A DNA stretch of 64,000 nt from Amoebidium appalachense (taxonomy: Eukaryota > Protista > Ichthyosporea). A program made the translations under genes and the position numbers. The notes beneath the pieces were generated by a model. That model saw nothing but the letters and a program-made list of their open reading frames with translations, was not told the DNA's origin and did no database searches. Location of the stretch: NCBI GenBank assembly GCA_963693365.1, contig CAVNZM010000011.1:3912139-3976138 (forward strand). Reading direction: 5' to 3'. This document shows positions 1 through 64,000 of the stretch, piece after piece (position 1 is the first letter of the stretch; each line of letters begins with the position of its first letter).

Positions 1-3000
1 AATTCGTGGTTCCTTGCTGGGTTTGCGGGGGCCACGCTGTTCTAGGACCCACACATACACAAGGTCATTGTCTATGGTGCAGCGACTAGCTTCCATCGCG
101 ATTTCGTTGCCAAATAATTCGTAGCCCGGTGCTTTTTCCAGGTAGGCCCTGACTTTCGCAATGTGTTTATCAGCCTTCTGTGCTGACACATACTGTTCAT
201 AGGTGGGCATTCGTCCATCCGCTTTTGGGGGAATAAATTCTGGCGGCGTGGTATTAGGTTTCGTGGGTTCAGCTGGGGGTGGGTGGGTGGCAGCTTGTGC
301 CTGCGCTGTCGCTGCGGCGGAGCGTGTTACCGCAAACACCGTGGACGAGCCCGAGACTGTGCCGATCAGTGAGGGGTATGTCAGCTCAGTATCTTCGGGT
401 CCTGGTTGCGCATTTTCTTTAGATGGCCGAGAGAGTCCATCAGCATTGCTGTGGTGTTTGCCCGCCCTGTGCTGAATTTCGTATGTGTATGCGGAAAGCG
501 CCATTTGCCAGCCTGCAACAACAGGTTCCGGTGCATCGCCGGTAGACAGAATGCGCGTCAAGCTGGAGTGGTCGGTTCGTAACAAGAAAGGAGCCCCATA
601 GGTGTAAGCGCGAAATGCTTTGCACACAGCCCAATACACACCTAAGGCTTCCCTTTTATTCGCCGCATAATTTCGTTCACTCTTAGAGAGTGTTCTGCTA
701 GCATAAGCTATGGGTCGTTCTTTGCCGTCATCACCTACCTGCGAAATCACTGCGCCCAGAGCATACTGAGTGTGAAGCATCTGAGTCAACAATAAAAGGT
801 TTGGTGAAATCGGGGTGAGCAAGCACAGGTGCATTAATTAACGCATTCTTAAGGGTATCGTATGCTTTCTCCTGTTCCGTACCCCACACCCATGCAGCAT
901 TTTTCTGTGCTTTCTTTTTCGTGGCCAAAATAGCTGCAGAATCGGCGTGCAAATTTTTTGCTTCGTCTTTTCGTTGTTTTGCGCTGCCGTTGCGTTTGGC
1001 GGGTTTCGTAGAGGGGGGCATTTTTGCGTGAATTCGTTTTAGTAATTCTGAATCCTCCTTCGAGGTGCCCAGCATTCGCGTGAGTGGTTCAGCCGTATGG
1101 CTGAAATCGTCCACAAATATTCGATAATATGAAAATAACCCGAGGTCACTTCGTAGCTCAGATAAATTTTGTGGGTAGCTTTTATTCTTTATTGCTGCCA
1201 CTTTTTCTGGGTCTACCTTAATACCATCCGGGCATACGCGATGGCCTAAATAGCCAACTTCTTCCATGAACAAAGAGCATTTTCTGCCTTTCAGTTTTAA
1301 TCCTGCATCACAGAGCCGGGAAAAACATGAATCTAAATGCCCAAAATGTTCTTCGATAGTGGGTGACATAACTAATATATCATCGAGATATATGAGTACA
1401 TGTGTCCACAGCATACCAGCGAATACACGGTTCATCATCCTTGAAAAGACAGCAGGCATGTTACTTACTCCAAAAGGTGCGCGTGCGAATTGATACTGCC
1501 CCCAGGGGGTGGTAAATGCAAGTTTTTCTTTGTCGTTATCGGCTACTTTGACTTGGTGGTAACCACCGTTTAAATCAAGTGCGGAAAACACGCGGGCACC
1601 TCTGAGCATACCCAGAGCCATGTCAATTCGTGGTAAAGGGTAACCGTCTTTCTTCGTAATCAAGTTCAGCATTCTAAAATCAATGCAGACTCTTAAAGAC
1701 CCGTCCTTTTTCGCCACCAACACCATCGGAGCGGAGTAAGGGCTGGACGCAGGCTCAATCACTCCAAACTCTACCCAATTTTGAATTTGTTTGTGTAGGC
1801 TATCGCGAAGGTGATGTGGGATGTTATAGGGCCTGCGGTACTGTGGTATGGTGGTAGTTACTTCGATCGACAGTTCGTCTAAGGTACTCAAACCAAAGTC
1901 GTTGTCGTGTGCAGAGAACACATGCTTCCATTTCTTAAGCAGTTTTCGTATCCGTTTCGCCAACGGTTTCCGTTGGTCTGGGGGAGTTCCAGGCATGTCG
2001 TATTCTTCTGGAGGTTTGACCCCAAAAGGCAAGTCGTCGTCTGTGGCGGCTTCCCCGTCGGAGGTACATTCGTGCGTACGCTTTCGTAAATTATTCGTAT
2101 CCTCCAGTGCAGTGGTAGATGGTGCCCCATCTGCTGCTTCGATAGTAGGTGGCCCTACCTCTGGTTTTGTTCGTGCTGGATTACCAAAACCATTCATTTT
2201 CGTGGAACTGCGCTGTGTGGTGTTCTCTTTCGTACTCATATTCATAATTTTACTCCGTTCACACACCTTAATACTACCGTTAATATTAGTAGCCGCCTGG
2301 AAAGTGTGTGGTTCGTGTTCGGTGGGTTCTTCGGTTGATTCCTGCGAAGAAAAGTTCGTTTTAGCAGAGGTACCTAATGGATGGCCAGGGTGTGGGGTTG
2401 TCGCCCTCCTGGTTCCATTACCGGAGTGTGGACGTGCTAAAAGAGTAACAGTGTCATCTGATTGCAAGGGAATAAACATGGCCACCTCCGTACCAGGGCC
2501 TAGGTACACATGATGGTCCGATGTGTTAGTCAACAACACCTTGCATTCGTATTCGTCCTCGATCACACTTTCTTCGCTAGTGGAGAGGGGGGGTTCGTTA
2601 TTCGAAATTCGAGCTAAACTGGTGACACTGCATGCTGTTGTGTAAGCCCGTGAATTAAGTGGACCACATGGAACCACTGTGCCCATACAACAGTCTAAAG
2701 TTCGTGGTGGTGGTGCGCCGGCAGCGAGTTTTATTTTACACGTTGCGATATTTGACGCATCTACCGGGAGGTGAATACCTGTGGTGGTAATTAATACGCG
2801 AGAAACAGCTGTCTCCTCCGCACTCCCACGCAACCACCACACCGGAATACTGCACCTGCGATTTCCCTTAGCATACATGAACGAAAGTTCTGCAGCACCG
2901 TAATCAATTCGTCCCTGTTGTGGCCCCATGAAATCAACACCTAATAAGGCATCATATGGTAGATTATCAATCACATGCCATCTGTGCACCACTAGAGCAG

Positions 3001-3557
3001 ATTCGTTGGGAATGGCGAGAGTGAGAGATATACTTCCTTGGCATGTCATTTCGTTACTTTGTGCATCCAGTACACTAAAATTAGGAACATGCTGAATTCG
3101 TTTTCTTGCCACTACAGGGAGAGATTCGTAAAATGCTGTGCTTATACAGCTATGGCTAGCACCAGAGTCGACAACTACTGTGACTAGCTTCCCATGCACA
3201 TACATTCGCGCAAGTGTGGCTGTGCATTTATTTTCGTGGGTTAATGTGCACACAGTGGCATTTTCATGCCGTGGTTCTGCAATGGAGGAGTGCACACGGT
3301 CAGCAAAATGCACATTTTTTCTTTTTGCGCGGGGGCGGGGTGTGCGTATGCATGGGGGGGTCAGTACACGGGGGTAACTGTTCGTGGGGGGGTGGGGCAC
3401 ATGCAGATTCGTGGGAGGGCTCCGAGACAACAGAAATTTCCGCACCAGTAGATTTATTTTGCAATTTATCTGCCAGAGGGGAACACAGTTCCAGCTCTGC
3501 TATTAAATCAAATACATTATGTTCTACTGGGGAGAGACCAGTCCCTTGCCCGCCTTC
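1..3557 (-). CDS. pol: Gypsy-1 Pol (protease, RT, RNase H), frameshifts near ~3320 and ~770, runs off the window edge
   Basis: VVDSGASHS, LRVCIDFR, YLDD, VDSDAS; after the shift IAYASRTL...TDHSSL...NADGLSR. Confidence 0.93.
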
Positions 3558-5558
3558 CTATTCTACACGTGCTCTCTTGAACTTGGCCCGATTAGCCTCA
3601 ATCTCTGCCTTGCGGGTTCCCTTCTTAAAGTTGGGGTCGTACTTGGGGCAAATTGGTGACCCCCCAAAGTGCCCCTTCTGCTTGCAGGAGTGGCATTCGA
3701 ATTTGAGGGCCGGGCACGTCTTGCCTTCGGCGTGGCTGCCGTACTTGCACCCACGGTTGCAGGGGGTGGTGCCCATGCGCGAAAAAATAGACGGCTTCTC
3801 GCTGGCACCAGATCCACCACCGGGTTGCTGTTTTGTGGGGGGTTTCTGTGTTAGAATGGTGGATGGGGTTCGTGTGTGCCTGTCTCTTTCTTTTTCTGCG
3901 AGATAGGCAACAACTCCAGACAGGGTCAATTCTTCTTCTTTTCGTGTTTGTCTGAGTTGATATTTGCGAAATTCTTGTTCGTCTTCCCCACCCAATCGGT
4001 GAGACAAATCCAAAATTTGGTGTGCCTCAGACTTAAGGGGGTACACACGTGCCCACAAACGCGCATGCCTGCTTGCAAATTCGGCCACCTTTTGCTTGCC
4101 TTGTTTGAGTGCATTTAATTCGGCACTGAGTGCCTCTTGCACACGCTGGTCGTGAAATTTCGTAACTAGTGCATGTGCAAATGCATCAAACGTGAGTTCT
4201 CCCTGTGTCCTGGTAAAATTCGTGTACCACACACGGGCGGGGGAAGCAAGAGGAAAGCACTGCACCGCCCAGCGAACAGCAAGTGTGGGGGGGACCCCTG
4301 CAATGCAAAACATCTGCTGGGAAAATTCGTGCAGCCATTCAATCACCGTGCATTTATCCTGCAAGTCACCCTTGTATTCTGGTAGTTTCAATGCAGCCAA
4401 GATGGGGCCGTATTCGGATGCATGCAACTGGCGGAGAGGGTGCAACCACAGTTTTTCGTGCTCTGCAAAGTGCTTGTTCAATATAGACCCAGCCTTACCT
4501 CCTGAGCCTGTGCTGACATCAGAGCCTCTCGGGCGACTTGGCGTGCCTGCCAGTCCACCTGCAGACGCCAGAGGGGATCCTGCAAGGGGGATTTCGTTAA
4601 ATACGGGTGCTTTAGGCTGGTCGAAGTGATCTTCTTCATGCACTTTCGCAGTCATGTGTTCGTTTTCGTTTGTGGGTGTGTCTTCGTAACTTTGTTCGTG
4701 TTTTTCTTCATTTTCAGCATCAGAATCAGTGTAGCTGAGTGTGCGCGCAAGCACATCCTTATATGTAAATTTAGTGGGGGGTGCGGGAGGTGCAATTACC
4801 TTGGGATCAGTGCACCCAGATGGGACCGGGGACAAAGGCTTCTTGCCTGTGGTGGGTGGGGGAGGACGGGGGGTGGTGGGCACCGTCGTATTTTTCACAC
4901 GTGCCTCAGCCACCAACTGTGCTTCCCGCTCCAACTCAGACCATTTCGCGGACGTGCACAACATTCTAGACAGTGTGGTGTCTTCCATCTGCGAAATCTC
5001 ACTGTAAATCTGCGCGACATCAGCTTCGAGGTCCATCACAGGCCGCCCAGCATCGATTGCAGTTTGAATGGCACGTCTCAGAGTTTCAATACGATAGAAC
5101 TTGGAGAGAACACGGCCCCGCACCTCTGCCAGAGCTGTGGCAGTGTCCCGGTCTTGTTTCGTTTTTTCCTTCGTTGCTACTTGAAGTTCGTTCGTGTGTT
5201 TGTTGGTGTTCGTGTGTTCGTTGGTGTTCGTATGTTCGTTGGTTTTCGTGTGTTCGTTGCGCTTCGTTTTGTCTTTGGGTTTCGTGCTTTCGTTGGGCTT
5301 CGTTTGTTCGTTGCCAGTGGGCTTCGTAGTTGCCTTTGTGTTCGTGTGTGTGTTGGGTTTTGTGATCGTGTTCGGTTTCTGGGGAGCACGAGGCTGTGTA
5401 GGGGGAGGGGTGGGGAGTGTTTTCGTGCCCTGCCCCGGAGTCTTGGCTTTCTTCTGCGTTGGGGGCGGCGGTTTGACTGCGGTAGGCTTCTTGGTGTCAC
5501 GTGTCAGTTTGCTTTCATTGTCCGAGAGTACAGGGTAGTCGTCAAATTCGCCCGCCAT
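3558..5558 (-). CDS. gag: Gypsy-1 Gag, 666 aa
   Basis: Capsid-like core (LPEYKGD...WLHEF...LKQGKQKVAEF), C-terminal knuckle CHSCKQKGHFGGSPIC; homologous to Gypsy-2 Gag. Confidence 0.9.
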   Translation of the reverse strand: MAGEFDDYPVLSDNESKLTRDTKKPTAVKPPPPTQKKAKTPGQGTKTLPTPPPTQPRAPQKPNTITKPNTHTNTKATTKPTGNEQTKPNESTKPKDKTKRNEHTKTNEHTNTNEHTNTNKHTNELQVATKEKTKQDRDTATALAEVRGRVLSKFYRIETLRRAIQTAIDAGRPVMDLEADVAQIYSEISQMEDTTLSRMLCTSAKWSELEREAQLVAEARVKNTTVPTTPRPPPPTTGKKPLSPVPSGCTDPKVIAPPAPPTKFTYKDVLARTLSYTDSDAENEEKHEQSYEDTPTNENEHMTAKVHEEDHFDQPKAPVFNEIPLAGSPLASAGGLAGTPSRPRGSDVSTGSGGKAGSILNKHFAEHEKLWLHPLRQLHASEYGPILAALKLPEYKGDLQDKCTVIEWLHEFSQQMFCIAGVPPTLAVRWAVQCFPLASPARVWYTNFTRTQGELTFDAFAHALVTKFHDQRVQEALSAELNALKQGKQKVAEFASRHARLWARVYPLKSEAHQILDLSHRLGGEDEQEFRKYQLRQTRKEEELTLSGVVAYLAEKERDRHTRTPSTILTQKPPTKQQPGGGSGASEKPSIFSRMGTTPCNRGCKYGSHAEGKTCPALKFECHSCKQKGHFGGSPICPKYDPNFKKGTRKAEIEANRAKFKRARVE

Positions 5559-5591
5559 GGTTGAAGAGATTCTTGAAAGATGTGAGATTCT

Positions 5592-5609
5592 GGAACTGCG
5601 CGGTCGCCA
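5592..5609 (-). promoter_or_regulatory. Primer binding site TGGCGACCGC, probably tRNA-Arg
   Basis: Directly follows LTR end; same TGGCGACCGC as Gypsy-2 PBS. Confidence 0.75.
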
Positions 5610-5610
5610 A

Positions 5611-6055
5611 TGTAAACAGTTGAACTAGTTGGGATAAGGCAGAGAACAACTGAATCAGAATAAAGACAGAGAACGGGTAGTAAGGCACACGCGGCCAGGT
5701 TACTATTTAATGTGCTCGTTCAGAGTGATCCCCCGTACTGGGACGGCTTGTTTATATAGCCCCCAGGTTCCGGATCATCTGGATGGGTGGCATTGATGCC
5801 TTCGTGACTTCTGACCAGTCACAAGAGTGCGGTCGTCTTTATGTGCACACAGTGCACCAATAACATGAAGCTAACTAAAAGGATAACTTTGTGGCAAATG
5901 ATTGGCCAATACTTAAGCCCGTTTAGGTTTATGCAACTGGGTCTGATTTCCTTATTGGTTCCGTTCGTTTAGCTATAGATGTCGCCTCCGTAGTGGATGA
6001 GACTTGCATTCCTATCCTAGCGGTTCTCGAATTCTGTTGGTTCATACTGACTGCA
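5611..6055 (-). repeat. 5' LTR of Gypsy-1
   Basis: Minus strand starts TGCAGTCAGT and ends ACTGTTTACA directly before the PBS; second LTR not in window, so the outer end is approximate. Confidence 0.6.
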
Positions 6056-6211
6056 CGGCCACTGCATATTGCCGGCGCCGCGGCTCAGTCGTGAGCCGCA
6101 GCCCGCGGCTGTCACGTGTGATATTGATCTGATCATATGTACACAATATCTACGTGATCACTATGATATGTACAGTATATTCGTAATAGTAAACATGTAC
6201 GGCGTGTACAG

Positions 6212-6727
6212 ATGTTTACACGCATCTCAAACTGCAAGACCGTGCGCATCACACACGTCGACACCGACCTGCCCAGCGACGACGAGGACACCTACACCGA
6301 CCCCGCGCCCCCCGTGCTCTTCATCCGCGCAGTCCAGCGCCTGACCATGACGAACCACTTCACCCCGTGGCGCGCCTACGACATGGAGACCCTGGTCGCT
6401 GTCCGCGCAGTATGGACCGCGTCGTTCATGCGCGCTATCCGCACCCTGTGCAGGCTGCGCCACCTGTGCATCGTCTGGATCGTTGCAAGTCCTTACCACC
6501 CGCGCGTCCGCGGCATGTGCCTTCCCGAACACCCCTCCTTCCTAGTCATGGAGGGCTTTGCAAGCGTCTCCTTGGACACGGAGTGCGCGCCTCGTCCGCG
6601 CCTCATCACCCCCATCACGTCCGATACCGTCGTCGTCGAGCTCGCCGGCGAGAAGTGGAGGGTCGGTGAAACGGCCCAGTTCTACGAGGTCGCACACGGC
6701 CTGTTTGCACGCGCGCCGCAGGCTTGA
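6212..6727 (+). CDS. Orphan protein, 171 aa
   Basis: ATG start, GC3-rich coding-like composition, AATAAA at 6805. Confidence 0.6.
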   Translation: MFTRISNCKTVRITHVDTDLPSDDEDTYTDPAPPVLFIRAVQRLTMTNHFTPWRAYDMETLVAVRAVWTASFMRAIRTLCRLRHLCIVWIVASPYHPRVRGMCLPEHPSFLVMEGFASVSLDTECAPRPRLITPITSDTVVVELAGEKWRVGETAQFYEVAHGLFARAPQA

Positions 6728-6842
6728 CCACACACGCACACACACCATGTACATTTAACTACACACACGCGGGGCTGGCCCCCGCCTTCACAACACACAA
6801 ACTCAATAAACGTCTGTTTGTATTTTTATTGGTGCCACACGT

Positions 6843-7133
6843 ATGGCGTATCGCTGGGAATACAAGCTCAAGGAGGAGCCAGGCAAGGCCCCCGTCATCC
6901 AGGCCACGGTTGTCCCCACAGAGGAAACGCAACGCCACACCGAGCGCGAGAAGCAGCGCTACGCCAGGGAGCTCGCGGACAAGGGCTACATCGACCTGCC
7001 CGACGAGCTCGCGCGGAAGTGCGGGTTCAAGCACTGGGTGCCCAAGAACCAGGCCATGACCGCGATTGTCATGCAAAGGATGTTAGAACCCGATGACGAG
7101 CCAGAGCCGCCCATGGAAAATAAAGAGAAATAG
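6843..7133 (+). CDS. Orphan charged protein, 96 aa
   Basis: ATG start, coding-like codon bias, AATAAA 7119-7124 just before the stop. Confidence 0.6.
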   Translation: MAYRWEYKLKEEPGKAPVIQATVVPTEETQRHTEREKQRYARELADKGYIDLPDELARKCGFKHWVPKNQAMTAIVMQRMLEPDDEPEPPMENKEK

Positions 7134-7164
7134 GCAGCGCGACAGATCAGGGGGGATGTTGTGG

Positions 7165-7302
7165 CTTTGATTGGTGCAAGGTCTTTGGATGTGACTTCTG
7201 ATTTCCGATTGGTGGATCTTGTGTTTGCTCTTTAATTGGTTCTTGATTGGTTGACGGGTGTGATCTGATTGGCTTGATGCTTGCGCGACATCCGGTATAA
7301 AA
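7165..7302 (+). promoter_or_regulatory. CCAAT-box cluster (ATTGG) plus TATAAAA upstream of the 290-aa ORF
   Basis: Five ATTGG copies in ~100 bp, TATAAAA at 7296-7302. Confidence 0.55.
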
Positions 7303-7364
7303 GCTTACCACACAAGAACAGGCCACCAGTTCGCATTTCCAATTTCACATGAACATTCTGTGTT

Positions 7365-8237
7365 ATGAAAATGCCGGTGCGCATGGAACTGACCCGCATC
7401 GCCACGGAGGACGAGCTCACGAGGTACCTAGACCGCAAATTTGAATGCGTTGCAGAATCCACGGGCGATGGCCGGGATTGGTCGTGCCTAATTGAGTCGA
7501 GATGGGACCACGCACACAGGGTGGCTATTCCCATTCTGTCAAACGGACAGATCAGTGTCCAGAGTGTTGGTGTAAATGGCATGACTCGTTATGAGCGCGA
7601 CGAACGTTCCATGCGCGGCTACATCAAACTGTACAAGCCCGGACACCCCGTTACCGACCCGACCCTCAGCGAATACTACTATGAATTCGACACCACGCTC
7701 AGCGACAGCGAGGCCGGCATGGGGTATGGTTACAGATGTGAACGACGGCCCCCCGTATACGCCACCAAGCCGACCAGAGACGGATGGGTTTTCTGGAACG
7801 TTTTTGGGGATCCAAACTTGGATGAAGTCGATGGTGTGGCGCCTGCCATGTCCAGGAAACCCTACTGGGTCATGCCCAGCCTCCTGTTTGAGAACGTCGT
7901 ATGCACTACCCCATCCCCTGCCGCGCCTCCGTCCACCCTGCAAGAGGGTGCCTACCGCGTCGGGATCGAGCACGGTGCCCCCGTTTCGATGGCCCCCGGC
8001 GCTGTGGCCGCTCAAGACTTCACCACCGCGCTTGACGACTGGGCCTCCGAGTGGCTCGACCCGTTCTTTGAGCGGGTCAACGTCCAGGTCGAGAACGCGG
8101 GTCTGCCGCTAAGGGACGCCGTGTTGGACACCGTCCACGCCCGCAACCGCACAACCGAGTTCTTCGGCCTGCCTCGCAGCCTGCGTAGAGGACCGACACC
8201 GTGGAACAACTCAGGCCATGTAGGACACGCACTTTGA
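7365..8237 (+). CDS. Orphan protein, 290 aa
   Basis: Long intronless ORF with TATA upstream and AATAAA at 8303. Confidence 0.7.
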   Translation: MKMPVRMELTRIATEDELTRYLDRKFECVAESTGDGRDWSCLIESRWDHAHRVAIPILSNGQISVQSVGVNGMTRYERDERSMRGYIKLYKPGHPVTDPTLSEYYYEFDTTLSDSEAGMGYGYRCERRPPVYATKPTRDGWVFWNVFGDPNLDEVDGVAPAMSRKPYWVMPSLLFENVVCTTPSPAAPPSTLQEGAYRVGIEHGAPVSMAPGAVAAQDFTTALDDWASEWLDPFFERVNVQVENAGLPLRDAVLDTVHARNRTTEFFGLPRSLRRGPTPWNNSGHVGHAL

Positions 8238-8435
8238 AGACGGCTTGCCGTGGATTTGTCCTCCGCGGACAGGCCCGCTTGGGGTCTTGTGGGTTTCGTC
8301 CTAATAAATGCAGGTGACTGGTCACCGGTGGCACTGTATCCGCTATTTTTGGAGGAATGTCATTTGTATATTGATAAACAATAAAACCCATTGATCGTTG
8401 GTCAGTCGTGTCAATTTAATCTTTTTCCTTGTGAA

Positions 8436-8783
8436 ATGGACGTGGAAGTGTACAACCCAGGGTGTTATTGGTACGTGGGAGATCGCGGGCGGTTAGACAA
8501 CATGCTGCGCAGCGCGCGTGCTCACTCTGGGACTGTGGTTCTTTCCGCGACGAGTGATTTGATTACACAAGTATGTGGAGTGGATCAAAAAAGCCGCTTT
8601 GTTGTGAACGCGTTGGCGAGCAGCCTGTCGATTCCAGATATATGTTGGAATGTCGGTGAACTCGTCGGTGTTTTGACAAAAACACAGTCTCGTGTACCGG
8701 AAGTCGTGGTGATTGCCAAGCGAGAGCCCTGGTGGGATCCACCTTTCAAAGGGGTGGGTCGTTTCAAGTTGATACGGGTGTAG
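8436..8783 (+). CDS. Orphan protein, ~115 aa
   Basis: ATG at 8436 (MDVEVYNPGC...), converges with the next ORF. Confidence 0.5.
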   Translation: MDVEVYNPGCYWYVGDRGRLDNMLRSARAHSGTVVLSATSDLITQVCGVDQKSRFVVNALASSLSIPDICWNVGELVGVLTKTQSRVPEVVVIAKREPWWDPPFKGVGRFKLIRV

Positions 8784-9033
8784 CACCTGAAAGTATTTTC
8801 TGTGCGGTTTCCGTCTCGGTGAATTGTGTGGATGTGGTGTATGTATATGCAAGCATTAGTGGCAACAGTATCCACAGCCAGCGAATCATGAAGTTGTCGC
8901 ATAATGGGTCCAGTATTGGGTGGGACCCGGTTTTTTGCTTCAGTGATCTGTTTATTCTATGAACGTCACATGATATCAGCGTCAACCAGAACAGGACGAA
9001 TGAGATGGCGGACGCGACTACCCAAGGCCACAT
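8764..9033 (-). CDS. Small membrane protein with two hydrophobic segments, ~89 aa
   Basis: MWPWVVASAISFVLFWLTLIS and FMIRWLWILLPLMLAY. Confidence 0.45.
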   Translation of the reverse strand: MWPWVVASAISFVLFWLTLISCDVHRINRSLKQKTGSHPILDPLCDNFMIRWLWILLPLMLAYTYTTSTQFTETETAQKILSGATPVST

Positions 9034-9134
9034 TGTGCACTTGTACCAATAAAAAGAGGAAGCCTGTGTCTGTCGCGCGATACGACCCTTCACAGCACCG
9101 CCTGGGCCTTTTTTTTCGATCCGTATCTAAATCG

Positions 9135-9310
9135 GATCTGGTTGGTCCGCCCGGTTTGACCGCTGATCTAATTGGTCCGCCCGGTTTGACCTCTGATCTG
9201 ATTAGTCCTAATTGGTTTGTGTGTTTTGACCGTTGATCTGATTGGTCCATCCGGTTTGACCGTTGATCTGATTAGTTCGCGTGGTTTGACCGCTGATCTG
9301 ATTGGTCCCG
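9135..9310. repeat. ~30-bp tandem repeat x6 with CCAAT-like core
   Basis: Units GATCTGATTGGTCCGCCCGGTTTGACCGCT and variants. Confidence 0.85.
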
Positions 9311-9622
9311 AACGCCGCGGTAATCACCATAATGGGAAGCATGTGTGGTGGCGTGCTTTTTGCGTGGTTTGGTTGGTTGTTCACTCGGCGAATTTTATTT
9401 TTTTTTTTTGCAAAGCGAAACGCGAGGCCACTTGATTGGCCAGACGAAATAATCACTCCAAAAAACGTGAAAGGCGAGCCCTTTAATTGGCCAAGCGAAA
9501 ATAAAGCATTGTTTTAATTGGCTATGTTTCTGCTGAGTTGAACCCTACGTGATGCGCATTGGTTCGTTTTGGTGGTTGCGCTAATGCAGATGTTTATAAG
9601 GACTCTTCGCGTCGCAGAAGCC

Positions 9623-9881
9623 TTCTGTTTTCCATCGTGAACGAGCCGTGTTGTAAGCGTCCTTTTTTAGAAGAGACTTTTTTTCTGTTTTCCATCGTGA
9701 ACGAGCCGTGTTGTAAGCGTCCTTTTTTAGAAGAGACTTTTTTTCTGTTTTCCATCGTGAACGAGCCGTGTTGTAAGCGTCCTTTTTTAGAAGAGACTTT
9801 TTTTCTGTTTTCCATCGTGAACGAGCCGTGTTTTAAGCGTCCTTTTTTTAGAAGAGATTTTTTTTTTCTGTTTTCCATCGT
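9623..9881. repeat. 60-bp tandem repeat, ~4.3 copies
   Basis: Lines 9661, 9721 and 9781 are near-identical; lies between TATAA (9595) and ATG 9972. Confidence 0.95.
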
Positions 9882-9971
9882 CTACGAACCGTGACATGTA
9901 GCGACACAAAATTTCGGTGTTTGATTGTGTTTTTAAGCCCGTTTGGAATCGTTCGTGTTAACGGGTTCACA

Positions 9972-10982
9972 ATGGCTTCTATTCGCTATGCTCGTGTCTC
10001 CGGGACTTTTCGGGTTATTATTGATTTCTTTGATGCACTGGAAACAAGACCCTCCCACAAGCGTGACCCGAGCATGCAAAGCCACATGCGGATTTCCCTG
10101 CCTTCCCTTGCCAGATTGTGGCGTCACGCACAGGTCCTCGCGGTGACTAACGAAACTGTCGTCGATTCGATTGACGAATATGATTTTTTGTTGGATAAGT
10201 TGCTCGACGTTTGTGCACATCTCACCCTCGACACCTCTGGTATAGCAACAATTGGTGTTCGTGACTTCCGGTTGTGTTTGAAAAAAATCGATGCCGATTC
10301 TATTTTTTCTCCCGACGTCGAAGTACATCGCTCCTACAAAGCTGATTGGGATGACGTTGTTGGCAAATGCATCGCGTTCATGACATATCGTGACAGTGCT
10401 CTATACGACCAAGACCCGTGGCCTGTGACCGATGAAGACAAGAAGGTTTTCAGTTGTGTGTTGGCCGAGTATTCGTATTTGTATGCCCTTACCTCCGCCG
10501 TGAATGCCCAGAAGAAGGACGAGATTGGGGCCCTTTCTCGTCAGATTAAAGTGCTACAGGCACAGAAATCCAAACTCACAAGCGACGTGTACAACAACGA
10601 ACAGCGTCTGAAGCGATATCACAACGTCGAGCCGAAAGAGTGTCATTTTGGTTGTGGTCTGCCTCGCCGACGCGGTTCTGGCGACTCCGTCAAACGACGT
10701 AAGAGTAGTTGTGACGATTTGGGTGGTGATGGTGGTGGTGATGCTCTTGCTTTGTATGTGAAGATGGAGTCTTTGGAGGAACATGTGCGTTTGGAACGTG
10801 TGCGTACATTGGCCTATTGCGAGTCAGGTGATGAGAGTGAAAGTGAAAGCGAAAGTGAAAGTGAAAATAGTGGTGATGACGACAATGGTGTATCTCTGGT
10901 TGTGTACCATAACACATCTCGTCCCTCTCTCCTTTTCCGTCCAAATATGAATGTACAATCCGATCATACCGAGGATGAATGA
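9972..10982 (+). CDS. Orphan protein, 336 aa, with coiled coil, basic NLS-like patch and acidic ES tail
   Basis: Long intronless ORF; LSRQIKVLQAQKSKLTSDV heptads, RRR...KRRK, ESESESE; AATAAA at 11099. Confidence 0.7.
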   Translation: MASIRYARVSGTFRVIIDFFDALETRPSHKRDPSMQSHMRISLPSLARLWRHAQVLAVTNETVVDSIDEYDFLLDKLLDVCAHLTLDTSGIATIGVRDFRLCLKKIDADSIFSPDVEVHRSYKADWDDVVGKCIAFMTYRDSALYDQDPWPVTDEDKKVFSCVLAEYSYLYALTSAVNAQKKDEIGALSRQIKVLQAQKSKLTSDVYNNEQRLKRYHNVEPKECHFGCGLPRRRGSGDSVKRRKSSCDDLGGDGGGDALALYVKMESLEEHVRLERVRTLAYCESGDESESESESESENSGDDDNGVSLVVYHNTSRPSLLFRPNMNVQSDHTEDE

Positions 10983-11164
10983 CCTGTATATAGAAAAAAC
11001 CGACACTCACCTTTTGGAATTTATATGCTCGAATTTAGATCATTGATGCTGATCAGAATATGTGGGTTGGGAATTGTTATACCCGTATTGTATGCTAAAA
11101 TAAACCCCCGTGAAGTATATACAGATCCCTGTTTTTGGAAACCCCCCCCCCCCCCCCCCGGCCC

Positions 11165-11365
11165 CCTGCCCCCCTGCCTCACGTGCCTCACGTGCCCCCT
11201 GCCTCACGTGCCCCCCTGCCTCACGTGCCTCACGTGCCCCCCCCTGCCCCCCCCTGCCTCACCTGCCTCACGTGCCTCACCTGCCTCACGTGCCCCCCCT
11301 GCCCCCCCTGCCTCACGTGCCCCCCCCTGCCTCACGTGCCTCACGTGCCCCCCCCCCCCTGCCCG
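11165..11365. repeat. TGCCTCACG / CACGTG-rich minisatellite
   Basis: Repeated CCTGCCTCACGTGCC separated by C runs. Confidence 0.85.
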
Positions 11366-11370
11366 GGTCA

Positions 11371-11902
11371 AGACTTAGCTCGTGTAGACTTAGCTTTTTT
11401 CTCTCTCTCTCTCTCTCTCGTGTAGACTTAGCTTTTTTCTCTCTCTCTCTCTCTCGTGTAGACTTAGCTTTTCTCTCTCTCTCTCTCTCTCTCGTGTAGA
11501 CTTAGCTTTTTTCTCTCTCTCTCTCTCTCGTGTAGACTTAGCTTTTTTCTCTCTCTCTCTCTCTCGTGTAGACTTAGCTTTTTTCTCTCTCTCTCTCTCG
11601 TGTAGACTTAGCTTTTTTCTCTCTCTCTCTCTCGTGTAGACTTAGCTTTTTTCTCTCTCTCTCTTTTCTCTCTCTCTCTCTCTCTCGTGTAGACTTAGCT
11701 TTTTTCTCTCTCTCTCTCTCGTGTAGACTTAGCTTTTTTCTCTCTCTCTCTTTTCTCTCTCTCTCTCTCTCTCGTGTAGACTTAGCTTTTTTCTCTCTCT
11801 CTCTCTCTCGTGTAGACTTAGCTTTTTTCTCTCTCTCTCTTTTCTCTCTCTCTCTCTCTCTCGTGTGGACTTAGCTTTCTCTCTCTCTCTCTCTCTCTCT
11901 CT
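11371..11902. repeat. Compound minisatellite CGTGTAGACTTAGCTTTTTT(CT)n, ~13 copies
   Basis: Directly visible. Confidence 0.95.
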
Positions 11903-11994
11903 GTCTGTGCCCGTGTCCATACTTAGACGTTTTGCTCCCTGTCCCCGTTCCCCGTTCCCGGCCTATTTCTGATTGGTTTCTTGTCTTTACTTTA

Positions 11995-12852
11995 TTAGGC
12001 AAATAGGCGCGTGATGCTGTTGGTCGGGACACACAGCTTGCCGGTGGGTCGGGCAGTGACGTCAGCCACGAATCCGGGTGCGATGATTGGCTTCACTTCC
12101 GGCTCTGGAATGTGTGGCTCCATCAACACCTCGAAGTCTTGCACCATGCTTGGGTCGGTCCAGCCACGTGCCTGTGTGCAGTAAACACGCCAATGGGCTC
12201 TCGCCACGTGCACGGCCTCCGTGTAGTCGGTGTATGTGCCGATCTTGTGGTATTGCCCTTTCTTGTGCGCCATTGGAAACCTCACCTCGAAATAACCTTC
12301 GCGGGTGTTAACGAACCGGCATGGCTGCCCTGCGATTCGTTTCTTGAGTTGGTTGTACTCAGTCGGCCGTATGCAGAGATTGGTCCGTCGGTTGTCGGCT
12401 TTTGATTGGTTTAGGTGATCGATCTGTAAGCCGCCACTTGTGGTGATAAGGCCTTGGAAATAGCACACCAGTTGATGAGCCGTTGGTGCCTCTGTTTCGT
12501 GTTGGTTCCACCCGGGCAGGTACAGCCGCAGATAGCCTCCACTGCTACATACCCATCCCACACGTGTCGCCCATGCCATGTCCTCTTCAGAGAAACGCCA
12601 ATCGCACCCATCCATGTGTATCTTATCAGCACCCACTACCTGCATCTCATTGGCTTCACTCCACGTGTGCATCACCGGCTCGTCATCCTTATCGTACCAG
12701 TACAGTCCGAATCCACCGCCCTTTGCCCTGTTGGCTTCATACCATGAAATTAACTGGCTGGGCTCGTATATGCATAGAGCCACCAGAAATTTACACCATT
12801 GCGGTGCTTTGTGTATATTGTCGTTGTTCACTACCTGCTGCACTGGCAACAT
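11995..12852 (-). CDS. HNH endonuclease with C-terminal AP2-like DNA-binding domain (phage HNH-AP2 type), 285 aa
   Basis: EEDMAW..GW..SSGGY..AHQLV..QIDHLNQSKADNRRTNL..YNQ, then RFV..YFEVRF..HKIGTYTDYTEAVHVAR; AATAAA overlaps the stop. Confidence 0.8.
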   Translation of the reverse strand: MLPVQQVVNNDNIHKAPQWCKFLVALCIYEPSQLISWYEANRAKGGGFGLYWYDKDDEPVMHTWSEANEMQVVGADKIHMDGCDWRFSEEDMAWATRVGWVCSSGGYLRLYLPGWNQHETEAPTAHQLVCYFQGLITTSGGLQIDHLNQSKADNRRTNLCIRPTEYNQLKKRIAGQPCRFVNTREGYFEVRFPMAHKKGQYHKIGTYTDYTEAVHVARAHWRVYCTQARGWTDPSMVQDFEVLMEPHIPEPEVKPIIAPGFVADVTARPTGKLCVPTNSITRLFA

Positions 12853-13785
12853 ATGTTATGCACACATAATATTTTCCTCACCCCACCCCGCGTGCCTCCC
12901 GTGCCTCCTGTGCCTCCCGTGCCTCCTGTGCCTCCTGTGTCTCCTGTGCATTCTCCGTTCCCCGTTCCCCGGCCTGATCCTTAGTGTGATACTATGTCAT
13001 CGCGTTTAAGAAATCTGTCTGTTGTCATTGGCCACTTACCCACTTAGAAGTGGGTAATGCTCTGTCGTTTGTTTTGTCTCCTTTTTTTTTTCTTTTTTTT
13101 TGATTTTAAGTGGGAAAAGTGGGAAGTGGGAAATAGATTGATCGCGATCGGATCGGAGGTGGTTTGGTGTGGTGTGATCTCAAAGAGTTACCAGGCCACG
13201 TGACTAGTCCAAACATCGAACCCACGGCCCTCTGAAAAAAAGACGGCCTGGATACAGAACGGGGTCAAAAGAGCAGATTGGTATTTCGATCCACTGGATT
13301 CGCTAGCAAACTACTATCATTGCGCAGATTATGAAGGAAAACGGAAGGAAAAAAAAAAACGACAAAAGTTTATGAAGTGCTTCCTATGTTCTAGGGCGTT
13401 TTTTTGTCTTAAAGTAATATGCGCAAGCCCTATAGCACAAAGTTTTGGCATAGTGTACATAATAGTGTAGCTGAGTCTCAGTATAGTTATATCTATTGAG
13501 CAGTTCACGTTTACACAAACACGGCCGTGAGCAAAGATCTACTATAAAACTAGAACTCTTCTTTGCGTATATTCTCTCAAAGGTGTTTCTATCCACTAGG
13601 TAACATAATACTACCTGTATGTTAAGTATTAGAACGTCTATGTCCTGCAACACTAACCACCAACCAATCAACACTGTGTAGCCCCCCCCCCCCCCCCCTC
13701 CTCCCCCCCCCCCGGCAAACCCTCACAACTCTACCTACTGGCAAAAAAAGAAAAGAAAGAGGGTTAGAAAACACTGACAAAGCCG

Positions 13786-15009
13786 CTAGAGCTCTGCTTC
13801 CTCCACATACGCCTCTACCATCCAATCGTACTCCGCCTCTGCTGCCTCCAGTGCAGCCACCAGCTCGTCATCGCTTCCCTCCATCTCCCACTCGACGGTA
13901 GGTGGTTCCGCCGTGGTTGTTTTGTTTTCACCTTCCTTTCCCTTCTTCCTCCCTTCGCCTCCCTTTTCCTCTGTTTTGCTCTCCTTTTTCTTCTTTGCTG
14001 GTTTTGTCGACGGCATGCTCCCTGCAACTGTGGCTGGGACGCCTGCCCCCGCGGCGGCCTCGCTCGCCGCCAAAGCGGCCGCCTGCACTGTTTTGGCTTT
14101 CCGGTTTGCTTTGTTGGGTGCTTTCTTCGCTTGTTCCTTGCGTTGACGCACATACGCGCTCAGGTGGCAGTTGGTTGCAACGGTTATCAGTCGTTCCACT
14201 AGTGCTCTCTTTTGCGTGCCGCACACCCCACACTCGTCCATAAGTGCCTTATCGGTATTGTACCTTTTGACTGCATGTTCGCTGAGTAGGACAGCCACCG
14301 TTCTATGGCTGCCCCCCGGAAGGTACGTGTTGACCAGTGGCTTTAGCAGTGCCTCCACCACACAGTAGACCAATGTGACAATGCTCACTGTTGGTGGTGA
14401 AGGGAAAGTCAGGCCCCCCCGATTGGCGGCGCGGATGAGTCGGTAGTGATCGTCTGTGGCTCTCCCGGCCGTAGTGGTGGCTGTTTCTGTAGCTGTGGTG
14501 CTTGTTTCAGTGGGTGTGTTGGTGTTTTTGTTGGGTGTAGTGATTTCGAGATGTGCACGACATGTGTTGCAGCCAACACCGCGCACGTGAAGCGCGTGCA
14601 CACAGAACCCTGCCCGGTAGGTTAGCACCTCTGGCTTTCTGATGTCTTCGCTGATTTTATAGACGTGGCCCCAGATGGTGTTGTTGTAGAGTGGGAGAAT
14701 GGTCTCGATGGTGATCGTTTTGCGTTTGCTGTTGAGCGCTGTGTTCATGTTGTCGAACAGCTGTGTTACACTTGTGCCCGTCTGCACTGCCAGCTTTGCC
14801 AGCTTCTGCACCCGTATCCTTTTGACGGCCTGGAGAGTCTGTTCATAGAGGTGAGTTTATTGTGTGATTTGTGTATATATTGATGGCACGTGGCTATAAA
14901 AGTTTAATATGACACAATATGGCGCGGGCGCGCAAGCAGTGTATCATAGCATATCTTCGTGTGTACACAAGCATGGTTTAGGTATATCTGCATGGGGTTG
15001 TGTATGTAT

Positions 15010-15056
<47 letters not shown>

Positions 15057-15901
15057 TACGGTGTGTGTGTGTTTGTGTGTGTGTGGTGTTTGGTGTATGT
15101 GTGTCTGTGTGTCTGTGTGTGTGTGTGTGTGTGTGTGCGTGTACGTGTGTGCATTTTTGTGGTTTGAGTTCAACAGCCCCCCCCCCCCCCCCCCCCCCCC
15201 ACCCCCTAATTTCATTTTTCGTTCAGTTTTCTTTGCACCCTTTCTTTTCACCACACTCCTTTTATCCTGATACCCCCCTCCCCCTCCCCTCCTCCTCCAA
15301 CCCCTTCTTCCGTCCCTGCCTCTCTCGCTATCCCCCCCCCCCCCCCCCCCCCCCCCCTTTTTTTTTTCTCCTGATTATTTTATTCCCCGGGGCCACCATG
15401 TCATGACACCACTATCCCATTATTAAGGCGAATCACCAAATCATCCTATATCTGTTCTGTCTCTGTTCTTTGTAATGCTGTATGAATCGTGTGTGTGTGA
15501 TGTATCTCTTGTGTTTCATTGTTGCAGGCAGTGGGTGGGTGGCTGAGTAGGGTAGGGGTGTGTGTGTGTGTGTTGGGGGGGGGGAGGGGGGGGGGGGGGG
15601 ATCCAGGAGGGGAGGTACCCACCTGTGCTGTCCCAACGTTGTAGTTCCCACCGCTGTACTGTCGGATTGTGCCAAAAGCACCCTCAAGGGGGTCGGTTTG
15701 AAACTTTCTGGTGAGCACAAAGTTGAGCTTCTCGCCGCTCACGCCGCTGTCCAGGAGATAGCGGATGAGACTGGCCTGCAAATTAAAAGCCAGCAAAATC
15801 TGTGTGGCACCACATTTGACTACGCTTGGCATGTGAAAAACCATATGGAAAAGCCCCCCCCCCCCCCCCCCCCCCCCTCCCCGCCCACCCATCCCGACAC
15901 A

Positions 15902-15944
<43 letters not shown>

Positions 15945-16041
15945 AGAGAGACACGCACACAAACACACTGATGCGCGCGCACACACACACGTGTCACACA
16001 CACACACACACACACACAGTGTCACACACAGACACACACAA

Positions 16042-16075
<34 letters not shown>

Positions 16076-16155
16076 TTCATGCCGGTCGACTCCTCATGTG
16101 ACCTTGTGTGTTGGGGGGGTGAAGGGGCGAGGGCATGAGGACATTGGAGGGGATT

Positions 16156-16189
<34 letters not shown>

Positions 16190-18519
16190 ACCATTGTCTT
16201 GCTCGTAAACGCCAGCGACCACTGTGTTTCCTCCGTAAAACCCCCCTCGCCAGTAGGCATGCTCACCACCCACTCAGCGAATTTCTCCAGCCAAATCAGC
16301 CGCTGGTCACTGCTGCTGGTGAATGCAGCACACCATGGGTCCAATTTGCGCGCCGCATATGTGGTGGTACCGATGTTCATAAGCTTCCACCACCGTGCGA
16401 TTTGTTTTAGGAAGTTTGCGGTGAACTTAAACAGGGGTTCATCAACCACGTGGTTGTCGAGCGCAGCAATGGTGGACTCGTGGAACACAGCCAAAGCTGG
16501 CCCCACCTTCTGCTTGTCGAAGTTGTTGGGCCAGAGAACGGTGGGTGTGAGTTTGAAGGCCTCCTTGAGTGCCTGCCCGCCTTCAGACTCGTAGATAGTC
16601 TGCACCTGCCGAAAACATGCCGTCCCCACCTCGAATGAGAGATCGATTTTTTGACCGTCAATCTCCCACACAAAAGTGAACCCACTGTAATTGATGGACT
16701 GCTCTGTGTCCTTCTGATTCACCCAGTTGTTGCGAATGCACTTGAGTATGTGCACAGGGTCTGATATAATATACAGCCTCTTTCCGGGGTCTGTAGGGTG
16801 GTCCACATACGGTGGTGTGTTCTTGTAACCACTCACGTTTGCCAGCTTGCGAAACAATGCCCGGTTTATGGCATTGTTGTCAGCAATGACAGCAACCGTA
16901 TGGAGCCCAGCATAGGCTAGTGCCTCCAGCGCGTTCACCAGCTCGTCACCCAAAAACTCAGCGGTCTGGTTGCGCACAGGTATCATGGACACAAAATCCT
17001 TGCCCAATTTGGATATAATCGAGTCAAAGAAAAATGCCTGCACTTGGCTTGCAGACTGCCCATCGGGCTGATTGAGTGCTACCCCAGTAACTTGCCCACC
17101 ACGAAAATCGAGGAGATCTGTTACGTGGATCTCATCCAGTAACAGAACTCCCATTTTCTCTCTTTTACTCATAGCATGTGCCATTAGTGCAAGGTATTCC
17201 TCGTTCACACCACTAGCGTCGAGGAGGTCCGTAGATGTAAGCCCCTCGTGCTTGCTCCGCACATTGCGCTCGTGGGGCAGGACCAAACACCCGAGCTCCC
17301 TCAGTCTCTCATAACCGGCGGGAGAGCTGGCGTGCAAGGCGATGGCTGTGTGCATGGTCCTATCACCATACCTGTACAGGTTTGGCGGGGTAGACACAAG
17401 TTGTGCCTGCTCGGCCTGAAAGAAGCACTGCTTGGCCCGATCCTCGTTTCCATCCTCCTTGAAATGGTTTCCTGCAGCAATCAACAACGACTGGGCAGAC
17501 GCAAGTGCCTCCATAGCATAGTCGTGTTGTGACAGCCCGGTCGCCCTATAATAATGCTGACCCCTACAGTCTTCCTCTCGAGGCACCGGCAGAGGATCAG
17601 CATTATCTTGGTCAAACACCAACAAGGGAGGAGAGAGGGAAGGGTGTGTGGACAAAGGCTCGATGCACCGAGTAAGATCGTTCCATGTGTCCAGTGTGCC
17701 CGTCGCCTGACAATGCTCTGTCGCCACCCACGTTATGTTGCCTACTGCTAGAGTCAGGTAATTGGAAGGAAGCACGGTTGGGGTGTGGGAGTAAACTGCT
17801 GAACGAAAAGTCGAGTCACTATTGATCATTACTGACGCTCGCATGGTAACGCTGAATGATGGTTTGCATAGAAGCATGCCTGGAAGCCAGAAAACCACCG
17901 ATTTCCCCTCGCCTATTTCCGTTCCGACGCTTTGAACCCTCCAGCCGGCGTGCCGCTCCGCTATTTCCAGGGCACGGACAACAAGCTGGCCGAACACGAA
18001 CATCTCCTTCTGGCGCTTCCTCGCTACTGCCTCTTCCTCTTGCCTTGCCCGAACCTTCTCCATCTTTGCGGCTCTCTCTTCCGGGTCCATACGAGGAGGC
18101 GCGGAAGGGGTGCTCAGGTAACTGGGGCAGTTGGGAAAAATGCTCGGGACGGCGCCTGGCCTAGGCCACGTTTTGCCACCTTTTTTAACGATGTCATGGG
18201 CGGGAAAGTGACGGCCGCAGACCCGCGCAACACCGTGCGGGTCGAAGTTCTCAGGCCACTGCCTCGGCACAGCACGTAGCCACGCACTGAGAAGGTTCCG
18301 TGTTTCTTCGCGTAGCGTCTCGCTTTTAATGCGCCCGTCGTTTGGGTTGGGGAATTTGTAAACGAAAACCTTGTTTTGGTCGTCGTAGTTGCCTCTGCAG
18401 CCTGGAACACTGCATATGTTACCGATTTTGTTGCTACGCAGACCGTTACTCCTCTTCTTATCCATTCCAGGCTCGGGAGGAGCAGCTCCCTTCATAAGGC
18501 CAGTCCCGCCGTCAGCCAT
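13786..18519 (-). CDS. THAP-domain P-element transposase, ~1177 aa; exons 18519-16192, 15775-15623, 14838-13786
   Basis: THAP C2CH motif (CSVPGC..W..VCGRHF..AVPSIF), LLLDE, IADN, DPVHILKCIRNNW, FQTDPLEGAFGTIRQ, NRGGLTFPS; both introns GT-AG phase 0 and give an open frame. Confidence 0.9.
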
Positions 18520-18674
18520 GTTACCGATGTCTCCGTCTTTGAACCAAAAAAAGCGAGACGTAAACGAAAAACAACAACATACATGTTCTGTGCCGACATC
18601 TCGTTTTAGGGCCGGAATCCAGTGGATCGAGATACCACGAGCACAATGGAATGCGATTTTATGACGTAGTGTAT

Positions 18675-18766
18675 TGTTGGAATACGTCACCATGTATGAC
18701 AGCAAGAGCCTTGAAGTATGTATGTGTCCTAGCTTGTTTGTATTCGTGTCTGCTTTCCTCCTTTGT

Positions 18767-18844
<78 letters not shown>

Positions 18845-19606
18845 TCTCTCCCCCCCCCCCCCCCCCCCCCCCCGTATCTCTCTCTCCCTTGTTTCTGTGG
18901 GCACAGATATCTGTAGATCTGTGCACACCTGGCTCTCTTGCCTGATAAGAACGTATTGTGTTTTTATTTCTATTTGCTCTCCTCTGTTTATCTGAGAGGT
19001 AGCGTGATTGGCTAGCCTCACTCGTTGTCTTTCCTTTATTTCAAAATGGCCTAGTTTTGTTCTCAAAAGGATGGCTCGCCAATAGTCGCGAGCGAGTACA
19101 TCTGTAGATTGTGTTGTGCATTCCTGTCTGTTAATATATGTGTGTTGTGATTGGACAATAGATATATATGGAATTCGGTTTATTGCAAAGTGTCTTCACT
19201 TTGAGAGTGTCGACTGTTAGGAAATATATGTATTTAAATAAGTCTCCTTATAGAGACGAACATAAATATATATGTGAGTTAATAGTGACTAGATGTGTAA
19301 TTACTTAATTTATTTAAGTAAGAGTTTCTACACTTTAGCTTAATCGGAAGTTGGAATGCGTATGCTCTATCGGAATGTGTTTTTTCTATCTTCTGATAGA
19401 ACCGATTGGTTCTCCCTCTTTAGTTGTGATAAGGTGATAAGTCGCAAGTACAAAAGGAACCGAGAGCACAATAAAGATTCAGTTGTTGTTTGAAATCTTT
19501 TCAATGTCTCGTGAACAACTCCGATTGCCCTCTCATTAATGTGTTAGTCGTGTTTTACATGACACCTCTGTGCACTCTGCTCCCTTAGACCCGTACAAAA
19601 ACAACA
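18675..19606 (+). mobile_element. Solo LTR related to the Copia-1 LTR
   Basis: TGTTG...CAACA ends, 5-bp TSD TGTAT, long blocks alignable to 21240-22129. Confidence 0.9.
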
Positions 19607-21239
19607 TGTATCCAGGCCGTCTTTTTTTCAGAGGGCCGTGTCGAACCCCCTCAACCAGGGGGATGCACATTTCCCCCCTCCTCAATATCGTGTATACAGG
19701 ATATTTGAGATGCTCGTGTGACCTGGAAGCGGTGGAATTTTTTTCTCCTGAAGCCGCCCATTCCCAACCCAGGGGGGAGTTAGCCCCGGTTGCCGCAAGT
19801 ACTACTGTACGACAAGGAGCTCATGCTCGACTAGGCATGTGTGGAGCTGGCATGGTAATGGGACGAGGTACTCTGATCATAAAAGGAACATGAAATATTC
19901 GACCATAGACTTCCAGGCAACTTGCACAGATACACCTGTGGACCATTCCACGCCAAGTATGACGTCACAGCTCGCACAGCCGGGCCGGAAACATATGCCA
20001 CGCATGACGTCACCACGAGTATCCGCTTAGCTCGGACAAAAAAGTGCAAAATTTCCCCATGCTATATGTGCCCCCCCCCCCCCCCCCCCCCTCCCTCCCT
20101 CCCCACACACTGGCACACACGGGTACCCACACACACACTACAAAGCCACCACCATCACCACCGGCAAGATCTAGAATGATCTGCGATCTGATCCGGAATT
20201 CCATGTGAATATCCGGAATTCCATGTGAATATAAAATCTGAAATACAATCCAGTGAAAAACTCGCCCAGTTTTATTATCCAAAGCCACTGCCCGCAGTGC
20301 CTCTTATTGCCCATATATGGAAAAATTATGATTATGGCATGTCCAAAAAAGGAAACTTGTACCTGGTATAAGAATATGGGCATTTGTGTCCACATGTCAC
20401 CGTGATTAAATTAAAAGCTTAACGTTCACAGTTACATGACGCTATGAAACCTTATGATTGTGGTGAAGAAAAATATGTTTTAAAGTTAACAAGGAAAGAA
20501 GAAAATATCCCTGTCAGTGAGTTGGGGATAGAAAAGTATGGATTAAAGTTAAAAAAAAATCCCTGAGTTGGGGATAGAAAAGCATGGGTTAAAGTTAAAA
20601 AGGAAAGGAAAAGTTAAAAAAGAAAGGAAAAGACAATCCCTGAGTTGGGGACAAAGTGCAAAACATGTCTGTGTCTGTTGGTGGTGTAAGGCAGTGGTTC
20701 GTTTCATGCAAAAAGTTTTAAATCGTCTATCGACAACAACTGCCTAAATTGGGTATCGATACTACATGTACGTTGGGTGTGCATGTGAGCATGAGGAATT
20801 CTTAAGGGCAGTGTTCGATGCAAATGTTCGAGTCCAAACATATCATGGTATCCACACTGATGCCTCAACCAATCACACACCAACACCAACTCCCTTAAAA
20901 TTTAACGAATCCACCGTAAAGAACCTTCTCTGTCTCACCCTGCCTTCCCTTACAGTTGTCCACGCTCGAGCTTATGCCAAATATGGTATCCACACCAATG
21001 CCTGAACCAATCACACACCGGCCCCTTAAAGGGCCTTCTTTGTCTCTGCCTGCCTGCCTTAAAGTCGTCCATGCTCGAGCTAATTCTCAGCCATGCACAC
21101 AGTGAGTCCATGAGATCCACTGGGAGCATGCGGAAGAGGGGGTACAGGTACACCATGCGAGGCATGCACAGCACCTGCTGACCAGTCTGAATGGCCTCCA
21201 CAATCTGTATGTACGTGTACGTGTGTACGTGTGTACGTG

Positions 21240-22129
21240 TGTTGAAATAGACATAGACAGCAAGAGTTTGAAGTATGTATGTGTCTTAGCTTATTTGTAT
21301 TCGTGTCTGCTTTTCTCTTTCAAGTTGTGCTTTTGGTCTTTTCTCTCTCTCCCTCTCCCCCCCCCCCCCCCCCCCCGTATCTCTCTCTCTCCCTCCCGTG
21401 TTCCTGTGTGCATAGACATCTTGAGATCTGGGCACACCTGGCTCACTTGCCTGATAAGAACTTATTGTATTCCATTTCTGTTTGCTCTCCTCAGTTTATC
21501 TGAATAGTAGCATGATTGGTTACCTATAGTCGTTGTCTTTGTGCCTTTGTTCAAGCAGTGATAGCTCACCAATAGACGCGAGTAAGTACACTCGTAGATT
21601 GTGTTGTGCATTCCTGTTCAGTACGTTTAATCATAGACGTGTTATGATTGGACATTTTGTTTCTGTATGGTATGTGTCTCGAGATAAGATATCTTCTCTC
21701 TAAAGAGTGTCATCTATTAGGAAACATATGTATTTAGACGAGTTTCTTTATAGAGACAAGTATAAATATATATTTGAATTGATAGTGACAAGTTGTCTGT
21801 ATTACTTAATTTATTTAAGTAGTGTTTTGAGACTTCTGCTGGGTCAGAAGGTAGAATAGCGTATGCTATGGTGGAATGTAGTTCTCTATCATTCGGAAGA
21901 GCTGATTGGTTCCTTTTCTGTATTTTTGATAAGATGAATATTTGGCCCGGTACAAAAGGGCTCGAGAGAGATCAATAAACTTCAGTTGTTGTTTCAAAAT
22001 CTTTCATGTATCGTCAACAACTCCGATTGCCCTCTCATTATTGTGTTGGTCGTGTTTCTACATGACACCTCTGTGCACTCTGCTTGCCGTAGACATAAGT
22101 ATAGTCCCGTAGAATTATACAAACTAACA
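21240..22129 (+). repeat. Copia-1 5' LTR (890 bp)
   Basis: TG...CA, near-identical to 58653-59540. Confidence 0.95.
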
Positions 22130-22259
22130 GGTTTACAGGCCCTTTTGCACGCTCTCGTAACACAATTTCTCTCTGCAATCGATACCGATTTAGATTTACA
22201 TACCAATCTAAATTCCTCTCGCATTCCGCGATCGCGACTCCTCTGACTACTCGTTAACG

Positions 22260-22987
22260 ATGTCGGAGAAACCCGCGTATCTCAACCTCACCCCCTGGAA
22301 GGGGGAGGACACCACCGACAAGAAGTCCGGTAAACGTCTCACCTATTATGAGTGGGAACCCGTCATTTTCCGGTACCTACGTACCACCACCGCGGCCAAG
22401 TTAGTCGCCGCCATCAAGACCCTCGAGTGGGTTGATGCCTCCGACGAGAACGATTGGCATGGCTACGACACCGAGGAAGCCTACACCGAAGCTTCCAACT
22501 TCCTCGACCAGATGCTTACTCAACTCGTCTCCAGTGATGAGCTGTATAACTCCGGTCAAATCCAGGATGATGTGTCACCTGCCCAAGCTTTCCACAACCT
22601 CCGTATGACGTATGCGGCTGAACGTGAAGATCGTGCTCGTCAAATCCTCCTCGAGTAGCCTAGTAGTACCACGAACTCGAACTCAAGGACTTCAAGACCG
22701 TCACGGCCTACCTCACTATGGTGCGCCGTCTGTGCACTACCCTGCACATCCTCGAAGAACCCATCTCTCATAAAACCATGGTTGATAACTTCTTTATCCA
22801 CCTCAAGAAGCACCGTAACCTGGTTTGTTCTGACATCAAGGCTATGATTGCCGATTATTTCCGTCGCAGCATCAACTACGACTCCTACAACCGTCTCGTT
22901 AGTGATATCCGAGCTGCCGAGATCCGTGAAGGTATTCAAGTTATTGACTCTGGCTCCGGGTCTTCCCTCTCCGTCCGTACTGCATGT
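22260..22987 (+). pseudogene. gag: Copia-1 gag N-terminal part (frameshift ~22655), cut by Gypsy-2
   Basis: Frame SLSVRTAC rejoins ALQSRVLP at 43961 after removing Gypsy-2. Confidence 0.75.
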
Positions 22988-23627
22988 TGTAGACATGGTT
23001 GTGTACATTCACGTGCACACCGTGCTGTTCCCCCACAACCAGTCTACGTGCCTTTGTGTCTTCTCGCCACAGGCTGGAATAGAGCCTCGGAAGCAGCTAC
23101 CAATCGGCTGCATCACTTTTAGCTGTATTCCTTATTAGGGCAGTTGCTCTGCACCTTAAGTATGCAGTTAGGAGCGATGCAAAGAACGTGAACACTTTGC
23201 CAGCATGTATCTTAGGTGTACGGCACACACTGTGTGCCGTAGACACTTTATTGGGCACTAGACATACACATGTAGCACTGTAGTATATCTTGAAGCTAGA
23301 TTATGATCACCCAGGAGAAGCTCATGTACTCATGTATATGTCATGTACTTTATTTTAAGTAGGGCCACATGCCTATTGGCTGTCGCCTTACAAAAGTATG
23401 CGAGCAGTGCTCTCCGGACCGGCGGAAACCAAGGGACTATAAAAGGCTGGTACATTCCAGACTTGGGTCACTTGGGCGGGGCTGTGTGTCCGAGTAAACG
23501 TTACACTAGTCGTGCGGTGTCAGACTAGCTGTAGCACCCGCTTTCTTGCCTCTATACTTGCGTGCTTCTCCTAGCCTGCATATGTTAACTAGGGCAGAGT
23601 ATTAGTGTATACATACCCTGGTTTTCA
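22988..23627 (+). repeat. Gypsy-2 5' LTR
   Basis: Matches 43317-43956 with about 4 substitutions seen by eye. Confidence 0.95.
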
Positions 23628-24067
23628 CTGGCGACCGCAGGCAGTCGAAGGTCTAGAGCGTTGGCATTAGCGTTTTTAGACTTTCGGGTGATCACAATCA
23701 AGCGATTTTGCACATTCTTTACGGTAAACAGTCCGGAAATTTCTCCTAGTTACAACTTTGTGGTTGGGATTCGCGCTGTGTTCCTGTGATTGGATACCTA
23801 AAATTTGTTGGCCACATTTGGGTGTTTGCGCCATCAACTTGGTATCCGGCGTGCTACCGCGAAGTTCCGACTTTCACCGTGAACGTGGGTGGCTGCCAGC
23901 GTAGCTGGAGCTGCTTGCACTGTGCTTTGCAAGTGCAACCGGTGGTACTGTGTGACAGTGACCACTGGGAGGGTAGGCTGCTGTGTTGGGGCCGTGGGCA
24001 CGACCAGTAGGGAACCCTTTTGACACGTTGGTGTGAGCCACTGTGGTGGCAAGAACGTGCAGCTGAG

Positions 24068-26519
24068 ATGGCTGGCACTGGGGCTGAGAGAGGCGGGCGC
24101 CGTTCCCGCAGTCGCAGCCGTGAGCCTGGCCGGCGTTCGGCCACGCCTGAGGGCGGTCGGGAGAGTTCCCCTTATGATTCTGGTGAGTGTGCTGATGATT
24201 CCCGTGTGTGTATGGCTCCGCCCATGTCTGGGCTGGGTGACGATACAGAGACACGTGGCATACACACACCTGGCCGTCGTGTTATGCCTGCTACTCAGTT
24301 GCGTGGGCGCAGGACTCTTCGGGGCACTAGGCCTATTAATGTTGCTGCTTTCCATGTTGAGCCTGAGTCTGATGATTCTGAGTGGGAGCAGAATGGGTCT
24401 AGTGAGAGCTCGGGGTCTGAGAGTGACGAGGGTGGTGACTCAGATTACGAACCCCAGTCACCTGTGCGCTCTCCTGGTGTGTGTGATCGTGTGGGGGATG
24501 GGGATGACGTTAGTGAGAGTGATGGTTCTGAGTCTGAGCCTGATCTGACTGTACCCCCACCTGCACGTGACCCTAGCACACAGGAACGTTCTTTACTTGA
24601 TCATGCCGCTGAGGTTATGGGGGTAGATGCTAGCAGCACGGAAGAAGTGTTGCGCCGGCAGACTGAAGCATTGCGTGCATTCGAAGCCCTGAGAGAAGCT
24701 GGGTGGGTTCCTGCTAAAAAGAGGGGTGCACGTGGTGTTGGCAGTCAGGCTGGTGGGAATAAACAGGCAGTTGGCAGTCAGGGTGAGACCCAGGAGGGTG
24801 ATGTTTACTTACGGAATAACTATTATGGGGTTTTGGAAGATGATCAGCGGGGATACAACTACAACCCGCCCACCCCTGGCCGTGAGTACCGTTCACCATC
24901 ACCTGACCGCGATGCCGACCGTTCCCGCTCCCCTCCCTCGCGGCACCGTTCTCCGTCTCATCGTAGCCGGTCCCCTGATCGTGTGCGTGAGCGCGAGCGC
25001 GGTGGTGAGCGCAGCAAGGAGCGTGGGTGTGTGCACGAGCGCACTCGCTCGCGCAGCCGCTCTCCCCAGCACAACCGCACTCCAGAACAGGAGTCTTCTC
25101 GCGCACGCACCCGCGACCATTCGCCACGGGGTCGGGACTGTACAACACCATCTAGCTGTGGGTGTAACCACCGGGGTTGTGGGCCGGTGCAGCAGTGGCC
25201 TTTTGGTTTCCCGGCCATGCCTGCAGGGGGGCCCAACACTAACATGAGTGGGCCCATGATGACCCCCTTCCCCATGGTTAATGTTTGGTTATCCGCAGCC
25301 CAACGTTGGGGCAGCAGGTACCAACACTCAGCCCACAGATAACAAGGTGGAGAAGGAGAGAAAGACCCGTTCATCTAGCAAGCGTAAGTCTTCTGGCCGG
25401 CGTGCACATACGCCTGTGTCTGAGGAGGACTGCAGCGAGGATGACGGGGCGAGCCAGAGCAGCTCGGAGAGTGAAGATGACAACCACCCGCCAAAGAAGG
25501 TGAAGTCTGCACGTGATTTGCTCCTTGCTTTGATGCCGGAGCATGATATGGCATGGCGTAAACCGTTGGTTGTGCACCCCTCTCGCCACTATGCGCCTCT
25601 GATCACTGCAGATAAGGTGCCCCAGTTTAAGGGTGATATGAGTGATACACGCACGGTGGTTGAGTGGCTCTCTGAGCTTGCAAGCTTGTTTTTCAGGGTG
25701 GCTGGTGTGCCTGTGCATGATGCTGTGCCTTTAGTTGTCTCGTGCTTTCCTCCTGCAAGCCCCGCACGCAATTGGTTTTCCAAATTTTGCCGCACGCACC
25801 CTAATGCCACGTTCGAAGCTTTTGCGCAAGAAGTGGTTAAGGAGTTCCATGGTGAGCACGTTTTGGAAAAATGGCAGGGCAAGCTGGACGAGTTGAAGCA
25901 GGGAAACATGGAGGTTTCGGAATTCTATACACAGCACGCTAGCTTGTGGGCGCGAGTGTATCCACATGGCACGGATGAAGCGCGTTTGATTGATTTTTCG
26001 CACAAGTTGAACGCTGCCGCATTTAGTGATTACCAAAAATGGGCGGTGAAGCAGAGGCGTGCGAAAAAGTGCCTAACCATCCAGGATGCACTCGTTCACT
26101 TATCGGAAAAAGAGCGCGACCGCAAAAGCACACAGAAACACACAAAGGGTACAGCCGGTGTGTTTAATGTGCAGCAGTCGGCTATGGTGGCTGTGCAGGA
26201 GCAGGCAGCAGCATTGGGCTTGGATGTGCTGTCGTTTATTGCTCTGGTGGGGTCCGGTTTGACTAAAAATCCGTGGAAAACTCCCCCACAGAAGCCCAGA
26301 TACGGTGCATCGGGCAGCAGTGTCGTTTGCTACGGCTGCGGGAAGCCGGGACATCGCAAAGGTGATGCGGAATGCCCTGCTGCTGATCGCCGCTGCAACG
26401 TTTGCAAGAAAGTAGGCCACTATTCCGATTCCCGGTTGTGCAAGGGAGAGCCCAAGGGTAACGGCAAGCATCAGCAGGGCCGTGACCCAGACAAGAAGAA
26501 GCATTCACACCGCAAATAG
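24068..26519 (+). CDS. gag: Gypsy-2 Gag (frameshift ~25280-25340), RS-rich N-terminal half, two zinc knuckles
   Basis: VPQFKGD..VVEWL..LKQGNMEVSEF; CYGCGKPGH and CNVCKKVGH. Confidence 0.85.
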
Positions 26520-29500
26520 GAACTCGCGGGGGTAAAAGGCGCGGTGCCGGGGGTAGTTGATGTGCGTAGCGCATTTTTGCACATCGGAGAGGATAGTGTA
26601 CAAAGTAGTGAAGTGGTTAACGAGAATTTTGTGCACGACCCTTCTCCCCTGGCGGGAAATTGCAAGGGAAATAAAGCAATCACTCGAAAAACTGTGTCTT
26701 TTGCCCCCACCCATATTGTGATCCCGTCCACCCTAGGTGCAACCACCCCTACAGGTGTTGGGAAGGGGGAGGGTGCACCCGGGAAGGAGGGTGTTATGTC
26801 GGTTCAGGATTTTGCGGATTAGAAGCAGGCACGGGCAGAGGGGTTGGCGGGGCTGGCGGGGCGCGTGCATCCCACCCCCAAAGAACCATCTGTGTGCAAA
26901 GTGTCTGCTAAGGGCTCTACCTCTTGTTTGCTTGCCACTGTGAGGTTGCATGGGCACCTAGTTACGATGGTTGTGGATACCGGTGCTAGCCATTCATGCT
27001 TGCAATATGATTTTGCGCTGAAATTACCATTTGCTACGCGGAAGCGCATTTCGCCGGTTCACAACTTTAGTGCTGTTGGTGCTAGCGGGGACACCTTGCC
27101 ATGTGCAGGCCGTGTGGGTTTGCACCTGCAGGTTTGCACCTGCAGGTGCCCAACACAGAATGGAGCCATGTGCAAAACTTTCATATTTTGCGTGGCCTCC
27201 CCTATGCAGCCTTGCTAGGCATGGATTTCTTGTTGGGTTTCGATGCACAGATTGACCTGTTGTATAAGCACTTGTTGCTCAGGCCTGCCCACGGCCAGGC
27301 AGAGTGCTATATGCCTGTTTGGTGGCTTGGGGCGGGGGTGCGGGGTGGTGAGGTGGCAACACTTATCACCACCACCGGCGTGCATCTCCCTCCTTTCAGG
27401 TCGAATGTGGCTTTGTGCTCGATGAAGGATGGGGGGGAAAGTTTGGAGGCTGGTGTGTTGACGGGTGTTGTCATACCCAGACCCACCTCTAACACCGATA
27501 TTCCCTTCCACCCTGCGCATAGTGTGCAATCACTCTTGTCTGTAAATGGCAGCCTCGGCTGCAAGGTGCTGTTAACAAATCTGACTGAAAAGCATGTGTA
27601 TTTGAAGCCTGGTACCCAGGTGGCAGCACTAGAGCCATTGGTTGAGGGTGATATGCTCACTGTTTTGGTCGATGTGTCCGGGTCCCCAGCTGCAGAGAAG
27701 ACTGGTTTGGAGGCCGTTGGGTCAGACTCACCGTCAGGCTCTGTTGGTGGACAAGTGTTTGCTGCTGCTGCGCCGGCGGCTGCAGACAAACCTCCGACGG
27801 GTGGAGCCACAGTGGGGGGATCAGGGACCACTGGGGCTACTGGGGACAACATTATTATTGGTGAGGGTGGCCGCGTACACGCTAGTGTGCCTGCACGTGT
27901 GTACAGGCAGGGGCGCGCGCGCACGGAGACTGTGCAGCCGTGGCTGTCAAAGAAGAAGGCCAGAGGCCGACTTGCTTTTGCAGCTAGGGCCAGGCACCCA
28001 GGGTCGCAGGCGCCTGGTGCTCCAGCCCCTATCAGCACTAGTAATGTTGCAGGTACCGGGCAGGGGCAGGTTTCCTCTCCTCAAAACGAACATGTGCATT
28101 CCGATCGGAATCTCGAGCTCTCATTGGCTGAGGGTACCTTCGGGCCGGCCGCTTCATCCTCTGAGGGAGGAGTTGGGCCGTGGCATATAAGGGAGGACAC
28201 TCAGGGGCAGTGTGAGGGAGTATCTGCCGGGGATACTGAAGCATCTGGCCCAGGGGAAGAGACTGATGTGCAGTGTGCAGGGGCCCGCCATGCACGAGGT
28301 CAGTCTGGTGGTAGTCAGCCGGGCGCACCAGGAGCCAATCAGATTGCAGCAGGGGTGAGCCACGTGCCCACAGCCTCTGCATCTGATGCCGACTCAGGGG
28401 GCACCGAGGATGAATTACCACCGGGCGTGGAGGACCCAGAGACTATCCCCCTTCCTGATCTGACACCTGCGGAGAGCAAGAGATTCGCTAAGCGCATTCG
28501 GAGGTTGCTTAGCAGATGGAAGCACGTGTTTTCTGCACACGAGCATGACTATGGCAAGTCCAATGTGGCAACGCTGAAGATAGAGTTAACCACAAATGAA
28601 CCACAGTATCGGCCTCCATACAAAATTCCACACCATATCCGGGATCAAGTGTGGAAGCAACTTCAAGTATGGTTGGCTGGGGGGGTCATCGAGCCGTCCA
28701 CCTCTCCCTACTCTGCACCCATGGTCTTAGTGCGTAAAAAGGATGGGAGCGTAAGAGTGTGCCTGGATTTTCGGAAAATAAATTCATGCACTGTGAGGGA
28801 TGGCTACCCCCTACCCCGCATAGACACTTCTCTCGATGTGTTGCGTGGGGCGCGCTGGTTCAGTGTGTTTGACCTCTATGGCGGCTATCACCAAATTGAG
28901 GTGGATCCAGAAACACGGCCTAAGTTAGCCTTTACTACGCCGTGGGGTCACTATCAGTTTTGTCGGGCACCCTTCAGGGGTTACGAATATGCCGTCTGTA
29001 TTCAGCCGCGCCATGAATACCGTATTCGCGGGCATGCTGTGGGTTCATTTGCTTGTGTATATCGATGACCTTCTTCTGTTCACCCCGGATTTGGAAAGTC
29101 ACTTAACCCTCTTAGAAGAAGTTTTCAGGCGGCTGTCCGCGGCTGGTCTAAAGCTAAAGGGGTCCAAGTGCCACTTTTTCCGGACAGAGGTGGCGTACGC
29201 CATCGTGTGGGCAGAGATGGTATTAAGGTTGATGACGGGAAAATCGCTGTGATACGCGATAAGCAGGCACCCACTTCTGTGTCCGAATTAAGGAGTGATT
29301 TGGGTCTGTTTTCGTATTACAGAAGGTTTGTTCCGAATATGAGTGACCTGGCCGAGCCGCTAACGCGCATGTTGGGTGATAGCCCACAGGATAAGCAGTT
29401 GCGCAAAAGGGTTCACGGGAATGAGCCCCCCACATCTAGTGCGCGACGGAAGCGGAATGGCACGGCCAAGGAGAAGGCTAGGCAAGCCCGTACTGCTGCA

Positions 29501-29666
29501 GCAGATGAAAGCACAGAGGTTATTGGGCAAGCCGAATCAGAGGTTGTGGTGAGCGCACCGGGCGAGAATATTCATGCGAATATTCCAGCGAATAATTCGC
29601 GCACACGTGCGAATAGGCGCAAAAATGCCTATTTTGTGTGGGGTGAGGAGCAGCAACGTGCATTTG
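26520..29666 (+). pseudogene. pol: Gypsy-2 pol 5' part (protease, RT) with a stop and frameshifts
   Basis: VVDTGASHS, VRVCLDFR, YIDD; TAG at 26820, small duplication at ~27120-27145, shifts near 28980 and 29200. Confidence 0.9.
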
Positions 29667-30045
29667 GGTTTTATTTGTGGAAATTATTGACATAAATATT
29701 TTTCTGGGTAAACACGTAGGATGGGTGTTCGATACCAACATAACCATGTAGGCTTCATTTCGTGTTTTAGCAGTTAGCGGTTGGCTGCCCGCACACGGGC
29801 ACCTATTAGCCAGTCAAAACATCAGATACCACAGATCACTAGACCGAGTTATGATTGGCTCGGATCAGATTTCACATATCACTAGATCGATTTTTGATTG
29901 GCTCAGATCGGTAGGCTTAGGTATATAAGCACGACAGTTTTTAGCAGATCAGCAAGCTACAAACACATCTTCTGTGTTTAGCATCCACAGCCTTACAGCT
30001 ATATATTCCTTTTCATTCTCCCTATCTTTCCCTACGCCGGTCAGC

Positions 30046-31217
30046 ATGCCGCCGAAAAAGCGCCAGGCCTCAGCCGCCGCCCCTGCCGCGGCACCTAAGC
30101 GCCTGACCCGCAGCGACCTCCGCCACAGGCTGACCAACGCTCCCGCGGACACTGACGCGCCTCCAGCGGCCCATACCACCACGGACCCGGACCCGCCGGC
30201 TACTCTCCCCTCCACTCCTGAAGTCCCCCCTCAGGCCCCGCCGTCCCCGCAGATGACTTCTCAAGACGCCGTCCTGGCCGCCCTCACCGCCATCAGCACC
30301 CAGATGGCTGGCGTCCTGGCTGCTCTCACCAACCGCGACCCTCCCGCGCCCCCCGCCGCGCCCTCCACACCCGGGGAGGTTTCCCCGGGGCTGCATCTCG
30401 GCCCTGACCTAGACCTGCCTGCCCTGCCCGCGCCCCCCATCACAGGTGAGAACACTGGCGACATTCAGCCGGGCACACTCCCGCTTCCCCCCGCGGATGT
30501 GCTGGCAGATTTGCGCGCCAATCGTTTCGTCGACCTGTATAAGTTCACCCCCGCCGCCCTCCTGGCCCCATCCAAGAAAGGTCAGCATCTGCGCATGGCC
30601 GACGACGGCAGCATCGAGACTTTTCGCCAAGACAAACCCGTTCCCCTGCGTTCACTCGTCATTTGGATCCAAGCTTGGACCCATTACAAGTGGCCGCCAA
30701 GCACCACCTCGGCCTTCCCACGGACAAAGACGTACTTTGGACTCAGCACATCACTCGCCTCAGCACCCGATACCCGTGGGCCCAGATCCACAACTATGAC
30801 GTATACGCCCGCACCGTGGCCCACCAGCAGGGTCGGGCTCCGATCGAGTGCCCCAACCTGCTCGCCCAACTCCACCAGGATCTCCTCCTGCCACCCACTC
30901 TGCTCATCCAGGACGCATGTCAGCGCTGTGGCTTCCCCGACCACCCCAGCGCGGCATGCCCCATGTACCCCAAGCCCGGCTGTGGTCTTGACGGCTTTAA
31001 GCCGCCCCACAAGCCCGGCGGGGGTCACACCCCTAACCGCCCTGGCCCGCAACCCGGCCCGGCAAAACCGGCCCGACCCGTGGATCTACCCGCGACGCAC
31101 TGCAGGAATTTCCACATTAACGGTCGGTCCTGCGCTAAGCAGCCCTGCCCCTTCTCCCACGTGTGCCCGCTCTGCTCTGGCACACACCCCCGCAAAGACT
31201 GCAAGCACAATGCCTAG
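30046..31217 (+). CDS. Ngaro ORF1 gag-like protein (frameshift ~30690)
   Basis: WIQAWTHY..RYPWAQIHNYD; C-terminal CRNFHINGRSCAKQPCPFSHVCPLCSGTHPRKDC zinc fingers. Confidence 0.75.
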
Positions 31218-31610
31218 TCTACGCGCACACCCACACACACAGCTAGAACATAGGGGTTAGGAGCTAGGACACACGAGGACAGGGAAACGGAGCTCGGGAG
31301 AACGGGCCAATAGGGCTGAGTACAAAATTTCGCAAGCCAACTACGGCGCCCGCGCGCGTCAAGAATAAATGTCCCTACACAAAGACGTTTATTCTGGCCA
31401 CTGCACATAATTTTACTCCCCCCCCCCCCATCCCACGAGCCTCCCCCCCCCCTTACACTCACCTAGCACTCCCTCCCCCCCCCCCTTCTTCTACCGCTGT
31501 GTCCGCCCACACCCCGTGCTCGGGCACATTCCCCTGCACAGGGCCCCGCTGCCCTCCCTGCCAACCCTCACTTGGGCCCAGCTGCCCTACTCTAACCCCC
31601 CGGGGCCCTG

Positions 31611-31652
<42 letters not shown>

Positions 31653-31867
31653 CTGCCGGGATCTCCCCAAGGGTACACCACCCTTGCTAACCACCCCTTC
31701 CCCGAGGCTCAGACTCGGAGGCCCGCCCGCTGCCCCAGCACCACATTGACACCTCCCGCCTCCGGGAACTGCTGGCCTCCTACCCGGACCAACCATTTGC
31801 CGCACAACTCCTCCACGATGTCGAATTCGGCGTCGACATCGGCTATCGCGGCCCCTCCACCTCTCGG

Positions 31868-33334
31868 GTGGGCCCCAACCTACCCACCACCCCGGAGGCA
31901 GCTGCCGCTATCACGGTGGATATTGCCAAAGAAGTCGCCCTCGGCCACCTGCGCGGCCCCCTCTCCCCGGCCCAATTCTTTGACGAATTTCCCGTCCACC
32001 GTTCCTCCCCCATCGGCGCCGTTACCAAGAAAGGGAACCCCCCCAAGTACCGTCGAATCCACCACCTCTCCTGGCCCCGGGGTAGCAGTGTCAATGACAG
32101 CATCACCTACCCCGACGAACTTCAGTACATTCGCGCCCGGGATGTCACCCAACTCATTCTCGACGCAGGCCCCGGCTGCTACATGGCCGTGGCAGATGTG
32201 CAGGCTGCCTTCCGGCACATGCCCATCCGACCGGAAGACCACCACTTAATGGCATTCAAATGGCAAGGGCACTTTTACGTTGAAACCAGACTGCCCTTCG
32301 GCCTGAAATCTAGCCCAGCCATCTGGGAACGGATCGCGGCCACCCTACAGTGGCTGGCACACCAGCACGGTATTACCCTCATCCGCCACTACGTAGACGA
32401 CTGGATTATAGTCGCCCCCACACAACAGCAGTGCCAACGTCACCTATCCACCTTCCTGCAACTCTGCCGAGAGCTGCACATTGCCATCTCCGAAGACAAG
32501 ATGCAGGGCCCGGCTACCCGTGTCGTCTTCATCGGTATCGAATTCGACTCCATCGCCATGGAGGCACGAATCCCGGCTTCCAAGCTCTCGGACCTACTCG
32601 ACCTCACTTCCCACCCAAAGCCCACCATCACCATTCGGGACCTCCAGTCCCTCCTCGGTAAACTCACCTGGTGTGCCCAGCTGGTTCCCCCCGGGAGGGC
32701 CTTCTCCCAGCGCCTATGGGCCCTTCTCCGGACCCACCCACACCTTGCCGGCCACCACCACATACGACTGACTGCTGCCGCCCGGGCCGACATAGCCGAA
32801 TGGCACCAGTTCCTCACATCATGGAATGGGGTGCACCTCATCACACCCCCCACATACACCACCCTGGCCACTGATGCTGCCGGATCGGTGGGTCTAGGTG
32901 GCCACTGGCTCGACCAATGGTTCTTCATGCCCTGGTCCCCCTCCACCCAAGCCCTCTATGCTCATGAGGGTAAACTCGGTTCTTCCGTCATCGAACTCCT
33001 GGCCATCGCAGCCGCCGTGGCCCTCTGGGCCCCCTCCTGGTCCACCCACCATGTCCGTATTTTATGCGACAACACGGGTGCTGTGTCTGACCTGCACTCC
33101 CGGTCTTCCCCCCACCCCGTGATGGCCAAACTTATTCGGTTCATCACCCGCATGGAAATGCAATACCAATTTACGTTACAGGCATCCTACCTACCAGGAC
33201 CCCTCAACCATCTGGCCGATGCCATTTCTCGTAACCAACTTCCCCGGGCCCGACGACTCCGACCTTCCCTGCAACCGGAGCCCTGCCCCTTCCCCTCCTG
33301 GGTCCACGAGTTCCTATCCCTTCCCTTGGGCTAA
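31868..33334 (+). CDS. Ngaro RT / RNase H (true start upstream, obscured by poly-C shifts)
   Basis: KYRRIHHLS, DVQAAFR, LPFGLKSSP, YVDD, TDAAG, IELLAI, CDN, NHLADAISR. Confidence 0.92.
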   Translation: MGPNLPTTPEAAAAITVDIAKEVALGHLRGPLSPAQFFDEFPVHRSSPIGAVTKKGNPPKYRRIHHLSWPRGSSVNDSITYPDELQYIRARDVTQLILDAGPGCYMAVADVQAAFRHMPIRPEDHHLMAFKWQGHFYVETRLPFGLKSSPAIWERIAATLQWLAHQHGITLIRHYVDDWIIVAPTQQQCQRHLSTFLQLCRELHIAISEDKMQGPATRVVFIGIEFDSIAMEARIPASKLSDLLDLTSHPKPTITIRDLQSLLGKLTWCAQLVPPGRAFSQRLWALLRTHPHLAGHHHIRLTAAARADIAEWHQFLTSWNGVHLITPPTYTTLATDAAGSVGLGGHWLDQWFFMPWSPSTQALYAHEGKLGSSVIELLAIAAAVALWAPSWSTHHVRILCDNTGAVSDLHSRSSPHPVMAKLIRFITRMEMQYQFTLQASYLPGPLNHLADAISRNQLPRARRLRPSLQPEPCPFPSWVHEFLSLPLG

Positions 33335-33551
33335 CCCCCCCCCGATTTCTGTGTGGCATCTCGGCTGCAATCCTCCTCCGGGTCCTCCCTCCCGGCCTCC
33401 CCACACACCGTGCAACTTTTTCTCGCCTGGTGTGCCCAACGAGGGGTACAGGCCTCTTCCTTAACCGGCTACAATTCGGCCATCACCAGGCTCCACCTCG
33501 ACATGGGCCTCCCTGCTCCCTACCCCCACGACAAGTCTCTGGCCTGGTTCC

Positions 33552-36500
33552 TGTTGGACATTGTGTTCATAGAAGCTAGTTCTAGTGCACGTTGTTCCTT
33601 CTGTAAGTCAGAAATGATTGCATCTTGTGAGGCCAACCTCTGCTCCAGTAGTTGGACTAGTTGCTGCAACTGTAAGTTGTCAGACATAGTGTCGTGTATG
33701 ATGGGTAACTAGTCTATGTGTTTTGTGCACTGGAAACGACAGTAGAAAAGTGTAAATCAAACGTTCTGCTTCCCATGTTTGTGACATGGGAGGCACTGCT
33801 TTATATAGTCGTTGGCCACCTCATGGTGGCCTCGTGTGCACCCTGGTGGTGGGCCATGTACAGCATGGCCGAAAAGAGAGCACAATGAAAACAAGTCGTT
33901 AAAGATATAAAAGTTAACTGTGCACGTTGAGTGGCTAGTTAACTTGCACTAAAGCACACAAATAAACGTGTTTAACACACCAATTGCAGTTAAACGTAAA
34001 TCTTGCTTCACACAACTAAAAATATTCTGAGAATATCCGGGAATAAAGCACACTACCACTCTAAGAATAGAATCCTGTGGCAAATATAGACATGACATCA
34101 TCTGAACCGGGAATATTAATTAATGAGCACAATTAGCACGTTGCTAGTGAAGCTCGTCATTGGTACAGTTTTGGCTCAAACATATAACTACCATATATGA
34201 ATATGACCGTAAACAAAAAGCTCTATGCACTCGAGTGAGTGTTGAAACAGTTATTCAATTGCTCAGAAACTTTCTCTAACAGACATTGCTAGCCGGGAGT
34301 ACCAGTGTACTCCAACACCCCTACTCAATTGGATAATTGTGGTATGAATTAATGCAACTGAGCTCGAGTGCTTCAGGTGCACAAAATACAGACAATAAAG
34401 ATTCCCCTACTCAATTTTAGTATGGTACACGTAGTTGCACAGTCGGATGCAACTCTCTCCCCCCCCCTGAAGTATGAGGGCGCAGTTGGTTGATGACGGG
34501 TGCTCAGCACATGTTGAGCATCCCCACGGCCTTGGTGAAGAAAGAGGCAGACAGGGCCTTGGTGAACATGTCGGCCTTGTTGTCAGCAGAAGCCACCGGG
34601 ACCACAGTGATGTTGCCCAGCAGGTGATGTTCCTTGACGGAGCAGTAGCGGACGTCGATGTGCTTGGTCTTGGGCTTAACCCCCAGGGTGTCCAGCAGGG
34701 CCCGGGCAGACTCATTGTCCCCATGGATGGGCACCGGGGTGGGCTCATTGATAGGATTAAGGCCCAGGTCGTCCATCACATAGTTGAGCCATAGGGCCTC
34801 GTTCGTAGCAGCAGACATGGCCACAAATTCAGCCTCAGTGGAGCTGTGGGTGGTGATGGACTGGAGCCGAGACACCCAGGACACAGGGGAGGAGTTTATG
34901 AAGAAGACATAGCCCGTGGTGGAGCGCCGGGTGTCGCGGTCCTCGGCGTAGTCGGAGTCGGAGTAGCCAACAAGGTTGGGGGGGCCGGGACGGTAGACAA
35001 TACCCAGGTCGATGGTGGCCAGCAGGTAGCTTACAACTCTGGTAGCCATAGTCCAGTGGGTGACGGTGGGCGCATGAATGTGTCGAGTAAGGACTCCCAG
35101 AGCCTGGGAAATGTCGGGGCGGGTGGTACGCGCAATCCACAGCAGGGCACCGACCAGGCTGGCATAGTCCTCCTTCTTGCTGTAGGCTGGGGTCTTGTTG
35201 CTTTCACTGGCCTGGCCCGGGACGATGGGGGTCTTGGTGCCGGACATGTGGGTGAGACGAAAACGGGCAGCCAAGTCGATGATGTGTTGACGATGGCCCA
35301 GACGCAGAGACCCGTCCTCCAGCCAGGTAAGAGTGTGCCCGATGAGCAGGGTAGGACGACCCAGGTCCTTGGCAGAGAAACGAGCATCCAGCTTGGTGAA
35401 AAAATCGTCGATGAGCGCATCAGTGGCGGCCGTCACGGTGAAGTCATCCACGTAGGCAGCAAGGGCAATAAATGTTGGGGTCCCGGCATTCTTGATGAAC
35501 AGGCACGGGTCAGCAGCACTCACAATGAAGCCTTGGTCGAGGAGATGGTCACGGAGGGCCTCATACCACTGGCGCGGTGCCTGTTTTAGGCCGTAGAGCG
35601 CCTTGTGGAGCAAGCCGACAGCATGGGGGGCCGAGGGGTTGACGAAGCCAGGGGGCTGCTCAATGTAGATGGTCTCGTTGACGGTGCCGTTGAGGAATGC
35701 TGTGTTGACGTCGATGTGGCGCAGAGGCAGACCTTGGGCCACGGAGGTAGCCAAAACCAGCCGGATGGTAGCCAGCGCAGCCACAGGTGACTCGGTGACG
35801 AAATAGTCCTGGCCAGGCTGCTGGTAGTTGCCCCGGGCCACAAGCCGGGCCTTGAAAGCAGTGACGTTGCCGACGTTGTCCTGCTTGACCGTAAAGACCC
35901 AGCCGACCGGAATGACAGTGGAGCCATCCTCTGGACGGGGCACAAGGGTGAAGGTGCCGTTGTCTTCCAGGGCCTTGAGCTCACGGTGTGCAGCCTCCTC
36001 CCATTTCAGACGCTGGGGACTCTTGAGTGCAGCCCGGACAGTCTTGGGGACAACAATGGTGGAAGCCTTGATGGGTGTTGATGCAGGAGCCGTAGCCTGG
36101 GGGGCAAGGGGGGCCGTAGCAGCAGCCACGTTGGCAGTCGGGCCTCGACGTTGGTCGTTGTACACAGCGCCACTACGGGTCGTCCGGGGGAGCCGATGTG
36201 CAGGCTCGGGCAGGATCGGAATGTCCAATTGATCACTCGGCGCTGTCCCATTGGCTGACAGACGAGACGAATCAGATTGCTGATCATTCCGGACGATGTG
36301 ATTGGCTGGCTGATTTGACGAATCAGATGACTCCAAAAAATGATGAATTGCCGGTGCGGTCGACCAATCAGATGGGACATCACGGAGGGGGTGCAGAATA
36401 GCAGCCTCGTCGAACTGCACGTCACGGCTGACGGTCATCTTGTGTGCTGCTGGAATCCAGACCTTGTAGCCCTTGATGTTAGGAGGGTAGCCCACGAAGA

Positions 36501-39430
36501 TGCCCTTGACGGCACGAGGCGCCAGTTTCGGTGTATCCTGTTGATGGACGTAGCAGGGAGAGCCCCAGACACGGAGCCGGCTGTAGTCGGGAGGAATGCC
36601 GGTCCACAGCAGGGCGGGAGACGATTGGCTGCCGGTGGCTCGCGACGGGAGCATGTTGCGTATAAAAGCCGCGGTCACAGCTGCCTCGGCCCAGAATCCC
36701 ACCGGAAGGCCGGACTGCTGCAGGAGTGCCCGAACCATGTCGAGGAGGGTCCGGTTCAGTCGTTCGGCAGTCCCATTCTGTTGAGGAGAGCCGGTGGTAG
36801 TGATCTGATGGCGAATGCCATGCTCACGGTTGTAGTCCCCGAAGGCCGTGCCCATGTACTCGCCCCCCCGTCGGACTGAAACACCTGCATGGGAACACCG
36901 TGTTGGGTAACCGCCGCCTTGTGGTACGTCACATATGCAGCCAGTGTGTCCGACTTCTTGACGAGGGGCACGGCCGTGGTGTGGCCGGTGAATTCGTCGT
37001 GGAACGTCGCCAAGTACTGAGCACCACCGATCGCGGGAGGGAAGGGGCCGCTGATGTCGCTGTGAACCTTGGCTAGGACCCGGGGAGCTTGGCTAGTTGA
37101 TTCGGAGAAGGCAACACGGTGGGCTTTGCCGAGGGCACAGGGCTCACACACACCCGGAGACTTGGCACCGCCACCCACCAACAGGCCTGCAGACTTGATG
37201 ACCGAGCGTACAGCGTCAATGCCAGCATGGCCCAGACGGTAGTGCCACGTGTTGAGGTCGGCAGTAACCTTGAGGATACGCGGAGCAGTGGTGGTTTGGG
37301 CGTCCGGGGTTGTGTCCGCGCGCAGAAGAGACACCGCCATGTGGTACAGCTTGGTGCCGACAGCCGAGCCGGTGGCCAGAATTTGATCGCCGTAGCACAA
37401 CTTAACGCCGCCGCGGGTGTCAAAGCGGGGTAAAACACCGTTGGTAGTTGCCGTGAACACACTGATGAGAGTGTCGGGGATGGAGGGCACGTAGAGTACA
37501 TCCGTCAGCTGATGCACCGCAGTAACGCCGTCGATGGTGCTGGAAAAGAACACGTCGCCCACCCCAAGCACTGCACATGCACCCTTGTCGGCTACTTGGA
37601 CCGTGGAGTAAGGCGCCGCACGCATGTTGATGAACACATCGGGCCGGGGGCACACATGGTCAGTGGCTCCAGAGTCGAGGAGCACCTTGTTGGTGCCACA
37701 GTCGTTGCTAGACATGAGGAAAGCCCGGGGAGCGGCAGCCCCCCCTTGCACTGTGCCGTAGTGTGGGTAGTAGAGGCAGGGTGGTTGATGCAGGACCCAG
37801 GCAGGAGGGGACCACCCTTAGGTTTGCGGCCGTTGGCACGGTTGCCCCCCTTGCACATGGCGGTAGTGTGACTGGTAGACAGTGGGTGGTTGACGCAGGA
37901 ACCCTTGGGGTAGGTGCTGGCACGGTTGTTGCCAGAGTTGCTGTGTTGGCCGTTGCCGTTGGGGCACTGAGACTTGATGTGGCCTGGTTTGCCGCAGCCG
38001 TGGCAGATGACAGGTTGAGGAGCCCGTGTGGTGAAGGCGGCCGGCCCGGAGCTGGTAGTCACACGTGCACGTGGGTGGCTGGTCTCATATGCCCGTAGCT
38101 GTTGGAGGAGGCCCATCACGGTAGGCTTGGGTGTCATCTTGTAGGCAATTACAGGCATTTCGTAGTAAGGCACCTTGCCGAGGTCGTTGGTGAGCTTGGT
38201 CAGCACTTGAGCATCACCAATTTGTGTGCCGTAATCGGCCAGGCGCCGCACGTAGCCGCGGAGTTTCATGGCGTATTTCGTCGCGGTGTCCGTAGGTTCA
38301 GGCGTAGAATTCATGTACAGCCCGATAAGGTCGTACTGATTGGCCTCAGATTGCTCCAGGTAGTGGGCAGATAGGGCCGACCATATCTCCGCAGGTGTGG
38401 TGGTGCGTGTTAACCCTAGGATACAACGCACGTCAATCGAGAGTGCTTGCCACAGGTAGGAACGGGCAGTGTCGACCTGTTCACGGGTAGCCGGGTGCTC
38501 CGTACTGGGCGCGATGGTGTGGAGAAGACCAGCACCAGAAAGCTGGACATACATGGTTTCGGCCCATGTGTGGTAGTCCGTGCCTGAATCATTATCAATG
38601 CCAGTGAAGAGAGGGATGTCGACCTTGAACTTGATGGAATCATTACGTGAGGGGCCCATAACCCTGTTGGACATTGTGTTCATAGAAGCTAGTTCTAGTG
38701 CACGTTGTTCCTTCTGTAAGTCAGAAATGATTGCATCTTGTGAGGCCAACCTCTGCTCCAGTAGTTGGACTAGTTGCTGCAACTGTAAGTTGTCAGACAT
38801 AGTGTCGTGTATGATGGGTAACTAGTCTATGTGTTTTGTGCACTGGAAACGACAGTAGAAAAGTGTAAATCAAACGTTCTGCTTCCCATGTTTGTGACAT
38901 GGGAGGCACTGCTTTATATAGTCGTTGGCCACCTCATGGTGGCCTCGTGTGCACCCTGGTGGTGGGCCATGTACAGCATGGCCGAAAAGAGAGCACAATG
39001 AAAACAAGTCGTTAAAGATATAAAAGTTAACTGTGCACGTTGAGTGGCTAGTTAACTTGCACTAAAGCACACAAATAAACGTGTTTAACACACCAATTGC
39101 AGTTAAACGTAAATCTTGCTTCACACAACTAAAAATATTCTGAGAATATCCGGGAATAAAGCACACTACCACTCTAAGAATAGAATCCTGTGGCAAATAT
39201 AGACATGACATCATCTGAACCGGGAATATTAATTAATGAGCACAATTAGCACGTTGCTAGTGAAGCTCGTCATTGGTACAGTTTTGGCTCAAACATATAA
39301 CTACCATATATGAATATGACCGTAAACAAAAAGCTCTATGCACTCGAGTGAGTGTTGAAACAGTTATTCAATTGCTCAGAAACTTTCTCTAACAGACATT
39401 GCTAGCCGGGAGTACCAGTGTACTCCAACA
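33552..39430 (-). mobile_element. Ty1/Copia element Copia-2, innermost and youngest
   Basis: 766-bp LTRs 33552-34317 and 38665-39430 with no differences seen, TSD GTTCC, PBS GGTTATGGGCCC at ~38652-38663. Confidence 0.96.
34504..38800 (-). CDS. Copia-2 Gag-Pol (two frameshifts in G runs near 37740 and 36865)
   Basis: CHGCGKPGHIKSQC, LLDSGAT, WHYRLGH..CEPC, QSDGG, QQNGTAER, FKARLVARG, YVDD, YSDSDYA, KHIDVRY, ADMFTKAL. Confidence 0.93.
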
Positions 39431-40821
39431 GTTCCTACGGGGGGTAGGCCGATGGCAGCTTTCTCACAACATCCGACCCTGCTCATCCACCAGGGAACCC
39501 CTCCTCCCCTCCCACCTCCGCCTACTCCATGGCCAGTGCCCCACCAAGGCCTCCTCGGCCAATCTCCGGCTATGGACGGCCCTCATCGTCGGTTTCTGTG
39601 GTCTCCTCCGTTCAGGGGAATTTACCTCCAAGACCCTGACTTCTTTCGACCCGTCCCGTCACGTTAAACGGAAGGATGTGACCTTCAGCTACACCCCCAC
39701 CGGTACTTTGTCCCATGCCACCCTCCACCTGCCAACCTCTAAAACGGATGTACAGGCCCGAGGTGTCAACGTCACCCTAGCTGCCCTGCCCCTCACCCAC
39801 TTCTCCCCAGCCCATCTCCTCCGGCAGTTCCTGGATACAACGTCCGGTCAACCCGACGACCCCCTCTTCAGTCTCGGTGGCATCCCCTACACCAAGAGTG
39901 CTTTCTCTGCCGATTTCCGTGCCCTCCTCTCCCGGGCAGGCCTCTCACCCTCCCGGTTTGCCGGACACAGCCTCCGCATCGGGGGGGCCACAGCACTGGC
40001 TGAGGCCGGGGTCGACGACTCCCGGATCAAACAACTCGGCCGGTGGTCCTCCGACTGCTTCCTGATCTATACCCGACTTCGTCCGGCCTCCATTGCTGCC
40101 ACCACCACACGTGTATTCGCCTCTATTCTTAAGTGAAACCTTTGGAGCAAGCATACTGCTCTCGTGCCGTGGTTTACAACCATTGCAGGTTCACTTTCGT
40201 CCAAGGGGATGTCCCCCTAGAGGCAACACACGTCCCGGTGTAGTTTTTATAGAGGTTTTATTTGTGGAAATTATTGACATAAATATTTTTCTGGGTAAAC
40301 ACGTAGGATGGGTGTTCGATACCAACATAACCATGTAGGCTTCATTTCGTGTTTTAGCAGTTAGCGGTTGGCTGCCCGCACACGGGCACCTATTAGCCAG
40401 TCAAAACATCAGATACCACAGATCACTAGACCGAGTTATGATTGGCTCGGATCAGATTTCACATATCACTAGATCGATTTTTGATTGGCTCAGATCGGTA
40501 GGCTTAGGTATATAAGCACGACAGTTTTTAGCAGATCAGCAAGCTACAAACACATCTTCTGTGTTTAGCATCCACAGCCTTACAGCTATATATTCCTTTT
40601 CACCCACCCACCTACACCCACACACAACCCCCATTGATCCACACATACGTGCTGTTTTTTCACGGGGCGAAGACTTCCCCCGTTTTTTGGGCACATGGAC
40701 CTCACGGATCAATAAATTGATGACTGGGGGCTTGCCGTGGTTTACAACCATTGCAGGTTCACTTTCGTCCAAGGGGATGTCCCCCTAGAGGCAACACACG
40801 TCCCGGAGTAGTTTTTATAGA

Positions 40822-43247
40822 ATGCCCTAAAGCATGCTCTCACACATGCCCCCGTGTTGGCTCATCCAAACTTCGACAAGCCTTTCATTGTGGACTCCAA
40901 TGCTAGCAATGTGGCGCTTGGTGCGGTGCTGTCGCAGGTGGGAGATGACGGGCAGGAGCACCCCGTTGCTTATGCCTCCCGCACGCTCAGTAAGAGCGAG
41001 CGCAATTATTCCGCCACCAAGAGAGAGGGTTTGGGCATCTATTGGGCTGTGTGCAAAGCCTTTCATCAGTATACCTACGGGAAGCCATTTATTTTGCGCA
41101 CAGACCATTCTTCGCTGACTTCCATATATGGTAATGGGGATGCCCCCGAGCCCATTGTTGCTGGCTGGCAGATGGCCCTGTCTGCATACACCTATGACAT
41201 CCACCATCGTGCTGGGAAGGACCACAGCAATGCAGACGGCATTTCACGGCCTTCCAGCGCGAATTTGGTGCCCAGCGAAGATGATCCGGATCTGACTTTT
41301 CCTTCGCTGATTGGGTGTGTGCACGGAGATGACCACAGTGATTTTGTGCCAGACACCGTTGTGTTTCCTGCGCTCGTGGTGACGCGTGGGCGGGCACGTA
41401 CGGACGGTGGTGCTGATGCACCCACCCACAAACCCGCGTCAGCGGCGCGCACGCAGAAGCGCAAGCGCACGTCAGGGGTTAAGGGTGGACCGGGGGAGGG
41501 TGCGCATGCCACTGCAGAACCCACCCCCACCCCCCCTCTGGCTGAGCATATCTCTGATGCTGCACGTGATCATACCCATGGGTTGAAGGTGAATACTTCC
41601 CGCGAGTTACGCGCGCTTATTATCCCACAGTTGCCGGGTATGCCTACTGTGGAGGAAATTAAGGCGGCGCAAAATGCAGATCCGTTTTTGTGCAGTATTC
41701 GTGATTACCTCAGCAACCCCACCGCGCCGGCACAGGTGGATGGAAGTGTTGCTTTAGAGGCAAGCAGATGCACGGTTTATAAGGGGGTGGTGTATGTGTG
41801 GACACCGGAGCAGCGTGCGACTCGTCGCCCTACGCTGCTGCCACAGGTCTGGGTCCCCGAGTCTTTAAGGGCACAGATTCTTGCGGCTTGCCACGATGCC
41901 CCCACAGCCGGGCATCTTGATGCCCAGCGCACGTTTCATCGCATTTGGTCTTCGTTTTGGTGGCCGGGGATGTGGCATCAGGTCGTGCGGTATGTGAATT
42001 CGTGCGATAGGTGCCAGCGGCGCAAAGCGCCACGCTTGCAGGGCCGCTTGCCCGTGCAGCGCGGTTTCGCACCGCAGTACCCCTTTCAGTATGTGGCCAT
42101 GGATGTGACCGTCTTGCCACCAGCGAAGAGCGGGAAGCAGTATATCCTTGTGTTCATAGACATGTTCACACGGTGGGCTGAGTTGGTGCTGTTCGATCAT
42201 CCACCCACCGCAGAGGATATCGCTAATGCTTTCCACGACTATGTTTTCGCGCGACACGGACCACCCGAGTTTGTGCTGTCGGATAATGGGTCGAATGTTT
42301 CTGCGCAGCTGGTTAAGGATGTGTTAACCCTCCTAACTAGTCGCCAGATCCTCGCGTCACCCTACTCCCCCCAGACAAATGGGCTGGTTGAACGGTTCAA
42401 TCGCACCCTTAAGAGTATTCTTGCGCAAGTGGCTACAGATAAGTTAACGGAGTGGGACACGTTTTTGCCCCAGGTGCTGTTTGCCTACCACACGGCTATG
42501 CACTCCGCACTGGGCGACAGTCCTTTCTTCCTTTTGTATGGCCAGGACCCCCGTGACCCCTTTGTGGAGAAACTGGGCCCCGAGTACAGCGGCGCCACTA
42601 AGGAGCATCGGTATGCACTCTGGGAGCGATTGACCTATGCGCGCGATGTGGTTCGTGCACGTATGGTTACCGAGCAAGATCGGCACCGCAAATCAGCCAA
42701 TCAGAAGGCGCGGCCTGTTCCCGATTTGGCAGATTTGGTGCTCAAACTCGACAACACCCTTAACAACAAGAAGGTGGTTGATGGTGATGGTAACCAGCTG
42801 TATGAGGCTGCTAGCCTACGGGACAAGTGGGTGGGGCCCTACCGGGTTTTGCGCAAAGTCGCGCCACTTACCTACGATATTCAGCGGGTGGGGACACAGG
42901 ATGTGGAGCGTTCGCACGCTCGTTTCCTTAAACCCTATGTACCCCGCACGGATGGACCTCCTACCCCACTACCTGAGTCCCGTGTGGCAGGTGACGCTGT
43001 GACCGCGGAAGTGGCCAAGATTATTGACCATAAATGGGAAAATGGTCGCGCCCTCTACAAAGTTCGCTGGAAGGGGTTTAAGGCCACCGATGATTCGTGG
43101 GAGTCACATGCAAACTTGTCTGAGTCGGCCTCGGGTGCCTTAGCTGATTATTTGCAGCAAGTGATTCGGCCCCCCAGTGAGGAGCCAATCAAAAATCAGC
43201 GCAAGGACACCCAACAGCATGTGCGCAAACGCAGACGTAAAGGTTGA
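40822..43247 (+). CDS. pol: Gypsy-2 pol 3' part: RNase H, integrase, chromodomain
   Basis: VAYASRTL, H..GH..CDRC, AMDV, SDNG, NGLVERFN, GPYRV, YKVRWKGF..DDSWE. Confidence 0.93.
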
Positions 43248-43316
43248 TCCCCCTTAAGGGCATGGCATGTGGGCACTCGGTGCAGTTGCCCTTCGTTGCC
43301 CCTAGGGAGGGGGGGG

Positions 43317-43956
43317 TGTAGACATGGTTGTGTACATTCACGTGCACACCGTGCTGTTCCCCCACAACCAGTCTACGTGCCTTTGTGTCTTCTCGCCAGA
43401 GGCTGGAATAGAGCCTCGGAAGCAGCTACCAATCGGCTGCATCACTTTTAGCTGTATTCCTTATTAGGGCAGTTGCTCTGCACCTTAAGTATGCAGTTAG
43501 GAGCGATGCAAAGAACGTGAACACTTTGCCAGCATGTATCTTAGGTGTACGGCACACACTGTGTGCCGTAGACACTTTATTGGGCACTAGACATACACAT
43601 GTAGCACTGTAGTATAACTTGAAGCTAGATTATGATCACCCAGGAGAAGCTCATGTACTCATGTATATGTCATGTACTTTATTTTAAGTAGGGCCACATG
43701 CCTATTGGCTGTCGCCTTACAAAAGTATGCGAGCAGTGCTCTCCGGACCGGCGGAAACCAAGGGACTATAAAAGGCTGGTACATTCCAGACTTGGGTCAC
43801 TTGGGCGGGGCTGTGTGTCCGAGTAAACGTTACACTAGTCGTGCGGTGTCAGACTAGCTGTAGCACCCGCTTTCTTGCCTCTATACTTGCGTGCTTCTCC
43901 TAGCCTGCATATGTTAACTAGGGCATAGTATTAGTGTATACACACCCTGGTTTTCA
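43317..43956 (+). repeat. Gypsy-2 3' LTR
   Basis: Follows the PPT; copy of 22988-23627. Confidence 0.95.
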
Positions 43957-43960
43957 ATGT

Positions 43961-46900
43961 GCACTGCAAAGCCGTGTTCTCCCCAAGGACGACCTCCGTA
44001 ACCGTATTCCCCGTCATGACAGCTCAGGCTCACGCTTCTCCCGTGGACGTTCCAGTGATCGTTCCTCCTCCGTCGACCGTGACAACTCACGCTCCCGTTC
44101 CCCCGGACCCCGTTCCCGTTCCCCGTACCCCCCCCCCCCCGTCAAGGCAGTAACCGTTACCCCAGCCACCGCCGTGCCAAGTCAACTGGCACCCTCTGCT
44201 GTTCCTACTGCCATGAAGATCATCATGTCACTCAGTGTGACCAACCTGGCTGCAAGATTGCTCGTCGTCACCGTACTAACCCCAAGTCTGGGAAGGAGGT
44301 GCATTTTGCCCTCGTATCATCAACAGCCACCCTCTCCATGGACCCCTGCTGGGACTCAGCCTCCAACGCCATGTGTGCCCCATCAAGGAGTACTTCTCCA
44401 CCCTCGAACCGTGCGGGCCCCCACCGAAGTCCACGGCCTCGGCATTGTGACTGCTCATCACCGTGGCATCATCAACCTGGCTGTCAACTACAACGGTGTT
44501 GCCTCCGTACTCAGCCTCAACACACTCTATGTACCTGACTCCCCAGCCTTCCTTATTTCACCGTCCATGGCTTCCAAGTCGGGCCTACTCGCCCACCTCG
44601 ATGATGAGGATGATTACCCATCCTTCCTCTACACCCGTGGTGGAAACATTGTGTGTAATCTTCTCGGCAACGACGGTCTGTACTTCATCACCGATTATGA
44701 GATCCGTCCATCCATTCCCAGATCCGTCACTGCTATGGTCGCCAACGCCAAGGTCAACGTGGATCCTCAACTCTGGCATCATCGTCTAGGGCACCGTGCC
44801 ATGTCCACCCTCACCAAGATGGCCAAGGGTGAACTTGTGACTGGCCTACCCTCTTCCCTCTCAGTGGTCGACACCACTGACTGTTATAATACGTAGTATT
44901 TACATATTGTAAGATCTTCTCAGTTCGTGTTATGTTTTCATTCATTTACTTAATGAAAAAGATGTGCTCCTTGTACGTAAATTATGACATCGATCTCCAG
45001 TGTATTTGAGTACTTGTAATCGTGTTGTGTCGGCTATATTCGTGTGTTTAGATATCGATTACAGCAACTGATTATAGGTACACGAGTCTACCCAGTGAGG
45101 GAGAAACGTGTACATGTTATGTGTACATGAATATCTTCGGTTATAACTGTGTTTTGCTGTTCGTGTTTTCTGTCCTGCTTTCTTTTCTTTTTCCTCTTTC
45201 TTCTTCTTTCTTTTCTCTTTCTTTCTTCTCTTGTTTCCTTTCACATAATTATATTTCTCTCTCACTAATATACGTTGAGTAGATTTATATTACTCGTTAT
45301 GTTTTGATTGGTAGAAAAACACTTAGGTTACACTTTAGCTTGTCAGGTATGATTCATAGCTTAGTCAACCACTTTTGTTTTGTGTGTTGCCGTACTATAT
45401 CCAATCAGTGGACTTAGTCAGAAAATGTCTGAGTCTTTGTAGCCGATGATAGGTTAGAAACATCACCTCTTTCCTCGTTACTCTTCACCTCTTTTCTTTC
45501 TTATAGCTGTGACCTATGGTGTGCGTTCCTGTGTCTCCGGATCTATCCGGGAAATAATCAGTTAATTGTGATTGGTTATTTTAGACATAGATCTGATTTC
45601 CGACTGGTCGGAAATCATGTATGGATTTAACTTAAGGGAATTTCAGGTATTTATTAGCGATCAAAATAAATTGAGTTCAGTCGTGTCTAAACATTGATGT
45701 CTGTTGTGTACACTTCTCCGATCCTTCCGTGTTTTGTTGTTGTGTGTCTGTGGTGTTTTCACACTGCACCACTGTGTCTCTGCTTACATCCCAAATACTT
45801 ATACAATTTAACAGGTTATGGGCCCAGTCGGCTGCATCTCCGGCAAGACCACCAAGGCCCCGTTCTCCGGCACCCGGACTCAGTGCCCCTTCCCCGGTGC
45901 CAAGTGGCACATGGACTTCTTCGAGCCTCCCTGTGTTTCCTACGGTGGCTACAAGGTGGCACTCGTGTGCACGTGTGATGCTTCCGGCTACACTATCGTG
46001 TTTCTTCTCCGTGACAGGTCTGAGATTCTCGACTACGTCAAGGCCCTGGTGGAAGGCATTGACAAGCAACCGGACAAGGTCGTCACCCACTTCCGTTCAG
46101 ACTCTGGCTCTGAGTTCACCTCCCATGCCATGGAACAATACGGTCAGTCCAAGGGCATCATCCAGGAGGTTGCCCCCGTCGACTGCCCGCAGCTCAACGG
46201 CCTGGTGGAACGGAAGATGAGAGATCTACAGGAGATCGTTCGGTGCTTCCTCCATCAAGACAAGGCTGACCCCCCTCTCCCCCAAACTGTGGGGAGCTGC
46301 ACTCAAGCATGCTGCCTACATCGTCAACGTCACCCCTGCCCGTGCTGCCAACAAACGCACCCCATTCAAAGTTTTTTATGGTGTCAAGCCTGATATCACT
46401 CATCTGCACGTGTTCGGCTGCCCTGCATATGTTCACGTGCCAGCCACCAAACGGGACAAGTTGGCTTCCACCGTCAAGCTCGGCATCTACGTGGGTTGGG
46501 ACGTCACCAACAAGGCCCACAAGACTATGAACCTCCGAGGAAACATGGTCAGCATCTACCGCGACGTTATCTTCGACGAATCGAAATTCACAACGGCATC
46601 CAATCAGCATCCAGTGCAGGCCACCAATCAGACGACTTCAATCGCGACTCCAATGCCCGCGCTCGACTCCAGCTCCGACGACGATGAAATTCCGTCAGTC
46701 ATCCTCCGTCGCTCCCCCCGTCGTCTCCCTGCCCCAGTGGCTCCACTCACCCCTCCCCCCACCGGCCAGCAGCCTCTCTTGCCAGCACCAGCCGTCATTG
46801 CCCATGTGCCTGGCAACGTCACCCCCACGGCGTCCGTCCTGAGTCTCCAGACTTCCATTCTGCCCCGTCCACCCCAGTGCCAGCCGACTCCCCCCTCAAC

Positions 46901-47231
46901 ACCGCGCCCCTCCCCGGCTTCCAAGCTCCCGTTCCCGGCCTCCAGGTTCCATTTTCCGACCCCCCAGTGTCTGCCCCACTGGCAGTCACCCCACCGGTTC
47001 CTGAGCCTCCCCGTTCTGCCCTCCGTCGTTCTTCCCGTCTGTCCTCCAGGCCTGCCACGGCTATGATCAGCATCTCCCGGCCTACCCTCGATGTGTCACA
47101 GCTGCCCCGTTCGATCCAGAAGCTGTGCAACGGCCCCCAGGGTTATGCCGTGGCTGCTGCACTCACTTCTGAGTACCAGGCCTTCATCGACAAGGACATC
47201 TTCGACGTGGTTGAACCCCCTCCTGATGCCA
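43961..47231 (+). pseudogene. Copia-1 gag C-terminus, protease and integrase, interrupted at 44882-45826
   Basis: WDSAS, LWHHRLGH, DC|VGC, WHMDF, RSDSGSEF, LNGLVER, FGCPAYVH, RDVIFDE; several frameshifts. Confidence 0.85.
44882..45827 (+). mobile_element. Copia-family LTR (44882-45813) plus PBS GGTTATGGGCCCAG, no internal region, no TSD
   Basis: TGTTA...TAACA ends; homologous to the split LTR at 47232-56804. Confidence 0.85.
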
Positions 47232-48507
47232 TGTTGTAATACGTAGTATTTACATATGGTAAGATCTTCTCAGTTTGTGTTATGTTTCAGTTCATATGCT
47301 TAGTGTAAATGCCACACTCCTATTATGTAAAGTGTAGCATCGATCTCCGATATGCTTGTATACTTGTAATCGTGTTGTATCGGCTTTAATCGTGTGTTGT
47401 AATATCGATTAGAATATTTATATGTGTGTACACGGACATCAGCAAACTTCCCGGAAGTATTGCCAACGTATTTTTTGCTATTGGCGCTATTGGCAATATT
47501 GGCAATAGAACCCCTCGCCGCCAATAGGAACGCCATATTGCAATAATATTGCTTTGGTATTGTCAATGGTAATACAGTACCAATACCCTCTATTGTCGAT
47601 ATCCCGCTGATATGAATATATTATCCAGTATATGTTACATCAATATCGCCAATACATTAGAGTGCCATTACATTGCCATTGCATTACTATTGCGCTAGCA
47701 TTATAGACGTATTGCCAATATCAATTATACCCGGGCGATATTACAATAACAACCAAATAATATCAAAAATACAGATAATGATATGGATAATACTGTATTT
47801 TCGCATTGTAGTTGCACTATGAACGCATTATTAATGTATTGCCAATATGTAATTCATAGAAATACAAAGATTTAAATATCAAGAAACATATAAACAATGT
47901 ATTGCCAACATATGATCCAACTATAATCAATATATAAATGCGGTATCGCCGATAGGTTGCTTATATATCGTGAGTATATTGATGACATAAACAGAGGTAT
48001 GATTAATACACTCCCAACACATTACAAATAAGAAATATGTAAGTATGTTCCATATCAAGCATATATTGCCAACATACGAATGATACCACCACCATAAAGA
48101 TATAAGTGTTGATAATGCATTACATATATATTATAAATATCACACTATATTATCCAAATACATTGCCAATAAATTGATAATGGGAACGAATGCATGCAAA
48201 GTACAGTATAAGTGCGCTTATAATATGAAAGGCATATCGGAGTAACGTCTTATATCTAAGAATAATACGTATGACGAACATTGCCAATGTATTAATAATA
48301 GCTTTATTGATACCTCAATCACATGCTCAATATATTGGCAATATTCACACGGTACGGTAAGCACAGCCCCATGATCATTATCAATGAATTGCCAATGTAT
48401 TGCACATGTCGACATCCATACGTATTCCGTATGGTCACTTTATTAACTTCGGTTGGATAGTGGCATCAAGCACACAAGTAAACAACACAACTAATATACC
48501 ACCCCAA

Positions 48508-48843
48508 GAGCAACACAGAAACGAAACACGGAAACAACAGCAGCCATAGGACAAAGAGCCCCAGACCCACAGGGTCTTGCCTCCATACTTTATTTACCTT
48601 AACAGGACAAAGAGCCGGTACCCACCTATGGGTGCTAAACATGCACATGATCATTCATGTGCTATAAGAGCAACACAGAAACGAAACACGGAAACAACAG
48701 CAGCCATAGGACAAAGAGCCCCAGACCCACAGGGTCTTGCCTCCATACTTTATTTACCTTAACAGGACAAAGAGCCGGTACCCACCTATGAAACGAAAAA
48801 CGGAAACAACAGCAGCCATAGGACAAAGAGCCGGTACCCACCT
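48508..48843. repeat. ~120-bp direct repeat x2 plus a partial third copy
   Basis: GAGCAACACAGAAACGAAACACGG...GGTACCCACCTATG repeated with ~160-bp period. Confidence 0.85.
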
Positions 48844-48956
48844 CTAGATGATAACGTAGCCTTATAGCTGCTGATGACTTCATGGGCCAACCTTGCCAAA
48901 ACCTGTAAAGGAACTCGAGCTAAGAATTAGCTCATCCTACTTGCGAGAAGTGGGGG

Positions 48957-48995
<39 letters not shown>

Positions 48996-49860
48996 GAGGG
49001 GGCTGACTGAGAGTGGCAAAAAAAGAGTCGACAGAACCAACCTCAAAAATAGTAAGGACGGAAACCCGGACCAGAACTTATGAAGTCTAGAGAAGCAGAA
49101 AATAGCTTGAACGATCGGTGGAGGGGATGATAGCTATAGTGCTAACAGCAAAGGTAGTGCCCACAGTCGCTGGTTCATGAACGTGAAAGGCAACGTGCAT
49201 CTGCAGCCAGCAGACACATGCACACGCACGCACACACACACACATACACACACACACACACAGACACAGACACAGACATAATCACAGGACGGACACAGAC
49301 CAGACAGACAAACGCCATATGCACAAAAGCAGGCAACACAAAACTAACCTTCAAAGGGCAGCATGGTCCAAAACAATCAGCACGGTGGCTGCGCGATCTG
49401 CGGAGGGGATCTGTGACCAGGCGACCTGCGGGAAGGGAACTGCGACCAGGCGACCTGCGGGAAGGGACCTGCGACCAGGCGACCTGCGGGAAAGGACCTG
49501 CGGACCTGCGGGAAGGGGGAAGAGAAATGGAGCAAACAACGTGCGTACAGGCTTAAATGGAGAAAAAATTGCAAACCGGATTGGGATTTAGCCAATCACT
49601 ATTCGCCGCGCCTGATTAGGAAAAAGATAAAAATAGATTTCGGCTCGCGCCGGCGCGTGCATCAGCTTGGTGCCCTTAGCGCTACCCTTAGTGCCCTTAG
49701 TCACAACTATCAGACTATAGTTACGTGTCCTCCACTTCTTTGTTCTTGACCATTTTTTCGGCATGAAAGGGTTTCTGTTACTTCTTGCTGTCCTTCTTAG
49801 CGTGCTTGCTTGTCATTTTTTCAACATGGGTGTCACTGGCGCTTTCGACTTCTTTGAAAT

Positions 49861-49891
<31 letters not shown>

Positions 49892-49902
49892 GCGCGCACG
49901 CA

Positions 49903-51330
49903 CGCTACAACGTTGTGTTTTTTTCGTGTGACCCTCGTACTCCAGGGGCACATTCACCATCCCCCCCATAAACTCTGTGGTACATTTCTCGTGCTAGAAG
50001 CTGTTCTGTGGGTAGTTATCGAAAAAACCAATAATGCAGTAACACATGTACATATACTATGCTACAAGTGGGGTTCTATTCGAGCTACAACGTTGTGTTT
50101 TTTTCGTGTGACCCTCGTACTCCAGGGGCACATTCACCATCCCCCCCATAAACTGTGTGATAAATGTCTCGTGCTAGAAGCTGTTCTGTGGGTAGTTATC
50201 GAAAAAACCAATAATGTCTAGGTAACACATGTACATATACTATGCTACAAGGGGGGTTCTATACGAGCTACAACGTTGTGTTTTTTTCGTGTGACCCTCG
50301 TAGTCCAGGGGCACATTCACCATCCCCCTAATAAACGTTTGGTTATATTTCTCGTGCTAGAGGCTGTTCTGTGGGTAGTTATTGAAAAACCCAAAAATGT
50401 CTAGGTAACACATGGACATATACTATGCTACAAGGGGGGTTCTATACGAGCTACAACGTTGTGTTTTTTTCGTGTGACCCTCGTACTCCAAGGGCACATT
50501 CACCATCCCCCCCATAAACTGTGTGGTAAATGTCTCGTGCTAGAAGCTGTTCTGTGGGTAGTTATCGAAAAACCAATAATGTGTAAGTAACACATGTACA
50601 TATATTATCAGCTACAAGGGGGGTTCTATTCGAGCTACAACGTTGTGTTTTTTTTGTGTGACCCTCGTACTCCAGGGGCACATTCACCATCCCCCCCCCA
50701 TAAACTGTGTGGTAAATGTCTCGTGCTAGAAGCTGTTCTGTGGGTAGTTATTGAAAAAACCAATAATGTCTAGGTAACACATATACATATATTATGCTAC
50801 AAGGGGGGTTCTATTCGAGCTACAACGTTGTGTTTTTTTCGTGTGACCCTCGTACTCCAGGGGCACATTCACTATCCCCCCCATAAACTTTGTGGTAAAT
50901 TTCTCGTGCGAGAGGCTGTTCTGTGGGTAGTTATTGAAAAAACCAATAATGTGTAAGTAACACATGTACATATATTATGCTACAAGGGGGGTTCTATTTG
51001 AGCTACAACGTTGTGTTTTTTTCGTGTGACCCTCGTACTCCAGGGGCACATTAACCATCCCCCCCATAAACTGTGTGGTAAATGTCTCGTGCTAGAAGCT
51101 GTTCTGTGGGTAGTTATTGAAAAAACCAATAATGTGTAAGTAACACATGTACATATACTATGATACAAGGGGGGTTCTATTCGAGCTACAACGTTGTGTT
51201 TTTTTCGTGTGGCCCTCGTACTCCAAGGGCACATTCACCATCTCCCCTTATAATTTGTGGTGAATTTATCGTGCTAGAAGCTACTCTGTGGGTAGTTAGT
51301 GAAAAAACCCGATGCTTATAAGTAACGCAT
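49903..51330. repeat. ~183-bp tandem satellite, ~8 copies
   Basis: GCTACAACGTTGTGTTTTTT recurs at ~49903, 50083, 50266, 50450, 50633, 50819, 51002, 51185. Confidence 0.95.
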
Positions 51331-51555
51331 GCACAAATTGTCATCATAGCATTACACTACCATAGTAGTTGGTCGACAATAACGATATATTGGGAATGTG
51401 GACACCATATTGTAAACCAAAAAATAATAACACCATAATATACTACACATACCTAACAATGTATTGTGAATGAATAAAATACTTGCTTACGTGCTGGTAA
51501 CATACGAGAAACAAGGATTCTCTCGCTCTTTTTTTCTTTCTTTTTTGTTTGTTTT

Positions 51556-51598
<43 letters not shown>

Positions 51599-51600
51599 AA

Positions 51601-51633
<33 letters not shown>

Positions 51634-51959
51634 CGTTTTGCAGATATATCGACTAGAGTCCCTCATCAGGGGACACATTCACAGTACTTTATTAAGATCG
51701 GCCTTCAAGGCCAAAAAAGCTCGATCTCGAGTAAGATTAGATAGCATTTTATGAGGCCGGCCAGGCCTTAAATACAAAAAGGAGAAAAAACAACACACAG
51801 CTAAACATAGATCTAATATTAGCTAAATCAATCGACACACTGGTACATTGCCTGGAGTAAACAGCATCTATCCCACTGGTACATGTACTGTCATCATCCA
51901 ACCAACACCCGTGTAGTACCTTTGTCAAGCGTTCCTACGATACTACATAAGAGAAGAGA

Positions 51960-54350
<2,391 letters not shown>

Positions 54351-54623
54351 TTACACTGGCAGCGTCCGTGGTGATGGGTTTGGGGGGGAAGGGGGTGAGG
54401 GGAGTGAGGGATGTTTCGAAGAAAGAAAAGTATTGCAAGTAACAAGGGGGCATAAAGACATAGGACTAAAACAAAATGGAGGGGGAGGAGGGGGGGGATG
54501 CTGTAAACTTTGATGCGTCTCGGGGACGTGTGTAGGGACTGCGAGTTCTCTTAGATTTGCATTTCAGAATTTTTACTCTGTTCCTCCAGGTTTTTTTAAT
54601 ATTTTTTTTAGGGTTGGGTTGGG

Positions 54624-54674
<51 letters not shown>

Positions 54675-56809
54675 GTCATTACTTTCCTGTATTATCCTTT
54701 ATGCTACTTCAAGTTTTATACCCTACCGCTTACACAGGATGTAGGCTGGTGAAAGGTTTAATGGTGGGACGTTCGGTGACGTTTGTACCACGGACCACGG
54801 GAACATCTTCCCCAGGAACAGTATTCAAAACAAAGAACTTTTATATTTTGAGGTGCTGAAAACGTGAGGACCACTTGTTATGGCCGTTGCCCTTCTCAAT
54901 CTTGGTACGGAAATGCACCCACATTATACTGCAAATGTATTGTATATGACGTGTGTATATCGTACAGGTACTGGTAGTATATTGATAGTACCTCCTACGT
55001 AATGATTTGTTCGCATTCGAACATACTGGCAGTATATACTGAGACTATAACCAATATATGGTGTCCTTAGCTGTGTCCGTATTGGTGACAGTATTATAGA
55101 TGTATTCGTGACATTGCCAATACCACTTGTGCCTTAGATATTCGCAATAGGATAAAAGTTTTCTTGCTATATCATGTTTATGTCCTACTAATATGGATGT
55201 GATATGGGTAGGATATGATCTACATAATGTCAGTATATGTCCACCCTAATACCACGGTATTAGCAATGTACTGCGCATACAAGGACTACACTCCGAACAT
55301 GTTTGTTGAACATGTGTTGGCAATACATTCACAATATTGCAACTACATAGGTAAAGTGACCTGTTCTTTCATCCCCAATATTGTACCAATATATTGGCAA
55401 TAAAATACACGCCCCATATTTTCGGTTGCTTTTACCTATTGATAATAGGTGCATAATAGTCTTGATATTGTGACGGATACATTGGCAATACATTTGGACC
55501 GTATTGAGACCCTATTATAAGCATATCACAACCCTATAACCAATAGCGACGTTATGTTTGTATCGGCCATATGGGACATATGTGTTGGGTATATTGCCAA
55601 TAACCCAAAATGGTCAGGAATAATACATTCATAATATATTGGCAATAGTCTTGCCACGTTGGACAATACTATAATTTGACACAAAATTATCCTACATTTT
55701 ATATATTCATAACTTATTGACAATACTCCGCAAGCAATAGTATAATACCGAATAAATACATTGACAATATCGAAATTGTATTGTTAATAGGCACACGTAC
55801 ACGCGTTTTGAGATATTGCCAGTACATTACTCATACGGTATATAGTTATTGGTGGTAGACCCGGCATGGTATGACAATAATATCAAAATATGTTGCCGAT
55901 ATTACGTCAATATTACAGTTCTATTACACTTCTATAGCGTCTCTACCACAGAAAATCTCTACTCGCAATACATTGGCAATGGATAATTGATATTACTTCA
56001 GTATTAATTTGGTATTTTTACGATATTGGCAATAGATAATAGCCTCACAATATTGGCAATACCGCCGGGAAGTTTGCTGATGGATCCACCCACTCAGGGA
56101 GAGACGTGTACATGTTCGTGTGTACATAAATATTTCTGGTTATAGTTATGCTATTGCTATCTTGTTTGTTGATCTGTGCTCTCTTTTCCTTCCTCTTTCT
56201 CCTTCCTTATTTTCTTTTCTTTCTCTCTTTGTCTTCATGTGTATAATCGTATTTCTTTTCTACTAATATATGTTAGGTAGATTTGTGTTACTTAATACGT
56301 GTTCATTGGACGGTAACACACTTAGGCTACACTTAGAATAGCATGTGTGTTTAGACTTCATTAATTTACTTTAGTTTTCATGTGTTGCCGGGCTTTAACC
56401 AATCATCAAGGTTAAGTGTGATATGTCTGAGTCTTTGCAGTATGTCATAGGTTAGAACTTCCTTGATGATGACACGAGTTGACCTTAACTAGTGTCTGTG
56501 TCCTATCGTGTGCGTCTCCGCGTACCGGATCTCTCTGAAAGCAATTGGTTCTTAGTGATTGGTTTCTATTAGAGATAGATCTGATTTCCGACTGGTCGGA
56601 AATCATGTATGGATTGGACTTAGAGGAATTTCAGGTATTTATTCGAAGATCAGAATAAATTCAGTTCAGTCGTGTCTAAACATTGATGTCTGTTGTGTAC
56701 ACTGCTCCGATCGTTCCGTGTTTTGTTGTTGTGTGTGTCTGTGGTGTTTTTACACTGCACCACTGTGTCTCTGCTTTCATCCCAAATACTTATACAATTT
56801 AACATGCCA

Positions 56810-58236
56810 ACATCATTCGTTTCAAGTGGATTGTGACGGAGAAGGTGCTCAACTCTGCCGGGGCTACCAAGATCAAGGGTCGACTCGTGTGGCCAAAGGC
56901 TTCACCCAGGTGTATGGAGTCGACTACGGTGACAACTCTTCCCCAGTTGTCATGTCATCATCCGTCCGTGCCCTGCTTGCTCTCGGTGTGCAGCAGGACC
57001 ATGAGATTCATCAACTCGACATCAGCACTGCCTTCCTCAACAGCCCCCTCGACGAGACTCTGTACATGGAGCAGCCTCCCGGTTTCATCCTCCCCGGCAA
57101 CGAACACAAGGTGTGGAAACTCAAGAAGGCTCTCTACGGACTCAAGCAGGCTTCCCTGGCTTGGTACCAGTTCTTCGACTCCATCCTGATAGCCCACGGC
57201 CTCAAACGTCTCCGTTCCGACCCGTGTGTGTACGTGCTCATCTTTCCCAACGGTGACATCATCCGTTCTGGCAACTACGTCGATGATGCAATCATCACCT
57301 GTACCAGGCACTCCGACCTCGTCACCAAGCTCGTCCAACACATCATGAAGTCTGCTGAGTGTAAGATTGATCTACCAGACATCTTCCTCTGCACCCAGCT
57401 GCTTCACACTCCCGGCTCCCTCAAGTTGCTGCAGGCTGCATACATCAAGGACATCATCACCGACTTCAACCTCACCGACGCCAAGCCCAAAGCCACCCCC
57501 ATTCCCGTCGGTACCGTCATCATCAACGAGGACTCCCTTGCCTCCCTGCCAACCACCGTTCCCTACCGTGAACTACTCGGCCGTCTACTCTGGGTTGCTC
57601 GGTGCTCCCGGCCAGACATCTCCTATGCCATTGGCTACCTCGGTCGGTTCAGCTCCAAGCCCACCAAAACTGCCTGGGAACTTCTCCTCCGTGTGGTTCG
57701 TTACCTCATCGGTACCATCAACCTCGGCCTTCACTACATCAAGCAGGCCCCCACCAGCAAAGCACCCATCCTTGAGTGCTACTCAGATGCTGACTTTGCT
57801 GGCTGCCCCACCACCCGTCGGTCTACCTCCGGCTACGTCATCCTCATCCAGGGCACCCCCGTCACCTTCCACTCCAAGTTGCAGACGATTACGGCAACCT
57901 CCACCACCGAGGCCGAGCTCCTGGCTCTCAACTCTGCCGTACAGGATGTCGTCTGGCACCGTGACCTCCTCAAGGAGCTGGGCTACCCTATGCACGAGCC
58001 AACCCCCGTCTACTGTGACAACCAGTCAACCATTGCCCTCGTACACTCCAACACCATCAAGCACCGGACTAAACACATTGCTGTTCGGTACTTCAACACT
58101 AAAAGATTACATCAACAGTGGGGACGTCACCGTCACCTACGTCGACACCAAGAAGAACCTGGCCGACATCTTCACCAAGCCTCTGGCTGGTCCGGCCCAT
58201 GAGGCACACTGTGCCCACCTCAGCCTCCGTGACTGA
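56810..58236 (+). pseudogene. pol: Copia-1 RT / RNase H (frameshifts near 56890 and 58100)
   Basis: AKGFTQ, LDISTAFLN, LKKALYGLKQ, YVDD, YSDADFAG, KHIAVRY, LADIFTKPL. Confidence 0.92.
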
Positions 58237-58652
58237 CTTTATTTCCGTCGATTTTCAGTGGGGATTACGTCTCTTTAGTATTAGATGTTTCCTTTGCTCA
58301 TACTCGTCAGTGGGGACTATATCTCTTGGAATTATTTATTTAATTATTTAATTATTTATTTAATTCTTTCTGGTCCTAATAACGGTATTAATCGTTTCAT
58401 CATAATTTATATATCTTCACCACCATAACTGCTATTTTCACAACCTATTACTTTATTATCTCAGTGTGTGACCTCGAGGCAACCGTCGTCGTGTGCCTCC
58501 TCTTCTTCCCGGTTTTGTCTTCTTCTTCCCACATCAAGGATTTTCGGTTTGCATCCTCGAGTGGGGAGACTTCTGTGTGACGGCCCCGTGTGTTCCATCT
58601 ACCGTCACATCAACAGACACGAGAACACAAACTTCAACCCCTTGAGTGGGGA

Positions 58653-59540
58653 TGTTGAAATAGACATAGACAGCAAGAGTTTGAAGTATGTATGTGTCTT
58701 AGCTTTGTTTGTATTCGTGTCTGCTTTTCTCTTTGTGCTTTTGGTCTTTTCTCTCTCTCTCTCTCCCCCCCCCCCCCCCCCCCCCCCGTATCTCTCTCTC
58801 TCCCTCCCGTGTTCCTGTGTGCATAGATATCTTGAGATCTGGGCACACCTGGCTCACTTGCCTGATAAGAACTTATTGTATTCCATTTCTGTTTGCTCTC
58901 CTCAGTTTTTCTGAATAGTAGCGTGATTGGTTAGCTATAGTCGTTGTCTTTGTGCTTTTGTTCAAGCAGTGATAGCTCACCAATAGACGCGAGTAAGTAC
59001 ACTCGTAGATTGTGTTGTGCATTCCTGTTCAGTACGTTTAATCATAGACGTGTTATGATTGGACATTTTGTTTCTGTATGGTATGTGTCTCGAGATAAGA
59101 TATCTTCTCTCTAAAGAGTGTCATCTATTAGGAAACATATGTATTTAGACGAGTTTCTTTATAGAGACAAGTATAAATATATATTTGAATTGATAGTGAC
59201 AAGTTGTCTGTATTACTTAATTTATTTAAGTAGTGTTTTGAGACTTCTGCTGGGTCAGAAGGTAGAATAGCGTATGCTATAGTGGAATGTAGTTCTCTAT
59301 CATTCGGAAGAGCTGATTGGTTCCTTTTCTGTATTTTTGATAAGATGAATATTTGGCCCGGTACAAAAGGGCTCGAGAGAGATCAATAAACTTCAGTTGT
59401 TGTTTCAAAATCTTTCATGTATCGTCAACAACTCCGATTGCCCTCTCATTATTGTGTTGGTCGTGTTTCTACATGACACCTCTGTGCACTCTGCTTGCCG
59501 TAGACATAAGTATAGTCCCGTAGAATTATACAAAATAACA
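58653..59540 (+). repeat. Copia-1 3' LTR (888 bp)
   Basis: Follows the PPT; followed by TSD ACGTG. Confidence 0.95.
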
Positions 59541-60164
59541 ACGTGTGTGTACGTGTGTATGTGGGGGGAGGAGGGGAGGGGGGGGGGGGAGGGGGGAAGG
59601 GTGAATGTGTGTGTGTGGGTGTGGGTGTGTTTGGGGGCAGCAGTGGAGGGGGGTGGGGGGTGTTTGGGTGGGTGGGTGGGCGGGTGTATTTGGGAGGATT
59701 TGGGAGGCGGGGGAAGGGGGAGGGGGGGGGGAGGAAGAGGGGTGGGGAAAGGAAGGGGGTGGGGTTGGGGTTGGGGTTGGGGGGGGGGGGGGGGGGGGAG
59801 GGCAGGTATGAGTGCGTGATGACTTTTACCACTGAAGATTTTCATGGCAGTAGTGTTGGAAGGTTGAAGAGGAGGGAGGGATGGCGGGAGGAGAGGGGGG
59901 GGGGGGGGGGGGGGGGGGGGTGAGCTATCAAAGAATCCAAAAGCTAGGGGGTGATACTTACAAACAGTAACCAGGGGGGGGGGGGGGGGGGGAGGGGGAG
60001 AGGGGATGAGCTGACTTATTTAAGTCAGATCAAGCAGTGTGCCACAGACCAGCAAAATCAGCAGCCATACAAAATATTTACTCACCCCACCCCCACACCC
60101 CCGGGCTCCCCACCACGTTCTCCCCCCCGCCTCCTCCCCCACCCTGGGCAAATCTCTTCCCCCC

Positions 60165-60237
<73 letters not shown>

Positions 60238-60755
60238 AGCTTATCAGCGACGTATTCCGGCTCGAGCATGGGCAGAATGAGGGGGAACTTGAACCTCGTC
60301 TTAGCACCATCAAACATGCTGGTGTTGATGTGGGGGGGACACACCACAGTGGTGCGCACACCGAAAATGCCTAATTTCTTGATTTCAAGGTGGATGCTTT
60401 CCATTAGACCCACCGCACCAAACTTGGAGGCGCAGTAGTCAACTAGGCCACTGTGGAAACGTGTGGGCGAGTTAGAAAAAAATGGGGATAGAAAAGATAG
60501 AGGAAAAAAGGGAAAGAAAACACACACACATACCCTCACACACACACGAACAGATGATCGTGCTTTGTCTCATCTTCCCCTTGCCTTTCCTCCCCTGCTT
60601 CCCAAGCACACGCAGGTATAACTGTAAAGAAAAACACTAACAACCACACACGCCCACACGCACACGCGTGCAGGCAGGCGGGCATGGGCACACACAACCA
60701 TCAGTCCACACACACACACACTCACACATAGACATGCACACACACACACACAGAC

Positions 60756-60810
<55 letters not shown>

Positions 60811-60841
60811 GCGGGCGCGCGCGCGTGCGCGTTTTTTTTTA

Positions 60842-60902
<61 letters not shown>

Positions 60903-61973
60903 CTACACGTACGCTGTGCCCAGGATGCCTGCAGCCGATGCCACGCCCACAATGTGGCCGCTGTGTCTCTCCAACATGCCAGGAAGGAATGCCTTGATCG
61001 TCCAGAAGTGCGCTGTGTGTGTGCGTGTTTTTTTTTTTTTTTTTTTTTTCCTGGGGGGGGAGGGGAGGGGGGGGGGGGGGTTTGCCGGTATTGGTGGTAG
61101 TGATGGTGGTGGTGGAAGGGGAGGTGGGGAGGGGAGGTGGGGGTGGGATGGAGTGGGGGTGGGGGGTTGTGGGGGTTGGGATGGAGGACGTCAGAATCAT
61201 AATAGAGCCTGGACTTACCCGAAGGATGTCAGAAATTTGAGCTTCCCTAAAAACACTGGATTAGAAGGCTGCCAAAGGGAACAAGCTATGGGAGTAAAGG
61301 TGGGGTGGGAGGATGGTAGGGGTGTGCAAGGTAAGCAGGAAACAGAAGCCGCCCTGCCCGAGAAAGGGGAAGATGCGGGGGGGGAAGGGGGAGGGGGTGG
61401 GGGTGGGGGGGACTATTCAGGCTGGTTGAGCTTTAAGGTCTGTGTGTGTGAGGGTAGTGGTCTCCCATCCGGATGCAGCAGGTATTATGTGGACAGGGGC
61501 GGGGGAGGCATAAGTACCGGTGGTGTTGACATCCATCGGCTTCTGGGCAAGACCGTCGGGGACGTCCAGAATTTTCTTGCCACTGACTATGCCGGCATTG
61601 TTGATCTGCATTTAAAGTGGTTTAAAGTTTTAATGTCAGAAGACTATTGGTGCACGTACTGTATTCTACACATCGTTGGCCTGTGTCCTGTTTTTTTAAA
61701 AGAAGCACAGAATCCCTGCGCCAACTAATACTACGGCATCCACCCGCCGGTACACACACACACACACACTCGCTCCTCCTTCCCCCCTCCACAAACACAC
61801 ACACTACCCTCCCCCACCATCCCCCCCCCTCCCCCCCCCAACACACACAAACACACACGGGCACACACTCCCTGCCCTCCTCCTCCCCCAAAACATGCGC
61901 ATGCACGACACACTCCCCCCCCCCCCCCCCCCAAAAAAAAAAAAAAAAAAAAAAAAACACACACACGCTCGCC

Positions 61974-62025
<52 letters not shown>

Positions 62026-62465
62026 CTCCCCCCCCCCCTCCCCCCTCCCCCCTCACACACACACACACACACATACCAGGATGTCGACGGGGCCGACCTC
62101 CTCCTTGATCTGATTGGCCAGACGAAAGATTTGTCTCCCGATCGCTCACATCCGATTGGTAGGCCTCGGGCCTGCCCCCCGGCCTCGATGATCTCGGCTG
62201 CAACCTTCTGGGCACTCTGGAAAAAAAAAAAAAGAAAGAAAGAAAGAAAGAAGAGAAATAATTATAATAATAATAATAATAATAAAAAGGGTGAGTGGGT
62301 GCCCATTAAAGAGACCAATTCCCAAAACCACAAATTGGGTCTGCTGCCTGCCAACACCCCCCCCCCCCCTCCCCCCCCCCCCCCCCCTCCCCACCCACCT
62401 CCCCTCCCCTCCCCCTCCTTCCCCCCTCGCCCGCGCAAAATAAAAAATAAAAATAAAAAAAAGCA

Positions 62466-62630
<165 letters not shown>

Positions 62631-63120
62631 AAGAAAGAAAGGGACTTAAACCACATGCATGCACTCGCACAGACTGCACCACATCCGCAAACACCACCTT
62701 GCACCGACACAACATACACTGTACAATACAAGCACACACACCTGGCACATACAAACACACACCACAAAAACCACGCACATACACAAGCCCCCCTTCCCCC
62801 TCCCCTTTCCCCCCCCCCCCCCCCCGCACACGCATCCGTGTCCACGCATGTGCACACTGTACACACACACGCACACACACACGCACACACACACGCACAC
62901 ACACACACACACACCTCCAGGGACAGGTCCCATAGCAGCACGTACTACCCCAACTTAGCCAACTTGAGAGACATCAGCTGCCCAATGCCCGATCCGGCAC
63001 CCGTAATCACCACAATCTTGCCAATGAGATCCTTTATTTTTTTTTTTTTTTTTTTTTTTTTTTTGGGGGGGGGAGGGGAGAGAGAGGGGGGGGGGGGCAG
63101 TGAAAGGGGAGGGATGGGGT

Positions 63121-63162
<42 letters not shown>

Positions 63163-64000
63163 TGGTGTGCTTGTGTGCGTGTGTGTGTATGCTTGTGTGC
63201 ATGCGTGTGTGCATGTCAGTGTGCATAGGTGTGCGTGTGTGTGTGTAGGTATGTGTGTGGGTTGTCTGTGTGTGTGCGCGCACACACACACACAGTGGGT
63301 GGGTGGGTGGGTGGGTGGTTTTTGGTGTGTGTGGGTGGTGGTGGTGGTGGCGGGTTGGGGGAGTGTTGGGGGAAGAGATCAAAGGTGATAAGGTAGGCCC
63401 TGTTTTTTTTGTTTTCTGTCTGCTTTTTCAGTTTTCTGGGTGTTTCAGGCAATATCTGAGGGCCAAGAGACTGAATGAATGGGGTATTGAATGTGGGGTT
63501 TAAATGGTATTTCTACTTGTATACTTAGGGTATCTCTGTTTTGCGCTTGAGTCAGTGGCCTTGAAAACAATGAGTCCCATGCACGTATGTACTTTCTTGT
63601 CATCACAGACCGACAATAAACCTGAAAAATGTTAGCAAAAACAATTGCTCAAGTTTGCTTGTTTTTTACATATCGGAGACCAGGTACGCACCTGCAGCCA
63701 AATGTTATCGTGTGGCCGCACCTTCCCTAAACGAAAAATGTGGGATTGCTATGATAGACAGGTGCTGAATATGGAAACGGAGTGGTTTTACCACTTCTAA
63801 GTTTTAGTTAGATTGCTAGTCCCCTTCAAATGTTGCCTCGATTTCAATGTATTCATTCACACAACCTTGCACGAAAGTGATTCATTACTTCCGCCGCTAA
63901 ATTTGTACCTCGGTTCATATGCTCCCACGTGTTGGCGTGCTAGCTTGGGTGATCATGAAGAAACAAAAGGCAAAGATTTGGCCTCCCTCTTTTCATGTAT

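What the first reader, a model, noticed from the sequence alone, without database searches (positions are those of the whole stretch)
6056..19806. Virus-like orphan gene block ending in a Polinton-type ACTACT: candidate new endogenous DNA virus or giant element
Seen: seven tightly packed intronless ORFs, most with AATAAA at or near the stop and two with TATA plus CCAAT arrays, unlike the intron-rich host gene in this window; I do not recognise six of them. After excising the P element the block runs on to ...GCAAGTACTACT (19806). Known: many Polinton/Maverick termini read AGTAGT...ACTACT, have 6-bp TSDs and repeat-rich long TIRs. Inference: this is the accessory arm of an integrated Polinton-like virus whose core genes lie left of Gypsy-1. 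The terminus rests on a single hexamer.
Basis: partly seen in the sequence, partly recalled or inferred. Interest (0 to 1): 0.8.

Follow-up and report, generated by a model that had tools for sequence, protein, structure and literature searches.

The report
Multicopy orphan-gene element, end misplaced
A 5-kb block of intronless genes with no recognisable relatives is likely one interrupted copy of a young, repeated mobile element, probably an integrated DNA virus, but the six-letter end signal proposed for it is likely not the family's end.

Summary
The gene block is real, but both proposed boundaries are doubtful. Six credible intronless ORFs lie in 6221-12852, with enriched AATAAA and two CCAAT/TATA promoters. 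Five have no significant match in any library tried; the sixth is a weak HNH nuclease.

Contigs of four public runs show 6221-11135 as a young repeat family with 0-9 differences per long contig. Its contig depth is 4.5, 7.7 and 23 times that of the contig over 19641-19975. The Gypsy LTR runs to 6220, not 6055, and other copies continue at least 826 bases further left.

The tail ending in ACTACT lies on one unbroken low-depth contig that runs past 19806 in three runs, so most family copies lack it. The hexamer arises by chance in 40% of shuffles. One contig does show a homology break at 19808, so a separate low-copy junction there is possible.

No capsid, polymerase, ATPase or integrase gene was seen. 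Best reading: the accessory arm of a Polinton-like endogenous virus (0.45); main rival: a non-viral giant element (0.3). The host was not identified.

The parts
5611..6220 (-).
   Evidence: One 610-bp contig of high depth covers exactly 5611-6220 and loose ends behind it differ between contigs; TG...CA ends with inverted 8-mers; gag and pol to the left
6221..6727 (+). ORF-A: open frame of 168 codons, inferred 3' part of a gene cut by the Gypsy insertion; orphan
   Evidence: ATG at 6212 is inside the LTR; other copies run on 448-826 letters left of 6221 (table 8); GC3 0.84; no Pfam, NCBIfam, PDB, IMG/VR or metagenome relative
6843..7133 (+). ORF-B, 96 aa, orphan, AATAAA just before the stop
   Evidence: GC3 0.82; no significant family
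7140..7364 (+). Promoter-like stretch: 6 CCAAT boxes and TATAAA 69 nt before ORF-C
7365..8237 (+). ORF-C, 290 aa, orphan
   Evidence: No homologue; model unusable, pLDDT 33.7
8436..8783 (+). ORF-D, 115 aa, orphan
   Evidence: Both listed variants synonymous; only repeat-protein artefacts in HMMER search of 1.84 billion proteins
9105..9893 (+). CCAAT-bearing 30-bp array, TATA-like site near 9594, and 4.5 copies of a 60-bp unit ahead of ORF-E
9972..10982 (+). ORF-E, 336 aa, orphan with acidic tail; residues 216-284 faintly resemble the second PHD finger of BRD1/BRPF1 (lead only)
   Evidence: No homologue; PDB E=0.25 whole protein, 0.029 for a fragment picked afterwards, no Pfam hit at E<=10
11143..11906 (.). 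Tandem arrays (9-bp GC-rich unit, then 34-38-bp unit with CT runs); candidate subterminal region; copy depth not measured
   Evidence: contigs of the family run on past 11135 into it
11995..12852 (-). ORF-F, 285 aa, HNH endonuclease-like; flanked by an 18-nt direct repeat (11942-11959, 12952-12969); family membership not measured
   Evidence: PHROGs HNH E=3.4e-6; Pfam HNH_3 E=4.4e-4, 20.3 bits, below the 24.8 cut-off; phage HNH 30% identity over 95 aa
12877..13215 (.). Second 9-bp array akin to 11143-11360, and a perfect 10-bp hairpin at 13036-13057
   Evidence: Alignment score 74 against a null maximum of 46 in 100 shuffles
13223..19640 (-). Nested P-superfamily transposon with intron-split THAP transposase; ORF 13786-14748 lies inside it
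   Evidence: 34-bp perfect TIR; TSD 13216-13222 and 19641-19647; THAP E=1.2e-10
18675..19606 (+). Solo LTR nested in the P element, 5-bp TSD
   Evidence: 76% like the LTRs at 21240-22129 and 58653-59540; TSD; other P copies lack it (loose ends before 19607)
19648..19806 (.). Low-copy tail ending in ACTACT; not shared by most copies of the block
   Evidence: Single contig 19641-19975 in X5, X6, X13 at depth 18.9, 78.4, 343.8
19808..19916 (.). Stretch that one run also holds with a different left neighbour: possible junction at 19806-19807
   Evidence: X5 record 20, 516 bp, depth 60.6, 2 other letters and 9 gap letters, 394 unlike letters to the left

Best explanation
The block 6221-11135 is one Gypsy-interrupted copy of a young repeated family of intronless orphan genes, likely the accessory arm of an integrated Polinton-like DNA virus whose core genes would lie left of the Gypsy and whose usual right end is likely between 11135 and 13222 rather than at 19806. 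Shown: the ORFs, the TATA/CCAAT/AATAAA signals, near-identical copies, continuation left of 6221, and the nested Gypsy, P element and solo LTR. Inferred: the genes are built for transcription by host RNA polymerase II in the nucleus; the family spreads as a whole by integration of new copies; copy number differs between the sampled strains; this copy was later hit by three transposons. The low-copy tail ending in ACTACT is read as flanking DNA or as the end of a second, older element.
For: Long contigs over the block differ from the window by 0-9 letters. Median contig depth is 429, 354 and 2661 against 18.9, 78.4 and 343.8 for the contig over 19641-19975, ratios 22.7, 4.5, 7.7; contig depth is not a copy number, so 'several to about 20 copies' is inference. 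15 of 24 listed runs hold half or more of the block's words. The ORFs look maintained: of 12 indel rows shown (of 18), 11 fall outside the five + strand ORFs that cover 62% of the stretch, and the one inside is 6 nt. 9 of 21 listed coding substitutions are synonymous (weak). An HNH gene, nested retrotransposons and intronless genes are all reported for Polinton-like viruses or Mavericks (PMC12220804, PMC8097293; passages). Three ORFs have no relative among 5.8 billion proteins of similar length, as is common for viral accessory genes (own knowledge).
Against: No capsid, pPolB, ATPase, protease, rve or tyrosine-recombinase gene in about 7 kb. Coding density is only 62%, looser than typical for such viruses (own knowledge). 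No TIR pair is shown. Whether copies are dispersed or tandem is unknown. Depth over 11135-13222 was not measured, so the HNH gene may not belong to the family. Substitution density is the same inside and outside ORFs (21/3030 against 14/1885).
Confidence: 0.45

Rival explanations
1. The block is cargo of a non-viral giant mobile element or of a tandem giant repeat (Plavaka-associated, tyrosine-recombinase, Helitron-like or unclassified), moved by an enzyme encoded left of the Gypsy.
For: Multicopy, intronless and loosely spaced genes with large internal tandem arrays; no viral hallmark gene. [quoted passage not shown]
Against: No transposase or recombinase in the block; cargo of such elements often has recognisable relatives, these ORFs have none; HNH is more usual in viruses (own knowledge).
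Confidence: 0.3
2. One reading: block, HNH gene and tail form one Polinton arm whose terminus is ACTACT at 19806, followed by a 6-bp target duplication.
For: The hexamer matches the (ACT)2 3' end documented for vertebrate Mavericks (PMC8097293, passages). A homology break at 19808 in one X5 contig, within 2 bases of the predicted end. Related 9-bp arrays on both sides of the HNH gene tie 11143-12969 together.
Against: A TIR end should be at least as deep as the body; it is 4.5-23 times shallower and lies on one unbranched contig through 19806 in three runs. The hexamer is found in 40% of shuffles. The break is seen in 1 of 4 runs and starts at 19808, not 19807.
Confidence: 0.1
3. Fragment of an endogenised giant virus (Nucleocytoviricota) amplified in the genome.
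For: Intronless orphans and an HNH gene; gene-rich intronless giant-virus insertions occur in intron-rich protists (PMC11244446, passages).
Against: CCAAT/TATA promoters and AATAAA point to host polymerase II rather than a virus's own transcription machinery (own knowledge); near-identical high-copy spread is less typical; no NCLDV family hit.
Confidence: 0.08
4. Lineage-specific host genes multiplied by segmental duplication in a transposon-rich region; not a mobile element.
For: Host-type promoter and poly(A) signals; no mobility gene seen; faint likeness of ORF-E to a host chromatin-reader domain.
Against: No introns, unlike the host gene in the window; depth ratio varies fivefold between runs while the neighbouring tail stays low; HNH gene of phage type.
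Confidence: 0.07

Closest known systems
Polintons/Mavericks and adintoviruses
   Same: Intronless ORFs; accessory region of unrelated genes; ACTACT equals the commonest vertebrate Maverick 3' end motif (PMC8097293, passages)
   Different: None of the core genes (int, ppolb, atp, pro, major and minor capsid) is seen; no TIR pair or 6-bp TSD shown; the ACTACT tail is not shared by most copies
Endogenous Polinton-like viruses of protists
   Same: Multicopy young insertions, HNH endonuclease genes, nested retrotransposons (PMC12220804, PMC10120064; passages)
   Different: No capsid gene found; HNH is free-standing whereas the cited study finds it mostly fused; looser gene spacing; no ORF matches IMG/VR contigs
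Plavaka-associated giant repeats of Amoebidium (comparator only; the window's host was not identified)
   Same: Repetitive intron-poor gene clusters amid intron-rich host genes (PMC11244446, passages and supplementary legends)
   Different: No Plavaka transposase or tyrosine recombinase in the block; tandem arrangement not shown
P superfamily DNA transposons (for the nested element)
   Same: THAP transposase, short perfect TIR, 7-bp TSD
   Different: Carries a solo LTR at the inner edge of one TIR

Membership tests
Polinton/Maverick | Protein-primed DNA polymerase B and rve integrase | tested here: inconclusive
   No such Pfam hit in the block's ORFs, but the element continues outside the window and no genome is held
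Polinton/Maverick | Double jelly-roll major capsid, minor capsid, packaging ATPase, protease | tested here: inconclusive
   No family hit; two single-sequence models too poor to use (pLDDT 33.7 and 39.3)
Polinton/Maverick | TIR pair with (AGT)2//(ACT)2 ends | tested here: inconclusive
   ACTACT present at 19801-19806; no partner in the window at up to 3 mismatches; the other end would be outside the window
Polinton/Maverick | The same terminus shared by the family's copies (tested for 19806) | tested here: not met
   Tail contig 4.5-23 times shallower than block contigs and unbroken through 19806 in X5, X6, X13
Polinton/Maverick | 6-bp target site duplication | not testable with these tools
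   Left end not available
Polinton/Maverick | Intronless genes | tested here: met
   Six uninterrupted frames; no RNA data to confirm the transcripts
Polinton-like virus (endogenous) | PLV major capsid protein within a 14-40 kb TIR-bounded unit | not testable with these tools
   Only about 7 kb of one arm is in the window; at least 826 further bases exist to the left in other copies
Plavaka-associated giant repeat | Flanking Plavaka transposase or tyrosine recombinase genes; tandem clusters | tested here: inconclusive
   None in the block; arrangement of copies unknown
Giant endogenous viral element | NCLDV core genes (capsid, VLTF3, A32, D5) | tested here: inconclusive
   None in the six ORFs; remainder not visible
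P superfamily (nested element 13223-19640) | THAP transposase, TIR, 7-8 bp TSD | tested here: met
   the TSD length rule is recalled

The most novel reading that the evidence does not exclude
A currently spreading family of integrated DNA viruses, or a new class of large mobile element, whose proteins have no detectable relatives in public collections. In run X5 the copies form long contigs at about 20 times the depth of the flank, with rare variants at flank depth, which would fit a very recent burst or extrachromosomal replication. If uninterrupted copies prove to hold no known polymerase, capsid, integrase or transposase, this would be a new kind of element.
Probability: 0.12. Interest if true: 0.85.

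Novelty: new member of a known kind. Interest (0 to 1): 0.45.

Why it matters
Young, strain-variable families of large gene-bearing elements are the raw material for virus discovery in eukaryote genomes and are missed by marker-gene screens when their proteins are this divergent. Here five genes with intact frames and host-type promoters have no match in any library tried. The family is multicopy, so an assembly search would yield uninterrupted copies and settle its class at once. If it is an ordinary Polinton-like virus it is one more of thousands; if it lacks known core genes it is a notable new element.

Tried and rejected
Whole genome: none held. Homologue searches without result: ORF-C, ORF-E, ORF-F in 5.8 billion proteins, near lengths only; exact look-up of 10 proteins, 0 found; ORF-D in 1.84 billion representatives gave 4 hits, all tandem-repeat proteins, rejected; Atlas, no usable hit for ORF-D and only sub-0.9 hits for ORF-E 1-230; IMG/VR scans for all six ORFs, where the 2 loci for ORF-B are by eye an RNA-virus polymerase matched through one short word, rejected; metagenome scans for ORF-C and ORF-A; NCBIfam; Rfam on 5600-21300, 0 matches. 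ORF-A and ORF-B were not run against the large protein collections. Folding: single-sequence models of ORF-C and ORF-D were low confidence and their fold searches uninformative (best Foldseek E 0.024 and 0.49; best Z 3.7, rmsd 3.6, 62 aligned). A recalled likeness of ORF-D to a decayed SF3 helicase core got no support and was not excluded. The 17-mer at the proposed end has 4 exact matches in IMG/VR with no further similarity by blastn or tblastx, judged chance. No RNA holder listed, which says nothing on expression. X1 has no cover over 19653-19882; a hole is not used as evidence. Earlier findings: nothing for this genome or sequence; one unrelated note from another genome.
Full report
Setting. 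The window is a eukaryotic transposon nest: Gypsy, copia, a DIRS/Ngaro-like element, a P element and satellites. One intron-rich host gene of the short-chain dehydrogenase family lies near 60237-63010. No genome is held, and the host was not identified.

The genes. Six frames look like real genes: 6221-6727, 6843-7133, 7365-8237, 8436-8783, 9972-10982 (+) and 11995-12852 (-). Three exceed 280 codons, which none of 300 shuffles reached even once; second codon positions are the GC-poorest in all six. AATAAA lies within 120 nt of the stop in 5 of 6 and is enriched, 11 against 3.1 expected. CCAAT boxes cluster before ORF-C and ORF-E at 6 to 10 times the window's density. A seventh gene is doubtful: 8904-9236 is hit by 10- and 20-nt indels in other copies, and 13786-14748 lies within the P element; by recalled motifs it is the transposase's last exon.

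Identity of the genes. Only ORF-F has a family: HNH endonuclease, PHROGs E=3.4e-6, Pfam below cut-off, 30% identity to one phage HNH. An AP2-like C-terminal part is a by-eye, recalled likeness. ORF-C, E and F have no relative among 5.8 billion proteins of similar length; ORF-D has only artefactual hits among 1.84 billion representatives. ORF-A and B were tested only against profile libraries, IMG/VR, and for ORF-A the PDB and metagenomes. ORF-E 216-284 faintly resembles the second PHD finger of BRD1/BRPF1 (E=0.25; 0.029 for the fragment chosen afterwards), without most zinc ligands and without a Pfam hit. It is a lead, not a result.

The block is a young repeat family. Of 24 runs listed, 20 hold part of 6056-11140 and 15 hold half or more. 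Four runs were laid on 5560-11135. Long contigs differ from the window by 0-9 letters. Their median depth is 429 (X5), 354 (X6) and 2661 (X13), against 18.9, 78.4 and 343.8 for the contig over 19641-19975, giving ratios of 22.7, 4.5 and 7.7. Contig depth is not a copy number; I infer several to about 20 copies, differing between samples. Of the 12 indel rows shown (of 18), one falls in the five + strand ORFs and it is 6 nt long. Of 35 substitutions listed in 6221-11135 (from 40 rows shown of 59), 21 are in those ORFs and 9 are synonymous; their density equals that outside ORFs. The frames are thus kept, while the amino-acid signal is weak.

Left boundary. The Gypsy LTR spans 5611-6220, not 5611-6055: one contig covers exactly that span, and contigs leave it for different neighbours; its ends are TG...CA with inverted 8-mers. 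The finding's first 165 bases and the ATG at 6212 are therefore LTR. Other copies continue left of 6221 with non-LTR sequence for at least 826 (X5) and 448 (X6) letters.

Nested elements. The P element spans 13223-19640 with a perfect 34-bp TIR and a 7-bp TSD. A solo LTR with a 5-bp TSD sits inside it at 18675-19606. In X5 the flank contig extends 78 letters left of 19641; in X6 and X13 it starts exactly at 19641. I infer that versions with and without the P insertion exist.

Right boundary. ACTACT is the commonest vertebrate Maverick 3' end, with 6-bp TSDs and TIRs of 46-1447 bp (PMC8097293, passages read). But the hexamer occurs 6 times in the window, and in 799 of 2000 shuffles of 19648-21239. 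If it were the family's TIR end, the tail should be at least as deep as the body and contigs should break at 19806. Instead one contig runs 19641-19975 unbroken at low depth in X5, X6 and X13, and no loose end behind 19806 is among the 23 rows shown of 74. Against my reading: X5 record 20 (depth 60.6) matches only 19808-19916 and is unlike the window for 394 letters to the left, so a junction lies within 2 bases of the proposed end in that one run. I put the chance that 19806 ends some low-copy element at about 0.4, and that it is the block family's usual end at about 0.1. The family's end is more likely in the repeat-rich 11135-13222, where related 9-bp arrays and an 18-nt direct repeat flank the HNH gene.

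How it most likely works. A large DNA element integrates as a unit and multiplies; its genes carry host polymerase II signals and no introns, as expected of a virus that replicates in the nucleus. Endogenous Polinton-like viruses are 14-40 kb, carry HNH genes in some clusters and are often hit by retrotransposons (PMC12220804, passages; PMC10120064, two passages). In one intron-rich protist, three kinds of intron-poor giant repeat are described: giant-virus insertions, about 30-kb adintoviruses and Plavaka-associated clusters up to 50 kb (PMC11244446, passages and supplementary legends; its figures and gene tables were not seen, and if the window came from such a genome the element may already be catalogued there). 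PMC10175614 (passages) was read for context only. It may work like a Polinton-like virus; membership is not shown, and one membership test (shared terminus at 19806) was not met.

Novelty. Most likely a new member of a known kind with unusually divergent genes. I make no claim that it is absent from print: the five paper searches answered were for comparators, and the host is unknown. Interest 0.45; 0.85 if uninterrupted copies lack all known mobility and capsid genes (probability 0.12).

Noticed in passing
window 19655-19733 and 49904-51338: The tail weakly resembles the 183-bp satellite unit (score reached by 1 of 200 shuffles); it may be a relic of another repeat family.
   Followed up: partly
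window 13036-13057: Perfect 10-bp hairpin with a 2-base loop in the repeat-rich region; if the X5 flank contig follows the empty P site, its start would fall near 13138, hinting at a branch point near 13138-13168 (speculative).
   Followed up: no
window 11942-11959 and 12952-12969: An 18-nt direct repeat brackets the HNH gene, as if the cassette entered or could leave by recombination.
   Followed up: partly
window 29667-40821: DIRS/Ngaro-like retroelement with split direct repeats (29667-30015 = 40254-40602; 40165-40253 = 40733-40821) inside a Gypsy, itself interrupted by a copia with identical 768-bp LTRs (33550-34317, 38663-39430): five-layer nesting.
   Followed up: no
window 47437-56082: Imperfect inverted repeats (47437-47499, 56023-56082) with AT-rich subterminal motifs enclose the 183-bp satellite and microsatellite tracts; possible large non-autonomous DNA transposon.
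   Followed up: no
window 19947-20018: Short higher-depth repeat with two TGACGTCA motifs; other copies leave the window's sequence at 20018 in all four runs.
   Followed up: no
window 9623-9893: 4.5 near-perfect copies of a 60-bp unit lie between the TATA-like site and the ATG of ORF-E, which would make a long repetitive 5' leader.
   Followed up: no
L001, L002: Two IMG/VR contigs that by eye encode a tombus-like RNA-dependent RNA polymerase after a readthrough stop; unrelated to the finding.
   Followed up: no
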